Below are positions 1 to 64,000 of a stretch of DNA of 64,000 bases, one piece after another. A program made the translations under genes and the position numbers. The notes below the pieces were generated by a model that worked only from the letters and a program-made list of their open reading frames with translations, had not been told where the DNA came from and did not search any database. Source of the DNA: Elusimicrobiota bacterium (GTDB taxonomy: Bacteria; Elusimicrobiota; Elusimicrobia; Elusimicrobiales; UBA9959). The first letter of the stretch is position 1; each line of letters begins with the position of its first letter. The stretch is from contig DAIENX010000002.1 of NCBI GenBank assembly GCA_027340875.1, forward strand, positions 25,429 to 89,428, given 5' to 3'.

Positions 1-137
1 CTAGCCTTTTCAGTCTATTGCAAGACCGGTCTTTCCATTTTGTAGGATAAGGACAGGGGGATAGCTTCACGGTCCAGTTCATCGGCCGCGCCGAGGGGCG
101 CGGGGCCGCACTGTCCCCGTCAATCAAAGGGGGGAAA

Positions 138-776
138 ATGAACAAGAACATGAGAGTAACGACGAAGGCCAGGCACGCCTATACGCAGGCGTACGCCAAC
201 TACCTGCGCAGCGGGAACCTGGAGGAGGCCACGCGGCAGGTGGCGCAGGAGATTTACGAGCACAGGGGCAAGGCCCCCGGCACTCCGGACGGAGACTGGG
301 CGGAAGCCGCTAGGATAACGGCCGAATGGCCGGAGACGATAACGGAGGCCTCGGAGTCGCACCTGTTCGACAAGGCGCTGGCGAAGACGCGCGCCTGGCT
401 GAAGGACGTGGAAACGGAGCTGGACTACACCAATCCGAACGACGCCTACCGCGCCCTGCGCGCCGTTCTGCACGCCATCCGCGACAGGCTGCCGGTGCAG
501 GAGTGCGCCGAGTTCGCCTCGCAGATGCCGGTGTTGATAGCCGGCATGTATTACAGCGGCTGGACCCCGGCCAACAAGCCGGAGAAGCTGCGCACCGAGA
601 CGGAGTTCTTCGGGAAGGTGGGCGCCGCGCTGCCGCCCGGGGCGGACCCGGAGCGCGTTACCAGGGGCGTAATAGCCGTCCTGCAGAAGCATATCTCCCC
701 GGGGGAGATGAAGGACGTGAAGAGGAACTTTCCCGAGCGCCTGCGGTACCTCTGGGAGACCGAGGGAACGCACTGA
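138..776 (+). CDS. conserved hypothetical protein, DUF2934-like N-terminus plus DUF2267-like body
   Basis: 212-aa ORF with a purine-rich SD (AAAGGGGGGAAA) directly upstream of ATG 138. EIYEHRG..PDGDWAEA and ..HISPGEMKDVKRNFPERLRYLW resemble these DUF families as I recall them; not searched. Confidence 0.45.
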   Translation: MNKNMRVTTKARHAYTQAYANYLRSGNLEEATRQVAQEIYEHRGKAPGTPDGDWAEAARITAEWPETITEASESHLFDKALAKTRAWLKDVETELDYTNPNDAYRALRAVLHAIRDRLPVQECAEFASQMPVLIAGMYYSGWTPANKPEKLRTETEFFGKVGAALPPGADPERVTRGVIAVLQKHISPGEMKDVKRNFPERLRYLWETEGTH

Positions 777-821
777 GCCGGGAGGCGGGGCCGCTCCCGC
801 CGCGGTGAGCGGGGGGAGCGG

Positions 822-1535
822 TCAGGCCTTGAGCAGCGGGAGCACGGCCTTCTCCAGGTCGCGCGCGAAGGCGGTGTTCAGCAGGTCGGCCGGCCTGCCG
901 AGGGCCGTTTCCAACCCGTCGTCGAACCGGATGCCCGGGGAGGAGCCGGCGCGGCCGGAGCGGCCGCGCATGTTCTCCACCACGCCCAGCAGCGGTACCC
1001 CCAGCCTGCGGTAGAGCTCCAGCGAGCGCTCCAATACCGACCTGGCCATAACCGACGGGGTCGTCACCGCCAGCACCTCGGCCTTGGGCAGCAGCCTTAT
1101 GGCGTCGAGCGCGGTGTCGTTTATGCCGGGGGGCATGTCCACCACCAGGAAATCAAGGTCGCCCCACAGGGTGACCGCCAGCATCTCCACCACCGCGCCG
1201 GAGATATCGGCGCCGCGCAGCGGCACCGCCCTGCCCGAAGAGAAGAAAGAGACCGACATGAACCTTACGCCGGACACCTCCGGCGGAAGAAGGCCCATCT
1301 CCTCCTCCGGGTAGGCGCCGTCGGCGCCCAGGGCCACGTGGGCTGACGCCCCGCAGAAGTCCAGGTCGGCCAGACCGGTCCTGTAGCCTTTCTTCGCCAG
1401 CAGCAGGGCCAGCGTGGAGGCCGTGACGCTCTTGCCTATGCCGCCTTTCCAGCCGGTGACGGCGATGACGCGCTTCACCCTGGCCAGCCTGTCTCCTATG
1501 ACCGAGGGCCTCGGGTCTATCCTCGTCGGGGTCAT
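822..1535 (-). CDS. Mrp/MinD-family P-loop ATPase, probable ATPase-type HypB (nickel-insertion partner of HypA)
   Basis: Start taken at Met62 of ORF 822..1718 (ATG 1533-1535), which overlaps the hypA stop as ATGA. Deviant Walker A VTGWKGGIGKSV and DLDF / VVDMPPG motifs are typical of Mrp/NBP35/MinD. The upstream part of the ORF is Arg/Pro-rich and overlaps hypA. Confidence 0.6.
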   Translation of the reverse strand: MTPTRIDPRPSVIGDRLARVKRVIAVTGWKGGIGKSVTASTLALLLAKKGYRTGLADLDFCGASAHVALGADGAYPEEEMGLLPPEVSGVRFMSVSFFSSGRAVPLRGADISGAVVEMLAVTLWGDLDFLVVDMPPGINDTALDAIRLLPKAEVLAVTTPSVMARSVLERSLELYRRLGVPLLGVVENMRGRSGRAGSSPGIRFDDGLETALGRPADLLNTAFARDLEKAVLPLLKA

Positions 1536-1933
1536 TTTTCCCCCTTGAGGTATTTGATGTAGACGCCGCGGCCCGACTTCACCTCGAAGTCGGGGCTCGC
1601 GCAGGCGGGGCAGGCCAGGAAGGCGTGAGCGAGCTCCGGTATGAAATGGATGTTCTCGCCTTCCTCGTCGGTCTTCTTCAGGTGCTCCAGCGTGAAGTCC
1701 TTGCCGCAGGCGCGGCACCCGAAGGCGGCGGCTTCCTCTATGAGCTTGAAGCTGCAGGCGGGCGGCGGCGTGTCCTTGAGCAGCTCGCGCAGCGCCGTGG
1801 AGAAGATGTCCCTGTCTATGGCCTGCAGTTCGCCCAGCACCACGCCTATCTCCGAGAGTCTGCGGATCTTCTCCGAGGCCGCGTGCTTGTTAGCGGATTT
1901 TACCACCGATTCGGCTAGAGCCCATTCGTGCAT
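1532..1933 (-). CDS. hypA: hydrogenase nickel incorporation protein HypA
   Basis: 133 aa. N-terminal MHEWALA (MHE Ni-binding motif) and two CxxC pairs (CRACG, CPACAS) forming the Zn site. Confidence 0.85.
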   Translation of the reverse strand: MHEWALAESVVKSANKHAASEKIRRLSEIGVVLGELQAIDRDIFSTALRELLKDTPPPACSFKLIEEAAAFGCRACGKDFTLEHLKKTDEEGENIHFIPELAHAFLACPACASPDFEVKSGRGVYIKYLKGEK

Positions 1934-1934
1934 A

Positions 1935-3113
1935 TCAGCGTCCTATGTCCGTGGGCGCGCGGCCCAGGGAGTTCAGCAGCTTCACAACGGCCTGGATGCG
2001 GGAAGGCACGTCGTCCTCCACGCCGGCCCGGCCGGGGTAGATCTCGTACTGCCTGCGGTACTTCACCGGGGTCACGTTGATCATCAGGGAGTTCGCGCCG
2101 GCCATCAGCCCTTCCCTGGCGCCGTTGTCCTTGTCGAGCGTCTCGAGCGCGGTGGTGACCAGGATGTTGGCCTCCGGGTTCATCAGCCGGGCTCGTGCTA
2201 TGGTGTCCAGCATGGAGCCCAGCGGCGGCAACTTCTCCGCGGAAAGCGGCGTCTCGGGGTGCGGGATGAACGGGCCGAAAGAGAACATCTCCGCGCCCAG
2301 CTCGGCGGTGAGCCGGATGTTCCTGAAGGTGTCGCGGTTGGAGCCGCCCGGCAGGCCGGCGAGGAAGCCCGTGATGATCATGTAGCCGAGTTCCCGGACG
2401 CCGCGTATCAGTTCCAGCCGCGCGTCCAGAGAAGCGCCGGGCTTCATGCGGCCGAACAGGTCCGGGTTCGAGGTCTCGAAGCGCATAAGTACGCCGCGGG
2501 CGCCGGCCTTGTAGAGCGCGGCGTAGGTGGAAAGCGGGCGCGGGCCGATGCTGACTATCAGCAGCACCGGGCAGCGCTTAAGGATGCCCGAGACTATGCG
2601 GGCGAGCTTCGCCTCGTCGTACCAGGGGTCCTCGCCGGACTGGAGCACCAGGGCCTTGAACCCCAGCTCCTTCACGGCGTATTCCACCGCGTCGAGGATC
2701 TCGTCCTCGGTCATGCGGTAGCGGCCGACGGCGGAGTTGTCGCGGCGCAGGCCGCAGTAGAGGCAGTTGGCCGCGCAATGGCTGGAGAACTCGAGGATGC
2801 CGTGCACGCAGCAGGAGTTGCCGAGCTTCTTCTGCCGTACGGCGTTGGCGCGCTCGTGGAGCGTGCGCGGCGCGGCGGCCAGCTTCCTGTCGGTGTCGCG
2901 CAGGCGGAAGAAGAGCCGGCGCCACTCGGCCATGATCTCCATGGCCTCGTCCTCCGGCACGGTCTGGATCACGAAACCGCCCTGCGCGTAGACGTAGTCG
3001 CCTACCGAGACGCTGGCCAGGCCCGTGTGCGCCTTCTTGGTCTCGTCGAAGTACTCTATGGTGGCGGCGAAGCCTTCTAGCTTTACCACCTTGCCGGGTA
3101 TGGCGTAGCACAT
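1935..3113 (-). CDS. hydE: HypC-like domain fused to HydE-type radical SAM maturase
   Basis: 392 aa. Residues 1-~70 (MCYAIPGKVVKLEG...GDYVYAQGGFVIQ) match the HypC/HupF pattern, including the invariant Cys2. The remainder carries SSHCAANCLYCGLRRDN (CX3CX2C followed by GLRRDN, characteristic of HydE) and a BioB/HydE-like TIM-barrel core. Confidence 0.75.
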   Translation of the reverse strand: MCYAIPGKVVKLEGFAATIEYFDETKKAHTGLASVSVGDYVYAQGGFVIQTVPEDEAMEIMAEWRRLFFRLRDTDRKLAAAPRTLHERANAVRQKKLGNSCCVHGILEFSSHCAANCLYCGLRRDNSAVGRYRMTEDEILDAVEYAVKELGFKALVLQSGEDPWYDEAKLARIVSGILKRCPVLLIVSIGPRPLSTYAALYKAGARGVLMRFETSNPDLFGRMKPGASLDARLELIRGVRELGYMIITGFLAGLPGGSNRDTFRNIRLTAELGAEMFSFGPFIPHPETPLSAEKLPPLGSMLDTIARARLMNPEANILVTTALETLDKDNGAREGLMAGANSLMINVTPVKYRRQYEIYPGRAGVEDDVPSRIQAVVKLLNSLGRAPTDIGR

Positions 3114-3122
3114 GGCGAGCTC

Positions 3123-4499
3123 CTAGAAGTAGAGGTCCCTGCGGCCCCTGGCTATCTGGGCGAGGCGCCTGCCGGCCTCTTCCCTCAGGGCCAGGTTCTC
3201 GATGCCGCCTACGCATCTGCGGATGAGCTCCCTGCCCTTCCGGCGCAGCCCGGCGTCGCCGAAGTCGCTCAGGTACTCGGCGAAGGTCAGGGCGGCGTTC
3301 AGGTCGCAGAACTTGTGGATGTGGCCGGGCTTGGAGAGCTCCATGAATCGCTCTCCGGTGCGGCCGCTGCGGTAGCAGGCCGTGCAGAAGCTGGGTATCA
3401 GGTCGCTCTCGGCCGCGGCGCGCACCACCTCGCGCAGCGGGCGGGCGTCGTGGATGTCGAACTGAGGCTGCCTGGCGCCGCTGCAGTAGCCGCCGGTCAC
3501 CGGCACGGAGCCGGCGGAAGCCTGCGAGACGCCGATGTCGAAGGCCCTGCGGCGGATCTCGGGACTTTCCCGGGTGGACAGGATGATGCCGGCGTAGGGC
3601 ATGGCCAGCCGGAGTATGGCTATCAGCTTCAGGAAGTCGGCGTCGCTGACGGGATGGGCCGGCTTGTAGCTGACCGAGGGGGCCTCGCGCAGCCTTGGCA
3701 CGGAGATGGTGTGGGGGCCGACGTTGTGCACTGCCTCCAGGTTCCTCGCGTGCGCGGCCAGGCCCAGCAGCTCGAAGCGCCAGTCGTAGAGCCCGAACAG
3801 GACCCCCAGGCCGACGTCGTCTATGCCGCCCTCGAAGGCTCGGCCCGGAGCCCCGAGCTGCCGCTCATAGTCCGCTTTGGGGCCGGTGTGCAGGCTCTCG
3901 TAGGTGGGGCGGTGATAGGTCTCCTGGAAAAGCTGGTAGGTGCCGATGCCGGCCTCCTTGAGCTTTCTGTAGTTCTCTGGTGTGGTGGCGGCGATGTTGA
4001 CGTTGACCCTGCGGATGTTGCCCTTCGGGACCTTCACCGAGTAGATCCTCTTTATCACGCTTACGATGTAGTCTATCGTGTTGCGGGACGGGTCCTCGCC
4101 GGCCTCGAGCAGGATGCGTTTGTGGCCCTGGCCTATCAGGAACCTGGTCTCCCTCTCCACCTCGGCCAGCGTCAGCTTGCGCCTGCTCATGCTCCTATTG
4201 GCGGAGCGGAAGTTGCAGTAGCAGCACTCGTTGACGCAGTGGTCGGAGACGTAGAGCGGCGCGAACAGGACCAGCCTGCGCCCGTATATCTCGCGCTTTA
4301 CTTCGGAGGCGGCGCGGAACAGCCGCTCGGTCAGCGCGGTATCGGTGACGTGCACCAGCCTGGCGACGTCGGCCAGGGCGAGGCCTTTCTTCTTCCGCGC
4401 CTTCTCTATTATCGCGGCGATCTCGCCGTTCGACGGGTTCTTGGCCCTGTCGAGCATGTCCTGCAGGAAGCCGGTCCTCAGCGATAGCGGCACGGTCAT
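3123..4499 (-). CDS. hydG: HydG-type radical SAM tyrosine lyase (H-cluster CO/CN synthon maturase family)
   Basis: 458 aa. It has the ThiH/HydG N-terminal cluster motif SDHCVNECCYCNF and the HydG-specific C-terminal motif SFCTACYRSGRTGERFMEL...HIHKFCDLNA (CX2CX22C). Confidence 0.85.
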   Translation of the reverse strand: MTVPLSLRTGFLQDMLDRAKNPSNGEIAAIIEKARKKKGLALADVARLVHVTDTALTERLFRAASEVKREIYGRRLVLFAPLYVSDHCVNECCYCNFRSANRSMSRRKLTLAEVERETRFLIGQGHKRILLEAGEDPSRNTIDYIVSVIKRIYSVKVPKGNIRRVNVNIAATTPENYRKLKEAGIGTYQLFQETYHRPTYESLHTGPKADYERQLGAPGRAFEGGIDDVGLGVLFGLYDWRFELLGLAAHARNLEAVHNVGPHTISVPRLREAPSVSYKPAHPVSDADFLKLIAILRLAMPYAGIILSTRESPEIRRRAFDIGVSQASAGSVPVTGGYCSGARQPQFDIHDARPLREVVRAAAESDLIPSFCTACYRSGRTGERFMELSKPGHIHKFCDLNAALTFAEYLSDFGDAGLRRKGRELIRRCVGGIENLALREEAGRRLAQIARGRRDLYF

Positions 4500-4556
4500 A
4501 GGTTCCTCCGATCCATAGTTGTCTGCCTGTGCCCGGCCGTGGCCGGGAAAAATAGT

Positions 4557-5045
4557 TCAACGGGGCCCGAATTCCAGCAGGCAGCCCAGTATCAGCCGCG
4601 CGGAGCTCTCTACTTCCCGCGACAGGCCGGCGCCGTAGGCGGTGTTCTTGGGCTGTATGCCCAGAAACACGGTGCGGGCGCTGGTGTCCTCGCCTATTAT
4701 CCCGGCGACTACGCTCAGCGGTATGGAATGGGTGGAGAGGGTGCCTTCTCCGATGTGTTCCGGAGCTATGACGCGCACCTCGCCCGGGCTGCCGCCGAAA
4801 TCCGCCGCGTCGATGAATATCACCTTCGCCGGCTTCAGCCCGGCGGCCTTGTCGACCACGCTCTCCGGCCTATCGAAGGCGTTGATGAGTCTGAAGCCCA
4901 GCTCCCGGCCCAGCAGGCGGCCGCCGATGAACGGCCCCACCCCGTCGTCGCCCCTGAACGGGTTGCCGACCGTTATCACGAGGGTGTCGCCGCCCTCGCA
5001 GGGGGCCAGCGCCTGCCTGGCTTCAGCGGTTAACGTAGGTGACAT
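4557..5045 (-). CDS. [NiFe] hydrogenase maturation endopeptidase (HycI/HyaD/FrhD family)
   Basis: 162 aa. VGNPFRGDDGVGP motif and a downstream His (STHSIPL). Overlaps the 3' end of the large-subunit gene by 23 nt. Confidence 0.8.
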   Translation of the reverse strand: MSPTLTAEARQALAPCEGGDTLVITVGNPFRGDDGVGPFIGGRLLGRELGFRLINAFDRPESVVDKAAGLKPAKVIFIDAADFGGSPGEVRVIAPEHIGEGTLSTHSIPLSVVAGIIGEDTSARTVFLGIQPKNTAYGAGLSREVESSARLILGCLLEFGPR

Positions 5046-6351
5046 TGAGCATATGCGTCGAGCAGGAGATGCAGGGGTCGTAGGCCCTTACCAGCATCTC
5101 GAGCGCGAGCGTTATCTCCTCTTCGGTCTTGTGCAGTATCTCCGGCAGCAGTTTCTTCATGTCGTGCTGGATATTGTTGATGTTCTGGTTCGTCGGGATG
5201 ATGCAGTTGGCGTTGACTATGGCGCCCTTGGCGTCCGTCTGGTAGTTGTGGAACAGCGTCCCGCGCGGCACCTCCACGGCGCCCACGCCGTCCCCGGCGC
5301 GGAGCGGGACCTTGCCCTGTTCGTTCACCCCGACCAGCACCTGCTCGTCGTAGTTGATCCCGCGCTTGCGCAGGTCGTTCAGGATGGCGATCGCGTCCTC
5401 CAGGCAGTGCACGCACTCCACCAGCTGGGCGGCGGTGTTGAGGTAGGGGTTGCGGCAGACGGGTTTCAGGCCTATCCGCTCGGCCACGGCCTTGGCGTCC
5501 GGGTGCAGCTTGGCGGAGTTGAGATTGAAGCGGGCCAGCGCGCCTACCGCGTAGGACTCGCGGCTGAGCTTCGTGAACTTGGCGGAGGAGCGCGGGTCCA
5601 CGAACTCGTTGGTGACCTTCCTGTACTCCTTCTTGCTCATCCGCACGCCGTCCGTGGAGCCGATGTCCCCCTCCAGGAACGGGTACTCGGGGCCGTCGTT
5701 GACCATGGCCACGTACTCGGTGTCGCGCTCGAACTCCGGGAACTTGAAGCCGGCGGCCAGGTCCACGGTCACGGCCATGTCCGCGCGCATGCCGCGCAGG
5801 ATGTTCAGCATGCGGTCTATGTCGTGCTCGGAGGGCAGCTTGGTGAAGCCTCCGGCGACGCAGGAGATCGGGTGCACATGGCGGCCGACCAGGATCTCGC
5901 AGAGGTCGTTGCAGTCCTTCTTCATGCGCAGTGCCCGCCTGACCACCTTGTTGTGCGTGGCCACCAGCGGCACGAAGCTCTTGACCCCCAGCATGTCCGG
6001 GGCTACCAGCAGGTAGATGTGCAGGATATGGCTGTCCAGCGTCTCGAAGTGCATCAGCAGCTTGCGCAGCTTCAGGGTCTGGTCGGTGGGGGCTATCCCG
6101 AGGGCGTCCTCGGCGGCCTGTATGGAGGCCAGCGAATGGCCGCACGAGCAGATGCCGCAGATGCGGCTGGTGATGTGCTGCGCCTCGAACACCGAGCGGC
6201 CGCGCAGCATGCCCTCGAAGAAGCGCGGGGCCTCGACGACGTTGAACTCGCATTTCTCTATGCGGCCCTCCCTGACGTTGACCACGATGTTGCCGTGGCC
6301 CTCGACGCGGGTGACGTATTCGCTCTTGATGTCTACGTTCTTGTTAGCCAT
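5023..6351 (-). CDS. hyhL: [NiFe] hydrogenase large (alpha) subunit, group 3b type
   Basis: Start at MANKNV (ATG 6349-6351) inside the longer ORF 5023..6954. N-terminal Ni-Fe motif RICGICSCGHS and C-terminal DPCISCSTH followed by a short cleavable tail (MLNVTYVNR). Group 3b is inferred from the AsrA/AsrB-like partner subunits. Confidence 0.88.
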   Translation of the reverse strand: MANKNVDIKSEYVTRVEGHGNIVVNVREGRIEKCEFNVVEAPRFFEGMLRGRSVFEAQHITSRICGICSCGHSLASIQAAEDALGIAPTDQTLKLRKLLMHFETLDSHILHIYLLVAPDMLGVKSFVPLVATHNKVVRRALRMKKDCNDLCEILVGRHVHPISCVAGGFTKLPSEHDIDRMLNILRGMRADMAVTVDLAAGFKFPEFERDTEYVAMVNDGPEYPFLEGDIGSTDGVRMSKKEYRKVTNEFVDPRSSAKFTKLSRESYAVGALARFNLNSAKLHPDAKAVAERIGLKPVCRNPYLNTAAQLVECVHCLEDAIAILNDLRKRGINYDEQVLVGVNEQGKVPLRAGDGVGAVEVPRGTLFHNYQTDAKGAIVNANCIIPTNQNINNIQHDMKKLLPEILHKTEEEITLALEMLVRAYDPCISCSTHMLNVTYVNR

Positions 6352-7094
6352 TATTTCTTTCCTTCCCTGCACTTGTTGTACATGTCCATCTTCGCGGCTA
6401 TCATCGCGGGGGTCACGTTGTACTTGGCCATCACGTCCTTGGCGGCGTTCTCGCGCGGGTTGCTGATCATGCCGCGGCAGCCGTAGCAGACGTTGTTGTT
6501 GTTGACGCACCAGGAATTGCAGCCCGCCCTGGTGACCGGGCCCATGCAGGTCACGCCGCGCTCGTACATGCAGACGTTCTCGTTGAACTTGCACTCCACG
6601 CAGACCGGGTGGTCCGGCACGGTATAGGGCATCCCCTTCAGGATGTGCTTGAGGACCTCCACCAGCTCGGGGATGTAGGCCGGGCAGTTGTTGATGGTGT
6701 AGTCCACCTTGACCACCTGGTGCAGCGGCCTGGTCTTGGCGGTGGGGAAGCTCTTGTGGTCGGCGCCGTAGACGTACTTGCCTATCTCCTCCAGGTCGAA
6801 CGAGTTCTTCATCCCGTTCACGCCGCCGGTGGCGGCGCAGGCGCCGAAGGCCACCAGGACCTTGGCCCTCTCCCGGATCTTCTTGAGCCGTTCCGCGGAG
6901 TGGTCGTCGGTGACGCTGCCCTCCACGAACGCTACGTCGTACTTCCATTCCCACTTCTCGGACATGACCTCGCGGAACTCCACTACGTCCACCAGCTCGA
7001 GCACGTCGAGCAGGGTCTCGCCCATGTTGGCGAGCTGCAATTGGCAGCCCTCGCAGCAGGACAGATCGAAGAAAGCGACTTTAGGTTTTGACAT
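6351..7094 (-). CDS. hyhS: [NiFe] hydrogenase small (delta) subunit, group 3b type
   Basis: Start at MSKPKVAFFDLSCCEGCQ (Met44 of ORF 6351..7223). Has Cys clusters for the proximal, medial and distal FeS sites (GACAATGG, CPAY, CVECK..C, GCNSWC..CYGC). Its TAA stop overlaps the hyhL ATG by 1 nt (TAATG). Confidence 0.85.
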   Translation of the reverse strand: MSKPKVAFFDLSCCEGCQLQLANMGETLLDVLELVDVVEFREVMSEKWEWKYDVAFVEGSVTDDHSAERLKKIRERAKVLVAFGACAATGGVNGMKNSFDLEEIGKYVYGADHKSFPTAKTRPLHQVVKVDYTINNCPAYIPELVEVLKHILKGMPYTVPDHPVCVECKFNENVCMYERGVTCMGPVTRAGCNSWCVNNNNVCYGCRGMISNPRENAAKDVMAKYNVTPAMIAAKMDMYNKCREGKK

Positions 7095-7108
7095 GGCGGT
7101 CCTCCGGG

Positions 7109-7951
7109 TCACATCTTGGCTACGTTCTTTATCCTGTCGTAGCTGAACACCGGCCCGTCCTGGCAGCAGTAGTAGTTGTCGATGCTGTCGATCTGGCAGT
7201 GCCCGCACTTCCCCATGCCGCATTTCATGTGCCGCTCCAGGGAGAGGATGATGTTGCGCTCGGCTATCTTCTTCTTCAGCAGCTCGGAGATCACGAACTT
7301 GTACATGACAGGGGGGCCTACCACCACGGCGAAGGTCCTCTCCGGGTTGATCGTGACGCCCGGGATGATGGAGGTTATCAGGCCGATGTTGCCGGCCCAG
7401 TCCGGGCTGCCCTTGTCCACGGTCACGTTGAAGTTGACGTCCACCCGCTTCTGCCAGAACTCCAGGTCGTCGGCGAAGAGCATCTCGCTGGGGTTGCGGC
7501 AGCCCAGCAGGATGTCCACCTTGCCGAACTCGCGCCGGTTGTCGATCACGTAGTTTATCAGCGAGCGCAGCGGCGCTATGCCGAGGCCGCCCGCCACGAA
7601 GATCAGGTCGTTGCCGGCCAGCACCTTGACCGGGAAGCCCTTGCCGAACGGGCCGCGGATGCCGATCTCGTCGCCGGCCTCGAGGGCGTGCATAGCGTTG
7701 GTGACCCGGCCGGCCGCGCGCACGCAGAGCTCGAAGGAGCCGCGCTTGGTGGGGGAGGAGCAGAGCGAGATAGGGGCCTCGCCCACGCCGAAGACCGAGA
7801 CCTGGACGAACTGGCCTGGCTCGTAGTCCATCGCGCGGCCGTTGTCCAGCTCTATCTCGAAGAGCTTCTCCGAGGGGGTCATCCGCTTGACGCGGATGAT
7901 GCGGCCTTTCCTGACGCGCCAGTTAGAGTTGACGAGCTCTTCCTTTATCAT
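7109..7951 (-). CDS. hyhG: hydrogenase gamma subunit, FAD/NAD(P)-binding with 2Fe-2S (AsrB/PyrK-like)
   Basis: 280 aa starting at MIKEEL (Met243 of ORF 7109..8677). Ferredoxin-reductase-type fold motifs (GPFG, VAGGLGIAP) and a C-terminal CGMGKCGHCQ cluster. Confidence 0.8.
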   Translation of the reverse strand: MIKEELVNSNWRVRKGRIIRVKRMTPSEKLFEIELDNGRAMDYEPGQFVQVSVFGVGEAPISLCSSPTKRGSFELCVRAAGRVTNAMHALEAGDEIGIRGPFGKGFPVKVLAGNDLIFVAGGLGIAPLRSLINYVIDNRREFGKVDILLGCRNPSEMLFADDLEFWQKRVDVNFNVTVDKGSPDWAGNIGLITSIIPGVTINPERTFAVVVGPPVMYKFVISELLKKKIAERNIILSLERHMKCGMGKCGHCQIDSIDNYYCCQDGPVFSYDRIKNVAKM

Positions 7952-8994
7952 GCGGCCTCCTTTACCAGTGCTGTAAGCGTTTCCTTGAGCCGGATGCCCG
8001 CCATGCAGGTCCGGGTGCACCTGCCGCAGCCGGTGCAGAAGAAGCGGTAGTACTTGCCGAGCGAGAAGCGGAACTTGCGGTAATGGCGGTGCCGCAGGCG
8101 CTCGGCCTGGCCGCTGCGGAAATTCTCGCCGCCGGCCACCTTGGCGAAGGTCTCGACCTCGCAGGAATCCCAGGTCCGGACGCGCTTGCCGCTCTTCAGG
8201 TCCAGGTTCAGCGTGTCGGCTATGTCGAAGCAGTAGCAGGTGGGGCAGACGTTGGTGCAGTTGCCGCAGCCCAGGCATTTGTCCCCGATGGCCTTCCAGA
8301 CCGGGCTGTTCTCGCTCTTGTCGAAGATGGCCGGGAGCTTCTTGCGGTCGACGTTCACCTCGTCCTTGAAGCGGGAGCGCTTGGCGTCCCTGATGGCGTA
8401 GAGCGCCTCCATCTGGGCCTGCGTGGCGGGCTTGAACAGGTTGCTGCTGTCCACCAGGTCGTCGCCGGCCTGGGTGTTCACGTGCGCCATGAAGACCTCT
8501 CCCATGTCGGTGAAGAACAGGTCGTAGCCGCCGTTGGGGAAGTTCGAGTTCATCAGGTTGCAGCTGGCGTGCTCGTCGCAGTACTCGGTGCACTCCAGGC
8601 CGATGACGGTTATGTTGTCCTTGCGGCGCAGGTAGTTGTAGTCGCGCGGTCTTTCGGAGAAGACGATGTTCAGGCACTGGATGCCGTTCAGGTCGCAGGT
8701 GTGGACTCCGAAGATGACGGTGTTCTCGTGCTCGAGCAGGGCCTCGGCGTTCTCCACGTGGCCGGTGCTGAAGCTCAGCATCGTCTCCTTCTGCGGCAGG
8801 AAGTACTTCTTGGGGGGCAGTATCGTGGGTATGTGCTTGAGGGCTATGTCGTTAGCGGAGGTGACCTCCGTGAAGGCGTAGTTGCCGTAGCCCTTGCTGA
8901 CCGGCGCCACCACCTTGTGATTGCGCGAGAGCTTCACGATGAAGCTGTTAAGGTCGTCTTTTCTGAGGATGAAGTACCGCGTGTGCGTTCCCAT
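7948..8994 (-). CDS. hyhB: hydrogenase beta subunit, 4Fe-4S dicluster protein (AsrA-like)
   Basis: Start at MGTHTRYF (Met32 of ORF 7948..9087) with GGAGG 6 nt upstream. CLGCGNCTNVCPTCYC and CTGCGRCTRTC ferredoxin motifs. ATGA overlap with hyhG. Confidence 0.8.
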   Translation of the reverse strand: MGTHTRYFILRKDDLNSFIVKLSRNHKVVAPVSKGYGNYAFTEVTSANDIALKHIPTILPPKKYFLPQKETMLSFSTGHVENAEALLEHENTVIFGVHTCDLNGIQCLNIVFSERPRDYNYLRRKDNITVIGLECTEYCDEHASCNLMNSNFPNGGYDLFFTDMGEVFMAHVNTQAGDDLVDSSNLFKPATQAQMEALYAIRDAKRSRFKDEVNVDRKKLPAIFDKSENSPVWKAIGDKCLGCGNCTNVCPTCYCFDIADTLNLDLKSGKRVRTWDSCEVETFAKVAGGENFRSGQAERLRHRHYRKFRFSLGKYYRFFCTGCGRCTRTCMAGIRLKETLTALVKEAA

Positions 8995-9007
8995 AAGATG
9001 CCTCCGT

Positions 9008-9023
9008 GGCCGGGGCCCCGGCC
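9008..9023 (-). promoter_or_regulatory. perfect 16-bp GC palindrome in the hydrogenase operon leader
   Basis: GGCCGGGGCCCCGGCC reads identically on both strands. It lies 2 nt upstream (in operon orientation) of the hyhB SD. Confidence 0.3.
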
Positions 9024-9273
9024 TGGGACTTTCCGTCGGAAAATCCTCTATATTTATTGTGCAACATGGGGGGGCCGCTGTAAACAAGAACGGTCAACAG
9101 CGGGATTGAATTTAGTCAGGTCCCGGGGGGGAGTATGGTCAAGCCGCGCCCTGCCTTCGCCTGGCGCGCTGACGGCAAGGATATCCGCTTTCGGTCCCCC
9201 CGGTCCGGTCCCCAGATAACTGGATTTGTACGATATTTGGCCTGCCCGGGCAAGTAGCCTGTCGCGGTTATTC

Positions 9274-9279
9274 TATAAT
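9274..9279 (+). promoter_or_regulatory. candidate -10 box (TATAAT) for tlyA, 8 nt before the ATG
   Basis: Exact TATAAT. No clear SD between it and ATG 9288, so the mRNA is possibly leaderless. Confidence 0.35.
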
Positions 9280-9287
9280 AGTCAGGT

Positions 9288-10019
9288 ATGAAGAAGCGCT
9301 TGGACGTCGCGTGCGTGGAACTGGGGCTTTTCGAAAGCCGCGAGAAGGCCCTGCGCGCCATAATGGCGGGGCTGGTCATCGTCAACGGGAAGCCGGCCGA
9401 CAAGGCCGGCATGCCGGTGCGGGACGGGGACGTGCTGGACCTGGCCGCCCCCGGCTGCCCTTACGTCTCCCGCGGGGGGCTGAAGCTGAAAGGGGCATTG
9501 GAGGCCTTCGGGCTGGAGCCCGCGGGCAAGATCTGCCTGGACGTCGGCGTGGCTACCGGCGGTTTCACCGACTGCTTCCTGCAGGCCGGCGCTTCCAGGG
9601 TCTACGCCGTGGACGTAGGCGAGGGCCAGATCCACGAGAAGATAAAAGCCGACCCGCGCGTGGTCTTCATGCCGCGCACGAACGCGCGCTTCCTCAAGCC
9701 GGAGCTTTTCCCGGAGAGGCCGGAACTGTGCGCGATAGACGTCTCTTTCATCTCGCTGAAGCTTATCCTCGGGCCAGTTCTGTCGGTGATTGCTCCCGGA
9801 GGGAAGGTAATAGCCCTGGTCAAGCCGCAGTTCGAACTGCAGCCTTCTGACCTGCGCAAAGGCATCGTAAAGGACGAGGAGACAAGACTGGGCGTGATGG
9901 TCTCCATGAGGGCTTTCCTTGCGGGATCCCTGCCCGGCGCGCAAGAACTGGGCCTGAGGGATTCTCCTATAAAGGGCGCGAAGGGGAACCTCGAGTTCCT
10001 CTGGCTGCTGGGTGTTTAA
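9288..10019 (+). CDS. tlyA: TlyA-family rRNA 2'-O-methyltransferase (hemolysin A-like)
   Basis: 243 aa. N-terminal S4-like RLDVACVELGLFESREKA, YVSRGGLKL, the SAM motif CLDVGVATGGFTDC and a VDVSFISL motif. Confidence 0.85.
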   Translation: MKKRLDVACVELGLFESREKALRAIMAGLVIVNGKPADKAGMPVRDGDVLDLAAPGCPYVSRGGLKLKGALEAFGLEPAGKICLDVGVATGGFTDCFLQAGASRVYAVDVGEGQIHEKIKADPRVVFMPRTNARFLKPELFPERPELCAIDVSFISLKLILGPVLSVIAPGGKVIALVKPQFELQPSDLRKGIVKDEETRLGVMVSMRAFLAGSLPGAQELGLRDSPIKGAKGNLEFLWLLGV

Positions 10020-10035
10020 TAGCTTCCCCCCGGAG

Positions 10036-10075
10036 GAAAAAAGAAAGGGCCCCTTCCGGGGCCCTTTCTTTTTTT
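10036..10075. terminator. bidirectional rho-independent terminator between convergent tlyA and lipoprotein genes
   Basis: An 11-bp stem GAAAGGGCCCC / GGGGCCCTTTC with loop TTCC, flanked by an A-run upstream and a T-run downstream. Confidence 0.8.
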
Positions 10076-10087
10076 AGGCTGTACGGC

Positions 10088-10825
10088 TTAGTAGCACTGA
10101 CCCTGGTAGGTATAGATCTTCTCGGTCTCGACGGACTTGCCGGTGTAGCTGCCGAGCGTCTGATCGCCCTGCACGAACCCGGCGGCCAGGTCGCGCGTGG
10201 TGGTCTGGAAGTGGAAGGTCACGTTCTGGTGGCCCCACTGGGTGACCCACTGGGTGTAGCAGTTGGGGACGTGCGGAGGCTGGCCCTGGAAGTCGGGGGT
10301 GTGCACCGCGACCGGGTTGGGCACGGAAGGAGCCTGGCGGCTGCCGATCTCGTCCTGGCCGAGGCCGGCTTCCAGCGTCTTGGAGGCGGCGGTCTCATTG
10401 GACTTAAGGGCGCGGCAGATGGTCTCCGGGCGCTGGTAGGTGCAGGACTCCCAGCCGGACTGGTCGGCGGAGTTAGTGACGACGGTCTTCATCGTGCCCT
10501 TCAGGCCGAAGTTCTGGCCGATCTGGGCGGGGGTGAGGTCGAAGGTCTCGCCGATGTTGATGTTCTTGTCGAAGCTGATCTTGACCTTGGTGGGCTGGTC
10601 GGCGTTCTTGATCTCCAGCGTTATTTCCTTGTTGTTGCCGGACTTGCCGATGACGGCCTTGGTCTGGAACTGGCCGGGATTGATGGTCACGATCGCGCGG
10701 TTCTGGTTGGCGAAGGTCACAGGCGAAGTCAGGTCCAGCATACCGCCGAAGTTGATCTCGTTGCAGCCGACCAGGACGGCCATCATGGCGGCGATCCCGA
10801 GGCTGGATATTATCTTCTTGTTCAT
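10088..10825 (-). CDS. hypothetical lipoprotein
   Basis: 245 aa. Signal peptide with lipobox LVGC (MNKKIISSLGIAAMMAVLVGC) and SD AGGAGAG upstream. No family recognised. Lys/Asn/Thr/Gln-rich composition, unlike its neighbours. Confidence 0.7.
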   Translation of the reverse strand: MNKKIISSLGIAAMMAVLVGCNEINFGGMLDLTSPVTFANQNRAIVTINPGQFQTKAVIGKSGNNKEITLEIKNADQPTKVKISFDKNINIGETFDLTPAQIGQNFGLKGTMKTVVTNSADQSGWESCTYQRPETICRALKSNETAASKTLEAGLGQDEIGSRQAPSVPNPVAVHTPDFQGQPPHVPNCYTQWVTQWGHQNVTFHFQTTTRDLAAGFVQGDQTLGSYTGKSVETEKIYTYQGQCY

Positions 10826-10931
10826 CTTTTAACTCTCCTCATTGCTTACCGTATTCTGCTTCCCCTTAACCCGATCATCGATCACTGGGGTACCTTCCAT
10901 TAGACAAAATAGCGCGGACCCTGCATAGCGT

Positions 10932-10981
10932 CATAGGACCTATGCGCAAGTAGGTAAATGGTCCTATGCCGGGATAGGACC
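10932..10981. promoter_or_regulatory. cluster of ATAGGACC-type sites (one 13-bp palindrome plus two half-sites) in a divergent promoter region
   Basis: CATAGGACCTATG at 10932-10944, GGTCCTATG at 10960-10968 and ATAGGACC at 10974-10981. Confidence 0.35.
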
Positions 10982-11068
10982 TTCGGGCAAAGGTTCCCGG
11001 CGGCCGGCAACTATCCGAGCGCGGAGAAATAATAGTATCATGAGGCTCTAGGGCAGACCTTCATTAAT

Positions 11069-12235
11069 ATGGCGACGAAAAGACAAGGCCCCGCATGCGT
11101 GGTCTGGGAGCTGACGCTGGCCTGCAACCTCAAATGCCTGCATTGCGGCTCCACCGCGGGAGGGCGCCGCGAGGCCGAGCTTTCCACGGCCGAGGCGCTC
11201 GAGCTCTGTTCCGGCCTTAAGGAGGCCGGCTGCGGCGGCGTGGCCCTTATGGGCGGCGAGCCGCTGTTGAGGAAGGATTTCCCGGCCATCGCATCCAGGG
11301 TGAGGGAGCTGGGCATGGAGCTCTCCGTCATCACCAACGGCACGGTGCGGCCTGACGGGATATTTACCCTGCTGAAGAGCCTGGGCCCCAGGGCCGTGGC
11401 CATAAGCCTGGACGCGGCCGGCCCGGAGCTGCACGACCGGATACGCGGGGTCCCGGGCGCGTTCGCCAAGGCCTCTTCGTTCATCGAAGACGCGCTGAAA
11501 GCCGGCCTGCCGGTCAGCGTTATCACCACGGTGCATAAACTCAACATCTCCGAGCTTCCCGGGCTGCGCGATATAATAAAAGGAAGGGGGATAGCCTGGC
11601 AGGTGCAGACCGCCGGCGCGGAAGGCGGCCGTTTCTCGCGCGACCTGCTGCTGGACCAGGAGGAGTTCTATTCCGTCGGGATGTTCGTGGAATCCTGCCG
11701 CCGCGAATATTCCCCGGAGGAGCTCCCGGTCATAGGCGCCCATGACCTCGGCTACCATTCCCTGCTGCTGAAGAACGTCTCGCTCTACGAGAAATGGGAG
11801 GGCTGTCAGGCCGGCGTCTCGGTGGCCGGCATACGCAGCGACGGCGGCGTGCTCGGTTGCCTGGCGGTCAACGACGACCGCTTCGTGGAAGGCAGCGTGC
11901 GCAGGGAGCCGTTCCAGGCCATCTGGAGCCGGCCCGGCGCGTTCTCCTACGCGAGGGATTTTTCGCCCGGGAAGCTGGGGGAGAACTGTGCCGGCTGCGG
12001 TCACGCCGAGACCTGCCGCGGCGGCTGCAGCGAGATGTCGCTGATGAAGACGGGCCGTCCGCACAACGATCCCTATTGCTTCCGCGCCATAGAGGACAGG
12101 CTGTTCTTCAAAGGTCCCGGAGGGGCCGTCAGGAAGCTCGGCGCCTCTATCGCCGCCGGCCGCGGACGTGCGCCGTTCGGCCGGCTCGGCCGGATATTCT
12201 CGGGGAAAAGGGGGGAGGCCGGTGGAGACAGATAA
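11069..12235 (+). CDS. radical SAM protein with SPASM domain
   Basis: 388 aa. CNLKCLHC (CX3CX2C) at residues 19-26, GGEPLL, a twitch/SPASM region GCQAGVSVAGIRSDGGVLGC ... CAGCGHAETCRGGC. Confidence 0.8.
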   Translation: MATKRQGPACVVWELTLACNLKCLHCGSTAGGRREAELSTAEALELCSGLKEAGCGGVALMGGEPLLRKDFPAIASRVRELGMELSVITNGTVRPDGIFTLLKSLGPRAVAISLDAAGPELHDRIRGVPGAFAKASSFIEDALKAGLPVSVITTVHKLNISELPGLRDIIKGRGIAWQVQTAGAEGGRFSRDLLLDQEEFYSVGMFVESCRREYSPEELPVIGAHDLGYHSLLLKNVSLYEKWEGCQAGVSVAGIRSDGGVLGCLAVNDDRFVEGSVRREPFQAIWSRPGAFSYARDFSPGKLGENCAGCGHAETCRGGCSEMSLMKTGRPHNDPYCFRAIEDRLFFKGPGGAVRKLGASIAAGRGRAPFGRLGRIFSGKRGEAGGDR

Positions 12236-13202
12236 GGGCATACGCCTGAACCTGGGCTGCGGATATAACAGGCTCGAGGGCTGGCTTAACGCCGACGCCA
12301 GTCCGTACTCCGCGGCGGACCGCGTGATGGAGGCCCAGGACCTGGAGTTCGGGGCCTCGTCCGTGGAGGAGGTGAAGGCCCTGCAGCTCGTGGAGCATCT
12401 GGGCTTCTTCAGGACCAAGTATTTCCTGTCGGAATGCTGGCGGGTGCTGAAGCCCGGCGGCCGGCTGACGATAGAGACCCCGGACGTCGACGCGGCCTTC
12501 AGGGCCTATCTCGCGGGCGGTCACTCCGAGAAGGAGTCAGCGCTGGGCTGGATATTCGGTCCGGAGAGCCCGGGCATGCATCACCTCTACTGTTTCCCGC
12601 GGGAACTGCTGGCCGAGCTGCTCGCGGAGGCCGGCTTCTCCGTGGAAAAGCAGGAGGGCTTCCTGTTCCAGCCGTCCCGGCCGGCGCTGAGGTTCTCGGC
12701 CGTCAAGAAGGAAGGAGAGAAGGCTGCCCTTAATTCCGCCCTGCGCCGCCGCCTGCTGGACAGGGGGTTGGCCGCGTTCACGCGGGAGGAGGAGAGCGCG
12801 GGGCTGGAGCTGGCGGTGCGGAGGCTGGTGGCCGGCGGCGGGAATTCCGCGGCGGAGCTGGAGCAGGCCCTGATCAGCGCCCCGGCGGCCCTGGAGTATT
12901 TCGCGCTGGTGGAGGAGAACGAGCCGCGTCCGTCGCGCGAGGCGGCGGCCTGCGGCAGGCTGGCTTCCTGGTCGGCGCAGGGCAGGCTGGCGGCCGCGTT
13001 CCTGGAAGGGCTGCGCGGCGGGCTGGACGAGAACGCGGCGTTCTCGGCGGCGGAGTCGCTGGGCCGGCGCCTGCTCGCGGCCCCCCTGGAGGGCGGCGTC
13101 GAGCCGCCCGGGCCAAGGCCCCTGAACGGCGCCCCGGCGGCGTTCACTTTCGGCGCCGTTTCCGCCTGGGCTTTCCGCGAGAAGGCAGGCGGCAGGCGCT
13201 GA
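12222..13202 (+). CDS. class I SAM-dependent methyltransferase (Methyltransf_11-like) with an Ala-rich C-terminal extension
   Basis: GTG 12222 is preceded by GGGGAGG and overlaps the radical SAM gene by 14 nt. Motifs LNLGCGYNRLEGWLNAD, LQLVEHL and LKPGGRLTIETP. The C-terminal ~170 aa have no recognisable domain. Confidence 0.6.
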   Translation: METDKGIRLNLGCGYNRLEGWLNADASPYSAADRVMEAQDLEFGASSVEEVKALQLVEHLGFFRTKYFLSECWRVLKPGGRLTIETPDVDAAFRAYLAGGHSEKESALGWIFGPESPGMHHLYCFPRELLAELLAEAGFSVEKQEGFLFQPSRPALRFSAVKKEGEKAALNSALRRRLLDRGLAAFTREEESAGLELAVRRLVAGGGNSAAELEQALISAPAALEYFALVEENEPRPSREAAACGRLASWSAQGRLAAAFLEGLRGGLDENAAFSAAESLGRRLLAAPLEGGVEPPGPRPLNGAPAAFTFGAVSAWAFREKAGGRR

Positions 13203-13261
13203 GGCGGTTCCCCGCTGGAGAGAAAATTAATAGAATTCTGTCGTATCCTGGAGGTGGAGAG

Positions 13262-13576
13262 GTGAATATGAAGAAACTTTTAGAGCTGGGCGCGAAGACG
13301 GGCCTGACCAAGGCCGAAGTGAACCGTGTGGCGAGGTTCGGGCTGCTGGGCCTGCTGGCCGTGGGCCTGGCCGGCATAGCGGGCTGCTTCAGGGCTCAGA
13401 AAGCGGAGGCGCCGCAGAGCGCCGATAAACCGGGCACTCTGCAGGATATAGTCAGCTCGGTGAACAAGAGCACCGGCGCCGCGCAGGGCCAGGACAACTG
13501 CGGTCCTTACCCGGGCTACCCCTGCGGCACCCGGTATTACACGGTGAGCGTTTCGGATTTCCGGCGGTCAGCCTGA
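13262..13576 (+). CDS. small lipoprotein with Cys/Pro/Tyr-rich C-terminal tail (candidate modified peptide)
   Basis: 104 aa (GTG 13262; alternative ATG 13268). GGAGG at 13250-13254 and TAGAAT at 13231-13236 upstream. Hydrophobic segment ending in lipobox IAGC. C-terminus NCGPYPGYPCGTRYYTVSVSDF. Confidence 0.5.
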   Translation: MNMKKLLELGAKTGLTKAEVNRVARFGLLGLLAVGLAGIAGCFRAQKAEAPQSADKPGTLQDIVSSVNKSTGAAQGQDNCGPYPGYPCGTRYYTVSVSDFRRSA

Positions 13577-14505
13577 TGAGGGCCTGGCTGCTTTCCGTTC
13601 TTTTCCTGCTCCCGTCGGCGGCGGGCGCTTTCGACTGCCCGGCCGCCGGGGAGAAGCCGGAAGACTGCCCGTGGGCAGGGGTCGCCAGGCTGGCGGCCGG
13701 CGGAGCGGATATCGCGAAGACCCTCCGGGAGCATGCGCCGGGCCTGCTGGCCCAGGTGGACGCCGACAAGGCCAACGGCCGCCTGCTCGGTCTCTGGGGG
13801 GAGAGCATCAACTACGACGAGCTGGCCGAAGGCCAGATCGTAGACCCCGGCATACTTGCTTTCATAGCCGCGCGCCTGGGCGCCCCCGCGCCGGACGGCA
13901 GGATCATGCACGCCGGAGCGGAGCACACCTACGGCTATCTTTTCAGTCTCCTGCCGACGAAGTTCGGCTTTAAAAGGGCGCGCTGGGTCCGGCCTGACAT
14001 CGAGGACGGCCTGGGGCTGCCTCGCGGCACGGCGGGACCTTCTCCGTCGTCCGGCACGCTGCTCTCCAACGTGACCTGCATAGCCGGCGGCATAGCCCTC
14101 CGGGACGACCCGCGAGCCTTCGCCTCGCTCAGGGAGGCCGGCGCTTCCTGCGCCCCCGCGGCGCGGCGCTTCATCGAGGCCGGGGCCGGGCGCGTCAGGC
14201 TCACTGAGGACGTCGGTCTGCCAGGCGGCAGGACGGTCTCGCTGCGCACCGATTTCGTCCGTTTCGCGAAGAGCTCCGGCACCAACTCGCGCCTGCTGAT
14301 CTACTCCGTCAAGGATTCCGCCGCGGCCCATGCCTACCTGGTCACGGCCTTCCCCGTAAGCGAGGAATTCGAGGAGAAGGCCACCGCCCGTTCCGGCCTG
14401 GGGACCGATAAGCCGGTGCAGACCCGCTACAACGCCTTCGTCCGCGGCCTGACCGGCGCCGGCAGGTTCAAGGGCCGGCGAAGCGCGGCTAAACTGGAAA
14501 AATGA
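13576..14505 (+). CDS. secreted hypothetical protein
   Basis: 309 aa. Signal peptide MRAWLLSVLFLLPSAAGA. Its ATG overlaps the upstream TGA by 1 nt. No family recognised. Confidence 0.55.
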   Translation: MRAWLLSVLFLLPSAAGAFDCPAAGEKPEDCPWAGVARLAAGGADIAKTLREHAPGLLAQVDADKANGRLLGLWGESINYDELAEGQIVDPGILAFIAARLGAPAPDGRIMHAGAEHTYGYLFSLLPTKFGFKRARWVRPDIEDGLGLPRGTAGPSPSSGTLLSNVTCIAGGIALRDDPRAFASLREAGASCAPAARRFIEAGAGRVRLTEDVGLPGGRTVSLRTDFVRFAKSSGTNSRLLIYSVKDSAAAHAYLVTAFPVSEEFEEKATARSGLGTDKPVQTRYNAFVRGLTGAGRFKGRRSAAKLEK

Positions 14506-15989
14506 GGGGACTGCTTCTTCTGCCGCTGCTGGCCGCCCTGTCCGGGTGCGGCGGCTTCTATTCGGTCAGGGTGCCTTACCGCCTGCCGGCCAGCCCCGCG
14601 GCCGTTTCCGCCAGGCCGGCTTTGGGAGCGCTCTATCTGGTGCTGGTCCCTCCCGAAGGGGCGGCGGACAGGGAGCCCGGCCTTGCCGGCCTGCTCGGCA
14701 GACAGGGCCCTGACATGGACCTGCCTGCCCTCGCCGGGGCAGCGGCCGCCGCCATCAGGACCCCTTCGGTAAAGGTCTGCGCCTGGAACGTGGAAAGGGC
14801 CAGCGCATCGGCCGGCGCCTTCGCCTCCCGGTTCAGTCCCACCGGCCTGCTGGAGATATCGCTCTCGAGGCCGTCCATTTCCTCCGGGAAGGAGGAAAGG
14901 AGAGTGACCGTGACGGAGAAGGGGAAGAGCCGTCAGGTCAAGAGCAAGGTCTGGGTGTATACCGCCGTAGTCGGAGCGGACGTGAGGCTGTTGTCCTGGC
15001 CGGACCGGCGGCAGCTGGACAGCTGGTCGGATTCCGAGACGGTGTCCGAGGAGCGGGTGGACGATTCCCGCGATCCGGAGGACTGGTATTCCGGGTGGGA
15101 GGACCGGCTTTTCAAGGAGCTGGCCGGTAAAGTCGCCGCCAGGTACTCCGGGCGTACCGTGTTCAGGTCGCGCCCCCTGTTCGCCAAGAACAAGGACAAA
15201 CTTTCGGAGAAGGCCCTGGCGCTGGCGCGCTCCGGGGACTGGAGCGGCGCCGCGGCCATCTGGCGCGAAAGAGCCGCCGCCGGCGGCGGCTGGCGCGACT
15301 ATCTCGGCCTGGCGGTGGCGTCCGAGCTTTCCGGGGACCTTCCTGCCGCCCGCGGCTATTACGACCGCGCCAGGGCCGCCTCGGGCGGGGGAAAGGCCGC
15401 GTCCTCGGTGCGCTGGGAAGAAATATTCGGCGACATCGATTACGCCTCCTCGGCCCCGCCGGAGCGCGCCTGCGACGATTCCTGGTTCGGGGTGAAGACC
15501 GTCCTGCTGCCGTTCTCCGACGAGACCAACAGCGTGGACGGTCCGCCGCTGGTCAGGCAGCTGGTCTACGACCGGCTGAGGGAGGCCGGCTACGACCTGG
15601 TGCCGCTGGAGGCCGCGGACGAGGCCCTCAGGCGCCGCGGCTACAGCGACGGAGGCCAGCTGGCGGCCGCCAGGCCGGAGGAGATCGCTGCCTGGCTGGG
15701 CGCCGGCCGCCTGATATACTGCGATATCAGCGACTATGGCGAGGTCATAGCCGGCGTATACAACAGGCGCATGATAGCCGGCACGGCCAGGATATGGGAG
15801 AAAGGGGCGCCGGAAGTCTCCATCCGGGAAAGCGTGATAAAGATAAGCACGCAGAAGAGCCTGCTCGGCGGCCTCGCCTCACAGCTGGCCAGGGGACTGA
15901 TGGAGAGGATCGGGAACAAGCCGTTGGGCCTTGAGGCGGGTCTTTTCGCCAGGCAGCTGTCATCCGACCTGCCGGCCATGTCCAGATAG
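14502..15989 (+). CDS. lipoprotein with C-terminal DUF799/GNA1162-like domain
   Basis: 495 aa. Lipobox LSGC and an ATGA overlap with the upstream gene. The C-terminal segment VLLPFSDETNSVDG...REAGYDLVP...GAGRLIYCDISDYGE fits the DUF799 pattern as I recall it. Confidence 0.5.
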   Translation: MRGLLLLPLLAALSGCGGFYSVRVPYRLPASPAAVSARPALGALYLVLVPPEGAADREPGLAGLLGRQGPDMDLPALAGAAAAAIRTPSVKVCAWNVERASASAGAFASRFSPTGLLEISLSRPSISSGKEERRVTVTEKGKSRQVKSKVWVYTAVVGADVRLLSWPDRRQLDSWSDSETVSEERVDDSRDPEDWYSGWEDRLFKELAGKVAARYSGRTVFRSRPLFAKNKDKLSEKALALARSGDWSGAAAIWRERAAAGGGWRDYLGLAVASELSGDLPAARGYYDRARAASGGGKAASSVRWEEIFGDIDYASSAPPERACDDSWFGVKTVLLPFSDETNSVDGPPLVRQLVYDRLREAGYDLVPLEAADEALRRRGYSDGGQLAAARPEEIAAWLGAGRLIYCDISDYGEVIAGVYNRRMIAGTARIWEKGAPEVSIRESVIKISTQKSLLGGLASQLARGLMERIGNKPLGLEAGLFARQLSSDLPAMSR

Positions 15990-15996
15990 GAGCGGT

Positions 15997-17277
15997 TCAG
16001 CCGCGCTCGAATACCAGCAGCGTCTCGGCGTGAGGGGTGTTCGGGTAGAAGTCGAAGCCGGCCGAACGGGTCAGTTTGTATTTCTCCAGGAAGAAGGCCG
16101 CATCCCGACCCTGCGTTATCGGGTTGCAGGACAGGTAGATGATCTTCTTCGGCAGTATCTCCATGATGCGCTTTATGACCTTGTTGTGCAGGCCCGCGCG
16201 CGGCGGGTCCAGCACAAGTATGTCCGTGCCGTCGAAGAGGTTCTCCTTTGCCTTTTCGGAAAGCGAGCAGACCGTCTCGAAATTCCTCGCGCCGTTGGCC
16301 TCGGCGTTCAGCGCCGCGTACTTGGCCGAGCTGCCCGAGGCTTCCACCGCCAGCACCTTGTCGGCCAGGTCGCGCAGCGTCAGGCCTATAACGCCTACCC
16401 CCGAATAGAGGTCCACCAGCTTGCCGCATTTGAAGGCGGCCGCCCTTATCTCCTTCAGCGCCTCCGTGAACAGCTCGATGTTGTTCTGGAAGAAGCAGTC
16501 GAAGCCGTAGGAGAACTTCCCGCCGAGTATCTCCTCGGTGACGAAGTCGTCCCCCCAGGACTTCATGATGCCGTCCACCTGGCTGACCGAGCTGACGGGG
16601 TTGGAATAGATGGCCAGGAAGCCGTTGAGACCCTCCACCTTCATGTCGGGGAGCTGTATATCCTGCCTTTTCAGGAACAGGGCAGCCACGCGCGAGCCGG
16701 GGGTCTTGGCCTCGCGGATTATCAGCGTTTTGAGATCCGCCGTAGAAAGTTTCAGGGAGTTCAATATCTCCAGTATCCTCTTCGCGGCGGAGTTCGTTTC
16801 GGGGCTGATCAGCGCGCAGCCCTCGGGCAGCAGGTACTTCTCCCGGTAGTTGCCGCGCTTGTGGAAGGCGAAGGAAAGCGAGCCCGGTTCTCCGGTGAAG
16901 CTGTACTCTATCTTGGTCCGGTAGCCGTACGTCCTCTCGGCGCCGTAGAACTTGTCCAGCCGTATGGTCTCCTTCGTGGTCTGGTAGAGGAGGTCCTCTA
17001 TCAGGGCTTTCTTGGTCTCGCACTGGAAACCGTAGTCCATGACCTGCCACGGTGAACAGCTGAGGTAATGGTCCTCCTTAGGGGTCACGCGGTTAGGCGA
17101 AGGGGTGATTATCTCCAGCAGCTCGGCCTCCGCGAAGTTTCTCTTCTCGAAGGTGGTCCTGACCCGAGCGGTCTCGCCCGGCAGCACGCCGTAGCAGAAG
17201 ACCACCTTGCCCTCGCTGCGGCCTAGCGCCTTGCCTTCCCCTACTATCTTCTTGAATTCCAGCGTTATCTCTCTCAT
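15997..17277 (-). CDS. RNA (uracil-C5)-methyltransferase, TrmA/RlmD family
   Basis: 426 aa. N-terminal TRAM-like beta region, SAM motif LVDLYSGVGVIGL, LVLDPPRAGL and the catalytic YLSCNP motif. Confidence 0.75.
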   Translation of the reverse strand: MREITLEFKKIVGEGKALGRSEGKVVFCYGVLPGETARVRTTFEKRNFAEAELLEIITPSPNRVTPKEDHYLSCSPWQVMDYGFQCETKKALIEDLLYQTTKETIRLDKFYGAERTYGYRTKIEYSFTGEPGSLSFAFHKRGNYREKYLLPEGCALISPETNSAAKRILEILNSLKLSTADLKTLIIREAKTPGSRVAALFLKRQDIQLPDMKVEGLNGFLAIYSNPVSSVSQVDGIMKSWGDDFVTEEILGGKFSYGFDCFFQNNIELFTEALKEIRAAAFKCGKLVDLYSGVGVIGLTLRDLADKVLAVEASGSSAKYAALNAEANGARNFETVCSLSEKAKENLFDGTDILVLDPPRAGLHNKVIKRIMEILPKKIIYLSCNPITQGRDAAFFLEKYKLTRSAGFDFYPNTPHAETLLVFERG

Positions 17278-17389
17278 CGGTGTCCTGCCTTGCCCTCCCC
17301 CGGGCGGACTGCGGGGAGCGGCTGTTGTTCGTGAGGCTCAAAAAACGACGGCTAATATACTACAATACTTGGGGGGACGGCTCCCAATA

Positions 17390-18568
17390 ATGGACCTGTA
17401 CAGCGCGCTTATCAAGATCGACATCCAGCGGGCTTCCCGCGGCTTTCTGCTGAGCCTCGCGTCCGCCGCGCTGGTCCTTAACCTCTCCACCTCGTGGAAG
17501 ATCTTCGGCGGGGTGCCGCTGCGCGAGGCGGCCTCCCGCTCGCTGATGGCGGTGAATTCCTCTTTCTTCTACGATTCCGGCCTCTCGGAGCCAGTGCCGG
17601 TGGCGGCCCTGAAGGCCGGCATGCTTACGGGGGCGGACCCGGACCGGGTGGTCAGGGCCGAGGGCCTGGCTGCCTTAGCGGCGCTGTTCCTGGCTACCCT
17701 TTTCGTGCTCTGGAAGCGCTACGGCGATGCGGCCGCGTCGATGGCCGCGCTTTTCCTGGCGGCTAACCCGTATGCCGGCTACTACGCGATGCAGGGCGCG
17801 TCGCATCTGTACGCCCTTTTCTTCCTCCTGCTCTTCTGGCATTATTTCGACAGCCCGGAAGGCGGAAACCGCCACGCGGCGTTTGCGGGCGTCGCGGGCG
17901 GGCTGGCCTGTCTCAGCAGGCTGGATTCCGCCTGGGCTATGCTGATAATAGCCGCCCTTACCCTGGCGGTGAGGCGCGGGGGGCTGGACCTGAAGCGGGC
18001 TGGCCTTTCATTGGGCCTGGCGCTGCTGCTGTGCCTGCCGTACCTGGCCTGGCAGAAGTCACGGTACGGGAGTTCCATGTATTCGCAGGAGATATCCCTG
18101 AGACGTTGGGATAATGTCGACCGCTTCGGCTATGCCACCGGAGCAAAACGGGAACAGGGCCCGCTCCGGGTGACGGAGTTCGTTTTCCGCAACGGCGCCG
18201 CCGGTCCGCTGAACGACTCCTTCCGCGGCCTGGGAAGGGCGCTTTCCTATGAACTGCCCAAGACACTTTACTACAAGCCGCTGCTGGTGCTGGTCTTTCT
18301 CGGCGTATACGCCGGGTTCCTGCGCAAGAAGGACAGGCTTCTTTTCCTGCTGGCGGCGGTGCTGCTGCCGGTGCTGCCGCTGGCGGCCATCAACGAAGTC
18401 CCGTCCAGCGGCGGTATAGAGCTGAGCTATTATCTGCAGACGCTCTGGGCGCTGTGCGCGCTGGCCGGGCTTGGCCTGCAGGAGACCATGTCCTGGCTAG
18501 AGGAGTCCGGCATTAAATGGGCGGCTTCGCTGGCGGAGCGCGAAAGAAAGCACGGGAGGAAAAGGTGA
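17390..18568 (+). CDS. polytopic membrane protein, possibly a GT-C fold (ArnT/PMT-like) glycosyltransferase
   Basis: Start at MDLYSAL (Met62 of ORF 17207..18568), downstream of TACAAT at 17361-17366. Many predicted TM helices. The family call is weak. Confidence 0.35.
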   Translation: MDLYSALIKIDIQRASRGFLLSLASAALVLNLSTSWKIFGGVPLREAASRSLMAVNSSFFYDSGLSEPVPVAALKAGMLTGADPDRVVRAEGLAALAALFLATLFVLWKRYGDAAASMAALFLAANPYAGYYAMQGASHLYALFFLLLFWHYFDSPEGGNRHAAFAGVAGGLACLSRLDSAWAMLIIAALTLAVRRGGLDLKRAGLSLGLALLLCLPYLAWQKSRYGSSMYSQEISLRRWDNVDRFGYATGAKREQGPLRVTEFVFRNGAAGPLNDSFRGLGRALSYELPKTLYYKPLLVLVFLGVYAGFLRKKDRLLFLLAAVLLPVLPLAAINEVPSSGGIELSYYLQTLWALCALAGLGLQETMSWLEESGIKWAASLAERERKHGRKR

Positions 18569-19512
18569 AAATTCCAGTAAAGCACAAGTTCATCGCCGTC
18601 GTGGCGCTGATGTTCCTGCTCCCGTTCCTGCTGTTGAGCAGGCATTTCGTCTACGGCGAGCGGGAGATCCAGCAGCGGGACACGGTAGCCTACCTGGAGC
18701 TGCGCACCGTCACGGCCGCCTCGATCATCTCGGACGTGCTCAACCTGAACTACAGCCTCAACCGGATAGCGGGGCCGGAGGTCCAGTCCGGGGCGCAGGC
18801 CGTAAAGAAAGAGCTGGCTGCGCGCGTCAAGCAGAACCCTTTCGTCTATTCCGAGCTCGCGCTGCTGTCCGTTTCCGGTTCCGAGCTCGCCCGGTTCTCC
18901 GCGTACAAGGAGCCGGGGCCGCGGCTCGACTACGCCAAGAGCGACGTCTTCGCGGCGGCCAAGAAGACCTCCTCCCCGGCCGGGGCCGTGGAGTACGGGG
19001 AGTATACCCCGCCTGCGCTGGTGCTGACGGAGCCGCTCTACCGCAACGGCACGCCGGCCTATTACGCCGCCGGCCGTCTGAGCCTCGGCTACCTGGGAGA
19101 GGTCGTGCGGACGATGGGCCGCAATTCCCGCGGCAGCTTCGGACTGGTGGACATGGGCGGGCAGGTGATAGCGGATTCCCAGAGCATGTCCATAGTCCGC
19201 CCCGGGCTGAAAGCGCCTCCGGAGGTGCTCAAGATGGTCGCCGTGGCGGCCGGCAGGGAGTCCAGCAGCTTTTCCGGGGAGGCGAGCTTCCGCGGCAGGA
19301 CCCTGCTGGCGGCCGTGGCCAACGTCCCCGGCTCTATGTGGTGGGTATATGAGATAGTCGACCCGGCCCGATTGCCTGCGCGCACCGGATCGTTCTGGGT
19401 CTGGCGGGTGGTGCTGTCCGGCGTGGGGCTGATCATCGCGTTCAGCGTAATAACCTGGATGCTGGCCATGCGCTGGCTGGCCGGTGGCGATACCGGGTCC
19501 GCCGGCTCCTAG
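18565..19512 (+). CDS. membrane-anchored Cache-like periplasmic sensor domain protein without an output domain
   Basis: GTG 18565 overlaps the upstream TGA (GTGA) and GGGAGGAAAAG lies upstream. Layout is TM1, a ~270-aa extracytoplasmic region (..GSFGLVDMGGQVIADSQ..) and TM2, ending ~15 aa later. Confidence 0.45.
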   Translation: MKIPVKHKFIAVVALMFLLPFLLLSRHFVYGEREIQQRDTVAYLELRTVTAASIISDVLNLNYSLNRIAGPEVQSGAQAVKKELAARVKQNPFVYSELALLSVSGSELARFSAYKEPGPRLDYAKSDVFAAAKKTSSPAGAVEYGEYTPPALVLTEPLYRNGTPAYYAAGRLSLGYLGEVVRTMGRNSRGSFGLVDMGGQVIADSQSMSIVRPGLKAPPEVLKMVAVAAGRESSSFSGEASFRGRTLLAAVANVPGSMWWVYEIVDPARLPARTGSFWVWRVVLSGVGLIIAFSVITWMLAMRWLAGGDTGSAGS

Positions 19513-19680
19513 GAGCCTGTCCGGCATAAGGCTTTCATGCGTGAAATTGACGATTTTGTTGACGAGCCGAAGCGACGCGAGGCGAGCATCCTCGAAGAGA
19601 GGCTGTGAGCAGAGCGGCGCAAAGGCGCAGGCCAAAAGCGGAAATTGCAGGCGAAATTGCTTATGTCGGACCGGCTCCTA
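19510..19680. repeat. 171-bp element bounded by 21-bp imperfect terminal inverted repeats (MITE/REP-like or structured 3' UTR)
   Basis: The left repeat TAGGAGCCTGTCCGGCATAAG (19510-19530) matches the reverse complement of CTTATGTCGGACCGGCTCCTA (19660-19680) at 19 of 21 positions. The interior is lower in GC and carries GAAATTG three times (19543, 19641, 19653). Confidence 0.5.
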
Positions 19681-19701
19681 AGGGCGTTTTTCCGGCCCAT
19701 G

Positions 19702-19710
19702 TGCTATAAT
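19702..19710 (+). promoter_or_regulatory. extended -10 promoter element (TGcTATAAT) upstream of the GH13 gene
   Basis: TGCTATAAT lies 50 nt upstream of ATG 19760. Confidence 0.4.
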
Positions 19711-19759
19711 TGAACCGTGAGGGCGCCCGCCGCGCAGGCCGCGGGCCGATAAACAGGTC

Positions 19760-21259
19760 ATGCTCCGCTCCAATCCGCACCTGATAGAGATAAACGCCAG
19801 GCTGTGGCTGAAACAGCTCAGGGCCAAGTATTCCCAGCCTGAGCTGACGCTCTCGTCCATCCCTGACGACGAATGGCTGCAGCTTCGCCATCTTGGCATC
19901 GACATAGTCTGGCTGGTGGGCGTCTGGGAGCCCAGCCCGGAATCCGAGCGCATAGCCAGGCAGGACAAGGCCCTGCTGGAAGAGGTCAAGACCATCCCGC
20001 CGGGCTTCGGGCCGGAGGACCTCTGTTCGTCCCCTTACTCCATCCACTGGTACCGCCTGAACCAGGACCTGGGCTTCGAATGGGAGCTCAAGGCCCTGCG
20101 CGAGAAGCTGAATTCCATGGGGATGAAGCTGATGGTGGACCTGGTCTCCAACCACACCTCCAGGGACAATCCTTACATCCGGGAATGCCCGGACTGCTTC
20201 ATACACGGCACGGAGAAGGACTTCGCCGAGCACCCGGACTGGTTCTACGAGATGGAAGGGGGGGACGGCAGGAAGCTCTACATCGCCTACGGCCGTGACC
20301 CCAACTTCCCCGCCTGGACGGACAGCGCGCAGCTCAACTATTTCAATCCCGCCGCCAGGGAGCGGATGCTCTCGGTGCTGATGCGCATAGCGGACATGGC
20401 CGACGGCGTGCGCTGCGACATGGTGATGCTGACCCTGAACGAGATCCACGAGGCCACGTGGGGCTGGCTGCTGGGGCGCAACGGCTACCGCCGTCCGGAC
20501 GAAGAGTTCTGGGACGGGGCGATCCGCGCTGTCAGGGAGAAGCACCCCGAGTTCATCTTCCTGGCCGAGGTCTATTGGGGCTTGGAGTGGCGCGTGCAGC
20601 AGATGGGCTTCGACTATACCTACGACAAGGGCACCTACGACAGGCTCCGCTTCCAGGGGCCCCAGGAAGTGCGCGGACACCTGCGCGCCGAGAAGCTCTA
20701 CCAGAAGCGCTCGGCCCGTTTCATCGACAACCACGACGAGCAGCCCTCCCTTACGGCTTTCGGCCGTCAGAAGGCCATGTCGGCTGCGGTGATAATCTCC
20801 ACCATCAAGGGCCTGCGCTTCTATAACGACAACCAGCTGGACGGCGTTCCGATACGCCCGCCCCTGCAGCTGGCCGGGCTTTATGACAGGCCGTCGGACC
20901 AGGAGGTCCGGAAATTCTATTCCAAGCTGCTGAAGATAACCGATCACCCTGCTTTCCACGGAGGGGAGTGGTCGCTGCTGGAGGTCCGCAAGTGCGACAA
21001 GGAGAACAAGACCAACGCCAATATCCTCGCCTGGTCCTGGGCCCAGCGCCGCACGCTGAAGGTCGTAGTGGTCAACTACTCCGGAGAGCCGTCCTGCGGC
21101 GTGATCAACATCTCCCTCAAGAGCGATGGCGAGACGAAGGCCATCTTCGAGGAGCTGTCCGACAGGTTCTTCTCTTTCAAGGCGGGGGACCTGGCCGGCG
21201 GCCTGCGGCTGCAGGAGATGGCCCCCTATTCGGCCTACATCTTCGACGTGGAATTCTGA
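19760..21259 (+). CDS. alpha-amylase family (GH13) glycoside hydrolase
   Basis: 499 aa. GH13 conserved regions DLVSNHTS (I), GVRCDMV (II), FLAEVYW (III) and FIDNHD (IV). Confidence 0.8.
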   Translation: MLRSNPHLIEINARLWLKQLRAKYSQPELTLSSIPDDEWLQLRHLGIDIVWLVGVWEPSPESERIARQDKALLEEVKTIPPGFGPEDLCSSPYSIHWYRLNQDLGFEWELKALREKLNSMGMKLMVDLVSNHTSRDNPYIRECPDCFIHGTEKDFAEHPDWFYEMEGGDGRKLYIAYGRDPNFPAWTDSAQLNYFNPAARERMLSVLMRIADMADGVRCDMVMLTLNEIHEATWGWLLGRNGYRRPDEEFWDGAIRAVREKHPEFIFLAEVYWGLEWRVQQMGFDYTYDKGTYDRLRFQGPQEVRGHLRAEKLYQKRSARFIDNHDEQPSLTAFGRQKAMSAAVIISTIKGLRFYNDNQLDGVPIRPPLQLAGLYDRPSDQEVRKFYSKLLKITDHPAFHGGEWSLLEVRKCDKENKTNANILAWSWAQRRTLKVVVVNYSGEPSCGVINISLKSDGETKAIFEELSDRFFSFKAGDLAGGLRLQEMAPYSAYIFDVEF

Positions 21260-21277
21260 GCGGCGTCGCTCTGGGCA

Positions 21278-21307
21278 GAAGGCCGGCTGAAGCCGGCCTT
21301 TCTTTTT
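21278..21307. terminator. rho-independent terminator between the convergent GH13 and comF genes
   Basis: Stem GAAGGCCGGC / GCCGGCCTT(T), loop TGAA, followed by TTTCTTTTT. Confidence 0.75.
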
Positions 21308-21324
21308 GGTATGCGGCCGGAGCT

Positions 21325-22053
21325 TTACGGCTCCCGGGCCAGAGTGAAAGCCGCTACGGATACCGCCCCGGCCCGCCGGAGCCCGGAAGCCAGCTCCCTA
21401 AGGGTGGCCAGCGTGGTGGCCACGTCGTCCACAAGCAGTATGGACCTGCCTTTGACCAGCTCCGGCCTGGCCACCGAGAAGGCCCCCTCCACGTTCGCCA
21501 GCCTTTCCCGCTTGGAAAGAGCGGTCTGGCTGCCCGTATCCCTGTTCCTCGCCGCCGCGCCCTCCAGATGGAAAAGGTTGGCGCGGGCGGGCAGCGCGGC
21601 GGCCAGCAGCCCGGCCTGGTTGAAGCCTCTCTCCCGTTCCCGCGACGGATGCAGCGGCACCGCCACCGCGAAGCCGTGGCCGGCCAGCTCCGGGAAGCGC
21701 GGCAGCGCCGCGGCCATTTCAGCGCCGAGCCAAGCCGCCAGGTCGCTCCTTCCGCGGTATTTCAGCGCGTGCACGAGCGAGCGCAGCTGCGGGTTGAAGA
21801 CGAAAGCGGAGCGGGCAGCGGACAACGGGCCGCCGCGGGCGCCGCGGCAGTCCCTGCAGGAGGCCCCGCCGTCGGGCAGCGGCAGGCCGCAGAAAGCGCA
21901 GTACGGAGCTCGCAGCGGCTCCAGCCCCCCGGCGCACGGCGCGCAGAGCGGCTCCCCGGCCAGGTAATGCAGGTCCTCTCCGCAATGGGCGCAGGTCCGC
22001 GGCAGCAGCGCGTTCAGCAGCCATTTGCCGGCCTTCGAGAGCGCCGTTCTCAT
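21325..22053 (-). CDS. comF: ComF-family protein (phosphoribosyltransferase domain)
   Basis: Start at MRTALSK (Met36 of ORF 21325..22158). N-terminal CxxC pairs (CAHCG, CAPC, CAFCG, CRDC) and the PRTase motif ILLVDDVATTLATL. Confidence 0.75.
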   Translation of the reverse strand: MRTALSKAGKWLLNALLPRTCAHCGEDLHYLAGEPLCAPCAGGLEPLRAPYCAFCGLPLPDGGASCRDCRGARGGPLSAARSAFVFNPQLRSLVHALKYRGRSDLAAWLGAEMAAALPRFPELAGHGFAVAVPLHPSRERERGFNQAGLLAAALPARANLFHLEGAAARNRDTGSQTALSKRERLANVEGAFSVARPELVKGRSILLVDDVATTLATLRELASGLRRAGAVSVAAFTLAREP

Positions 22054-22085
22054 GTGATCCCCCTGTAGGCCCTCCCGGACCTGTG

Positions 22086-25000
22086 TCAGAACTGGAACGT
22101 AAGCGTGCTGCCCGCCTGGTAGGAGAGGTATTCCTCCTGCTTCAGGTATTTGTGCCACAGCCGTTGCAGGCCGAGGTTGAAGGTGAGACGCAGGTTCTTG
22201 GCGGCCTCGTAGTCCGCGCTGGAGTTCAGCGAGAAAAGCCTGTTGTTCTCCGCTATGGTTATGGGCGAGGTCTTGATCGCGTAGCTCAGCGTCGTGGTCC
22301 AGACTATGCGGTTTGTGAAGATGATGGCCTGCTTCATGAACGGCAGCTTGAGCCCCTTGGGCAGCTGGAAGTCTGACTTTATGAGCACGCTGGGCGTCAC
22401 GGTCCGGGTGTTGGCCGTGATCACTCCGAGCGCTCCCTTCGTCTTGTCGGATACGTAGTCCACCTTGGGGGTGAAGCGGAACTTGCCGCGGTCGAACGTG
22501 CCCTGCAGCGTGGCGTCGTCGTGGCGCGACTGCTGCGTGAAGCGGTCCACGCGCAGGTCCTTCTTGTCGGAGAGGCGCAGGTTGTAGCTGAGGGCGGTGT
22601 CTACCTTGTTCAGCAGCTTGAAGCGCAGGTCCACGCCATAGGTGCCAGCCGTCTCTAGGGAGACGGTCTTGGCCTCGTTGGTGTTGCGCGAGTATTTCAG
22701 GTTGACCGTCGCGCCCTGCGCCCAGCGCTGGACCCGCATCAGCGTCTCGAGCTGGGACAGCGAGAGTATCATGTCGGGGAAGGTGCGGTTCACGCTCTTG
22801 GATATGGTGCCGGTGACCTCGGAGCGCTGTACCGAGTTGGTGAAGTTGTTGGTCAGCGAGAGCGTCTTCAGCGGTGCCGCCCCTCCTGTCAGCCCGTAAC
22901 CCTCGAAAGGCTGCCAGCGCTGCGTGGAGTTAACGGTATCGCGCAGCGTTACCGAGTTGCGCAGCGCGAACGGGCTGGCGGGCTTGAGCGAGTCGCGCAG
23001 CCAGAGCCTGGAGCGGGTATTGTAGTCCTTCTCCACGTTCAGCCACGAGTCGCCGTCCTGGATCTGGTAGTTGGAGGACAGCACCAGCGAGCGGAGCAGG
23101 CGGTTCCGCGGCATCAGGTCGTTCATGCTGAAAGTCAGGCCCACGCCGCCCTGCGCGGTGCGGTTCACGGTCTTGATCTCGCCGGTGGTGAAGACATGGG
23201 AGGACCGCGCCACCGTCACCGTGGTGATGTTGAGGTTGTTGCTCTCTATCGTGGTCACGGAATAGTTGATGGACGGGTTCAGCCAGCGGGCGAACAGAAG
23301 GTTGGAATTGAAGTCCACCGTCTGCTGCAGCGACTTGTTGTAGCGCTCGAGGCTCAGCGGGTCGGAGAGAGGGCTCCTCTCCTCCCTCGCTGTCTGCAGC
23401 GAGTAGCCGGGGTTGAACGAGGACCCCGTCCACGGTATGAACGTGAGCTTGGCGCCGTAGGCGTCGGTGCGCTCGCGGGTCTTGTATAGGCCCGACAGCA
23501 GGAGGAGCTTGTCGGCGTTGTAGCTGACGCGGTTCAGACCCAGCGAGTAGTTGAGGTTGAGCGTCCGAGGGAAGAGCGGGAAGCTGCCGGGCACGCTGTA
23601 GCCCAGCGTGGCCGCGTAGAGGTCCCTGTCGTCCTTGCGGCTGAGCAGGCTGTAGTCCACTACCCCTTTGGTGTAGTTCAGGCCCAGCTTCGGCAGCGCG
23701 GGCAGGCTCAACGTGCCCGCCGCCGTGCCGTCGAACTTCTTCACGCGGCCCTGCTGCAGCGAATTGACCAGGTTGTTGGAGCCGGTGACCAGCGTGTTGG
23801 GCGTCACGGTTATCTGCCTGGCCGCGGTGAAGTTCATCGGGAAGAAGGCCAGGCGGCTGATGTTCAGATAACCGGTCTGCTGCTCGTTATCCTGGTTGGA
23901 GATGGCGGTGACAGGCGTCTGGAAGCTGCGGTCCATGAAGCGGTGCTTGCCGCCGAAGCTGATCCAGCCGGGTATCTCGAAGGCGCCCTCCACCTTGCGC
24001 GCGTTGCCGACCCGGGTCAGAGGCTTGGCGACGTGAAGCTCGTTGAAGTAGACGGTGCCGGTGTGCGCGGAGGAATCGGTGGCCTCCACGCCGGCTATGA
24101 ACTGCGGTATCTGCTGCAGGCTAGGGGCGCCGCTGGAGGAGACCGTCACTCCGAAGGTGCCGGAGGTCCAGACGTCCGGGATCTCGTCGCCGGTGATGTC
24201 CTCCTGGTCCAGTGTTATCAGCTTCCAGCCGGTGAAGTTCAGCGGCACGGAGGCCTTGAAATAATTGTTGCCGTCGCCGGCCTTCAGGTAGAAGGAGGCG
24301 CCCGCGTTCGCGCCGCTCTCGCTCTTGACCAGGAAGCGCAGCTCCTTGTGCTGGGAGACGTCTATCGCCCGGGTGAACTTGCGGTAGACGTAGACGGTGG
24401 ACGTGGAGTAGATCCCGGTGTAATCTATTGCCAGCGTCTGCTCCGTGATGGAGCTGGCATTGCTCTTCTTCTTCTGCTCGGAAACGGAGCCGTAGAGGTC
24501 GTTGAAGACCCGCGTCGCGTCCCCGCCGGCCTCGTAGATCGGGGTGTAGCCTGGGTTGTCCTGGTTGTTGACTCCGATGGCCTGCATCGAGCCCGGGCTG
24601 GTGGAGGACTGCACCGACCAGGTGTTGCCCACCGCGGAGATGCGGGCGAACTTGACGACGCCAGAGTTCGCCCCGCCGGCGGATTTCTTCAGCGTGATGC
24701 GGACCTGCTTGATGGCGCTCCACTTGTAGGTGTCGGTGGAGGTTATGGCCAGCGGCAGGTAAAGGGTGTGCCAGCCGGTGAAGTCCACGGTGTTCTTGCG
24801 GTTGCCTGGCGCCGGCGTGCTGTCGTTGTTGTCTATGAACGTGGTGCCGTTGACGTAGCCGAGGCTGCCGCCGGTGAAATCCTGCTGGTCCAGGCGGCCG
24901 TTCTTGTTCAGGTCCTCCGAGTCCAGGCGGCCGTTCCCGGAGCCGTAGCGCTTGCTGTTCTTGCCGGTGGGAGCGTAGAGCCAGCCGATGTCTTCCGCGC

Positions 25001-27440
25001 TGGAGACCTGGCTGTCACAGTTCAGGTCCTCGCTCTTCGGCGCTCCCGAAAGGACTAGGCCTGAGGTGCAGACGAAGTTCTGGCCGCCGGTGTTGTCGGA
25101 GTCTTCGTCGATCTGGCCCAGGTGGATGTTGAACTGCGGCCCGGGCGTGCTGGGGGAGTTCTGGCCGTACATCACCAGCTCGAGCACGTTCTTCTGCGAG
25201 AAGTCCAGGCCGGTGGGTGACAGCGGGTAGACTATCGAGACCTCGTTCGAGTTCGTGAAGTCGTAGCTGATATCCAGCACCTGCTGCGTGCCGTCCGAGG
25301 TGGCCGCCGGGTTGATGTCCCTGGCCTTCACGCTCTCGTTGTACCAGTCCAGCGACAGCGGGTCGGCCGGGCCGGAGGAGCCCGGGGGGTTTGAGGCGAT
25401 GAACCAGTAGTTCTTGTCCATCGACGGGGAGTCTTCCTGCTTGACGCCCTCCATGTTGTCTATCAGAGCGTATTTGTTCAGGTTGGGGTTCAGCCTGCTC
25501 TGCGCGGCCTCGGCCCCCAGCGTGGTCCTCAGCCCGAGCAGGTTAAGGCCCTTGAGCTGGGCGTCGCCTTCGTAGACCAGCATGCTGTTGGTCAGGTCGG
25601 TGATGTTGGGCACCGTGTTGGACTTGATGCCGCCCTGATAGAGCAGCGTGGAGCCGGCCGAGAAATGGCTGCCGAAATCGTAAGAGACTCGCCCGCCCAC
25701 CAGCGACTGGTTGCCCACGCCGCCGAACGGCGAGACCTCGTAGGTGATCTCTATCTTCGAGTCCTGGCCTATGCGCTCCGGGTAGTAGAACGTGATGAAG
25801 CCGGAGTCGTAGTCGATGAAATATTCCTCGTTGCGGCCCAGCTTCTTGCCGTCCACGCGCACCACCTCCGACTGCAGCACGATATTGGGCTCCAGGATGA
25901 AGGTCTTGAAGCGGTACGAGTATTCCACCCGGATGACGCGCTTGGAGACCGGGGCGGCGGAATAGATCTGCGGGTCTTCCTGCGAGGCGTTGTCCTGGTC
26001 GGCGAAAGGCTTGAGCAGATGGAAGATGCCCTGTTCGAAGTCCACCTCGATAGTGTCCGGGTAGGTCTGCGGCGGGTTCAGCGTGGAGCCCACCGGCGTC
26101 CGGTTCAGGTCCTGCACCTTCAGTATGAAGTTGCCGCTGCCGTTGTCGCGCACGAGATTGCTCTGGCCTATGGAGTAGTAGGTCTTGAGCTCCCGGCGGT
26201 GGGATACCTGCTGCGCGGCCACGGCCGTATCCGAGGAGATCGCGATGTCGTTCTGCGTCTTGATTATCGCCGGTATCGCCGGCGCCGCCGCCGCGTCCAG
26301 GGTCGACGTGGAGCTGTTCTGCGACAGCATGGTGCCGCCCGCGTTCTGGAAGTCTATTATCACCACGTCCTGCGGGTTCAGCGTACGGCCGAAGGTCACG
26401 AGGCCCTTGGCGTAGTCCATCACGTAGTCTATGCCGGGGCTCATCAGCTGGAACCGGCCGGTATAGCTGGAGGTCTGGACGGACATGTCCTTGCCGGTCA
26501 GGGCGAAGACGGTCACGTTATCCACCTGTGCCTGCGTCTGCTGGTCGATATAGACCCGCTCCGAACCCGACTTGATCGGCAGACGGGCCGTGTTGCCGAA
26601 GGTCACGTCGTAGTATTTGCGGCGCAGATAGTTGGTGTCGAGGACGTCGACCCCCTGGAACTGGGTGTTCCCCGTGAACTGCCGGGTCTTCGTCTGGCCT
26701 TTCGTGCGGGAGCCCACCACCGTCATCTTCAGGCGGTTGGTCCTCAGGTCGGCCCTGATGCCGAACAGCTGCTTGTTGTAGGAGACGAACTCCGTGGCCG
26801 GCAGCGAGAGGTCTATGTCGCCGAACGACACGTTCTGCACCACCTCGTTCGGGTCGCCCTGGTAGACCACCGAGATGTCCTGCTTGTCCTGCTTGGTGTC
26901 GTCGTAGTCGACGTTGACGGTGATCTTCTGGCCGACCTTGCCCTGCATGCGCACCTGCATCTGCTGTGTGATCTCGAACAGGCTGAGGCTGCGCGGGCGC
27001 GTGACGGTGGTCTGCTCGTTGATGAACTTCTTGCCGCTGTAACTGAGGGCTATCACCTTGCGGCCGGTGACCGACAGCGAAGTGCCGGATTCGCGGAACT
27101 CCACCTGCGGCTCCGGGGGGGCGGGGGCCTCCGTGGACACCGCCACGGCCGCCACCGGCGGCAGTTCCTCGCTCATGTAGCGGCCGGTCTCCACCGCTTC
27201 CCTGGCCTCGTTCCAGGCCTCGTTACTGTAGGTGATGGGCACGTCCTCGGCCATGCTGTCGATGTCCGCGGCTCCGGTGGAGGTGGACACCTCTCCGGAG
27301 TCCAGTATCGCGGACGGGTCCTGCCTGTCCAGCAGCAGGAAGCGGCCGCCGCCGGGGGAGAGCACGGCGAAATCAGCCGCCCGCGCGGGCGCGCAGCTCA
27401 GGGCCAGGGCAAGTGACAGCAGTACAGGTTTGAAGTTCAT
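22086..27440 (-). CDS. giant (1784 aa) outer-membrane beta-barrel protein, possibly SprA-like
   Basis: Signal peptide MNFKPVLLSLALALSCAPARA-ADF. The C-terminus ...AGSTLTFQF ends in an aromatic residue, typical of OMPs. Long Ser/Thr/Asn/Tyr-rich alternating segments and an acidic motif GRLDSEDLNKNGRLDQQDF. The SprA assignment is from memory only. Confidence 0.6.
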   Translation of the reverse strand: MNFKPVLLSLALALSCAPARAADFAVLSPGGGRFLLLDRQDPSAILDSGEVSTSTGAADIDSMAEDVPITYSNEAWNEAREAVETGRYMSEELPPVAAVAVSTEAPAPPEPQVEFRESGTSLSVTGRKVIALSYSGKKFINEQTTVTRPRSLSLFEITQQMQVRMQGKVGQKITVNVDYDDTKQDKQDISVVYQGDPNEVVQNVSFGDIDLSLPATEFVSYNKQLFGIRADLRTNRLKMTVVGSRTKGQTKTRQFTGNTQFQGVDVLDTNYLRRKYYDVTFGNTARLPIKSGSERVYIDQQTQAQVDNVTVFALTGKDMSVQTSSYTGRFQLMSPGIDYVMDYAKGLVTFGRTLNPQDVVIIDFQNAGGTMLSQNSSTSTLDAAAAPAIPAIIKTQNDIAISSDTAVAAQQVSHRRELKTYYSIGQSNLVRDNGSGNFILKVQDLNRTPVGSTLNPPQTYPDTIEVDFEQGIFHLLKPFADQDNASQEDPQIYSAAPVSKRVIRVEYSYRFKTFILEPNIVLQSEVVRVDGKKLGRNEEYFIDYDSGFITFYYPERIGQDSKIEITYEVSPFGGVGNQSLVGGRVSYDFGSHFSAGSTLLYQGGIKSNTVPNITDLTNSMLVYEGDAQLKGLNLLGLRTTLGAEAAQSRLNPNLNKYALIDNMEGVKQEDSPSMDKNYWFIASNPPGSSGPADPLSLDWYNESVKARDINPAATSDGTQQVLDISYDFTNSNEVSIVYPLSPTGLDFSQKNVLELVMYGQNSPSTPGPQFNIHLGQIDEDSDNTGGQNFVCTSGLVLSGAPKSEDLNCDSQVSSAEDIGWLYAPTGKNSKRYGSGNGRLDSEDLNKNGRLDQQDFTGGSLGYVNGTTFIDNNDSTPAPGNRKNTVDFTGWHTLYLPLAITSTDTYKWSAIKQVRITLKKSAGGANSGVVKFARISAVGNTWSVQSSTSPGSMQAIGVNNQDNPGYTPIYEAGGDATRVFNDLYGSVSEQKKKSNASSITEQTLAIDYTGIYSTSTVYVYRKFTRAIDVSQHKELRFLVKSESGANAGASFYLKAGDGNNYFKASVPLNFTGWKLITLDQEDITGDEIPDVWTSGTFGVTVSSSGAPSLQQIPQFIAGVEATDSSAHTGTVYFNELHVAKPLTRVGNARKVEGAFEIPGWISFGGKHRFMDRSFQTPVTAISNQDNEQQTGYLNISRLAFFPMNFTAARQITVTPNTLVTGSNNLVNSLQQGRVKKFDGTAAGTLSLPALPKLGLNYTKGVVDYSLLSRKDDRDLYAATLGYSVPGSFPLFPRTLNLNYSLGLNRVSYNADKLLLLSGLYKTRERTDAYGAKLTFIPWTGSSFNPGYSLQTAREERSPLSDPLSLERYNKSLQQTVDFNSNLLFARWLNPSINYSVTTIESNNLNITTVTVARSSHVFTTGEIKTVNRTAQGGVGLTFSMNDLMPRNRLLRSLVLSSNYQIQDGDSWLNVEKDYNTRSRLWLRDSLKPASPFALRNSVTLRDTVNSTQRWQPFEGYGLTGGAAPLKTLSLTNNFTNSVQRSEVTGTISKSVNRTFPDMILSLSQLETLMRVQRWAQGATVNLKYSRNTNEAKTVSLETAGTYGVDLRFKLLNKVDTALSYNLRLSDKKDLRVDRFTQQSRHDDATLQGTFDRGKFRFTPKVDYVSDKTKGALGVITANTRTVTPSVLIKSDFQLPKGLKLPFMKQAIIFTNRIVWTTTLSYAIKTSPITIAENNRLFSLNSSADYEAAKNLRLTFNLGLQRLWHKYLKQEEYLSYQAGSTLTFQF

Positions 27441-27550
27441 TCCTCGCTACGGCGCCGGCAACGGAACCACCCCGCCGGGGGCGGGCAAACAGCAACAGCC
27501 CGTACCGCGCGGCATTCCGCGCGGACCGGGCTACTACAGTACGGCCGATA

Positions 27551-27561
27551 TATAATAGAAT
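27551..27561 (+). promoter_or_regulatory. overlapping -10 boxes (TATAAT / TAGAAT) 6-11 nt upstream of the lptF ATG
   Basis: The sequence reads GATATATAATAGAATAAATAAATG with no SD, which suggests a leaderless transcript. Confidence 0.4.
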
Positions 27562-27567
27562 AAATAA

Positions 27568-28677
27568 ATGGCCGTGCCTATAGCCCGCCTGTACGTATTG
27601 AAGACGTTCGCCAAGTTCTTCCTGCTTTCCCTTTTTATATTCATTTCCCTGCTGGTCATGCTGAACTTCGTGGGCATAGTGAACCAGGGCGTGCTGGCCG
27701 GTTTCTCCTTCTATTTCTTCTCGGCGAGCATCTTCTACATGCTGCCGACCATCGTGTCGATGTCGCTGCCGCTGGCCTTCCTGCTGGCCGTGCTGCTCAG
27801 CCTCGGACAGATGTCGCAGGACGGCGAGATACTGGCCCTGCGCGCCGGCGGCTTCTCCTTCTTCGAGATCTTCTCGTGGGTGTTCGGCGCCGCAGTGCTG
27901 TCCGTGCTGCTTCTGGCGGCGGTCAATAACTGGCTGGGGCCGGCGGGGCAGAAGGTCTCCGGCGACTATACCGAGGCCATGCTTACGCGCCTGACCAAAA
28001 TAGACCTCAAGCCGCGCACCTTCCAGCAGATCTCTGACTGGGTGCTTTACGCCGACGAGGTCAACAGCCTGACCGGCTCGATGCGCGGCGTGAAGCTGAC
28101 GCGGCGGATAAATAAGAGGACCGGACCGGCCTTCATCAACAAGATCAGCGCCGCTTCCGGACGCTACAGCATGGCCATCGGCCGCGGCCTGCTCATTTCG
28201 CTTTCCGACGGGCAGTTCAGCCAGACCGATTACCGCCACCAGGAGAAGGTGCTGTACGGCCGCTTCGCCTCCTACTCCACGATGCTGCCGTTCTTCTCGG
28301 ACGCGGGGCCAAAGAGGAAGCTGGGTCCCAAGGAACTCACTTCCTCACAGCTCTTCGACCGTGCGGCCGGGGCCGCCGACGCGGACCAGGCCGCGCGCTA
28401 CCGGGTGGAGGCGCTGTCCCGTTTCGCGATGTCGCTGGCGCCGCTGGCGTTCTTCCTGGTGGGCGCCCCGCTGGGAGTCGGTCTGGACAAGCGCGGCAGG
28501 TCGGCCGCGTTCGCGCTCACGCTGCCGGTCATCTTCTTCTATTACGGGCTGACCATAACCGCCATGGTGCTCAGCCGCAAGCACGCCGTCCTCTACCCCT
28601 GGGCCATCTTCCTGCCCGCTGCGCTCATCATCGCCGCAGGGCTATGGTTCTGGAAGCGCAGGCTTTACGCGAAATGA
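27568..28677 (+). CDS. lptF: LptF/LptG-family LPS export permease
   Basis: 369 aa. YjgP/YjgQ-type N-terminus (IARLYVLKTFAKFFLLSLFIF), six-TM layout with a large periplasmic loop. Confidence 0.75.
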   Translation: MAVPIARLYVLKTFAKFFLLSLFIFISLLVMLNFVGIVNQGVLAGFSFYFFSASIFYMLPTIVSMSLPLAFLLAVLLSLGQMSQDGEILALRAGGFSFFEIFSWVFGAAVLSVLLLAAVNNWLGPAGQKVSGDYTEAMLTRLTKIDLKPRTFQQISDWVLYADEVNSLTGSMRGVKLTRRINKRTGPAFINKISAASGRYSMAIGRGLLISLSDGQFSQTDYRHQEKVLYGRFASYSTMLPFFSDAGPKRKLGPKELTSSQLFDRAAGAADADQAARYRVEALSRFAMSLAPLAFFLVGAPLGVGLDKRGRSAAFALTLPVIFFYYGLTITAMVLSRKHAVLYPWAIFLPAALIIAAGLWFWKRRLYAK

Positions 28678-29762
28678 ACAGGATATTCTTCCGATATATA
28701 GCCGCCAGTTTCTGGGCCCCGTTCGGGTTCGGGCTGACGGTCTTCTGCCTGCTCCTTACCTTCGGCAGCCTCTTCGATTCGCTGAACTTCTTCATCCGCA
28801 GCGGCGCCGGGCCGTGGGTCTTCGCCAGGTACGTTCTTTTCCAGGTGCCGTATTTCGTCGTCAAGATGGCGCCCATAGCCACCCTGCTGGCCGTGCTGTT
28901 CTCCCTGGGCGGCATGATGTCCAGAGGGGAGTGGAAGGCCGGCCTGGCCGGCGGCTGGCGCCCGATGGACATGATAAAGCCGCTGCTGGCGTGCGCGCTG
29001 CTGGTCGGTGCCGGACAGTTCCTGCTGCAGGAGACCATAGCCCCAGAGCTCTATCTGCGTTCCACCCACCTTTACGAGGAGAACCTCCGCGGCCGCGAGG
29101 ACTGGCAGAGGCTGGTCAAGAAGAACGTCACGTTCTCCGCCGGGGAGGGGACGTTCGTCACGGCCGCGCTCTTCGACGGGCTGAAGAAGACGATGTCGGG
29201 AGTGGTGGCGGATTTCTACGGCGGCGGCAGGCTCTCCCGCGAGCTCAACGCCGCCAGCGCCCGCTGGGACGACGCCGGGAGACGCTGGATATTCTCCTCC
29301 GGGGTGCGGGTCGACTACGAGGGCGACAGCCCGCGTTCCATCACGCGCTTTCCAGAGTACGTCTCCGAGGTCTCCGTGCCTCCGGAGGACCTGGTGCTGG
29401 AGCGCCTGGTCCCCGACGGGGTCTCCATCCCCGACGTGCTGGCGCGCATCGCCCGCCTGAAGGCGGTCGGCGCGCCCTCCGGAGAGGAGCGCACGCTGTT
29501 CTGGGTGCAGTTCTTCTCTCCGCTGGCCGCCCCGGTCATGGCGCTCATTGGCGCGGCCATGGCCATGTTCATGGGGCGGGGCAACAGGCTCTACAGCGTC
29601 GGCTTCTCGGTGGGCTTCGGCTTCTTCTTCTGGGCCATGCTGATCATGGGCCAGGAGGCGGGCAGCGCCGGGATGGTCTCCCCTTTCCTGGCCGGACTGC
29701 TTCCGGTGTTCGTTTTCGCGGCGGCGTCTTTCTGGGCGCTGAGTAAAGCCAGGGCGCTTTGA
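28674..29762 (+). CDS. lptG: LptF/LptG-family LPS export permease
   Basis: Start at MNRIFFRYIAASFWAPF (ATGA overlap with the lptF stop). Same fold pattern as the upstream paralogue. Confidence 0.75.
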   Translation: MNRIFFRYIAASFWAPFGFGLTVFCLLLTFGSLFDSLNFFIRSGAGPWVFARYVLFQVPYFVVKMAPIATLLAVLFSLGGMMSRGEWKAGLAGGWRPMDMIKPLLACALLVGAGQFLLQETIAPELYLRSTHLYEENLRGREDWQRLVKKNVTFSAGEGTFVTAALFDGLKKTMSGVVADFYGGGRLSRELNAASARWDDAGRRWIFSSGVRVDYEGDSPRSITRFPEYVSEVSVPPEDLVLERLVPDGVSIPDVLARIARLKAVGAPSGEERTLFWVQFFSPLAAPVMALIGAAMAMFMGRGNRLYSVGFSVGFGFFFWAMLIMGQEAGSAGMVSPFLAGLLPVFVFAAASFWALSKARAL

Positions 29763-29772
29763 GTCCCGAGGC

Positions 29773-29804
29773 AAAAAAAGCCGGCCCTGCGGCCGGCTTT
29801 TTTT
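29773..29804. terminator. bidirectional rho-independent terminator between lptG and tkt
   Basis: The sequence AAAAAAAGCCGGCC-CTGC-GGCCGGCTTTTTTT is a GC stem with A and T runs on either side. Confidence 0.8.
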
Positions 29805-29818
29805 ATCGGCCGTTCGGC

Positions 29819-31783
29819 CTACTTCACCATCTTGCGGGCCGTCTCGGCTATCCTGCGCGCGGTAAGGCCGAGCGCCTCATAGGCCTTTTCGGCCGGCGCC
29901 GACTTGCCGAACGTTTCCACTCCTACTGTCTCCACGTCGCCGCCGATCAGGTCGCGCCAGCCGGCGGACCTGCCGGCCTCCACGGCCACCTTCGGGAGCT
30001 CCGGTATGAACACGGAGTCGCGGTATGCCTTGTCCTGCCCGAGGAACAGCTCGAAGGACGGTACGGATATGATGCGCGCCCCGATGCCTTCCTTCTCCAG
30101 GAGGGCGGCGTCCTCGAACAGCAGCTGAACTTCCGAGCCGGAGCCGACCAGCTCCACTGACGGGACTATCGACGGGCCGCGCAGCAGGTAAGCGCCGCGC
30201 TTGACCCCGGCCGCTATCTTTTCGCGGTACTGGCCCATCAGCGGCAGCTTCTGGCGGGACAGGGCCAGGCAGGCCGGGCGGCCGGAACGGACCGCCGCCT
30301 CCCAGGCATAGAGCGTCTCCCAGGCGTCGGCCGGGCGCAGCACCGTCAGGTCCGGTATCAGCCTCAGGCTCATCAGGTGCTCTACGGGCTGGTGGGTAGG
30401 GCCGTCCTCGCCCACGCCTATGCTGTCGTGCGTGAAGACGAACACCGCGGGCGCCTTCATCAGCGCGGCCAGGCGCAGGGCCGGCCTCATATAGTCGGAG
30501 AATACCAGGAAGGTAGCGCCGAAGGGTATCAGCCCTCCGTGCAGGGCCAGGCCGTTGAGGACCGAGCCCATCGCGTGCTCGCGGATGCCGAAATGCAGCG
30601 TGCGCTCCGGCTCCTTGAGGAAGTCCGTCTTCGTCGAGGGGCCCAGGTCGGCCGAGCCGCCTGTGAGGCCCGGGAGCTTTTCGGCCATGAGGTTTATAAC
30701 CTTGCCCGAGGCCTCGCGGGTCGCGAGCGGCTTGTCGAAGAACTCGGGGCCTGGCTCGAACAGCCCGTCGGGTATCTCCCGGCCGAGCATGGCCTTGGCC
30801 AGCTCCGCCTTCTCCGGGAGGGCCTCTGAATAGTTCTTCCAGAGCTTCAGCCAGCGCTTGCGGTCGCGCTCACCGGCGGCGGCCAGCTCGGCGAAGCGGG
30901 CCTTGGCCTCCTCCGGAACGCAGAACTGCTGGTCGGGATCGCAGCCGAGAGTCCTCTTCGTGGCCTGTATCTCGTCGGGCTTGAGCGGCTCGCCGTGCAC
31001 CGAATTCCTGTCCTGCTTGGGACTGCCGAAGCCGATATGGGTCTTCGCGATTATCAGGGAGGGCTTCTCCTCTTCGCGCTTGGCCTTCTTGATCGCGTTG
31101 TCCACCTCGGCGAGGTCGTTGCCGTCCTCCACCTCTATCACCTGCCAGTCCTGCGCCTGGAAGCGCTTCTTAACGTCCTCGGTGAAGGTCAGGGCCGTGG
31201 AGCCCTCTATCGTGATGCCGTTGGAGTCGTAGAGGCAGATCAGCTTGCCCAGCTTCCAGTGGCCGGCCAGCGAAGCGGCCTCGTACGAGACTCCCTCCAT
31301 CAGGTCCCCGTCGCCGCAGAGCACGTAGGTATGGTGGTTGACCAGCTGGAACTCGGGGGTGTTAAGCTTCCCGGCCAGCAGTTTCTCGGCCAGGGCCATG
31401 CCGACGGCCGAGGCGAAGCCCTGGCCCAGCGGACCGGTGGTCATCTCCACGCCCTTGGTGTGGCCGTATTCCGGATGGCCCGGGGTCAGGCTGTCGAGCT
31501 GGCGGAAATCCTTGAGGTCGTCCATCGTCAGGCCGAAGCCGTACATGAACAGCATCGAGTAGAGCAGCGAGGAGCCGTGCCCGGCGGAGAGCACGAAGCG
31601 GTCCCGGTCGAACCAGCCGGGGTCTGAGGGGGAGATCCTCAGGTGCCCCGCCCAGATGGCGTACGCCAGCGGGGCGGCGCCCAGTGGCAGTCCGGGGTGG
31701 CCGGAGTTGGCCTTTCCCACCATGTCTATGGAAAGGGTCCGCAGGGTCTCCACGCAGAGCTTGTCGGTGTTGTCGAATTTCAT
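29819..31783 (-). CDS. tkt: transketolase
   Basis: 654 aa. Contains the GKANSGHPGLPLG and THDSIGVGEDGPTHQP motifs. Confidence 0.92.
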   Translation of the reverse strand: MKFDNTDKLCVETLRTLSIDMVGKANSGHPGLPLGAAPLAYAIWAGHLRISPSDPGWFDRDRFVLSAGHGSSLLYSMLFMYGFGLTMDDLKDFRQLDSLTPGHPEYGHTKGVEMTTGPLGQGFASAVGMALAEKLLAGKLNTPEFQLVNHHTYVLCGDGDLMEGVSYEAASLAGHWKLGKLICLYDSNGITIEGSTALTFTEDVKKRFQAQDWQVIEVEDGNDLAEVDNAIKKAKREEEKPSLIIAKTHIGFGSPKQDRNSVHGEPLKPDEIQATKRTLGCDPDQQFCVPEEAKARFAELAAAGERDRKRWLKLWKNYSEALPEKAELAKAMLGREIPDGLFEPGPEFFDKPLATREASGKVINLMAEKLPGLTGGSADLGPSTKTDFLKEPERTLHFGIREHAMGSVLNGLALHGGLIPFGATFLVFSDYMRPALRLAALMKAPAVFVFTHDSIGVGEDGPTHQPVEHLMSLRLIPDLTVLRPADAWETLYAWEAAVRSGRPACLALSRQKLPLMGQYREKIAAGVKRGAYLLRGPSIVPSVELVGSGSEVQLLFEDAALLEKEGIGARIISVPSFELFLGQDKAYRDSVFIPELPKVAVEAGRSAGWRDLIGGDVETVGVETFGKSAPAEKAYEALGLTARRIAETARKMVK

Positions 31784-32331
31784 TTTCTCTCCAGTAGGCT
31801 GATCTTCCAGGCCTGCAGGGCTATGACCGTCTTCGAGTCGCGTATCTTGCCGGTCCTGACCATGCGCCAGGCTTTTTTGAAAGGGATGGTCTCGAGCGTG
31901 AGGAACTCGTCCTCGTCGGGCTCGGGCTTGCCGCCGGCGAGGCCGGTGGCGAAATAGATGTGCAGCACCTCGGTGGAGAAGGCGGGGGTGGGCCAGTAGG
32001 AGAGGATGCGGTATATCTTCTTCGCGGTGTAGCCGGTCTCTTCCTTGAGCTCCGCCTTCACGCGCGCGAGCGGGCTGTCCTTGGCCGAATGGAGCTTGCC
32101 TGCCGGTATCTCCAGCGTGACCTGGCCTACCGGGTAGCGGAACTGGCGGACGAAGACTATGCGGCCGTCGGAGAGCACCGGCAGCACGGCGACCGCGCCC
32201 GGGTGGTCGACGAACTCGCGGGTGGCTTTTTTCCCGTTCGGTATGGTTACGGTATCCGCGCGGAAATTTACGGTGCCGGAAAAGATAAGCCGCTTCTTAT
32301 GCCTTTTCTCGGTATAAGGATGAACGGCCAT
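31780..32331 (-). CDS. NUDIX hydrolase (ADP-ribose pyrophosphatase-like)
   Basis: Start at MAVHPYT (Met79 of ORF 31780..32565). Nudix box GKLHSAKDSPLARVKAELKEETG. ATGA overlap with the tkt start. Confidence 0.75.
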   Translation of the reverse strand: MAVHPYTEKRHKKRLIFSGTVNFRADTVTIPNGKKATREFVDHPGAVAVLPVLSDGRIVFVRQFRYPVGQVTLEIPAGKLHSAKDSPLARVKAELKEETGYTAKKIYRILSYWPTPAFSTEVLHIYFATGLAGGKPEPDEDEFLTLETIPFKKAWRMVRTGKIRDSKTVIALQAWKISLLERK

Positions 32332-32442
32332 ATAACGATTATATAAATTCCGTAACCCCCGCGCCTTGACCAAAGTTCCGTGTCGCTCATCAGCGGTCAA
32401 ATCTTGGAGAGTGAGAGACAAAGACAGATATGTTTTGAGAAG

Positions 32443-32471
32443 CCGCCGTGGAGCCCCGGCGGTTTTGTTTT
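32443..32471 (+). terminator. intrinsic-terminator-like hairpin inside a divergent intergenic region (possible 3' end of a small RNA)
   Basis: Stem CCGCCG / CGGCGG (32443-48 and 32457-62), 8-nt loop, then TTTTGTTTT. Confidence 0.4.
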
Positions 32472-32563
32472 CAGGGGAGATCGATGGCGGCGCGCACGGT
32501 GTGCGCGACCGCGTGCCTGAAGACCCGATACCACGCCAGCGCCGTTCCAGGCGGGGATTTCCC

Positions 32564-32588
32564 ATAGGTCCTATTTTATTTATATAAT
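32564..32588 (+). promoter_or_regulatory. ATAGGTCCTAT palindrome followed by a TATAAT box upstream of dnaE
   Basis: The palindrome is at 32564-32574. TATAAT is at 32583-32588, 8 nt downstream. The 11-mer is the same one seen at 10933-10943. Confidence 0.35.
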
Positions 32589-32594
32589 TAAAGT

Positions 32595-32629
32595 CCGCGG
32601 TCAGGGAAACCGCGGGTTTTTCGTTTTCA
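32595..32629 (+). terminator. terminator- or attenuator-like hairpin in the dnaE leader
   Basis: CCGCGG (32595-32600) pairs with CCGCGG (32610-32615) across a 9-nt loop, then GTTTTTCGTTTTC. It ends about 10 nt before ATG 32640. Confidence 0.35.
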
Positions 32630-32639
32630 AATATCTGTA

Positions 32640-34706
32640 ATGGCTCCGGAATTCATTCACCTCCATAACCACTCCGAGTACTCGCTGCTCGACGGGATGC
32701 TGCGCATCTCCGACGGTCACGGCGGCCCCTCTGAATTCCTGAAGGGTCTCGCCGCCCAGCCCGGCAACGCCTTCGCTCTGACCGACCACGGCAACATGTA
32801 CGGCGCGATGGAGTTCTATTTCATAGCCCAGAGCCTGGGGCTCAAGCCCATCGTCGGCTGCGAATGCTACATCGCCCGCGGCTCGCGCAAGGACAAGGAG
32901 AAGGGGACCACCCGCCGCGACAACGGCCACATGACCGTGCTCGCGAAGAACGAGACAGGCTACAAGAATCTGATGAAGATGGTCTCCGCCTCGTTCATCG
33001 AAGGCTTCTACCACGATCCCCGCATAGACGAGGAGCTGCTCGAGAAGCACAAGGAAGGCCTCGTCTGCCTCTCCGGCTGCCTGAAGTCGCACGTAGCGCG
33101 CAATTGCGCCGAGGGCAAGATCGACGAGGCGGTCAAGCTCGCCTCCCGCTATAACGACATCCTCGGCAAGGGCAACTTCTACCTGGAACTGATGGACCAC
33201 AACATCCCCGAGGAGCAGGCGGCCATGGCCGGTCTCCTCGAGACGGCCAAACGCACCGGGATACCTCTCGTCGCCACCAACGACTGTCATTACCAGAAGA
33301 AAGAGGACTGGGAGGCGCACGACGCCCATATCTGCATCTCCACCGGCGCGCTGATGGATGACCCGGACCGCATGCGCATGACCACGCATGAACTCTATTA
33401 CAAGTCCCCGGCGGAGATGATAAAGCTCTTCTCGCATACCCCGGAGGCCGTGAAGAACACCCTCGTCATAGCCGACATGTGCAACCTCAAGGTGGACAAC
33501 AGCAAGCTGCACCTGCCCGCCTTCGACATTCCCGCCGAGTACAAGGCCAAATACGGCGACGAGGGGGACTTCCACTATCTGAAGGACCTTTGCGAAGAAG
33601 GCCTGCGCAAGAAGGTGCCTAACGCCGGGGAGGAGTACCGGAAGCGTCTCGAGTTCGAGCTGGATACCATCAAGAAGATGGGCTTCTCCAGCTACTTCCT
33701 GATAGTGATGGACTTCATCAGGCACGGCCGCAGCGTAGGCGTTCCCGTGGGCCCGGGCCGCGGCTCCGGCGCCGGCGCGCTGGTCGCCTACACGCTGGAC
33801 ATCACGCGGGTAGATCCGCTGCCCAACTCCCTGCTGTTCGAGCGTTTCCTCAACCCGGGCCGCAAGAGCATGCCAGACCTGGACATCGACTTTTCCGACG
33901 AGGGCCGCGAGCGGGTGGTGCAGTACGTGCGCGAGAAGTACGGCTCCTCGCGCGTGGCGAACATTATCACCTACGGCACCATCAAGGCCAAGAGCGCCAT
34001 TCGGGACGTCGGCCGCGTGATGGGCATACCGCTCGCCGACGTCAACGCGATAGCCAAACTGATCCCCGGCGACCCGAAGGCCACCCTCTTCAAGTCCATC
34101 AACGACAGCAGCGAGTTGAAGGGCTTCATGCGGGACCCGAAGCTCAAGAAGATGTTCGACATCGCGATGAAGGTGGAGGGCCTGCGCCGGCACACCGGAG
34201 TGCACGCCGCGGGCGTCGTCATTTCCAAGGACGACGTGACCGACTACGTCCCGCTCGCCAACCGCAACACCAAGGAGATCATCACCACGCAGTACGACGG
34301 CAACATGCTGGGCTCGCTCGGCATGCTGAAGGTGGACTTCCTCGGCCTGCGCACGCTTTCGGTCATTGAGACCGCCTCCGAGTTCATACGCACGCTGCCC
34401 GGCAAGTCGGATTTTGACATATATTCCATCCCGATGGACGACAAGGCCACGTTCGACCTGCTCTGCGAGGGCCGGACCACCGGCGTGTTCCAGCTGGAAA
34501 GCGAGGGCATGAAGAAGCTGGTCAAGGGTCTAAAACCCACGGTCTTCAGCGACATCGCGGCCCTCGTGGCGCTATACCGCCCCGGCCCGATAGAGAGCGG
34601 CATGCTCGAGATGTTCGTCGAGCGCAAGCACGGCCGCAAGAGGATCGTCTACGACCACCCGCTGCTCGAGCCCATCCTGAAGGACACCTACGGTACGATG
34701 GTGTAA
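32640..34706 (+). CDS. dnaE: DNA polymerase III alpha subunit, N-terminal 688-aa fragment (ends at an in-frame TAA)
   Basis: PHP domain (HLHNHSEYSLLDG) and polymerase core (GPGRGSGAGALVAY, DIDF). The ORF stops at ..LKDTYGTMV*, where the conserved YQEQVM motif begins. Confidence 0.9.
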   Translation: MAPEFIHLHNHSEYSLLDGMLRISDGHGGPSEFLKGLAAQPGNAFALTDHGNMYGAMEFYFIAQSLGLKPIVGCECYIARGSRKDKEKGTTRRDNGHMTVLAKNETGYKNLMKMVSASFIEGFYHDPRIDEELLEKHKEGLVCLSGCLKSHVARNCAEGKIDEAVKLASRYNDILGKGNFYLELMDHNIPEEQAAMAGLLETAKRTGIPLVATNDCHYQKKEDWEAHDAHICISTGALMDDPDRMRMTTHELYYKSPAEMIKLFSHTPEAVKNTLVIADMCNLKVDNSKLHLPAFDIPAEYKAKYGDEGDFHYLKDLCEEGLRKKVPNAGEEYRKRLEFELDTIKKMGFSSYFLIVMDFIRHGRSVGVPVGPGRGSGAGALVAYTLDITRVDPLPNSLLFERFLNPGRKSMPDLDIDFSDEGRERVVQYVREKYGSSRVANIITYGTIKAKSAIRDVGRVMGIPLADVNAIAKLIPGDPKATLFKSINDSSELKGFMRDPKLKKMFDIAMKVEGLRRHTGVHAAGVVISKDDVTDYVPLANRNTKEIITTQYDGNMLGSLGMLKVDFLGLRTLSVIETASEFIRTLPGKSDFDIYSIPMDDKATFDLLCEGRTTGVFQLESEGMKKLVKGLKPTVFSDIAALVALYRPGPIESGMLEMFVERKHGRKRIVYDHPLLEPILKDTYGTMV

Positions 34707-34715
34707 CAGGAACAG

Positions 34716-36152
34716 GTGATGGAGATAGCCAAGAGCATGGCCAAGTTCACTCCGAGCGAGGCCGACGACTTCCGCAAGGCGATGGGCAAGAAGAAACTGG
34801 ACGTGATGGAGAAGCTGCGCGAGAAGTTCATCAGGCAGTCCAAGGAGCACCACGACGTCCCGAACAAGCTCTCCGCCAAGATATTCGACGACATGGCCAA
34901 GTTCGCGGGCTACGGCTTCAATAAGTCCCATTCCGTAGCCTATGCCCTGGTGGCCTACCAGACCGCGTGGCTGAAGGCCAACTACCCCACCGAGTTCATG
35001 GCCGCGCTGCTGACCAGCGAGATCGGCCACAGCCCTATCGGCTCCGAGGACAAGGAGAACAAGCTGGTGACCTATATCGGAGAGGCCCAGGACATGGAGA
35101 TAGGGATCCTGGGGCCGAGCGTGAACCGCTCCCAAAAGCGCTTTTCCATAGAGCCCCATAACGGCAAGCCCGCCATCCGCTTCGCGCTGACCGCGGTGAA
35201 GAACGTAGGTGAGGGCGTCGTGGAGGCTATGGTGGCCGAGCGCGCCAAGAACGGCCCGTTCCGCTCTTTCGAGGAGTTCACGCTGCGGGCGGATTCCAAG
35301 CAGCTCAACAAGCGCGTGCTGGAATCCCTGGCCAAGGGCGGCGCCTTCGACTGCTTCTACCCGGCCGAGAAGGCCGAGATCTCGCGGACGAAGGCGATGG
35401 AGGCCTACGAGTCCTTCTGCGGCGGCAAGGGCTCTTACGACTGCAACCAGACCATGCTGTTCGCGGAAGAGAAGAAGGAAGCGCCCGTGATGAACGAACA
35501 CACGCTGCTGAAGAACGAGCGCGAGGTGCTGGGCTTCTATTTCTCCGGCCACCCGCTGAACAGCTACCGCCGCCATCTGGCCATGGTCTCGAACGCCCCG
35601 GTGGAGAAGGTGCTGGCCGGCGCTTTCGCCGAAGGGGCGGTCGTGCGCGTGGCCGGCATCGTGGCCCAGTTCAAGAGCATGCAGACCAAGAAGACCGGCG
35701 AGCCGATGGCCAAGTTCGAGGTGGAGGACCTGACCGGGAACCTCGGCGTCTGCCTGTTCCCCAAGAAGTACAAGGTCTACGGTCCGCAGCTCGGACCCAA
35801 CAAGGTCGTAGTGGTCGCCGGCAAGGTGCAGAAATCTGATTTCGGTGAGCAGAATTACGAGCTGATAGCAGAGGAGGCCTACAGCCTCTTCGACGCGATG
35901 AACAAGTGGGCCAGGGGGCTGGTGGTCAAGCTGCCGGAAGGCATACTCTTCGACGAAAAGCAGCTGCACGAGCTCAAGACGCTGCTCGGGCGCAACCACG
36001 GCATGTGCCCGGTCTATTTCCAGGTGGACGCCAAGGGGCGCGGCACCTACCTGATAGAGACGACGGAGCGGGTGGAGCTCGGCGACGAGCTTCTGAGGGA
36101 GATAGAGAGGCTGCTCGGAGACAAGACATGGAAAGTGGAAAGCGGATCCTGA
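34716..36152 (+). CDS. dnaE: DNA polymerase III alpha subunit, C-terminal 478-aa fragment (same frame as 32640..34706)
   Basis: 34716-32640 is a multiple of 3. The fragment continues as (QEQV)MEIAKSMAKFTPSEADDFRKAMGKKK, GYGFNKSHSVAYA and an OB-fold region. Confidence 0.9.
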   Translation: MMEIAKSMAKFTPSEADDFRKAMGKKKLDVMEKLREKFIRQSKEHHDVPNKLSAKIFDDMAKFAGYGFNKSHSVAYALVAYQTAWLKANYPTEFMAALLTSEIGHSPIGSEDKENKLVTYIGEAQDMEIGILGPSVNRSQKRFSIEPHNGKPAIRFALTAVKNVGEGVVEAMVAERAKNGPFRSFEEFTLRADSKQLNKRVLESLAKGGAFDCFYPAEKAEISRTKAMEAYESFCGGKGSYDCNQTMLFAEEKKEAPVMNEHTLLKNEREVLGFYFSGHPLNSYRRHLAMVSNAPVEKVLAGAFAEGAVVRVAGIVAQFKSMQTKKTGEPMAKFEVEDLTGNLGVCLFPKKYKVYGPQLGPNKVVVVAGKVQKSDFGEQNYELIAEEAYSLFDAMNKWARGLVVKLPEGILFDEKQLHELKTLLGRNHGMCPVYFQVDAKGRGTYLIETTERVELGDELLREIERLLGDKTWKVESGS

Positions 36153-36502
36153 TAGCCGACGACGACCCGGACCTGATAGACCTGCTGGAAACCTACTTCC
36201 GCAGGCAGGGCTTCGACGTTACCGCCAAGGTCAACGGTAAGGACGCGCTGCAGGCGGCCGAGTCCGACAGGTTCGACCTTGTGCTGCTGGACGTGATGAT
36301 GCCGTATATAGACGGCTACCACGTGGCCAGCGAGATCTCCTCCCGACTCGGGACCAACGCGCCCAAGATCATCATAATGACCTCGAGGGACACTTCGAGC
36401 GAGCGCGGCATCGCCCTGCTGAGCGGCGCCAACGAGATAGTGCAGAAGCCCTTCTCGCTGGAGGACATGGACGCCAAGGTGAAGGCCGTGCTCGGGACGT
36501 GA
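36128..36502 (+). CDS. stand-alone response regulator receiver (CheY-like)
   Basis: Start at MESGKRILIADDD (Met75 of ORF 35906..36502). Contains DLVLLDVMMP and an IIMTS...KPF pattern. Overlaps the dnaE 3' end by 25 nt. Confidence 0.75.
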   Translation: MESGKRILIADDDPDLIDLLETYFRRQGFDVTAKVNGKDALQAAESDRFDLVLLDVMMPYIDGYHVASEISSRLGTNAPKIIIMTSRDTSSERGIALLSGANEIVQKPFSLEDMDAKVKAVLGT

Positions 36503-36536
36503 CCCGCGGCGCAGAAATAAACTCAAGGAAGGTAAG

Positions 36537-37280
36537 ATGAAAAAACTCAACCTCGTACTGGCCATGCTCCTCGTCCTGCCGGCGCTCGCCGCCGCGAAGG
36601 ACGACGGCGGGGAAGCTGTCGTCCTCCCGGACACGGAGATGATAGACATCCCGACCGCCGGCATACTGGACTACTACGGCTTCATGCTGAAGACCCGTTT
36701 CTACTCCGCCGGCGGGGTGCTCGGCGGGATCAACTTCGGCGTGCAGGAGCGGCTGAACCTGGGCGCCTCGATGCTGGTGGACAGGCTGGTCGGCTCGGAT
36801 TCCCCTATTAAGATGCGCCGTCCCGAGATCCGCGTCAAGTTCCGCTTCTCCGACGGCGGCTATTACATCCCGGCCATGGCCGTAGGTTACGACGGACAGG
36901 GCTACTACTACGACCCGGCGGCCAAGAAGTACCTGGAGAAGGGGCACGGGCTCTACCTGGTGGGCTCCAAGGAAGTGCTCGCCCCAGGCCTGGCCGTGCA
37001 CGGCGGCTTCAACGTCTCGGACTTCGACAAGCAGTACCTGTTCGGCTTCCTGGGCGTAAACTACACGCTGGAGGACAAGGTGGCCTTCATGGTGGAGGAG
37101 GACAACCTCTTTCACACTGACGACCCTTCCAGGCTCAACATCGGCACGCGCCTCTACGTTACGCCCTACTTCCAGCTGGACTTCGGCGTGCGCGAGATAA
37201 ACCGCAGCGGGCGCTACTCCAACGGTCTCAAGCGCCGCGCGGAGCGCATAGTGCAGATGCGCTATAACACCAGTTTCTGA
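36537..37280 (+). CDS. hypothetical outer-membrane beta-barrel protein
   Basis: 247 aa. Signal peptide MKKLNLVLAMLLVLPALAAA. Alternating aromatic and hydrophobic strands. C-terminal ..RYNTSF. Confidence 0.55.
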   Translation: MKKLNLVLAMLLVLPALAAAKDDGGEAVVLPDTEMIDIPTAGILDYYGFMLKTRFYSAGGVLGGINFGVQERLNLGASMLVDRLVGSDSPIKMRRPEIRVKFRFSDGGYYIPAMAVGYDGQGYYYDPAAKKYLEKGHGLYLVGSKEVLAPGLAVHGGFNVSDFDKQYLFGFLGVNYTLEDKVAFMVEEDNLFHTDDPSRLNIGTRLYVTPYFQLDFGVREINRSGRYSNGLKRRAERIVQMRYNTSF

Positions 37281-37312
37281 CCTTATCCGGACTTATTACC
37301 AAGGAGACGAAA

Positions 37313-38347
37313 ATGAGCAAGAAAATAGCTATCCTTACCGGCGGCGGGGACTGCCCCGGCCTGAACCCGGCCATAAAGGGCTGCGTCTGGGCGGCGGAGA
37401 AGTTCGGGTTCGAATGCATAGGCCTCAACGACGGCTGGAAGGGCCTGGTGGACGGCCTGACCACGCCGCTGAACCGCGAACTGACCGAGTACGCGATAAC
37501 CCAGGGCGGCACGATGCTCGGAACCTCCCGTACCAACCCCTTCAAGAACGAGGATAACGTAAAGAAGTGTCTGGACACGTTCAAAAAGCTGGACCTGCAC
37601 GCGCTGGTCGCGATGGGCGGCGAGGACACCCTTGGCGTGGCCACCCGCTTCTACAGGGACCACGAGCTCAACGTGGTCGGCGTGCCTAAGACGATGGACA
37701 ACGACCTGAACGCCACCGACTATACTTTCGGCTTCGACACTTCCGTTACCAAGGCGATGGAGGCCGCCGCCTCCCTGATGGATACCGGCCGCAGCCACCG
37801 GCGCGTGATGGTGCTCGAGGTCATGGGCCGCCATGCCGGCTGGGTGGCGTTGTTCACCGCCATCGCGGCCGCGGCCGACTTCGTCTGTATCCCGGAGAGA
37901 ACGATAGACACGGAGGCCATGCTGAAGAAGATCAGGGGCTCCTACGCCCGCAAGAGGTTCGCGCTGGTGGTCACCAGCGAGGCTTCCGAACTGCCGGCGG
38001 TCGGAGAGGGCGAGCAGAAGCGCGAGCTCGACCAGTTCGGCCACGTGATCCTCAAGGACCGCGGCATGGGCGAGCGCATAGCCTCATTCATAGAGAAGAA
38101 CACCGGCCTGGAGACCCGCTCGGCGGTGATAGGCCACATGCAGCGCGGCGGCGCGCCCACGCTGTTCGACCGCATGCTCGGAGTGCGCGTCGGCGTCAAG
38201 GCGGCCGAGTTGGTGCGCGACGGCAAGTTCGGCCAGATGTCCGCCCTGGTGGGCAATCAGATAGTCGGCGTGCCGCTGGAAAAGGCCACCGGAGAGCTCA
38301 AGACCGTCTCCAAGGACTGGGACGAGCTCATGACGGTGTTGTTCTAG
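37313..38347 (+). CDS. pfp: 6-phosphofructokinase, probably pyrophosphate-dependent
   Basis: 344 aa with TGGGDCPGLN. MGGEDT has Asp at the E. coli Gly104 position and PKTMDND has Lys at the Gly124 position. Both are signatures reported for PPi-dependent enzymes. Confidence 0.7.
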   Translation: MSKKIAILTGGGDCPGLNPAIKGCVWAAEKFGFECIGLNDGWKGLVDGLTTPLNRELTEYAITQGGTMLGTSRTNPFKNEDNVKKCLDTFKKLDLHALVAMGGEDTLGVATRFYRDHELNVVGVPKTMDNDLNATDYTFGFDTSVTKAMEAAASLMDTGRSHRRVMVLEVMGRHAGWVALFTAIAAAADFVCIPERTIDTEAMLKKIRGSYARKRFALVVTSEASELPAVGEGEQKRELDQFGHVILKDRGMGERIASFIEKNTGLETRSAVIGHMQRGGAPTLFDRMLGVRVGVKAAELVRDGKFGQMSALVGNQIVGVPLEKATGELKTVSKDWDELMTVLF

Positions 38348-38356
38348 GAGAGGGAA

Positions 38357-38899
38357 ATGGAAAACGCTCAAGCCAAGGCGCCGGCCAAGTTCCAGCGCCG
38401 GACGATACTGATAAAGAAGCACCTGCAGTACCGCTACATGTCGCTGATCTTCTTCAGCGTACTGCTGGCGTTCATCGTGGTGGGCCTCGACGTGCTCTGG
38501 ACGGTCTCTAAGGTCGTCAACGAGCATCCGATGATGCAGCCGCTGCTGGACGAGATGGCTCAGATGGTGCCTCTGTTCGCGCTGAAGATAGTGATGTACA
38601 TGGTGATGGTGCTGATAGTCTCGGCCGTCATCTCGCACCGCATGGCCGGCCCCATCTTCAAGTTCGAGAAGAGCTGCTCCACCGTGGCCGACGGCGACCT
38701 GACGCACCGCGTGTACCTGCGCGAGGGCGACCAGCTCACCGAGCTGCAGGACCACTTCAACAACATGACGGGGGCCGTGAACGAGGTGGTCAGGGAGTAC
38801 GAGAAGTTCCGCGGGGAAGCCGCCGCCGGGGGGATGGCCGAGAAGGCCGCCGAGCTGGGCCGCAAGGTCTCGGAGATAATGCCCAAGTTCAAGATATGA
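38357..38899 (+). CDS. two-TM HAMP-domain protein without an output domain
   Basis: 180 aa. Two TM helices, then a HAMP-like segment SHRMAGPIFKFEKSCSTVADGDLTHRVYLREGDQLTELQDHFNNM. Confidence 0.6.
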   Translation: MENAQAKAPAKFQRRTILIKKHLQYRYMSLIFFSVLLAFIVVGLDVLWTVSKVVNEHPMMQPLLDEMAQMVPLFALKIVMYMVMVLIVSAVISHRMAGPIFKFEKSCSTVADGDLTHRVYLREGDQLTELQDHFNNMTGAVNEVVREYEKFRGEAAAGGMAEKAAELGRKVSEIMPKFKI

Positions 38900-40176
38900 C
38901 CCTTCTTCCTGCCGCGCTGGCGCTGGCCCTGGCCGCCGCGCCGGCGCCGGCCTTGGCCGAGGGGAACCCCCTGACCCTGGAAGAGGCCGTCTCGATAGCC
39001 GTCAAGAACAGCCCGGCGGCACTGGCCGCCGAGCAGGACATAATCATCACCCGGCAGCGGGTCAGCGAGGCCAGGTTCATGGCGCTGCCGCAGCTGGCCC
39101 TGTACGGCAGCGTGAGCCGGCTCAACCTGGATTCGCCCGTAGTCTCCGGCGCGGATTCCGGCGGTCCGGTGATCTACCGGGAGTTGGGCGACTACTTCTA
39201 TCAGCTGCGCGCCCAGGCGCTGCAGCCGCTCTATACCGGCGGCAGGAACACCAATGTTCTAAAGCTCGCCAAGACCGCCAACAGCCAGGCCAAGGTCAAT
39301 TTCGAGGCGGCCCGGTCGTCGGCCGCGCTGGAGGCCAAGAGGGCCTTCTATTCCCTGCTCTACCATTCCAGGATAAGAGGAGCCTCCTCTTACTGGCTGG
39401 AGCTGGCATCCAAGCTGTCCTCGGCGATGCGAAAGGACCCATTCGAGGAGATGGAAGCGGCTATGCTCCTGTCTTCGCTCTCGGACCGGCTCGCGGAGGC
39501 TTCGGAGGGGCTGGATAACGCCAAGACGGACCTTCTCAAGGCCCTGAACAGGGAGCCCGGCTTCGACGTAGAGGCCCAGGGCGATTTCAGACCGCTGCCG
39601 GTGGACGCCGACGTCAGCCGCAGCCTCGTTACCGCGATGGAGGCCAGGCCGGAGCTGAAGAGCGAGGTCTACAAGGCCCAGATGGAGGACATCGCCGTGA
39701 ACATGGCGCTGGTGAGGCGCTACCCTACCATTTTCCTTTCCGCCAGCTACGACCTGAGCGCCTACAAGTTCTCCTCTCTCTCGGAAAGTACGGAGCGAAA
39801 CGGCAACTGGCTGGCCTCGGTGGGGATACGATTCCCTCTCTCTTACGATATCTGGACCCAGGTGCAGCAGCGCCGCGCCCAGCAGCGGCAGGGCGAGCTG
39901 AAGAGGGCCGAACTGCAGGACAATATACGCTTCGGGATAATCTCCGCGCATAAGGAGGCGGTCGCCCGCCAGCAGGAGGCCGCGCGCCTTTCCGAAGAGT
40001 TCGAGCGCATGAAAGCGGCTTACGAGACGGCTTCGCGCCCGTCCCGGCCGTCGATGTCCCAGCTGCGCGCCCTCTGCTCGCTCTGCGGTCTGGAGCGCAA
40101 GTACCTGGACGCGGTCTATAAGCAGCTGCTGGCCCGCATACGCCTGGAGTGGGCCCAGGGAAGGGATTTCCAGTAG
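38896..40176 (+). CDS. TolC-family outer membrane efflux protein
   Basis: 426 aa. Signal peptide, LTLEEAVSIAVKNSPAALAAEQD, and a two-repeat coiled-coil/barrel pattern. ATGA overlap with the upstream gene. Confidence 0.7.
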   Translation: MTLLPAALALALAAAPAPALAEGNPLTLEEAVSIAVKNSPAALAAEQDIIITRQRVSEARFMALPQLALYGSVSRLNLDSPVVSGADSGGPVIYRELGDYFYQLRAQALQPLYTGGRNTNVLKLAKTANSQAKVNFEAARSSAALEAKRAFYSLLYHSRIRGASSYWLELASKLSSAMRKDPFEEMEAAMLLSSLSDRLAEASEGLDNAKTDLLKALNREPGFDVEAQGDFRPLPVDADVSRSLVTAMEARPELKSEVYKAQMEDIAVNMALVRRYPTIFLSASYDLSAYKFSSLSESTERNGNWLASVGIRFPLSYDIWTQVQQRRAQQRQGELKRAELQDNIRFGIISAHKEAVARQQEAARLSEEFERMKAAYETASRPSRPSMSQLRALCSLCGLERKYLDAVYKQLLARIRLEWAQGRDFQ

Positions 40177-40188
40177 CCTTCATCCAGC

Positions 40189-41199
40189 ATGCGCCCGAAG
40201 AGGATCCTTCTCGCACTTATACTGGCCTTCGCGCCTGGAGCCGCGCTCCACGCGCAGGAGCCGGAGGCCCGCGCCCCGCCGGCGGGATTGGTCCCCTGGG
40301 CCGCGTCCTGGGGCGACGAGACCGATGACGACGTACTGCGGGAGGCGGTCTGGACCCGCGTGGCCTCTTCCAAGCCTCCGGCGCGGCCTTCGGTGGGGCT
40401 CGCCTTGTCCGGCGGCGGCGCCAGGGGTTTCGCGCACGCCGGTGTGCTTGAGGCCCTCGAGTACGCCGGCTTCCCTGTCGACGAAGTTTCCGGCACCTCG
40501 ATGGGTTCGGTAATAGGCTCCCTTTACGCGGCCGGCACGCCCGTGCAGGAGATCTGGAAGTTCGGCCGCGAAGCGGAGCGGCTCAAGATCTCTCGGGACT
40601 TCCGGAACATCAGGGTTCTCGGACTGCTGCTGGCCGACAAGCTGCTCACGCCCACCCATATAAACGAGTTCATAGAAAGTCATCTGGGCGGCAAGACCTT
40701 TGCCGATCTCCGCATCCCCTTCGCCTGTTCCGCGATGGACCTCCGCACCGGCGAGAAGATCGTCTTCACCGAGGGTCCGCTGGCCATAGCCGTGCGCGCC
40801 AGCGTGGACCTGCCCGGCATCTTCGCGCCGGTGCAGTACCGACACCGCTATCTGGTAGACGGCGGAGTGGTCGATTTCATCCCCGTGGAGGCCGCCAAGC
40901 AGTTGGGCGCAGAATGGGTGCTGGCCAGCGTTACCAGCAGCTCGCAGAGCCGCATGCCGGAGAACGTCCTTATGTCGCTGCTTCAGGTCATAGATATCAG
41001 GGGCTCCCTGCTGGCCGGCGCCGAGGAGAAAGAGGCCGGCTTCGTCTTCAAACCCGAGCTGGGCGGCGTGGGCGTGGCGGATTTCGACAAATGCGAGGAC
41101 GCCGGAGAGGTCGGCCTGCTCGAGGCCTCGCGCCGCATGAACGAGGCCAAAGAGGCGCTGCTGATCTATTCCGCGCCGAGGGTGGTGGAGAAGTTGTGA
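40189..41199 (+). CDS. secreted patatin-like phospholipase
   Basis: 336 aa. Signal peptide, oxyanion motif LSGGGARGFAHAG, nucleophile elbow GTSMGS and the catalytic Asp in VDGGVVD. Confidence 0.8.
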   Translation: MRPKRILLALILAFAPGAALHAQEPEARAPPAGLVPWAASWGDETDDDVLREAVWTRVASSKPPARPSVGLALSGGGARGFAHAGVLEALEYAGFPVDEVSGTSMGSVIGSLYAAGTPVQEIWKFGREAERLKISRDFRNIRVLGLLLADKLLTPTHINEFIESHLGGKTFADLRIPFACSAMDLRTGEKIVFTEGPLAIAVRASVDLPGIFAPVQYRHRYLVDGGVVDFIPVEAAKQLGAEWVLASVTSSSQSRMPENVLMSLLQVIDIRGSLLAGAEEKEAGFVFKPELGGVGVADFDKCEDAGEVGLLEASRRMNEAKEALLIYSAPRVVEKL

Positions 41200-42173
41200 G
41201 GACCCTGCTGCTGACGCTGCTGCTGCTTGCATCCGCCCGGTCGGAGGCCTTCCTGTTCTTCGGAGGCTCCCGCGACCGCGCCGCCGAGGCCGCGCTGGAG
41301 CAGGCGCGCGCCGCCTACGCGGCAGGCGACTGCCAGACCGCCCTTCAGAAGGCCGACGGGCTGCTGGCGGGCAAGCCTCCCTCCGCGGTCAGGGAAGGCG
41401 CTTACGCGCTGATGGGGCCGTGCTATGAGACGAGCGGAGCCGCGGACAAGGCCATAGGACTGTACCGGCTGGCCCTCGGACTGTATCCGGACAACATCGT
41501 CTTCTCCTCGCGCCTGGCGGACATCTACAACCGTTCCGGTTTCTACGAGAACGCGGTCCCGCTTTTGCTCAAGGTCCTGAACCTGCGTCCGGGCGACCTC
41601 GGAGCCACGCTGGGTCTGGCCAGGGCCTATTCTTCGCTCGGTTTCCTTTCCAAAGCCAAGGACTATTATTCCAAAACGGCGGCGCTGCAGAACTTCGGGG
41701 ACGCCGGTCTGCTCGAAGAATACGCCCGCTGCATGCTCAGGAAGCGGGACTGGGACGAGTCGCTGTTCCTGGCCGGCAAAGGGGCCGCGCTCTCCCCGCG
41801 CTCGGCCGTCTGGCCGCTCGTGGAGGCAAGGGTGGCCGCCGGCCGCGGGGATTACTATGCCGCCGTAGCGTCGATGGAGCGGGCGATGCGCTTTTCGGAC
41901 GCCAGGCGCCTGAGGATGGAAAGGGCTCTCTACCTGCTGCTAGGGGGCCTGCCAAGGCGCGCGGCCGATGCCGCCGAAGCGGAGCTCTCCTCCGCTCCGG
42001 AGGACCCGCTGGCTTCCGCGATAAAGGGCATGGCCCTGTATTCCCTGGGAGAACGCGCTCCGGCCGGCGCTTACTTCAAAGCCGCAGAAAAGGGGGGCGG
42101 GTTCACGGCCAGGCTGGCCGGAGCGTTCCTGAAAGGGCCCGGCTCGACGGGGGAGGCCGCGTGCGCAAAATGA
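41196..42173 (+). CDS. TPR-repeat protein with signal peptide
   Basis: GTG 41196 overlaps the patatin TGA (GTGA). VRTLLLTLLLLASARSEA is followed by TPR-like helices (AIGLYRLALGLYPDN, AVPLLLKVLNLRPGD). Confidence 0.55.
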   Translation: MRTLLLTLLLLASARSEAFLFFGGSRDRAAEAALEQARAAYAAGDCQTALQKADGLLAGKPPSAVREGAYALMGPCYETSGAADKAIGLYRLALGLYPDNIVFSSRLADIYNRSGFYENAVPLLLKVLNLRPGDLGATLGLARAYSSLGFLSKAKDYYSKTAALQNFGDAGLLEEYARCMLRKRDWDESLFLAGKGAALSPRSAVWPLVEARVAAGRGDYYAAVASMERAMRFSDARRLRMERALYLLLGGLPRRAADAAEAELSSAPEDPLASAIKGMALYSLGERAPAGAYFKAAEKGGGFTARLAGAFLKGPGSTGEAACAK

Positions 42174-42967
42174 AGTTCTGGAAGCTGTCCGGGGCCGGGA
42201 ACGATTTCGTGCTGCTGACCGGGGGCGGGCTGACCGGCGCCCGGCTGAAGAAGCTGGCGCGTTCTCTCTGCGAGCGAAAGCTCTCCGTAGGCGCCGACGG
42301 TCTGCTTTACGTGAACCGGACCGGCTCCGGGGCCGTAAGCGTCCGCTATTTCAATCCGGACGGATCGGAGGCTTTCTGCGGCAACGGTTCGCGCTGCGCC
42401 GCCCTCTGGGCCAGCCGCCGGGGACTGGTCTCCGGCAGCTTCACGCTCAGGACGATAGCCGGCGACCTGGAAGCCAGGGTCCTGTCCCGTGGCATGGTGG
42501 AGATGCGCATGCCCGACGTGCGCGCGGTCAGCCTGCGCCATCCGGGCAGCTACCCGGCCGGAGTGCGCGAGGTCCATTTCCTCGACACCGGCGTGCCGCA
42601 CGCGGTCGTGCAGGTGCGCTCCGCGGCCGCGGCGGACGTGGAAAGGCTGGGGCGCGCGCTGAGGCATAATCGGGCGTTCGGGGGCCCGGGCGCCAACGTG
42701 AATTTCGTGGAGGTAAGGAACGGCGGCCTGGTAGTGCGCACTTACGAGCGCGGAGTGGAGGGGGAGACCCTGGCCTGCGGCACGGGGATAGCGGCCAGCG
42801 CTGTGGCGCTGGTCCTGGACGGCAAGGTCAGGTCCCCGGTGGACGTGACCGCCCGCAGCGGGGAGCGTTTCCGCGTCAGCCTGAGGCCAGGCGAGGGCGG
42901 CGCCTCGGAAATCCGCATGAGCGGCCCGGCCGCGCTGGTATTCGAAGGCCGTCTGATGGTCGTCTGA
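42170..42967 (+). CDS. dapF: diaminopimelate epimerase
   Basis: MKFWKLSGAGNDFVLL, FNPDGSEAFCGNGSRC and TLACGTG (two catalytic Cys). ATG 42170 overlaps the upstream TGA; the ORF track starts at GTG 42161. Confidence 0.85.
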   Translation: MKFWKLSGAGNDFVLLTGGGLTGARLKKLARSLCERKLSVGADGLLYVNRTGSGAVSVRYFNPDGSEAFCGNGSRCAALWASRRGLVSGSFTLRTIAGDLEARVLSRGMVEMRMPDVRAVSLRHPGSYPAGVREVHFLDTGVPHAVVQVRSAAAADVERLGRALRHNRAFGGPGANVNFVEVRNGGLVVRTYERGVEGETLACGTGIAASAVALVLDGKVRSPVDVTARSGERFRVSLRPGEGGASEIRMSGPAALVFEGRLMVV

Positions 42968-43050
42968 TGCGCAGAGCGCTTGATACGACACGCACATAGT
43001 ACAGAGCAAAGCTCCTTAATACGGCACATGCATAGCACAGGGGAGATAAC

Positions 43051-43938
43051 ATGCTGAAACTTAAAGGATGTTTTACCGCCATCGTCACCCCGTTCAAGGG
43101 CGGCAAGCCCGATCTCGAGGCGCTTAAAAAGATAGTCGACTTCCAGGCCGGCAAAGGGGTCAGCGGCATAGTGCCCTGCGGGTCCACCGGCGAAGCGGCC
43201 ACGCTGGTTCCCGAGGAATACCTGGCGGTCATCAAGGCCGCGGTCGCCGCCGCGAAAGGCCGCCTGCAGGTTATGCCGGGAGTAGGGACGAATTCCACGG
43301 CGAGATCGGTGGAGATGGTGAAGAAGGTCTCCGCGCTAGGAGTGGACGGTCTGCTGGCCATAGTTCCTTACTACAATAAGCCCACGCAGGACGGCCTCGC
43401 CGCGCATTTCTCAGAGATCGCCGGCGCCACGCGCCTGCCGGTGGTCCTTTATAACATCCCGGGCCGCACCGGCGTCAACATGCTGCCGGCCACCGTCCTC
43501 TCGCTCAGGCGCCGCTTCAACAATATCACCGGCATCAAGGAGGCTTCCGGCAGCCTGGACCAGGTCAGCGAGATAATAAACGGCGCCGACCAGGCCTTCT
43601 CGGTGATGAGCGGGGACGATTCCCTGACCCTGCCGATGATGTCGGTGGGCGCCCGCGGCGTTATCTCGGTAGTGTCCAACATCGCTCCGGCGGAGACGGC
43701 GAAGATGTGCGAGCTGTTCCTGCAGGGCGACATCTGCGGCGCCGCCGAACTTCACCATACGCTCTTCCCGCTGGTCAAGAAACTGTTCGTGGAGACCAAC
43801 CCTATCCCGGTAAAGTACGCCGCCTCCCTGCTCGGCCTGTGCTCGCCGGAGCCGCGCCTGCCCCTGACCCCTCTGACGGTTAAGAACAGGGCCCCGCTCA
43901 AGAAGGCCATGGCCGCCGCCGGAATAGGGGCGGCGTAG
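43051..43938 (+). CDS. dapA: 4-hydroxy-tetrahydrodipicolinate synthase
   Basis: 295 aa. Contains TAIVTPF, GSTGEAATL, YNKPTQ and GIKEASG (Schiff-base Lys). Confidence 0.9.
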   Translation: MLKLKGCFTAIVTPFKGGKPDLEALKKIVDFQAGKGVSGIVPCGSTGEAATLVPEEYLAVIKAAVAAAKGRLQVMPGVGTNSTARSVEMVKKVSALGVDGLLAIVPYYNKPTQDGLAAHFSEIAGATRLPVVLYNIPGRTGVNMLPATVLSLRRRFNNITGIKEASGSLDQVSEIINGADQAFSVMSGDDSLTLPMMSVGARGVISVVSNIAPAETAKMCELFLQGDICGAAELHHTLFPLVKKLFVETNPIPVKYAASLLGLCSPEPRLPLTPLTVKNRAPLKKAMAAAGIGAA

Positions 43939-43945
43939 CCGGGCC

Positions 43946-45532
43946 ATGACGTCGAGGGGGCGAACTGCGGCTCTCTCCGCCGTGGCGGCCGCGCTCGGCG
44001 CCTGCTTCCTCCTGCTCGGCCTCAGCGCCTCGCGCCGTTCGTCGGCTTCGTTCGACGAGAGCTTCAATATCCTCTCCGGCTGGGAATTCTCCAGGAGCGG
44101 CCGCCTGCCTGCCGGGCAGCCGAACCCTCCGCTGCTGCTGCGCCTGCTGGCCCTGCCGCTCCAGTCCGAAGACTTGACGCGGCCGGACGAAGAGGCCTGC
44201 CTCGCGGAGCCGAGATCCTGCGGCTACCGCTTCATCTACGGCAACACCGTTCCGCCGGACACCCTGCTGGGCCGGGCCCGCGCGGTCTCCATGGCGCAGG
44301 GCCTGCTGCTGGTGCTCCTCTGCGGGCTGTGGGCCTACGGACTCGGCGGCGCGGCCGCCGCCGTCCCGGCGCTGGCGCTTGCCGCCTTCATGCCGCCGCT
44401 GCTGGCGCACTCCGCGGTGGCCGGCGCGGACATGGGCAACGCGCTGCTCTGCACCGCCGCGCTGTACCTGTTCTGGCGGTCCTCGGTCTCACGCCGGGTC
44501 CTGTTCACGGCCGCGGCGGGTATATTCTTAGGTCTCGCCCTGGCGGGGAAGTACACGGCCGCCATCCTGCTGCCGCTCTGCGCTTTCTATGCCCTGCGCG
44601 GCGGCGAAGGACGAGGCCGCCGATCCATCTGGTGGTCCTTGGCCGCCATCGCGGCCCTCTTACTGGCCTGTCTTCCCGAGCCGCCGTGGCGGTGGCTGTC
44701 CCGCGGTCTGGCGGTGGCCCGCGAGCTCGATGGCGGGCATCTCACCTACCTGCTGGGCGCAGTAAGCCGCGAGGGCAGCTGGTATTATTTTCCGCTGGCC
44801 CTTCTGGTGAAGACGCCGCTGCCTGCGCTCATCCTCGGGGCGGCCGGCCTGCGCTACTTCCCGGCCGGCAGGTCGGACAGGTTTTATCTGCTGCTGCCGG
44901 CGGCCGCCTGGCTGGCTCTGGGCCTGGCGGCGAAGACCCAGGTGGGGGTACGCCATCTGCTGCCGCTGTACCCGCTGCTCTGCGTCTGGTCCGGCGCGGC
45001 GGCCGGGGAGCTCTGGAAGGCCGGCGGCGCCGCACGCAGAACGCTTACTGCGGGGCTGCTGTTCTGGCAGGCGGCGGCCGCCGTGGCCGCCTCTCCCTGG
45101 CAGCTCTCCTACTTCAACGAGCTGGCCGGCGGAGAGACGAGCGGTTACCGCTTCCTGCTGGACTCCAACCTGGATTGGGGACAGGGCCTGAAGGAACTGG
45201 CAGCCTACTCACGTGCGAAAGGGACGGACCACGTCTACCTGAGCTATTTCGGTTGCGGGGACCCGCACGCTTACGGCCTGAAGTATTCGCCGGTGCTGAT
45301 GACCACCTGCGCGCGTCTGCCCGGCGACGGCCCGCCGCCGGGAGGCGGCAGGCAGCTTCTCGCCGTTTCGGCCACTAACCGGCTGGGCGTGTATTACACG
45401 CCGAGGACGCTGTTCGGCTGGCTGGACGGCAGAGCCCCGTACAGGATAGCTGGCGGTTCCATCTGGGTGTACGACGTAACGGGGGACGCCAGGGCCCTGA
45501 AGTTGCTTTCCTGCCCGGGGCTCTCTCAGTAA
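43946..45532 (+). CDS. GT-C fold membrane glycosyltransferase (ArnT/PMT, GT39/GT83-like)
   Basis: 528 aa and polytopic. NPPLLLRLLALPL loop motif near the first TM helices and a soluble C-terminal domain. Confidence 0.5.
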   Translation: MTSRGRTAALSAVAAALGACFLLLGLSASRRSSASFDESFNILSGWEFSRSGRLPAGQPNPPLLLRLLALPLQSEDLTRPDEEACLAEPRSCGYRFIYGNTVPPDTLLGRARAVSMAQGLLLVLLCGLWAYGLGGAAAAVPALALAAFMPPLLAHSAVAGADMGNALLCTAALYLFWRSSVSRRVLFTAAAGIFLGLALAGKYTAAILLPLCAFYALRGGEGRGRRSIWWSLAAIAALLLACLPEPPWRWLSRGLAVARELDGGHLTYLLGAVSREGSWYYFPLALLVKTPLPALILGAAGLRYFPAGRSDRFYLLLPAAAWLALGLAAKTQVGVRHLLPLYPLLCVWSGAAAGELWKAGGAARRTLTAGLLFWQAAAAVAASPWQLSYFNELAGGETSGYRFLLDSNLDWGQGLKELAAYSRAKGTDHVYLSYFGCGDPHAYGLKYSPVLMTTCARLPGDGPPPGGGRQLLAVSATNRLGVYYTPRTLFGWLDGRAPYRIAGGSIWVYDVTGDARALKLLSCPGLSQ

Positions 45533-46362
45533 GGGCCGGTGCTGAGCAGTACGGCGGTCCCGGACGAGAGCGAGATGTCCTCTTCCTCTTCGGGTTGGTC
45601 TTCCTCTTCGTCCTCGGGCAGGTAGCCGGAGGCGCGCATCCTGGAGATTATCCTCTCCTTCTGTCTTTCCATGAAGCGCGTATCCTTTACCGGGCTGTAG
45701 CGGCGCGGGCTGGGGAGCACGGCCGCGAGGGCGGCGGCCTCCTCCGGCGTCAGGTCGGCCGCGCTCTTGTCGAAGTACTCGCGGGCGGCGGCCTCCGCGC
45801 CGTAGATGCCGCGGCCCCATTCCGCGACGTTGAGGTACAGCTCCAGTATCCTGCTCTTGCCGAGCGTCCGCTCCAGGCGCCGGGCTATCAGCATCTCCTT
45901 GAGCTTGCGCAGCGGGTTCTTGGACGGCGAGAGATAGAGGTTGCGGGCCAGCTGCTGGGTTATGGTGCTGCCGCCGCGCGCGAAGCGCTTCTGTTTCCAG
46001 TCGGTCTCCAGCGCCTTCCTCGTGCTTTCCCAGTCTATGCCGCCGTGGCGGTAGAACGCGTCGTCCTCCGAGATGACGACGGCATGCCGCAGGTTCTCCG
46101 AGATGTCCCCGAGCCCGCGCCAGATCATCACGCGCGGCAGCTTCTTCCCCTTGGCCCGCGCCCGGGCCTCGTTTATCAGCATGAACGATGTGACCGATGG
46201 GTTCTTCGTCCTGAGTGGCGAGACGTCGGGCAGGAGCAGCAGGTATGAGGCCGATAAGGCCAGGGGCAGCAGCAGCAGGGCGGCCAGGAGATAGAGCTCT
46301 TTGCCGGCCAGCGGCCGCCAGTCGATCAGTTTCCGGAGCGAATGTCCAGACATGGCGGCCAC
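45526..46362 (-). CDS. mtgA: monofunctional peptidoglycan glycosyltransferase (GT51)
   Basis: Contains ISEDDAFYRHGGID, GGSTITQQLARNLYL and RKLKEMLIARRLE. It has an acidic C-terminal tail. The 3' end overlaps the convergent gene by 7 nt. Confidence 0.8.
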   Translation of the reverse strand: MAAMSGHSLRKLIDWRPLAGKELYLLAALLLLPLALSASYLLLLPDVSPLRTKNPSVTSFMLINEARARAKGKKLPRVMIWRGLGDISENLRHAVVISEDDAFYRHGGIDWESTRKALETDWKQKRFARGGSTITQQLARNLYLSPSKNPLRKLKEMLIARRLERTLGKSRILELYLNVAEWGRGIYGAEAAAREYFDKSAADLTPEEAAALAAVLPSPRRYSPVKDTRFMERQKERIISRMRASGYLPEDEEEDQPEEEEDISLSSGTAVLLSTGPY

Positions 46363-46368
46363 TTGAGA

Positions 46369-47673
46369 CTAGCGGCCCCGCAATATCTCGCGGGCGGCCT
46401 CGAGCCCTTCCTTCACGCTTTCTTCCATGAAGGAATACTTCCAGGCGCCGTAGCGGCCGATGGAACGGGCTTTTCTCGACTTGAGCCAGTCGAAGATGAC
46501 AGGCAGGGCCCGGGCCCGTTCCCGGTTATAGACGACGTAGGCGCAGGGGATCTTCAGCCAGAGCCTCTCGGCTATCTGCGAGGAGCTCCTGATGAACCCG
46601 CAGGACTTCAGCCCCTTTATGACCGCGGCTTCCGCGGAAGCGAGGCCCAGCGCCGAGCCTGGGGTGGCCAGTTCTATGTAGAACGATTCATATCCGCGCG
46701 GCGCCATCGCCGCGGAGAAGTTGGTGGCTATGCCGGCGCGGTAAAAGGGGAACTCGGCGCCCGGGAAGTAGCCCCAGTGCATCGGAGAGGCCGCGCCTTT
46801 TACTCCGAGGTTGAGCACGTAAACGGTATTGTGCCGCAGCGAGGCCGCGGCGCGGCGCACGGCCGCCGGGGCGTCCTCCGCGCGCGCGATAAGCTCGTTC
46901 AGTGGAGCGGTGTTCACCAGACGGCGGAAATGCACCGGCCCGAAATGGCGCACGTTGGCCACGCCCTTACGCAGGTTCAGGCTCTCCACTTCGAGTCCCA
47001 GTCGCAGGCCGCTCAGGCCGCGGGCCAGGGCGTTGGACAGCGAGCCGATGCCGCCTCTCCTGGGGTAATAGAAGACGGTATTGTAGCCGAGGCCTTCGGC
47101 CTTCCTGCCGTATGCCCCCTGTACTACCTCCTCGGGCCGGGGCATCGGCACGAACGGCGCGCACCATTCCGTGGTGAGACGCTCGAGAGGGTACTGCCAG
47201 AGCTTGGCGTTGTACGGCAGCATGAAGTGCCTGGAGATGCCTTCGCCGAAGACGCGCCTGGTCCAGCGGCTGAAGACCTCGGAGCCGTCGCCCGGGGCTT
47301 GGCCGCCGGAGGAGTAGGCCTTCAGGAAGCCGCTCACGCATTCGGACTTGACCCCGGCCGGCATTCCCGAGAGGTTGGCCTGGAACGGGTACGGGGTCCA
47401 GCTTCTGTGCGCGTAGATGCGGGCGTCGCGCTTCAGTTCCCGCGCGTTGCCCTTCAGCGCGCCGAGTATCAGCCTGCGCGTCTCCGGCCAGCGCAGGTGC
47501 AGCAGGTGCCCGGAATAGTCGAAGTGGTAGCCGCCTTTCTTTATCGTGGCCGCCAGGCCGCCGGGGCGGTTCTCCTTCTCGGCGATCAGATAGTCCTTGC
47601 GGCCTTCCAGCGCGCCGCCGGCTGCCAGGCCGGCGAGCCCGCCGCCGATCACGAGCACGTCCGTCTTAAGCAT
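46369..47673 (-). CDS. FAD-dependent enzyme resembling eukaryote-type UDP-galactopyranose mutase
   Basis: 434 aa with VLVIGGGLAGLAAG. Blocks TPYPFQANLS, FMLPYNAKLWQYP, FYYPRRGGIG, FPFYRAGIATNFS and GRYGAWKY parallel my recollection of Aspergillus UGM (VPYPFQNNIS, FMRPYNFKVWAVP, FRFPARGGTG, CPFYRATIFSNYS, GRFGSWRY). Confidence 0.5.
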   Translation of the reverse strand: MLKTDVLVIGGGLAGLAAGGALEGRKDYLIAEKENRPGGLAATIKKGGYHFDYSGHLLHLRWPETRRLILGALKGNARELKRDARIYAHRSWTPYPFQANLSGMPAGVKSECVSGFLKAYSSGGQAPGDGSEVFSRWTRRVFGEGISRHFMLPYNAKLWQYPLERLTTEWCAPFVPMPRPEEVVQGAYGRKAEGLGYNTVFYYPRRGGIGSLSNALARGLSGLRLGLEVESLNLRKGVANVRHFGPVHFRRLVNTAPLNELIARAEDAPAAVRRAAASLRHNTVYVLNLGVKGAASPMHWGYFPGAEFPFYRAGIATNFSAAMAPRGYESFYIELATPGSALGLASAEAAVIKGLKSCGFIRSSSQIAERLWLKIPCAYVVYNRERARALPVIFDWLKSRKARSIGRYGAWKYSFMEESVKEGLEAAREILRGR

Positions 47674-48757
47674 GCGCCCCGGCCTCCGGAGAGGAGCCCT
47701 TCACGCCGTAGCAGCTCCAGCTGTTGCCGTCCCGGTTGCTGATGCTGACGCCGCCCAGGCCCGCCCTGTCGAACCAGGGCCTGACGTCGTCCTCGTCGTA
47801 ATAATTGACCACCGGCACGAACAGCTTGTCCATGATCGTGCAGTGCATCTCGCGGAAGTTGCGCACGGCGTACTGGCGGTACGGCACCTTCTCCGCCGCC
47901 GCGTAAAGGCCCGCGGCGCGCAGCGACAGGTAGGCCCACTTGGCGAAGAGCAGCGGCAGCGCGCACGGCAGGCTGAGCAGGTTGGCCAGCGGCTTCGGCA
48001 TCCGGTGCATCGCCTTGCGCAGGAACTCTATAGCCGGCACCGCCGGGTCCTTGCCGTAGACCCAGATGAAGATCTCGCCGCCGGCCTTCAGCGCGTTCAC
48101 GAGGCTCCTGAAACCGGTCTCCGGCTCCGGCAGGTGGTGGATGACGCCGTGGGAGATGATGAAGTCCAGCCCGGGCTTGAAGGGCAGGTGGAAGATGTCT
48201 CCCTGCACGGCGGTCACGTTGCCGTAATGGGCGGTGCGCCGGCCCGCCGTCTCCACGTCCAGGCCCAGGTTCATGCCGAAAAGGCGCTTCGCGCCGTAAT
48301 GCTGCATCCTGTCCAGGAAGAAGCCTACGCCGGTGCCGGCCTCGAGCACGTTCTTGCCCTGCACGATGTCGGGCGGCAGAGGGGCCAGCGTGCGGACATA
48401 TTCGTTCTCGCAGAACTCCGGCGAGAGCTCGGTGAACTCGTTCCACTCGTAGGCGAAGGCGCTCATCGTGGCGCGCTGTTTGGCCAGGAAGTCCTCCGTC
48501 TCTATCGTGCTGCGGTGGTCCCGCTTCTCGAGAGGGAACGAGAAGGAGAAGCCGGAGAAATCCTCCTTCAGCTGGGCGGCCAGCACCGGCATCAGCGAAT
48601 CCGGCAGCAGGCGCGGGATGCCCCTGATCACCGGGTAGTCGCGGCCGCAGCCGGCGCACTTGAGCAAGGCCTTCTCTATCGCAGGGTCGGAACCTTCAGC
48701 CGACAGGCCGCCGCCGCATACGGGGCAGGCCAGGAAATTCAGGTCGTCTCTTCTCAT
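47666..48757 (-). CDS. Trm112-like zinc-ribbon fused to a class I SAM methyltransferase
   Basis: Start at MRRDDLNFLACPVCGG...CAGCGRDYPVIRGIPRLL (Met318 of ORF 47666..49708), then VLEAGTGVGFF and GGEIFIWVYG. ATGA overlap with the upstream gene. Confidence 0.6.
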   Translation of the reverse strand: MRRDDLNFLACPVCGGGLSAEGSDPAIEKALLKCAGCGRDYPVIRGIPRLLPDSLMPVLAAQLKEDFSGFSFSFPLEKRDHRSTIETEDFLAKQRATMSAFAYEWNEFTELSPEFCENEYVRTLAPLPPDIVQGKNVLEAGTGVGFFLDRMQHYGAKRLFGMNLGLDVETAGRRTAHYGNVTAVQGDIFHLPFKPGLDFIISHGVIHHLPEPETGFRSLVNALKAGGEIFIWVYGKDPAVPAIEFLRKAMHRMPKPLANLLSLPCALPLLFAKWAYLSLRAAGLYAAAEKVPYRQYAVRNFREMHCTIMDKLFVPVVNYYDEDDVRPWFDRAGLGGVSISNRDGNSWSCYGVKGSSPEAGAHA

Positions 48758-50007
48758 GCTTCCTCCAGTGGCTTCTTGGCGCAGGACTCTCCCGGCGGCA
48801 GGCCCCTCAGCCTGCGCCAGCCTTCGGCCAGCGCGCAGGCCGCGAACATTATGAAGTAAGGGTCGGCCGGGACGCGATAGCGCAGCGTCACCGCGAAAGG
48901 GATATAGACGGCCGTATAGGAGACCAGCAGCGCCAGTAGCAGCGAGGTCTTCCTGAACGCGGGCAGCGCCAGGAAGAACCCGGCGGCGGCCAGCGGTATG
49001 TAGAGGCCGGACGTGGCCATCGCCGCCCATTTCTGCCAGCGGTAGGCTATCACCGGGTAGAGGCGCCACAGGTGCAGCGTACGGCGGTATAGCAGCCAGG
49101 CGTACTTGCCCGGGTTGTTCCTGATCCAGGACAGGGCCTTCTCCTTGCAGTACTTGTCGCGTTCCGGCAGCGGCAGGGAACCGACGTAGTTCCAGTCGGA
49201 CGGCAGGAACTGGTTCACTTCGGCCACGCCGGGGCCCTTGTCTATCTCGCCGGTGTTCTCGTCGAGCAGGGCCTCGTCGCAGGCGGAGCCGTAAAGCGTG
49301 AACCAGGGCGTGCTGACCGGCATCACGTAGCCGCCGCTGAAATGGAGGTAGTTGCGCATCGACCAGGGCAGTATCACCAGCAGCGAGAAGGCCCCGGCGA
49401 GGAAGCCGGCGCGGAACCGGCCGGTGCGCCACCACAGCCAGGCGCAGGCCAGCAGGAAGAAAGGCAGTACCACCGATTTGGTAAGCGCGGCGCAGCCTAT
49501 CAGCAGGCCCGCGAAGGCCAGGTTGCGCGTCGACGGGGCGGCGGCGGCCCGGACCACGCGGTACACCGCCGCGGCGAGTATGAAGGTGAGGAACGTCTCG
49601 CTGAGCAGGTCGGCGGAATAGGCGATGAAGTACGGGTAATAGGCCAGCAGGGCGGCCGTTATCCTGGCGGTGAGGGCGTCGAAGAGCTCGGCCGCTGTCC
49701 GGTAGCATATCCAGACGGTGGCCGCGGAAAGGATGGTCTGGATAACCTTGGCGGCTATTACGGACTTCCCGAAGACGGAGAACACCGCCGCCAGGAAGAA
49801 GGCGTAGCCCGGCGGGCGCCAGGAGCCGCCGAAGCCGTTGCCGGAGGCCACGGACCAGCCGGTGTTCATCCAGTCGTAGGCGTCGGGGGAGAGGCTGCCG
49901 GCCCCGGTCTTCAGGACGTAGACCAGGCGCAGCAGCAACGCCAGCCCCGCGCAGGCCAGCAGGTAGTTCCTTTCCGACGACAGCCAGGCCGCCGCTCTTT
50001 TGATCAT
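48754..50007 (-). CDS. GT-C fold membrane glycosyltransferase (ArnT/PMT-like)
   Basis: 417 aa and polytopic, with the WRPPGYAFFLAAVFSVFG motif. ATGA overlap with the upstream GT2. Confidence 0.5.
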   Translation of the reverse strand: MIKRAAAWLSSERNYLLACAGLALLLRLVYVLKTGAGSLSPDAYDWMNTGWSVASGNGFGGSWRPPGYAFFLAAVFSVFGKSVIAAKVIQTILSAATVWICYRTAAELFDALTARITAALLAYYPYFIAYSADLLSETFLTFILAAAVYRVVRAAAAPSTRNLAFAGLLIGCAALTKSVVLPFFLLACAWLWWRTGRFRAGFLAGAFSLLVILPWSMRNYLHFSGGYVMPVSTPWFTLYGSACDEALLDENTGEIDKGPGVAEVNQFLPSDWNYVGSLPLPERDKYCKEKALSWIRNNPGKYAWLLYRRTLHLWRLYPVIAYRWQKWAAMATSGLYIPLAAAGFFLALPAFRKTSLLLALLVSYTAVYIPFAVTLRYRVPADPYFIMFAACALAEGWRRLRGLPPGESCAKKPLEEA

Positions 50008-50963
50008 TTCTGCCCCTGCTCCATGTCGAACAGCATCGCGAAGAGCAGGAACTGCGTGCCGGAGATTATCATCAGCGCCACCAGGATGGCGCGGGCCGGC
50101 GTCACGGCGTAGCCGCCGAGGAAGAGCTTGTCGTAGACCAGGTACAGGCCGTCCAGCAGGCCGGCCGGCAGCAGCACCAGCGCCAGGTAGTAGAAGAACA
50201 CCAGCGGGTGGAAGTCCCGGTACATGTACTTGAAGTTCAGGCGCCAGAAGAAGTCGCGCACCAGCATCGGCGAGACCTTCAGGGCGTAGTTGAAGCCCTT
50301 GATCTGGCTCTGGCGCTCGCCGGGCAGATAGACCGCGGTGCGCGGTATGTCCACGATGCGCAGGCTGTAGGCGTTCATCCTGACCAGGAAATCCATCGGG
50401 TAGCCGTAGCCTTTCCAGGCCCTGTCCCAGTTTATGGTCTCTATGGCCTTCTTCGTGATCGCCGTGTAGCCGTCCACCACGTCCATCGTCTTGTAGTAGC
50501 CGGAGGAGATCTTGGTCAGCGCGGTTATCAGCCAGTTGCCGAACAGGCGGACCTTGGGCATCTTGGAGAGCGTGTCCTCCAGCTTGGAGTCCATGAAGCG
50601 GTTGCCCTTGGAATAGTCGGCCCTGCCGTCTATCAGCGGGTCCAGGAACTGGGCGGCCTCCGCGAGCTGCATCTGGTTGTCGCCGCCCACCACCATAGCG
50701 ATGTCGTAGCCGTCGGCGGCCGACTGCCGGTAGCCGGTGATGATGCCGCCGCCCGGGCCCTGGTTCACGGTGTGCCTCAACAGGGTGACGCGGGGGTCCT
50801 TCTTGGCGTATTCGAGCACCACCTCGGCCTGGCGGTCCGGGCTCACGTCGTCGACCACGTAGACCTTGTCCACCAGCGGCGGCACTCCGGCCAGCGTGCT
50901 GGAGATGAGCTTTTCCTCGTTATAGGCCGGTATGACCAGCGAGATCTTCTTTCCTCGGTACAT
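50004..50963 (-). CDS. GT2 polyprenyl-phosphate glycosyltransferase (ArnC/GtrB/DPM1-like) with C-terminal TM helices
   Basis: 319 aa. Contains ISLVIPAYNEE, VVDDVSPD and a GGDNQM (DxD-like) motif, plus two C-terminal hydrophobic helices. Confidence 0.7.
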   Translation of the reverse strand: MYRGKKISLVIPAYNEEKLISSTLAGVPPLVDKVYVVDDVSPDRQAEVVLEYAKKDPRVTLLRHTVNQGPGGGIITGYRQSAADGYDIAMVVGGDNQMQLAEAAQFLDPLIDGRADYSKGNRFMDSKLEDTLSKMPKVRLFGNWLITALTKISSGYYKTMDVVDGYTAITKKAIETINWDRAWKGYGYPMDFLVRMNAYSLRIVDIPRTAVYLPGERQSQIKGFNYALKVSPMLVRDFFWRLNFKYMYRDFHPLVFFYYLALVLLPAGLLDGLYLVYDKLFLGGYAVTPARAILVALMIISGTQFLLFAMLFDMEQGQK

Positions 50964-51032
50964 GTCGTTCCCCTATAGAAGTCTATATGATAGCCTCTTT
51001 TGCCCCGGCTAGGCAAATTGCCGCAGGATTAA

Positions 51033-51041
51033 TGATAGAAT
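51033..51041 (+). promoter_or_regulatory. extended -10-like element (TGaTAGAAT) 12 nt upstream of ATG 51054
   Basis: TGATAGAAT lies in an AT-rich divergent region. Confidence 0.3.
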
Positions 51042-51053
51042 AGAAGCGGAACT

Positions 51054-52130
51054 ATGGCCCCTGACGCAAAGAACCTGAAATTCGCCCTGGTCGGCTGCGG
51101 CCGCATAGCCAGAAGGCACTCCGATCTGCTCGGCGGCGGGCAGATAGCAGGCGCGCGGCTGGCCGCCGTCTGCGACATAGTCCCGGAAAAGGCGAAGGCG
51201 CTTGGCGAGAAGTTCGGCGTGCCGTACTATACCGACATGCTGGAGATGATGGCGAAGACCCCGGTGGACGCCGTCTCCATGCTGACCGAGAGCGGCAACC
51301 ACGCCAGGCACGTGGTAGAGCTGGCGAAGTTCGGCAAGCATATCGTGGTCGAGAAGCCGATGGCGCTGACCCTCGACGATGCCGACGCGATGATCAAGGC
51401 CTGCGCCGGAGCCGGGATAAAGCTTTTCGTCGTGAAGCAGAACCGCTTCAACGTGCCGGTGGTCAAGCTGCGAGAGGCCCTGGAGGCCGGCCGCTTCGGC
51501 AAGCTGGTGCTGGGCACCGTGCGCGTGCGCTGGTGCCGCGAACAGGGCTACTACGACCAGGACAGGTGGCGCGGAACCTGGGCGCTGGACGGCGGCGTGC
51601 TGGCCAACCAGGCCAGCCACCACGTGGACCTGCTCGAGTGGATGATGGGCGACGTCGAGGACGTCTTCGCGATGAGCGCCACCGCGCTCGTCAAGATAGA
51701 GACCGAGGATACCGCCGTGGTCAGCCTGCGCTTCCGCAACGGGGCGCTCGGTGTGATAGAGGCCACCACGGCCGCCCGCCCCAAGGACCTCGAGGGTTCC
51801 ATTTCCATCATGGGCGAGAACGGCGCCGTGGAGATAGGCGGCTTCGCGGTCAACCAGATGAAGACCTGGAATTTCCGGACGCCACAGCCCGGCGACTCCG
51901 AGGTGATGACGAAGTATTCCGTCAACCCGCCGGACGTCTACGGCTTCGGCCACAAGGCCTACTACGAGCACGTCGTGGACTGCATAGTCAACGACACGAA
52001 ACAGCTGGTGGACGGGGCCGAGGGCCGGCGCAGCCTGGAGCTTATCGCCGGTATCTACGAATCCATAGAGACCAAGCGCGAGGTCAGCCTGCGTTCGCGG
52101 CCCAGGAAGACCCGGCTGGGGGGGAAATGA
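51054..52130 (+). CDS. Gfo/Idh/MocA-family sugar-nucleotide dehydrogenase (WbpB-like)
   Basis: 358 aa with the Rossmann motif FALVGCGRIARRH and EKPMAL. The context is an acetyltransferase and an aminotransferase. Confidence 0.65.
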   Translation: MAPDAKNLKFALVGCGRIARRHSDLLGGGQIAGARLAAVCDIVPEKAKALGEKFGVPYYTDMLEMMAKTPVDAVSMLTESGNHARHVVELAKFGKHIVVEKPMALTLDDADAMIKACAGAGIKLFVVKQNRFNVPVVKLREALEAGRFGKLVLGTVRVRWCREQGYYDQDRWRGTWALDGGVLANQASHHVDLLEWMMGDVEDVFAMSATALVKIETEDTAVVSLRFRNGALGVIEATTAARPKDLEGSISIMGENGAVEIGGFAVNQMKTWNFRTPQPGDSEVMTKYSVNPPDVYGFGHKAYYEHVVDCIVNDTKQLVDGAEGRRSLELIAGIYESIETKREVSLRSRPRKTRLGGK

Positions 52131-52597
52131 TGGGGAAACCCGAGGTAAGGATAGCCGGCATAGTCGACGTTAAGTTCGGGGACGGCGTCAAGGTCGTCGG
52201 CCCGTCCAACCTGTACGGCTGCGAGATAGGCGACGGCACCTTCGTCGGGCCCTTCGTGGAGGTCCAGAAGGGGGCGAAGATAGGCAGCCGCTGCAAGGTG
52301 CAGTCCCATGCCTTCGTCTGCGAATTGGTCACCGTCGGGGACGACTGCTTCATCGGCCACGGCGTGATGTTCATCAACGACACTTTCTCCTCAGGCGGCC
52401 CCGCCGGCGGCAGGAAGGAGCTATGGAAGTCCACCAAAATAGGCGACAGGGTATCGATAGGCTCGAACGCCACGCTGCTGCCGGTCTCGGTATGCGACGG
52501 CGCCGTGATAGGGGCCGGGGCAGTTGTCACTAAGGATATAACGAAGCCCGGCATCTACGCCGGCAACCCGGCAAGGCTGATAAGGGAGCTTAAATGA
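52127..52597 (+). CDS. hexapeptide-repeat (left-handed beta-helix) N-acetyltransferase (WbpD-like)
   Basis: Start at MMGKPEV (ATGA overlap with the upstream stop). Repeated [LIV]G-x4 hexapeptides (IGDGTFVGPFVEV, IGSRCKVQSHAFV, IGDRVSIGSNATL). Confidence 0.7.
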   Translation: MMGKPEVRIAGIVDVKFGDGVKVVGPSNLYGCEIGDGTFVGPFVEVQKGAKIGSRCKVQSHAFVCELVTVGDDCFIGHGVMFINDTFSSGGPAGGRKELWKSTKIGDRVSIGSNATLLPVSVCDGAVIGAGAVVTKDITKPGIYAGNPARLIRELK

Positions 52598-53715
52598 CGA
52601 CGACCAGGACCGCCGTTCCGTTCGCCGACCTGCACGCGCAGTACCTGACCATCAAGAAAGAGATAGATGGCGCTATCGCCGAGGTTATCGGGTCCTCCGC
52701 TTTTATCCGCGGACCGCATGTGGACGCTTTCGAGAAGGAGTTCTCCGCCCTGATAGGGTCCCCGCACTGCGTCTCCTGCGGCAACGGCACCGACGCGCTG
52801 TACCTGACGATGCGCGCGCTGGGCCTGAAGCCCGGCGACGAGGTGATAACCGCCGCGCACTCCTGGATAGCCACCAGCGAGACCATAACGCAGGCCGGAG
52901 GCTCGGTGGTCTTCTGCGACACCGACTACGACACTTTCACCATAGACCCGGCGCTGATAGAGGCGAAGATAACCCCGCGCACCGTAGGCATCATACCCGT
53001 GCACCTGTACGGCCAGCCGGCGGACATGCCGGCGATAATGCAAATAGCTTCGAAGCACAGGCTCTGGGTGCTGGAGGACTGCGCGCAGGCCCACCTGGCG
53101 CGCGTGGACGGCCGGACGGCCGGGACCTTCGGCATGGCCGGCTCGTTCTCTTTCTATCCCGGCAAGAACCTGGGCGCTATGGGCGACGCGGGCGCGGTAG
53201 TTACGGCGGACGGGGTCCTGGCGGAGCGGATAGCGATGCTGGCCCGCCACGGCGGGCTGAAGAAAGGCGATCACCGGATAGAGGGCGTGAACAGCCGTCT
53301 GGACGGCCTGCAGGCGGCCGTGCTCTCCGTGAAGATGAAGAAACTGGCGGCCTGGACGGCCGAGCGCAGGCGCCTGGCCGGCGTCTACGACATGGCGCTG
53401 ACGGGCATAGACGGCCTCGAGGTTCCCATCTGCGCCGGCGGCCGGGAGCACGTCTACCATCTCTACGTCGTGCGCCATGAGAGGCGCGACGAGCTGAAGA
53501 AGTACCTCGCCGATCGCGGCATCGAGACCGTGATAAACTACCCGGTTTCCCTGCCGTATTTGCCGGCCTATTCACGCCTGGGAGCGCGGCCGGAGGATTT
53601 CCCCAACGCCTACCGGAACCAGTCGCGCGTGCTATCGCTGCCGATGTTCCCGGAGATGACCGAGGCCCAGCAGCACGCGGTGATAGACGCGGTCAAGGCC
53701 TTCTGCGGGGCCTGA
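52594..53715 (+). CDS. DegT/DnrJ/EryC1/StrS-family sugar aminotransferase (WbpE-like)
   Basis: 373 aa. Contains CGNGTDAL, FSFYPGKNLGAMGDAG and NSRLDGLQAA. ATGA overlap with the upstream gene. Confidence 0.8.
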   Translation: MTTTRTAVPFADLHAQYLTIKKEIDGAIAEVIGSSAFIRGPHVDAFEKEFSALIGSPHCVSCGNGTDALYLTMRALGLKPGDEVITAAHSWIATSETITQAGGSVVFCDTDYDTFTIDPALIEAKITPRTVGIIPVHLYGQPADMPAIMQIASKHRLWVLEDCAQAHLARVDGRTAGTFGMAGSFSFYPGKNLGAMGDAGAVVTADGVLAERIAMLARHGGLKKGDHRIEGVNSRLDGLQAAVLSVKMKKLAAWTAERRRLAGVYDMALTGIDGLEVPICAGGREHVYHLYVVRHERRDELKKYLADRGIETVINYPVSLPYLPAYSRLGARPEDFPNAYRNQSRVLSLPMFPEMTEAQQHAVIDAVKAFCGA

Positions 53716-53716
53716 T

Positions 53717-55579
53717 TCAGCTAAGGTATTCGGCCTGCCAGAGGAAGAGCGAGGCCAGGCAGGTCAGCTTCCGGGTGTTGTCGCGGCGCCCTTCCAGGTG
53801 CTCCCTGAAGAGGCCTTCGGCGAAGGAATAATCGCAGAAATCCGGGTTCTTTGCCCTGGCCGCTCCCAGCGAGTCCAGGAAGAAGCCTTTCAGCTCCCTC
53901 TTCAGCCACTCCGCGGTAGGCATGCTGAAGCCCTTCTTGGGCATCTTCAGTATCTCCTCCGGCAGGTAATGCCGCAGCGTCTTGCGGATGATGTGCTTCG
54001 TCGTGAAGCCCTTCATCTTCAGCGACAGCGGCACCTCCTCGGCCAGTTCCAGCATCTCGTTGTCCAGGAAAGGCACGCGCGCCTCCTGCGAGTTGAACAT
54101 CGTGACCAGGTCGGTGGAATGCAGCGAGCAGTAAGGCAGGAAGACGTTCAGGTCCAGGTACATCAGGCGGTCCAGCAGGCGGGCCGAGGCCACGTCGGGC
54201 AGATGCTGGGAGAATACCTCGAACGGGTCCTCGTGCTTCAGGTGCGGCATCAGCGCCCGTATCTCCCTGTCCGTCAGTATCTCCTTGTACTTCATGTGGG
54301 CTATCTCGGGCCGGAAGGCGGCGCCGCGGGCGAACGATTTGATCTTGAAGTCCAGGCTCAGCCTGGCGGTGGAGACCGGCAGGCGCTCGGCCGCGGCGCG
54401 CAGCGCGTCTTTCACCGGTCCCGGCAGGTACTGGTAGACGCGGCCCACCTTGGCGGCCGTCAGCGTGGGATATCCGGCGAAGAGCTCGTCGCCGCCGGCG
54501 CCGGTCAGGGCCACCGTGATGTCCTTCCTCGAAACGGCGGACAGGCGCTGCATCGCCAGCCAGGTCCAGTCGCCGTGCGGCTCGGCGAAGCCTTTCACGG
54601 CTGCGGGCAGCATCGCGGCTACGTCGGATGCGCCGAACAGACAGTCGTGGTGCTCGGTGCCGTATTTCCGGGCGACCAGGCGCGCTTCGGCGGTCTCGTT
54701 ATGGGTGCCGCCGTCGGCGTAGCCTACCGTGTAGGTCTTCGGGCGCACCCCGAGCTTCGACATCATCGCTACGATGGCCGTGGAATCAAGGCCGCTGGAC
54801 AGGAACACCCCCAGCGGCACTTCGCTCACCAGCTGGCGCTTTACCGAGGCCAGCAGCGAGGACTCTATGCGTTCCGAGGCCTCGGCCTCGGACATCTTCT
54901 GCGGGCGGAAGCGAAAGTTCCAGTAAGGCCTGACTTCGGCCTTGCCGCCGCCGGCCTTTATGAAATGCCCCTGCGGCAGGCGGCGTATATGCCTGAACAC
55001 GGAGCGGGGGGAGGAGATGTAGTAGAAGGACAGGTAGTCGGCCAGCGCCTGCGGGTCGGCCTCGCGGGGCATGCCGGGGAAGGACAGCAGCGCCTTTATC
55101 TCCGAGGCGAAATAGAGAGAGCCTCCGAGGTCCGCGTAGAAGAGCGGCTTGATGCCCACGCGGTCGCGCGCGACGAACAATTCCTGTTTCTTAGCGTCCC
55201 AGAGGGCGAAGGCGAACATGCCGTTGAGCTTGTCCAGGCATTTCTCGCCGAGCTCTTCGTAGAGATGGACGATGACCTCGGTGTCGGAGCTGGTGGCGAA
55301 GCGGTGCCTGGGCTCCAGATCCTTCCTGAGCTCCCGGTAGTTGTAGATCTCGCCGTTGAGCACCACGGCCAGTGAGCGGTCCTCGCTGAAGACGGGCTGG
55401 CGGCCGCCGGCCACGTCGATGATGCTCAGCCTGCGCATCGCCAGGCCGCAGTGCCTGTCGGTCAGCACGCCGTCGTCGTCCGGGCCGCGGTGGAACATCT
55501 CGAAGAGACCGGACTTGAGGTCAGCCTCCCTCACCGGCTTGCCGGAGGAATAGTTAATCTGTCCCAGTATTCCGCACAT
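53717..55579 (-). CDS. asnB: asparagine synthase (glutamine-hydrolysing)-type amidotransferase
   Basis: 620 aa. N-terminal nucleophile MCGI and the PP-loop SSGLDST. Confidence 0.8.
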   Translation of the reverse strand: MCGILGQINYSSGKPVREADLKSGLFEMFHRGPDDDGVLTDRHCGLAMRRLSIIDVAGGRQPVFSEDRSLAVVLNGEIYNYRELRKDLEPRHRFATSSDTEVIVHLYEELGEKCLDKLNGMFAFALWDAKKQELFVARDRVGIKPLFYADLGGSLYFASEIKALLSFPGMPREADPQALADYLSFYYISSPRSVFRHIRRLPQGHFIKAGGGKAEVRPYWNFRFRPQKMSEAEASERIESSLLASVKRQLVSEVPLGVFLSSGLDSTAIVAMMSKLGVRPKTYTVGYADGGTHNETAEARLVARKYGTEHHDCLFGASDVAAMLPAAVKGFAEPHGDWTWLAMQRLSAVSRKDITVALTGAGGDELFAGYPTLTAAKVGRVYQYLPGPVKDALRAAAERLPVSTARLSLDFKIKSFARGAAFRPEIAHMKYKEILTDREIRALMPHLKHEDPFEVFSQHLPDVASARLLDRLMYLDLNVFLPYCSLHSTDLVTMFNSQEARVPFLDNEMLELAEEVPLSLKMKGFTTKHIIRKTLRHYLPEEILKMPKKGFSMPTAEWLKRELKGFFLDSLGAARAKNPDFCDYSFAEGLFREHLEGRRDNTRKLTCLASLFLWQAEYLS

Positions 55580-57356
55580 ATCTCAAAAGCAGGAGCCTGT
55601 TCCCGCTGTAGTCGAAGGTCCTCTCTTCTTCGAACTTGCCGGAGGAGAGGAGGGCGGCGGTTATGCCGCGGAAATCCGCGTCTATGCCGGGGATATTCGT
55701 GCCGGGCAGCAGCAGGTAGTCGAAGCGCCCGTCGGCCACCCTGGCTTCTGCCCTCCCCGCGTCGAGGCCAGGCGGGAGGTCCCTGTCCCAGCGCACCTTG
55801 CCGGCCAGGCCGTACTTGGCCAGGTAGAAGTGGCTGGGTTCCACCTCCATCGGAGCGTAGACGCTCTGACCGGGCCTTAGATAGCGCGCCGCCTCGGAGT
55901 AGGGGTAGACGTTGGCGGCGAAATTGAAGGCCGTCTTGCGCTGGTAAGGGTCTTTGGCCAGCATCGCCTGCCAGGCGAACAGGGCCAGTGCGGCGTATGG
56001 CAGCAGCCTGCCTGCCTGGCCCTTCAGCTTCGAGGAAAGGGCGGAGAGCGCCGGCAGAACAAGGACCGCCAGTCCTATGTAGAAGGGCTGCGCGTGACGC
56101 ACGTAGCCTACCGCGGCGCTGGCGCTGATCATGACATAGTAGGCCGCAGTGAAATAGAGCAGCAGCCAGAGAGGGACCGATCGTCTCCGCATCACGGAGA
56201 ACGCCGCGGAGGCGGCCAGCAGGGCCGTGATCGCGGCTCCCGAAGTGCGGTACAGGTCTATGAGGTCCAGCGTCATCAGCCGCGGGGAGAGCAGGTTGGC
56301 GGCCTGGAGGGCTGTGTTCCGTATCCCGGTCAGCGTGCTGATGGTTATGAACGGCAGGCCCAGCGCCGCTGGTATCGCCAGCGTCTTCAGCCCGTAAAGC
56401 CATTTCTCCCTACGGTCGGGGAGGAAGATGGCCAGTGCGGCCAGTGCCGGCAGGAAGGAGAGCAGGAGCCCCAGCAGCAACTGCTTGTAGAAGAAGCCCG
56501 CCGCGGTCCAGAACGCGCATTTCAGGAATTCCTTCCTGTCCCCGTCTACGGCGGCCAGGAAGTGATAGATGGCCGCCGCGAAGAAAAGGACGGTGCCGGC
56601 CTCGAGTTCCGCGCTGATGGCCAGGTTGAAGAAGGTGGGGAAGAAGAGCACCAGCAGGAAGGATAACCGCCGCGGCAGCCCTGACCCCAGCAGTCTCGAG
56701 GTTCGGAGCATATATGCCGCGGCCGCCGTCATGAACAGGAACTGCACCAGCCTGGGGGCGGCCTCGTTGACGCCGAGCAGCGCATAGGCGGGGAAGTACA
56801 GGAACTTGCTGAGGGGGGGGTAGCGGAGCACTGTTTCGAAGCGGCCGATAGCGCCGGCGATACCCCAGCGCAGGTCGGCGAGGAAATATATGTTGCCGGC
56901 CGCGAGCAGGGCGATGGCCGCAGTCCCGCGTCCCGGCACAAAGCGGTCTGCCGGCGCCTTGCGGACCGCGGCAATGGCCAGAAGCAGGGCCGGGACGGAG
57001 AACAGCGGCAGCAGCCTGATGTTCAATCCGGCGGCCGAGGTCAGGCGGCCTAGCAGCCAGGCCGCCGGCCCGGCGTGGGACTGTGCGTCCGAACCCGTCG
57101 GCAGAGGCAGGAGCCAGAAGGGCAGGCACACCGCCGCCGCGGCGGCCGCCACAGGCCAGAGCTCCCTGAGCTCCTCTGCCGGAGCCTGGAGCTCGACCTC
57201 GTCCAGGGACGTATAGAGCAGGGCCGCCGAAAGCAGAAGGAACAGGTTCAGGAGGGCCCATTGCGCCGGCCACGGGAGCGGCAGCCTCCATACGGGGTAC
57301 GCGGCGTAAGAAGCCGCGGTCAGCGCGGAGAGTACCCAGTTGAGGCGGAACTTCAT
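55554..57356 (-). CDS. large polytopic membrane protein, probably a GT-C fold glycosyltransferase
   Basis: Start at MKFRLNW (Met128 of ORF 55554..57737), with an ATGA overlap with the upstream gene. RYPPLSKFLYFPAY motif, more than 10 TM helices and a soluble C-terminal domain. Confidence 0.4.
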   Translation of the reverse strand: MKFRLNWVLSALTAASYAAYPVWRLPLPWPAQWALLNLFLLLSAALLYTSLDEVELQAPAEELRELWPVAAAAAAVCLPFWLLPLPTGSDAQSHAGPAAWLLGRLTSAAGLNIRLLPLFSVPALLLAIAAVRKAPADRFVPGRGTAAIALLAAGNIYFLADLRWGIAGAIGRFETVLRYPPLSKFLYFPAYALLGVNEAAPRLVQFLFMTAAAAYMLRTSRLLGSGLPRRLSFLLVLFFPTFFNLAISAELEAGTVLFFAAAIYHFLAAVDGDRKEFLKCAFWTAAGFFYKQLLLGLLLSFLPALAALAIFLPDRREKWLYGLKTLAIPAALGLPFITISTLTGIRNTALQAANLLSPRLMTLDLIDLYRTSGAAITALLAASAAFSVMRRRSVPLWLLLYFTAAYYVMISASAAVGYVRHAQPFYIGLAVLVLPALSALSSKLKGQAGRLLPYAALALFAWQAMLAKDPYQRKTAFNFAANVYPYSEAARYLRPGQSVYAPMEVEPSHFYLAKYGLAGKVRWDRDLPPGLDAGRAEARVADGRFDYLLLPGTNIPGIDADFRGITAALLSSGKFEEERTFDYSGNRLLLLRYVRNTGTD

Positions 57357-58078
57357 TTGGTTGCCGTAATCAGCAGGGAGCCGGCTATCTCGCGCAGCAG
57401 CGGCACCCGCTCCAGGAAGGTCCCGAAGCTGTCCGCCGCCGGCGCCAGCGCTCCTGGCACCCATGGGTGCAGGAAGTCGAACGGGCGCGCTGACGGCGCG
57501 GCGAAGCCGGCGCGCCGCAGCTCGCCGGCTATGTTCCACCTGAAGAAGGCCGTCTCGTCCGGGGAATCTCCCAGCAGTCGCTTCAGCGGCGGGATGTTCT
57601 TCTGCAGCATGATCTGCGGGTTGAGCATGTTGGGCTCGGTGAAGACGAAGGTGCCGCCGGGACGCAGCACGCGCAGCATCTCCGGAAGGGCCTTGGAGAG
57701 GTCGAGGTGGTGCAGCACCGAGCTGCCGCAGACGCAATCGAAGGAGTCGTCCGGGAAGTCCAGGCGTTCTACGTTCATCACCAGGAACTTAAGATTCGGG
57801 GAGGCGCTGTTGCGCTGGCGCGCCTTGTCCGCCAGCTCGGGGGAGAGGTCTATGGCGGTGATCTCTGCGCCGGAGCGGGCCAGCAGCCCGGAGAAGATGC
57901 CGGTGCCGCAGCCTATTTCGAGGACCTTTCTGTCAGGGGCCAGCCGCCCCTCCGAGATGTACATCGCGGCCCGGCGTTCCGAGCGCAGGCGTCCGGCCAC
58001 GCCGGACCAGCCCCAGTAGAATTCCGGGTTGTCGGATATCTTCCGGCCGTGCGCCAGCTCGTTCTCTATCCTGTCCAT
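57353..58078 (-). CDS. class I SAM-dependent methyltransferase
   Basis: 241 aa. Contains VLEIGCGTGIFS, DCVCGSSVLHHL and LRPGGTFVFTEP. Confidence 0.7.
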   Translation of the reverse strand: MDRIENELAHGRKISDNPEFYWGWSGVAGRLRSERRAAMYISEGRLAPDRKVLEIGCGTGIFSGLLARSGAEITAIDLSPELADKARQRNSASPNLKFLVMNVERLDFPDDSFDCVCGSSVLHHLDLSKALPEMLRVLRPGGTFVFTEPNMLNPQIMLQKNIPPLKRLLGDSPDETAFFRWNIAGELRRAGFAAPSARPFDFLHPWVPGALAPAADSFGTFLERVPLLREIAGSLLITATK

Positions 58079-58090
58079 TCTTTCCCCGCG

Positions 58091-60444
<2,354 letters not shown>

Positions 60445-61578
60445 TTACTTCGCGGTAACGGACAGCGAGGTCTTGACCGCGTCGGTCACTGCCTTGATCT
60501 GCTCGTCCGTCAGCTCCGGGTACATCGGCAGCGAGAAGACGGTGTCCATCACGGCGTCGCAGACGGGCAGGTCGCCCCTCTTGCCGCCGAGGTGTCGGTA
60601 CGCCTCCTGCAGGTGCAGGGCTATCGGATAGTAGATCTGGTTCGCGATACCCTGCTCGGTCAGGTACTTCTGCGCGTTGTCGCGCTTGGCCTTGCTGTCG
60701 AAGCGTATCGTGTAGTAGTTGAACGAGTGCTTCGCGTTAGCCGGCACGGCCGGGGTCACGCAGACGCCCTTGAGCTGCTCGGCGTACTTGGCGGCGACCT
60801 TCGCGCGCATCTCTGTCCACTTCTCTACGTGCTTCAGGCGGATGGAGAGGACCGCGGCCTGCACGGTGTCGAGGCGGCTGTTGAAGCCCTCCATCTCGTG
60901 ATGGTAGCGCACCTTGCTGCCGTGGTTGCGCAGCTGGATCAGCGTCGCGTGGATGTTCTCGTCGTTGGTCAGCACGGCGCCGCCGTCGCCGAAAGCGCCG
61001 AGGTTCTTCGCGGGGAAGAAGCTGAAAGTGCCGCAGTGGCCCATCGTGCCGAGGTACTTCCAGTCCTTGCCGCCCAGCTTGTACTTGCCGGTGAAGGCCT
61101 GCGCGGTGTCCTCTACCACTATGAGGCCGTGCTTCTTGGCTATGGCCATGATCGCGTCCATGTCGCACGGCATGCCGTAGAGGTGCACCGGTACGATGGC
61201 GCGGGTCTTTTTCGTGATCTTCTTCTCTACGGACTTCGGGTCGAGGTTGAAGGTGACGGGGTCGATGTCGGCGAACACGGGGACCGCGCCTACCTGGGAG
61301 ATGGTCTCCGAGGTGGCGATGAAGGTGAACGGGGAGGTGATGACCTCGTCGCCCTTCTTGATGCCGCTGGCGATGTAGGCCATGCGCAGCGCGTCGGTGC
61401 CGTTGGCCACGCCGACGCAGTACTTCGCGCCGTTATGGGCGGCGAAGTCCTTTTCGAACTTGGCTACGTCCTCGCCCAGTATGAAATGGGCCTTGTTGAA
61501 AACGTTCTTGACGGCCGCCTCTATCTCGTCCTTTATCGGGGGATAACCGGCCAGCATATCTACCATGGGTACTTTCAT
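60445..61578 (-). CDS. DegT/DnrJ/EryC1/StrS-family sugar aminotransferase
   Basis: Start at MKVPMVD (Met20 of ORF 60445..61635) with AGGAGGGA upstream. Contains ANGTDAL, FSFFPAKNLGAFGDGG and NSRLDTVQAA. Confidence 0.8.
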   Translation of the reverse strand: MKVPMVDMLAGYPPIKDEIEAAVKNVFNKAHFILGEDVAKFEKDFAAHNGAKYCVGVANGTDALRMAYIASGIKKGDEVITSPFTFIATSETISQVGAVPVFADIDPVTFNLDPKSVEKKITKKTRAIVPVHLYGMPCDMDAIMAIAKKHGLIVVEDTAQAFTGKYKLGGKDWKYLGTMGHCGTFSFFPAKNLGAFGDGGAVLTNDENIHATLIQLRNHGSKVRYHHEMEGFNSRLDTVQAAVLSIRLKHVEKWTEMRAKVAAKYAEQLKGVCVTPAVPANAKHSFNYYTIRFDSKAKRDNAQKYLTEQGIANQIYYPIALHLQEAYRHLGGKRGDLPVCDAVMDTVFSLPMYPELTDEQIKAVTDAVKTSLSVTAK

Positions 61579-61657
61579 GATTCCCTCCTGTGACCGCAAT
61601 GATATCATTATAATAAAATAAAACCTTTCGCCCAAGGGAGGGAGGCGCCGCCCGATT

Positions 61658-61666
61658 TGTTATAAT
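61658..61666 (+). promoter_or_regulatory. extended -10 promoter element (TGtTATAAT) 9 nt upstream of ATG 61676
   Basis: Exact TGnTATAAT with no SD before the start codon. The AT-rich island also contains the palindrome ATGATATCAT (61599-61608) and a minus-strand TATAAT (61607-61612). Confidence 0.4.
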
Positions 61667-61675
61667 CTATCCTTA

Positions 61676-62389
61676 ATGAAGACCACCATCGTCATCCCGT
61701 CCTATAACGAGATGAAGACGCTGCCCGCCGTGCTGAAGGCGGTGGCGGCCGTTCCGCTGGACAAGGAGGTCATAGTGGTGGACGACGGGTCGAAGGACGG
61801 CACCCGCGAGTGGCTGGAGAAAGCCATAGCCGCCAAAGAGTTCCCGTGCGACCTGAAGCTGATCAAGCACGAGAGGAACAGGGGCAAGGGGGGCGCGCTG
61901 ATAACCGGTTTCGGAGCGGCCGCCGGCGACATCGTGATAGTGCAGGACGCCGACCTCGAATACGACCCTTCCCAGATCCAGGACATCGTGCGCCCCATCA
62001 TGGAGGACCGCGCCGACGCCGTCTTCGGCTCGCGGATGCTGACCGCGAGGACCTATACCTACAGCCCCGTCTACCTCGCCGGCAACAAGTTCCTGACCTT
62101 CCTGGTGGCCCTGCTGTTCGGGATGCGGGTGACGGACTCCTACACCTGCTACAAGGCCTTTCGCACCCCGCTGCTCAGGAAGATGCGGATAGCCTCCACC
62201 GGCTTCGAGATAGAAGCGGAGCTCTCCTGCAAGACGGCCTTCTTCGGGCTGCGCTTCCTTGAGCTGCCCATAAAGTACACCTCCCGCTCCAGGCAGGAGG
62301 GCAAGAAGATCAACTACAAGGACGCCGTCAAGGGCGTGCTTAAGATCCTGAAGCTGCGGCTGACCCTGCGGTCCGCCGATTTCAACTGA
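61676..62389 (+). CDS. GT2 glycosyltransferase (DPM1/polyprenyl-phosphate sugar synthase-like)
   Basis: 237 aa. Contains IVIPSYNE, VVDDGSKDGT and VQDADLEYDP. Confidence 0.75.
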   Translation: MKTTIVIPSYNEMKTLPAVLKAVAAVPLDKEVIVVDDGSKDGTREWLEKAIAAKEFPCDLKLIKHERNRGKGGALITGFGAAAGDIVIVQDADLEYDPSQIQDIVRPIMEDRADAVFGSRMLTARTYTYSPVYLAGNKFLTFLVALLFGMRVTDSYTCYKAFRTPLLRKMRIASTGFEIEAELSCKTAFFGLRFLELPIKYTSRSRQEGKKINYKDAVKGVLKILKLRLTLRSADFN

Positions 62390-63258
62390 TGCGCGCACTT
62401 ATCATAGGCGCTTCCGGGCAGGTGGGCGGGGCCCTCTCCTCCCTCTGTGTGAGGCGCAGGATAGAGGTGTACGGCACCTCCCGCGCCGGCCAGGGCTTCC
62501 TGTACCTCGACCTCGGCTCTCCGGAAAGCGTGAAGGACGCCTTCGCCAAGGCCAGGCCGGACCTGGTGCTGCTGGCCTCCGCGTTCACCAATGTGGACGG
62601 CTGCGAGCGCGAGCCGGAGCGGGCGCGCCGGATCAACGCCGAGGGCCCGGCGCTGGTGGCGGAGGAATGCCGCAAGGCCGGCTCTAAGCTGGTCTATTTC
62701 TCTACCGAGTACGTCTTCGACGGGAAGAACGGGCCTTATGCCGAGGAGGACCCGGCGGGCCCGGTCAGCGTATACGGACGCACCAAGCTGGAAGGGGAGA
62801 AAGCCTGCCTCGAGCTGCCCGGCGCGCTGGCCGTCCGCACCACGGTGGTGTTCAGCCACGACCCCGATTCCAGGAACTTCGTGATGCAGCTGATAAGCAG
62901 CCGCCGCGCCGGCGCCAGGATGCGGGTGCCGTCGGACCAGTACTCCAATCCTACGTACGCTCCGGAGCTGGCCGCCGCGGTGCTGGACCTCGTTGACAAA
63001 GGGGCCTCGGGCGTCTACAACGTAGTCGGTCCGGACCGGCTGAACCGCTACGAGTTCGCGCTCAAGGCCTGCGCGGCCTTCGGCTTCGACCCCGCCTTCC
63101 TGGAGCCTAAGCTCACTTCGGAGCTGGGCCAGCTGGCGCCGAGGCCGCTGAACGCGGGGCTCAAGAGCGACAAGCTGGCCGGCACTCTCGGCCGCCGGCT
63201 GCCGCCGGTGGAGGAGAGCCTGCGGAAGATAGCCGGCCTGCTGAAACAGTATGAATGA
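62389..63258 (+). CDS. rmlD: dTDP-4-dehydrorhamnose reductase-like SDR (RmlD family)
   Basis: 289 aa. Contains IIGASGQVG and STEYVFDGKNGPYAEEDPAGPVSVYGRTKLEGE (the YxxxK motif). Its ATG overlaps the upstream TGA by 1 nt. Confidence 0.7.
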   Translation: MRALIIGASGQVGGALSSLCVRRRIEVYGTSRAGQGFLYLDLGSPESVKDAFAKARPDLVLLASAFTNVDGCEREPERARRINAEGPALVAEECRKAGSKLVYFSTEYVFDGKNGPYAEEDPAGPVSVYGRTKLEGEKACLELPGALAVRTTVVFSHDPDSRNFVMQLISSRRAGARMRVPSDQYSNPTYAPELAAAVLDLVDKGASGVYNVVGPDRLNRYEFALKACAAFGFDPAFLEPKLTSELGQLAPRPLNAGLKSDKLAGTLGRRLPPVEESLRKIAGLLKQYE

Positions 63259-64000
63259 CCTGCTGGAGAATTCCCGCCTTTATATCATAGCGTTCGTGCT
63301 GCCGCTGCTGCTGTCGCTGGGGCTGACGCCGCTGCTGCGCGCGTTGGCGCTGCGCTTCGGCCATCTGGACAAACCCACGGAGATCAAGACGCACAAGCAT
63401 CCCACCCCGCTTATGGGCGGCACGGCCATCTTCCTGGCCTTCTCGGCCTCGCTGGTCTTCATGCGCTTCTACACGTCGTTCCCGACCGGCACGCTGCGCG
63501 ACCTGCGCCTGCTGATGGGCGGGGGGGCCGTGATGTTCGCCCTGGGCCTGGTGGACGACCTCCGCAAGCCGCACGGACTGGGCTTCAAGACCAAGTTCGT
63601 CGTGCAGTTCGCGGTGGCGGCCGCGGTGGCGCTGCACGGCATCCGCATACATTTCATCCAGCCGGACTACCTGGGTTTCCTCATCAGCGTGTTGTGGATA
63701 GTGGGCGTCTCCAACGCTTTCAACATCATCGACATCATGGACGGGCTGTCCGCCGGGCAGGCCGCGCTGGCGGCCTTCGGCTTCCTGCTGATAGCCTTCC
63801 CGTCGGAGGCCATCTACGTCAACTTCGCCTCGGCGGCGCTGGCGGGGGCCGCGCTGGGCTTCCTGCCTTACAATTTCTCGAAGAGGCTGAAGATCTTCAT
63901 GGGGGACTCGGGCAGCCTGCTGTGCGGGTTCGTGCTGGCGCTGGTGGCGATGGGTACGCGCTATACCGACGTGAACCCGCTGGGCGTGTACGCGCCCATC
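63251..64000 (+). CDS. MraY/WecA-family polyprenyl-phosphate N-acetylhexosamine-1-phosphate transferase (GT4), 3'-truncated by the window end
   Basis: My own translation from ATG 63251 gives MNDLLENSRLYIIAFVLPLL...HKHPTPLMGG...NAFNIIDIMDGL...MGDSGSL, open to base 64000. It is absent from the ORF track because no stop is reached. Overlaps the rmlD end by 8 nt. Confidence 0.7.
   Translation, partial: MNDLLENSRLYIIAFVLPLLLSLGLTPLLRALALRFGHLDKPTEIKTHKHPTPLMGGTAIFLAFSASLVFMRFYTSFPTGTLRDLRLLMGGGAVMFALGLVDDLRKPHGLGFKTKFVVQFAVAAAVALHGIRIHFIQPDYLGFLISVLWIVGVSNAFNIIDIMDGLSAGQAALAAFGFLLIAFPSEAIYVNFASAALAGAALGFLPYNFSKRLKIFMGDSGSLLCGFVLALVAMGTRYTDVNPLGVYAPI

What the first reader, a model, noticed from the sequence alone, without database searches (positions are those of the whole stretch)
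34704..34706. In-frame TAA interrupts dnaE at the conserved Tyr of the YQEQVM motif
ORFs 32640..34706 and 34716..36152 are in the same frame. Together they give a collinear 1170-residue DNA polymerase III alpha subunit. The only break reads ..DTYGTMV-TAA-QEQVMEIAK.., where E. coli (as I recall) has ..YGIILYQEQVMQIAQ... The stop therefore replaces a Tyr codon (TAC or TAT) by a single third-position change. dnaE is essential, and there is no other decay on either side. The options are a base-calling or assembly error, a minority or nonsense allele captured in the assembly, a second functional copy elsewhere, or stop-codon readthrough or suppression. TAA functions as a normal stop in this window (hyhS, tlyA, the lipoprotein gene), so a global recoding is unlikely.
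Basis: partly seen in the sequence, partly recalled or inferred. Interest (0 to 1): 0.65.

Follow-up and report, generated by a model that had tools for sequence, protein, structure and literature searches.

The report
Assembly-private stop codon in dnaE
The stop codon inside the essential DNA polymerase gene is a single C-to-A change found only in this deposited assembly; other assemblies of the same strain read an ordinary tyrosine codon, so it is most likely a sequencing or assembly error, not biology.

Summary
TAA at 34704-34706 interrupts an otherwise collinear 1170-codon dnaE (32640..36152, +) at the near-invariant Tyr of YQEQVM, which corresponds to E. coli Tyr686.

The organism is an uncultured Elusimicrobiota bacterium. 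The same strain has been assembled from other samples. Those contigs are 99.98% identical over 15-23 kb with no indels. They read TAC (Tyr) here and encode a 1170-aa DnaE identical to the window's in every other residue.

Position 34706 is one of ten isolated substitutions private to this assembly:
- all ten sit at consensus G:C pairs
- nine of ten are transversions
- all ten change the protein, and none is synonymous

Clustered strain differences in the same window are 17/27 synonymous (Fisher p=0.0006). An unselected spectrum like this predicts at least one nonsense codon in ten hits about a third of the time.

TAA terminates 9 of 54 genes, and dnaE is the only gene with an internal stop. 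I found no tRNA, no Rfam element and no stable RNA structure after the stop.

Verdict: a consensus error, or at most a non-representative allele, in this record. Low interest. Read mapping on the source assembly would settle it.

The parts
32640..36152 (+). dnaE (DNA polymerase III alpha subunit), 1170 codons plus terminator, interrupted at codon 689
   Evidence: Pfam PHP, DNA_pol3_alpha, DNA_pol3_finger, HHH_6 and OB fold across the two fragments; 100% identical to the intact 1170-aa P0001 when codon 689 is read as Tyr
34704..34706 (+). in-frame TAA at the position of the near-invariant Tyr of YQEQVM (E. coli Tyr686)
   Evidence: Y in 117 and F in 5 of 122 full-length homologues; TAT 50, TAC 29, TTT 1 in 80 species loci; no stop in any
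34706..34706 (+). the single differing base: A in the window, C in other assemblies of the same strain (TAC>TAA)
   Evidence: L081 (JAKAMO010000006.1) and L082 (ERZ27237563) both have C; outgroups L001 and L097 also read TAC
34708..34721 (+). AGGA (34708-34711), then GTG 34716 and ATG 34719: a Shine-Dalgarno-like restart context that is simply the coding sequence of QEQVM; a gene caller used ATG 34719 for the 477-aa product
   Evidence: sequence; P0123 starts MEIAK; function as a restart site is inferred only and considered unlikely
13083..13083 (+). window-private G>C, Ala288Pro in gene 12222..13202
   Evidence: 5 of 5 other assemblies have G
20990..20990 (+). window-private C>A, Gln411Lys in alpha-amylase-family gene 19760..21259
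   Evidence: 4 of 4 other assemblies have C
21591..21591 (-). window-private C>G (+ strand), Ala155Pro in gene 21325..22053
   Evidence: 4 of 4 other assemblies
30111..30111 (-). window-private G>T (+ strand), Ala558Asp in transketolase 29819..31783; the aligned residue is Ala in T. thermophilus transketolase 2E6K
   Evidence: 2 of 2 other assemblies
40270..40270 (+). window-private G>C, Gly28Arg in patatin-family gene 40189..41199 (N-terminal region)
   Evidence: 2 of 2 other assemblies
46707..46707 (-). window-private G>T (+ strand), Leu323Met in NAD_binding_8/amino-oxidase gene 46369..47673; outgroup L097 has Leu
   Evidence: 3 of 3 other assemblies
48095..48095 (-). window-private C>G (+ strand), Lys221Asn in methyltransferase gene 47666..48757
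   Evidence: 3 of 3 other assemblies
51279..51279 (+). window-private G>A, Val76Met in GFO_IDH_MocA oxidoreductase gene 51054..52130 (the only transition of the ten)
   Evidence: 4 of 4 other assemblies
59353..59353 (-). window-private C>A (+ strand), Gly51Cys in methyltransferase/glycosyltransferase gene 58091..59503
   Evidence: 3 of 3 other assemblies

Best explanation
The TAA is a consensus error in this deposited metagenome-derived assembly. A single C>A miscall turned the organism's real TAC (Tyr689) codon into a stop. The miscall could come from sequencing error, template damage, low coverage or assembler choice. The organism's dnaE is an ordinary intact single-polypeptide Pol III alpha, and no recoding, suppression or gene decay is involved.

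Shown:
- the base is private to this record
- the same strain elsewhere has TAC
- the record carries nine more private substitutions with an unselected, G:C-targeted, transversion-dominated profile

Inferred: that the cause is technical rather than a true allele of the sampled cells. The reads are not available here.
For: (1) Contigs of the same strain from other samples are 99.983% identical over 23,513 nt and 99.980% over 15,272 nt, with no gaps, and read TAC at this codon. Four contigs encode the exact intact 1170-aa protein P0001, which equals the window's protein in every other residue.

(2) Closer and farther relatives all have Tyr. These are P0121, P0122 and P0124, L001 with TAC, L097 with TAC, 117 Y and 5 F of 122 homologues, and 79 Tyr codons plus 1 Phe codon in 80 species loci.

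(3) The whole window was compared with 16 loci from 9 other assemblies. There are 10 isolated window-private substitutions and no indels. All 10 are at consensus G:C (p=0.012 at 64.4% GC). The spectrum is 5 GC>TA, 4 GC>CG and 1 GC>AT. All 10 change an amino acid.

(4) Clustered strain differences in the same window are 17/27 synonymous, against 0/10 for the isolated private ones (Fisher p=0.0006). The isolated ones therefore have not passed through selection.

(5) For this spectrum and codon usage, unselected hits are 4% nonsense. The chance of at least one nonsense in ten is 0.33, so one stop is an expected by-product.

(6) Two other private changes are derived against outgroups: transketolase A558D (Ala in 2E6K) and oxidoreductase L323M (Leu in L097).

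(7) dnaE is essential (established knowledge). The stop bisects the finger domain at Pfam profile position about 117 of 166.

(8) Uncurated MAGs are known to carry local assembly errors that propagate incorrect protein sequences into public databases (10.1101/808410).
Against: No reads, coverage or base qualities are available, so a technical origin is not shown directly. De Bruijn assemblers normally need a k-mer seen more than once, so a simple random read error needs low coverage or duplicated damaged templates to reach the consensus. Zero synonymous changes of ten is somewhat more extreme than the unselected expectation of 29% synonymous (p=0.03). I have no explanation for that excess. Independence of the other assemblies from the window's sample is unknown, because the accession of the window's record is hidden.
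Confidence: 0.66

Rival explanations
1. The TAA is a true allele of DNA molecules in the sample: a recent nonsense mutation in a dead-end, dying or minority sub-population, or in extracellular or damaged DNA. The assembler happened to put it into the consensus. It is real chemistry but not a functional state of the organism.
For: The stop is in the deposited record. Its ten private changes form a coherent G:C-targeted spectrum. That spectrum could be a real mutational process, such as oxidative guanine damage or a repair-deficient lineage, rather than instrument noise. At very short divergence purifying selection has not yet acted, so nearly all-nonsynonymous changes are possible.
Against: A nonsense codon in the only visible dnaE, inside the finger domain, should be lethal, so it cannot be the majority state of a growing population. 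Every other assembly of the strain has TAC. GC>CG changes are not what a mutY/mutM-type mutator produces (established knowledge).
Confidence: 0.24
2. The stop is real and tolerated. Full-length DnaE would be made by near-cognate tRNA-Tyr readthrough or by an ochre-suppressor tRNA-Tyr encoded elsewhere. Alternatively, termination at TAA is followed by re-initiation at ATG 34719, downstream of AGGA 34708-34711, giving a two-piece polymerase.
For: Reading UAA with tRNA-Tyr would restore the wild-type residue (inference). An SD-like AGGA lies 7 nt before ATG 34719, and a gene caller accepts that start (P0123). Only a few replicase molecules per cell are needed in E. coli (own knowledge).
Against: The stop is not conserved in any relative or in the same strain. 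There is no tRNA in the window or related loci and no Rfam element. The RNA 3' of the stop folds less stably than shuffles (z=+1.24). TAA is a normal terminator for 9 of 54 genes. The restart context is just the codons of the conserved QEQVM and exists in the intact alleles too. A two-piece enzyme would lack YQEQV and split one domain.
Confidence: 0.04
3. This copy is a freshly inactivated pseudogene, and a second dnaE or a polC elsewhere in the genome carries replication.
For: It cannot be excluded from 64 kb of sequence. Some bacteria carry two dnaE paralogues (own knowledge).
Against: There is no other decay: the protein is 100% identical to the intact allele outside codon 689. The same locus is intact in the same strain elsewhere. 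This is the conserved syntenic copy in relatives. No second polymerase gene appears in the window's gene set.
Confidence: 0.04
4. TAA is reassigned, or ambiguously decoded, as a sense codon in this organism.
For: None beyond the single codon.
Against: TAA ends 9 of 54 genes. No other gene has an in-frame TAA, TAG or TGA. The identical strain encodes the residue with TAC.
Confidence: 0.01

Closest known systems
DnaE-type DNA polymerase III alpha subunit (C-family replicase; E. coli DnaE, PDB 2HNH/5FKU; T. aquaticus 2HPI/3E0D)
   Same: Same domain order: PHP, palm (DNA_pol3_alpha), fingers, HHH_6, OB fold. Strong alignment around the site (E=6e-68 to 2HNH over 200 residues). The YQEQVM motif is conserved.
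   Different: This record has TAA in place of the Tyr that corresponds to E. coli Tyr686. The intact allele of the same strain does not.
Local or consensus errors in uncurated metagenome-assembled genomes (Chen et al., 'Accurate and Complete Genomes from Metagenomes', 10.1101/808410)
   Same: A deposit-specific sequence state that breaks a protein-coding gene and has entered public protein collections as two fragments.
   Different: That paper mainly describes unsupported local misassemblies and gaps. Here the defects are isolated single-base substitutions without indels. Read support could not be examined.
Oxidative guanine-damage artefacts in short-read libraries (G>T/C>A from 8-oxoG; own knowledge, e.g. 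Costello et al. 2013, Nucleic Acids Res)
   Same: All ten private changes are at G:C pairs and five are GC>TA, including the one that makes the stop.
   Different: Four are GC>CG and one is GC>AT. Such artefacts are normally at low allele fraction and should not reach a consensus unless coverage is very low. This is a lead from memory, not tested here.
Ochre suppression by mutant tRNA-Tyr (E. coli supC/supM class; own knowledge)
   Same: It would insert exactly the wild-type residue at this UAA.
   Different: No suppressor tRNA was seen, the stop is not conserved, and TAA is a regular terminator here.
Naturally split DnaE joined by a split intein (cyanobacteria; own knowledge) and intein-containing DnaE (e.g. 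P0094)
   Same: DnaE encoded in two pieces, or interrupted at a highly conserved motif.
   Different: There is no intein sequence here, and the two ORFs are contiguous with only the stop between them. The Elusimicrobiota intein in P0094 sits near residue 757, not 689.

Membership tests
DnaE-type Pol III alpha subunit | N-terminal PHP domain plus DNA_pol3_alpha (palm/NTPase) domain | tested here: met
   PF02811 E=1e-46 and PF07733 E=1.5e-98 in the 688-aa fragment
DnaE-type Pol III alpha subunit | Finger domain, HHH_6 and C-terminal OB fold, collinear with solved DnaE structures | tested here: met
   PF17657 is split 1-116 / 122-165 across the two fragments; PF14579 and PF01336 are in the C fragment; alignment to 2HNH, 5FKU and 2HPI
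DnaE-type Pol III alpha subunit | Uninterrupted reading frame giving one ~1160-1200-aa polypeptide | tested here: not met
   Not met in this record (stop at codon 689); met in the same strain's other assemblies (P0001)
Programmed stop-codon readthrough / recoding site | The stop codon is conserved at the site in orthologues | tested here: not met
   0 of 122 homologues and 0 of 80 species loci have a stop; the same strain has TAC
Programmed stop-codon readthrough / recoding site | Stimulatory RNA element 3' of the stop, or a known recoding RNA family | tested here: not met
   MFE -20.6 kcal/mol against a shuffle mean of -24.7, z=+1.24; no Rfam hit
Suppressor-tRNA-mediated decoding of UAA | A tRNA with anticodon UUA in the genome | not testable with these tools
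   No tRNA gene in the window or in the related loci scanned; the rest of the genome is not available
Stop-codon reassignment (alternative genetic code) | The codon occurs in frame in many genes and is not used as a terminator | tested here: not met
   TAA terminates 9 of 54 genes; dnaE is the only gene with any internal stop
Pseudogene | Further decay (extra stops, frameshifts, relaxed substitutions) and/or loss of the gene in close relatives | tested here: not met
   100% amino-acid identity to the intact allele outside codon 689; no indels in 64 kb
Pseudogene | A functional replacement copy elsewhere | not testable with these tools
   Only 64 kb of the genome is available; none is in the window
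Sequencing/assembly consensus error | The state is private to one assembly while independent assemblies of the same strain agree on another base | tested here: met
   A in the window; C in JAKAMO010000006.1 and ERZ27237563; four contigs encode the intact protein
Sequencing/assembly consensus error | Accompanied by other private changes with an unselected, non-biological spectrum | tested here: met
   10 of 10 at G:C, 9 of 10 transversions, 0 of 10 synonymous against 17 of 27 for clustered strain variation
Sequencing/assembly consensus error | Reads do not support the consensus base, or support it only weakly | not testable with these tools
   No reads or coverage are available
Split / intein-containing DnaE | Intein (Hint/LAGLIDADG) sequence at the break | tested here: not met
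   The two ORFs are contiguous with only TAA between them; no intein Pfam hit

The most novel reading that the evidence does not exclude
The TAA allele is genuine and carried by living cells. They would survive either because near-cognate or suppressor tRNA-Tyr reads UAA often enough to supply the few replicase molecules a cell needs, or because termination and re-initiation at ATG 34719 gives a functional two-piece DnaE that lacks YQEQV.
Probability: 0.03. Interest if true: 0.6.

Novelty: not a real feature. Interest (0 to 1): 0.07.

Why it matters
It matters mainly as a data-quality point. A public Elusimicrobiota record carries a broken essential gene and at least nine more protein-altering private substitutions in 64 kb. 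These have already entered protein collections as a 688-aa and a 477-aa 'DnaE'. Anyone using this record for pseudogene counts, genetic-code inference, dN/dS or completeness estimates would be misled. The finding offers no new biology unless read data unexpectedly show that the stop is fixed.

Tried and rejected
- Exact-product look-ups of the two dnaE fragments found nothing. The fragments later appeared as cluster members P0125 and P0123.
- I scanned JGI metagenome contigs for the 32-nt site with N at 34706 to count alleles. There were no hits, so this strain is not in that collection.
- Suppressor tRNA: none in the window or in five related loci. The whole genome is not available.
- Recoding RNA: no Rfam family and no stable structure after the stop.
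- Global recoding is rejected from stop usage.
- Intein or split-gene idea: rejected. There is no insert, and the intein found in a related DnaE (P0094) is at about residue 757.
- The contig of the nearest species representative (L001) ends 5 nt after the same codon. I checked whether this marks something biological. It reads TAC-CAG-GA up to the contig end. I take it as a coincidental break in a conserved stretch of a fragmented co-assembly, without proof.
- Literature search for stop-codon recoding in Elusimicrobia found nothing relevant.
- I looked for an error-triggering sequence motif around the ten private sites by eye and saw no convincing common context.

Full report
**Observation**

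The window reads ..GGT ACG ATG GTG TAA CAG GAA CAG GTG ATG GAG.., with TAA at 34704-34706. ORFs 32640..34706 and 34716..36152 share a frame. A straight translation of 32640-36155 gives a collinear DnaE of 1170 positions with one internal stop at codon 689..DTYGTMV*QEQVMEIAK...

Pfam places PHP, DNA_pol3_alpha and finger-domain profile positions 1-116 in the N-terminal fragment. Finger positions 122-165, HHH_6 and the OB fold are in the C-terminal fragment. The stop therefore cuts through the middle of one domain.

Alignment to E. coli Pol III alpha (2HNH, 5FKU; E=6e-68) gives ..TYGIILYQ(687)EQVMQIAQ...

That position is Tyr in 117 and Phe in 5 of 122 full-length homologues. In 80 loci from GTDB species of many phyla it is TAT in 50, TAC in 29 and TTT in 1. 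None has a stop.

**Whose genome**

The nearest relatives are uncultured Elusimicrobiota. The closest GTDB species representative is 87% identical in protein. Public proteins are named 'MAG: DNA polymerase III subunit alpha [Elusimicrobia bacterium]'. The window is 64.4% G+C, with 88% G+C at third codon positions.

**The decisive comparison**

The protein search returned P0001, a 1170-aa DnaE that is 100% identical to the window's joined protein when codon 689 is read as Tyr. Four contigs encode exactly that protein.

Two of them were fetched:
- L081 (JAKAMO010000006.1 of GCA_021812825.1) is 99.983% identical to the window over 23,513 nt.
- L082 (ENA ERZ27237563) is 99.980% identical over 15,272 nt.

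Neither has a gap. Both have C where the window has A at 34706, so they read TAC.

More distant members of the same 90% cluster (P0121, P0122, P0124) also read ..GTMVYQEQVM... So do two 87%-identical outgroups, L001 and L097, both with TAC.

The same cluster holds a 688-aa protein ending ..YGTMV and a 477-aa protein starting MEIAK. Both come from one NCBI contig of 90,985 nt. That contig is evidently the window's source, so the stop is in the public deposit.

**The stop is not alone**

I fetched further loci of the same strain with four more look-ups. I then compared all 16 loci, from 9 other assemblies, with the window.
- Every window position is covered by at least one other assembly, and 55,884 positions by two or more.
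- There are no indels.
- Ten isolated substitutions are private to the window, and every covering assembly (2 to 5 of them) agrees on the other base. They lie at 13083, 20990, 21591, 30111, 34706, 40270, 46707, 48095, 51279 and 59353.
- All ten are at a consensus G or C (p=0.012 at 64.4% G+C).
- Five are GC>TA, four are GC>CG and one is GC>AT.
- All ten change the encoded protein: nine missense and the dnaE nonsense.

The clustered differences at 908-946, 60994-61069 and 62056-62448 look like true strain polymorphism or mixed-strain contig ends. They are 17/27 synonymous and 12/27 transitions. The synonymous contrast, 0/10 against 17/27, gives Fisher p=0.0006.

Where an outgroup could be read, the window's private state is the derived one:
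- Transketolase A558D: Ala in T. thermophilus 2E6K.
- Oxidoreductase L323M: Leu in L097.
- DnaE Y689*: Tyr in all relatives.

With the window's codon usage and this spectrum, unselected hits would be 29% synonymous, 67% missense and 4% nonsense. The chance that ten such hits include at least one stop is 0.33. A stop in some gene is therefore an unsurprising by-product of whatever process made these ten changes. That it fell in dnaE is chance.

**Alternatives tested**

- Genetic-code change. Of 54 genes mapped from the gene calls of the related loci, 36 end in TGA, 9 in TAG and 9 in TAA. dnaE is the only one with an internal stop.
- Programmed readthrough. The stop is conserved nowhere. Rfam finds nothing in the window. 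The 100 nt from the stop onward fold less stably than shuffled controls (z=+1.24).
- Suppressor tRNA. There are no tRNA genes in the window or in five related loci. The rest of the genome cannot be examined.
- Pseudogene with a second copy. There is no other decay, and the same syntenic gene is intact in the same strain. The rest of the genome is unavailable.
- Split or restart product. AGGA at 34708-34711 precedes ATG 34719 by 7 nt, and a gene caller uses that start. These bases are simply the codons for the conserved QEQVM and are present in intact alleles too. A two-piece enzyme would lack YQEQV and would split the finger domain.
- Intein. None is present. A related DnaE with an intein (P0094) carries it near residue 757.

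**Mechanism and confidence**

The best reading is a technical consensus error in this record (0.66). The spectrum hints at guanine damage (G>T and G>C). That is a lead from general knowledge, not something tested here.

The main rival (0.24) is that the A is a true state of some DNA molecules in the sample, a dead-end or minority allele that the assembler promoted. Either way the organism's functional dnaE reads TAC.

Tolerated-stop scenarios (about 0.04), a pseudogene with a second copy (about 0.04) and recoding (about 0.01) are not supported.

Two points remain open. No reads are available. Also, zero synonymous changes of ten is somewhat more extreme than the unselected expectation (p=0.03), which I cannot explain.

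Uncurated MAGs are known to carry local errors that put wrong protein sequences into public databases (10.1101/808410).

**Verdict**

Classification: not a real biological feature. Interest is low. The decisive test is read mapping on the source contig at 34706 and the nine other private sites.

Noticed in passing
window 13083, 20990, 21591, 30111, 40270, 46707, 48095, 51279, 59353: Nine further isolated substitutions are private to this assembly. All are at G:C, eight are transversions, and all are missense. This suggests the record has an elevated consensus error rate of about 1.8 per 10 kb.
   Followed up: yes
L087/L091 (GCA_027407095.1, DAHZHK01), at window positions 16295, 18949, 21780, 51668: Another public MAG of the same strain has four isolated private substitutions of its own. 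All four are non-synonymous and three are transversions. Error-like singletons are therefore not unique to the window's record.
   Followed up: partly
window 908-946, 60994-61069, 62056-62448: These are short tracts with 7-11 clustered differences between assemblies, mostly synonymous. They lie in a ParA/CbiA-family hydrogenase-maturation gene and in a DegT aminotransferase and a glycosyltransferase of the polysaccharide cluster. They look like true strain micro-diversity, short recombination tracts, or mixed-strain contig ends.
   Followed up: partly
L001:3225-3238 (CAYQJX010000076.1): The contig of the closest GTDB species representative ends 5 nt after the same Tyr codon (..GTG TAC CAG GA). 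It is probably a graph break in a highly conserved stretch of a fragmented co-assembly, but the coincidence is unexplained.
   Followed up: partly
window 22086..27440 (-): A 1784-aa ORF is conserved in all assemblies of the strain and has no significant Pfam domain. The only hit is a sub-threshold CBM_11 match (E=0.0015). It is a large protein of unknown function between a phosphoribosyltransferase-like gene and lptF/lptG.
   Followed up: partly
window 822..8994 (-): This is a [NiFe]-hydrogenase cluster: large and small subunits, an FAD/NAD and Fe-S subunit, and an Fer4 subunit. It also holds HycI protease, HypA, a ParA/CbiA-like protein, and two radical-SAM proteins with BATS domains, one of them with a HupF/HypC hit. 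Radical-SAM/BATS maturases next to a NiFe hydrogenase are an unusual pairing (Pfam lists).
   Followed up: no
P0094 (1634 aa): A related Elusimicrobiota DnaE carries an intein (PF14890 and PF14528), inserted at about residue 757 in window DnaE numbering, near the GYGFNKSHS motif.
   Followed up: partly
window 46369..63258: A long polysaccharide or glycan-modification cluster holds several PMT_2 glycosyltransferases, methyltransferases, DegT aminotransferases, epimerases and an asparagine-synthase homologue. Most of the strain-level variation in the window lies here.
   Followed up: no
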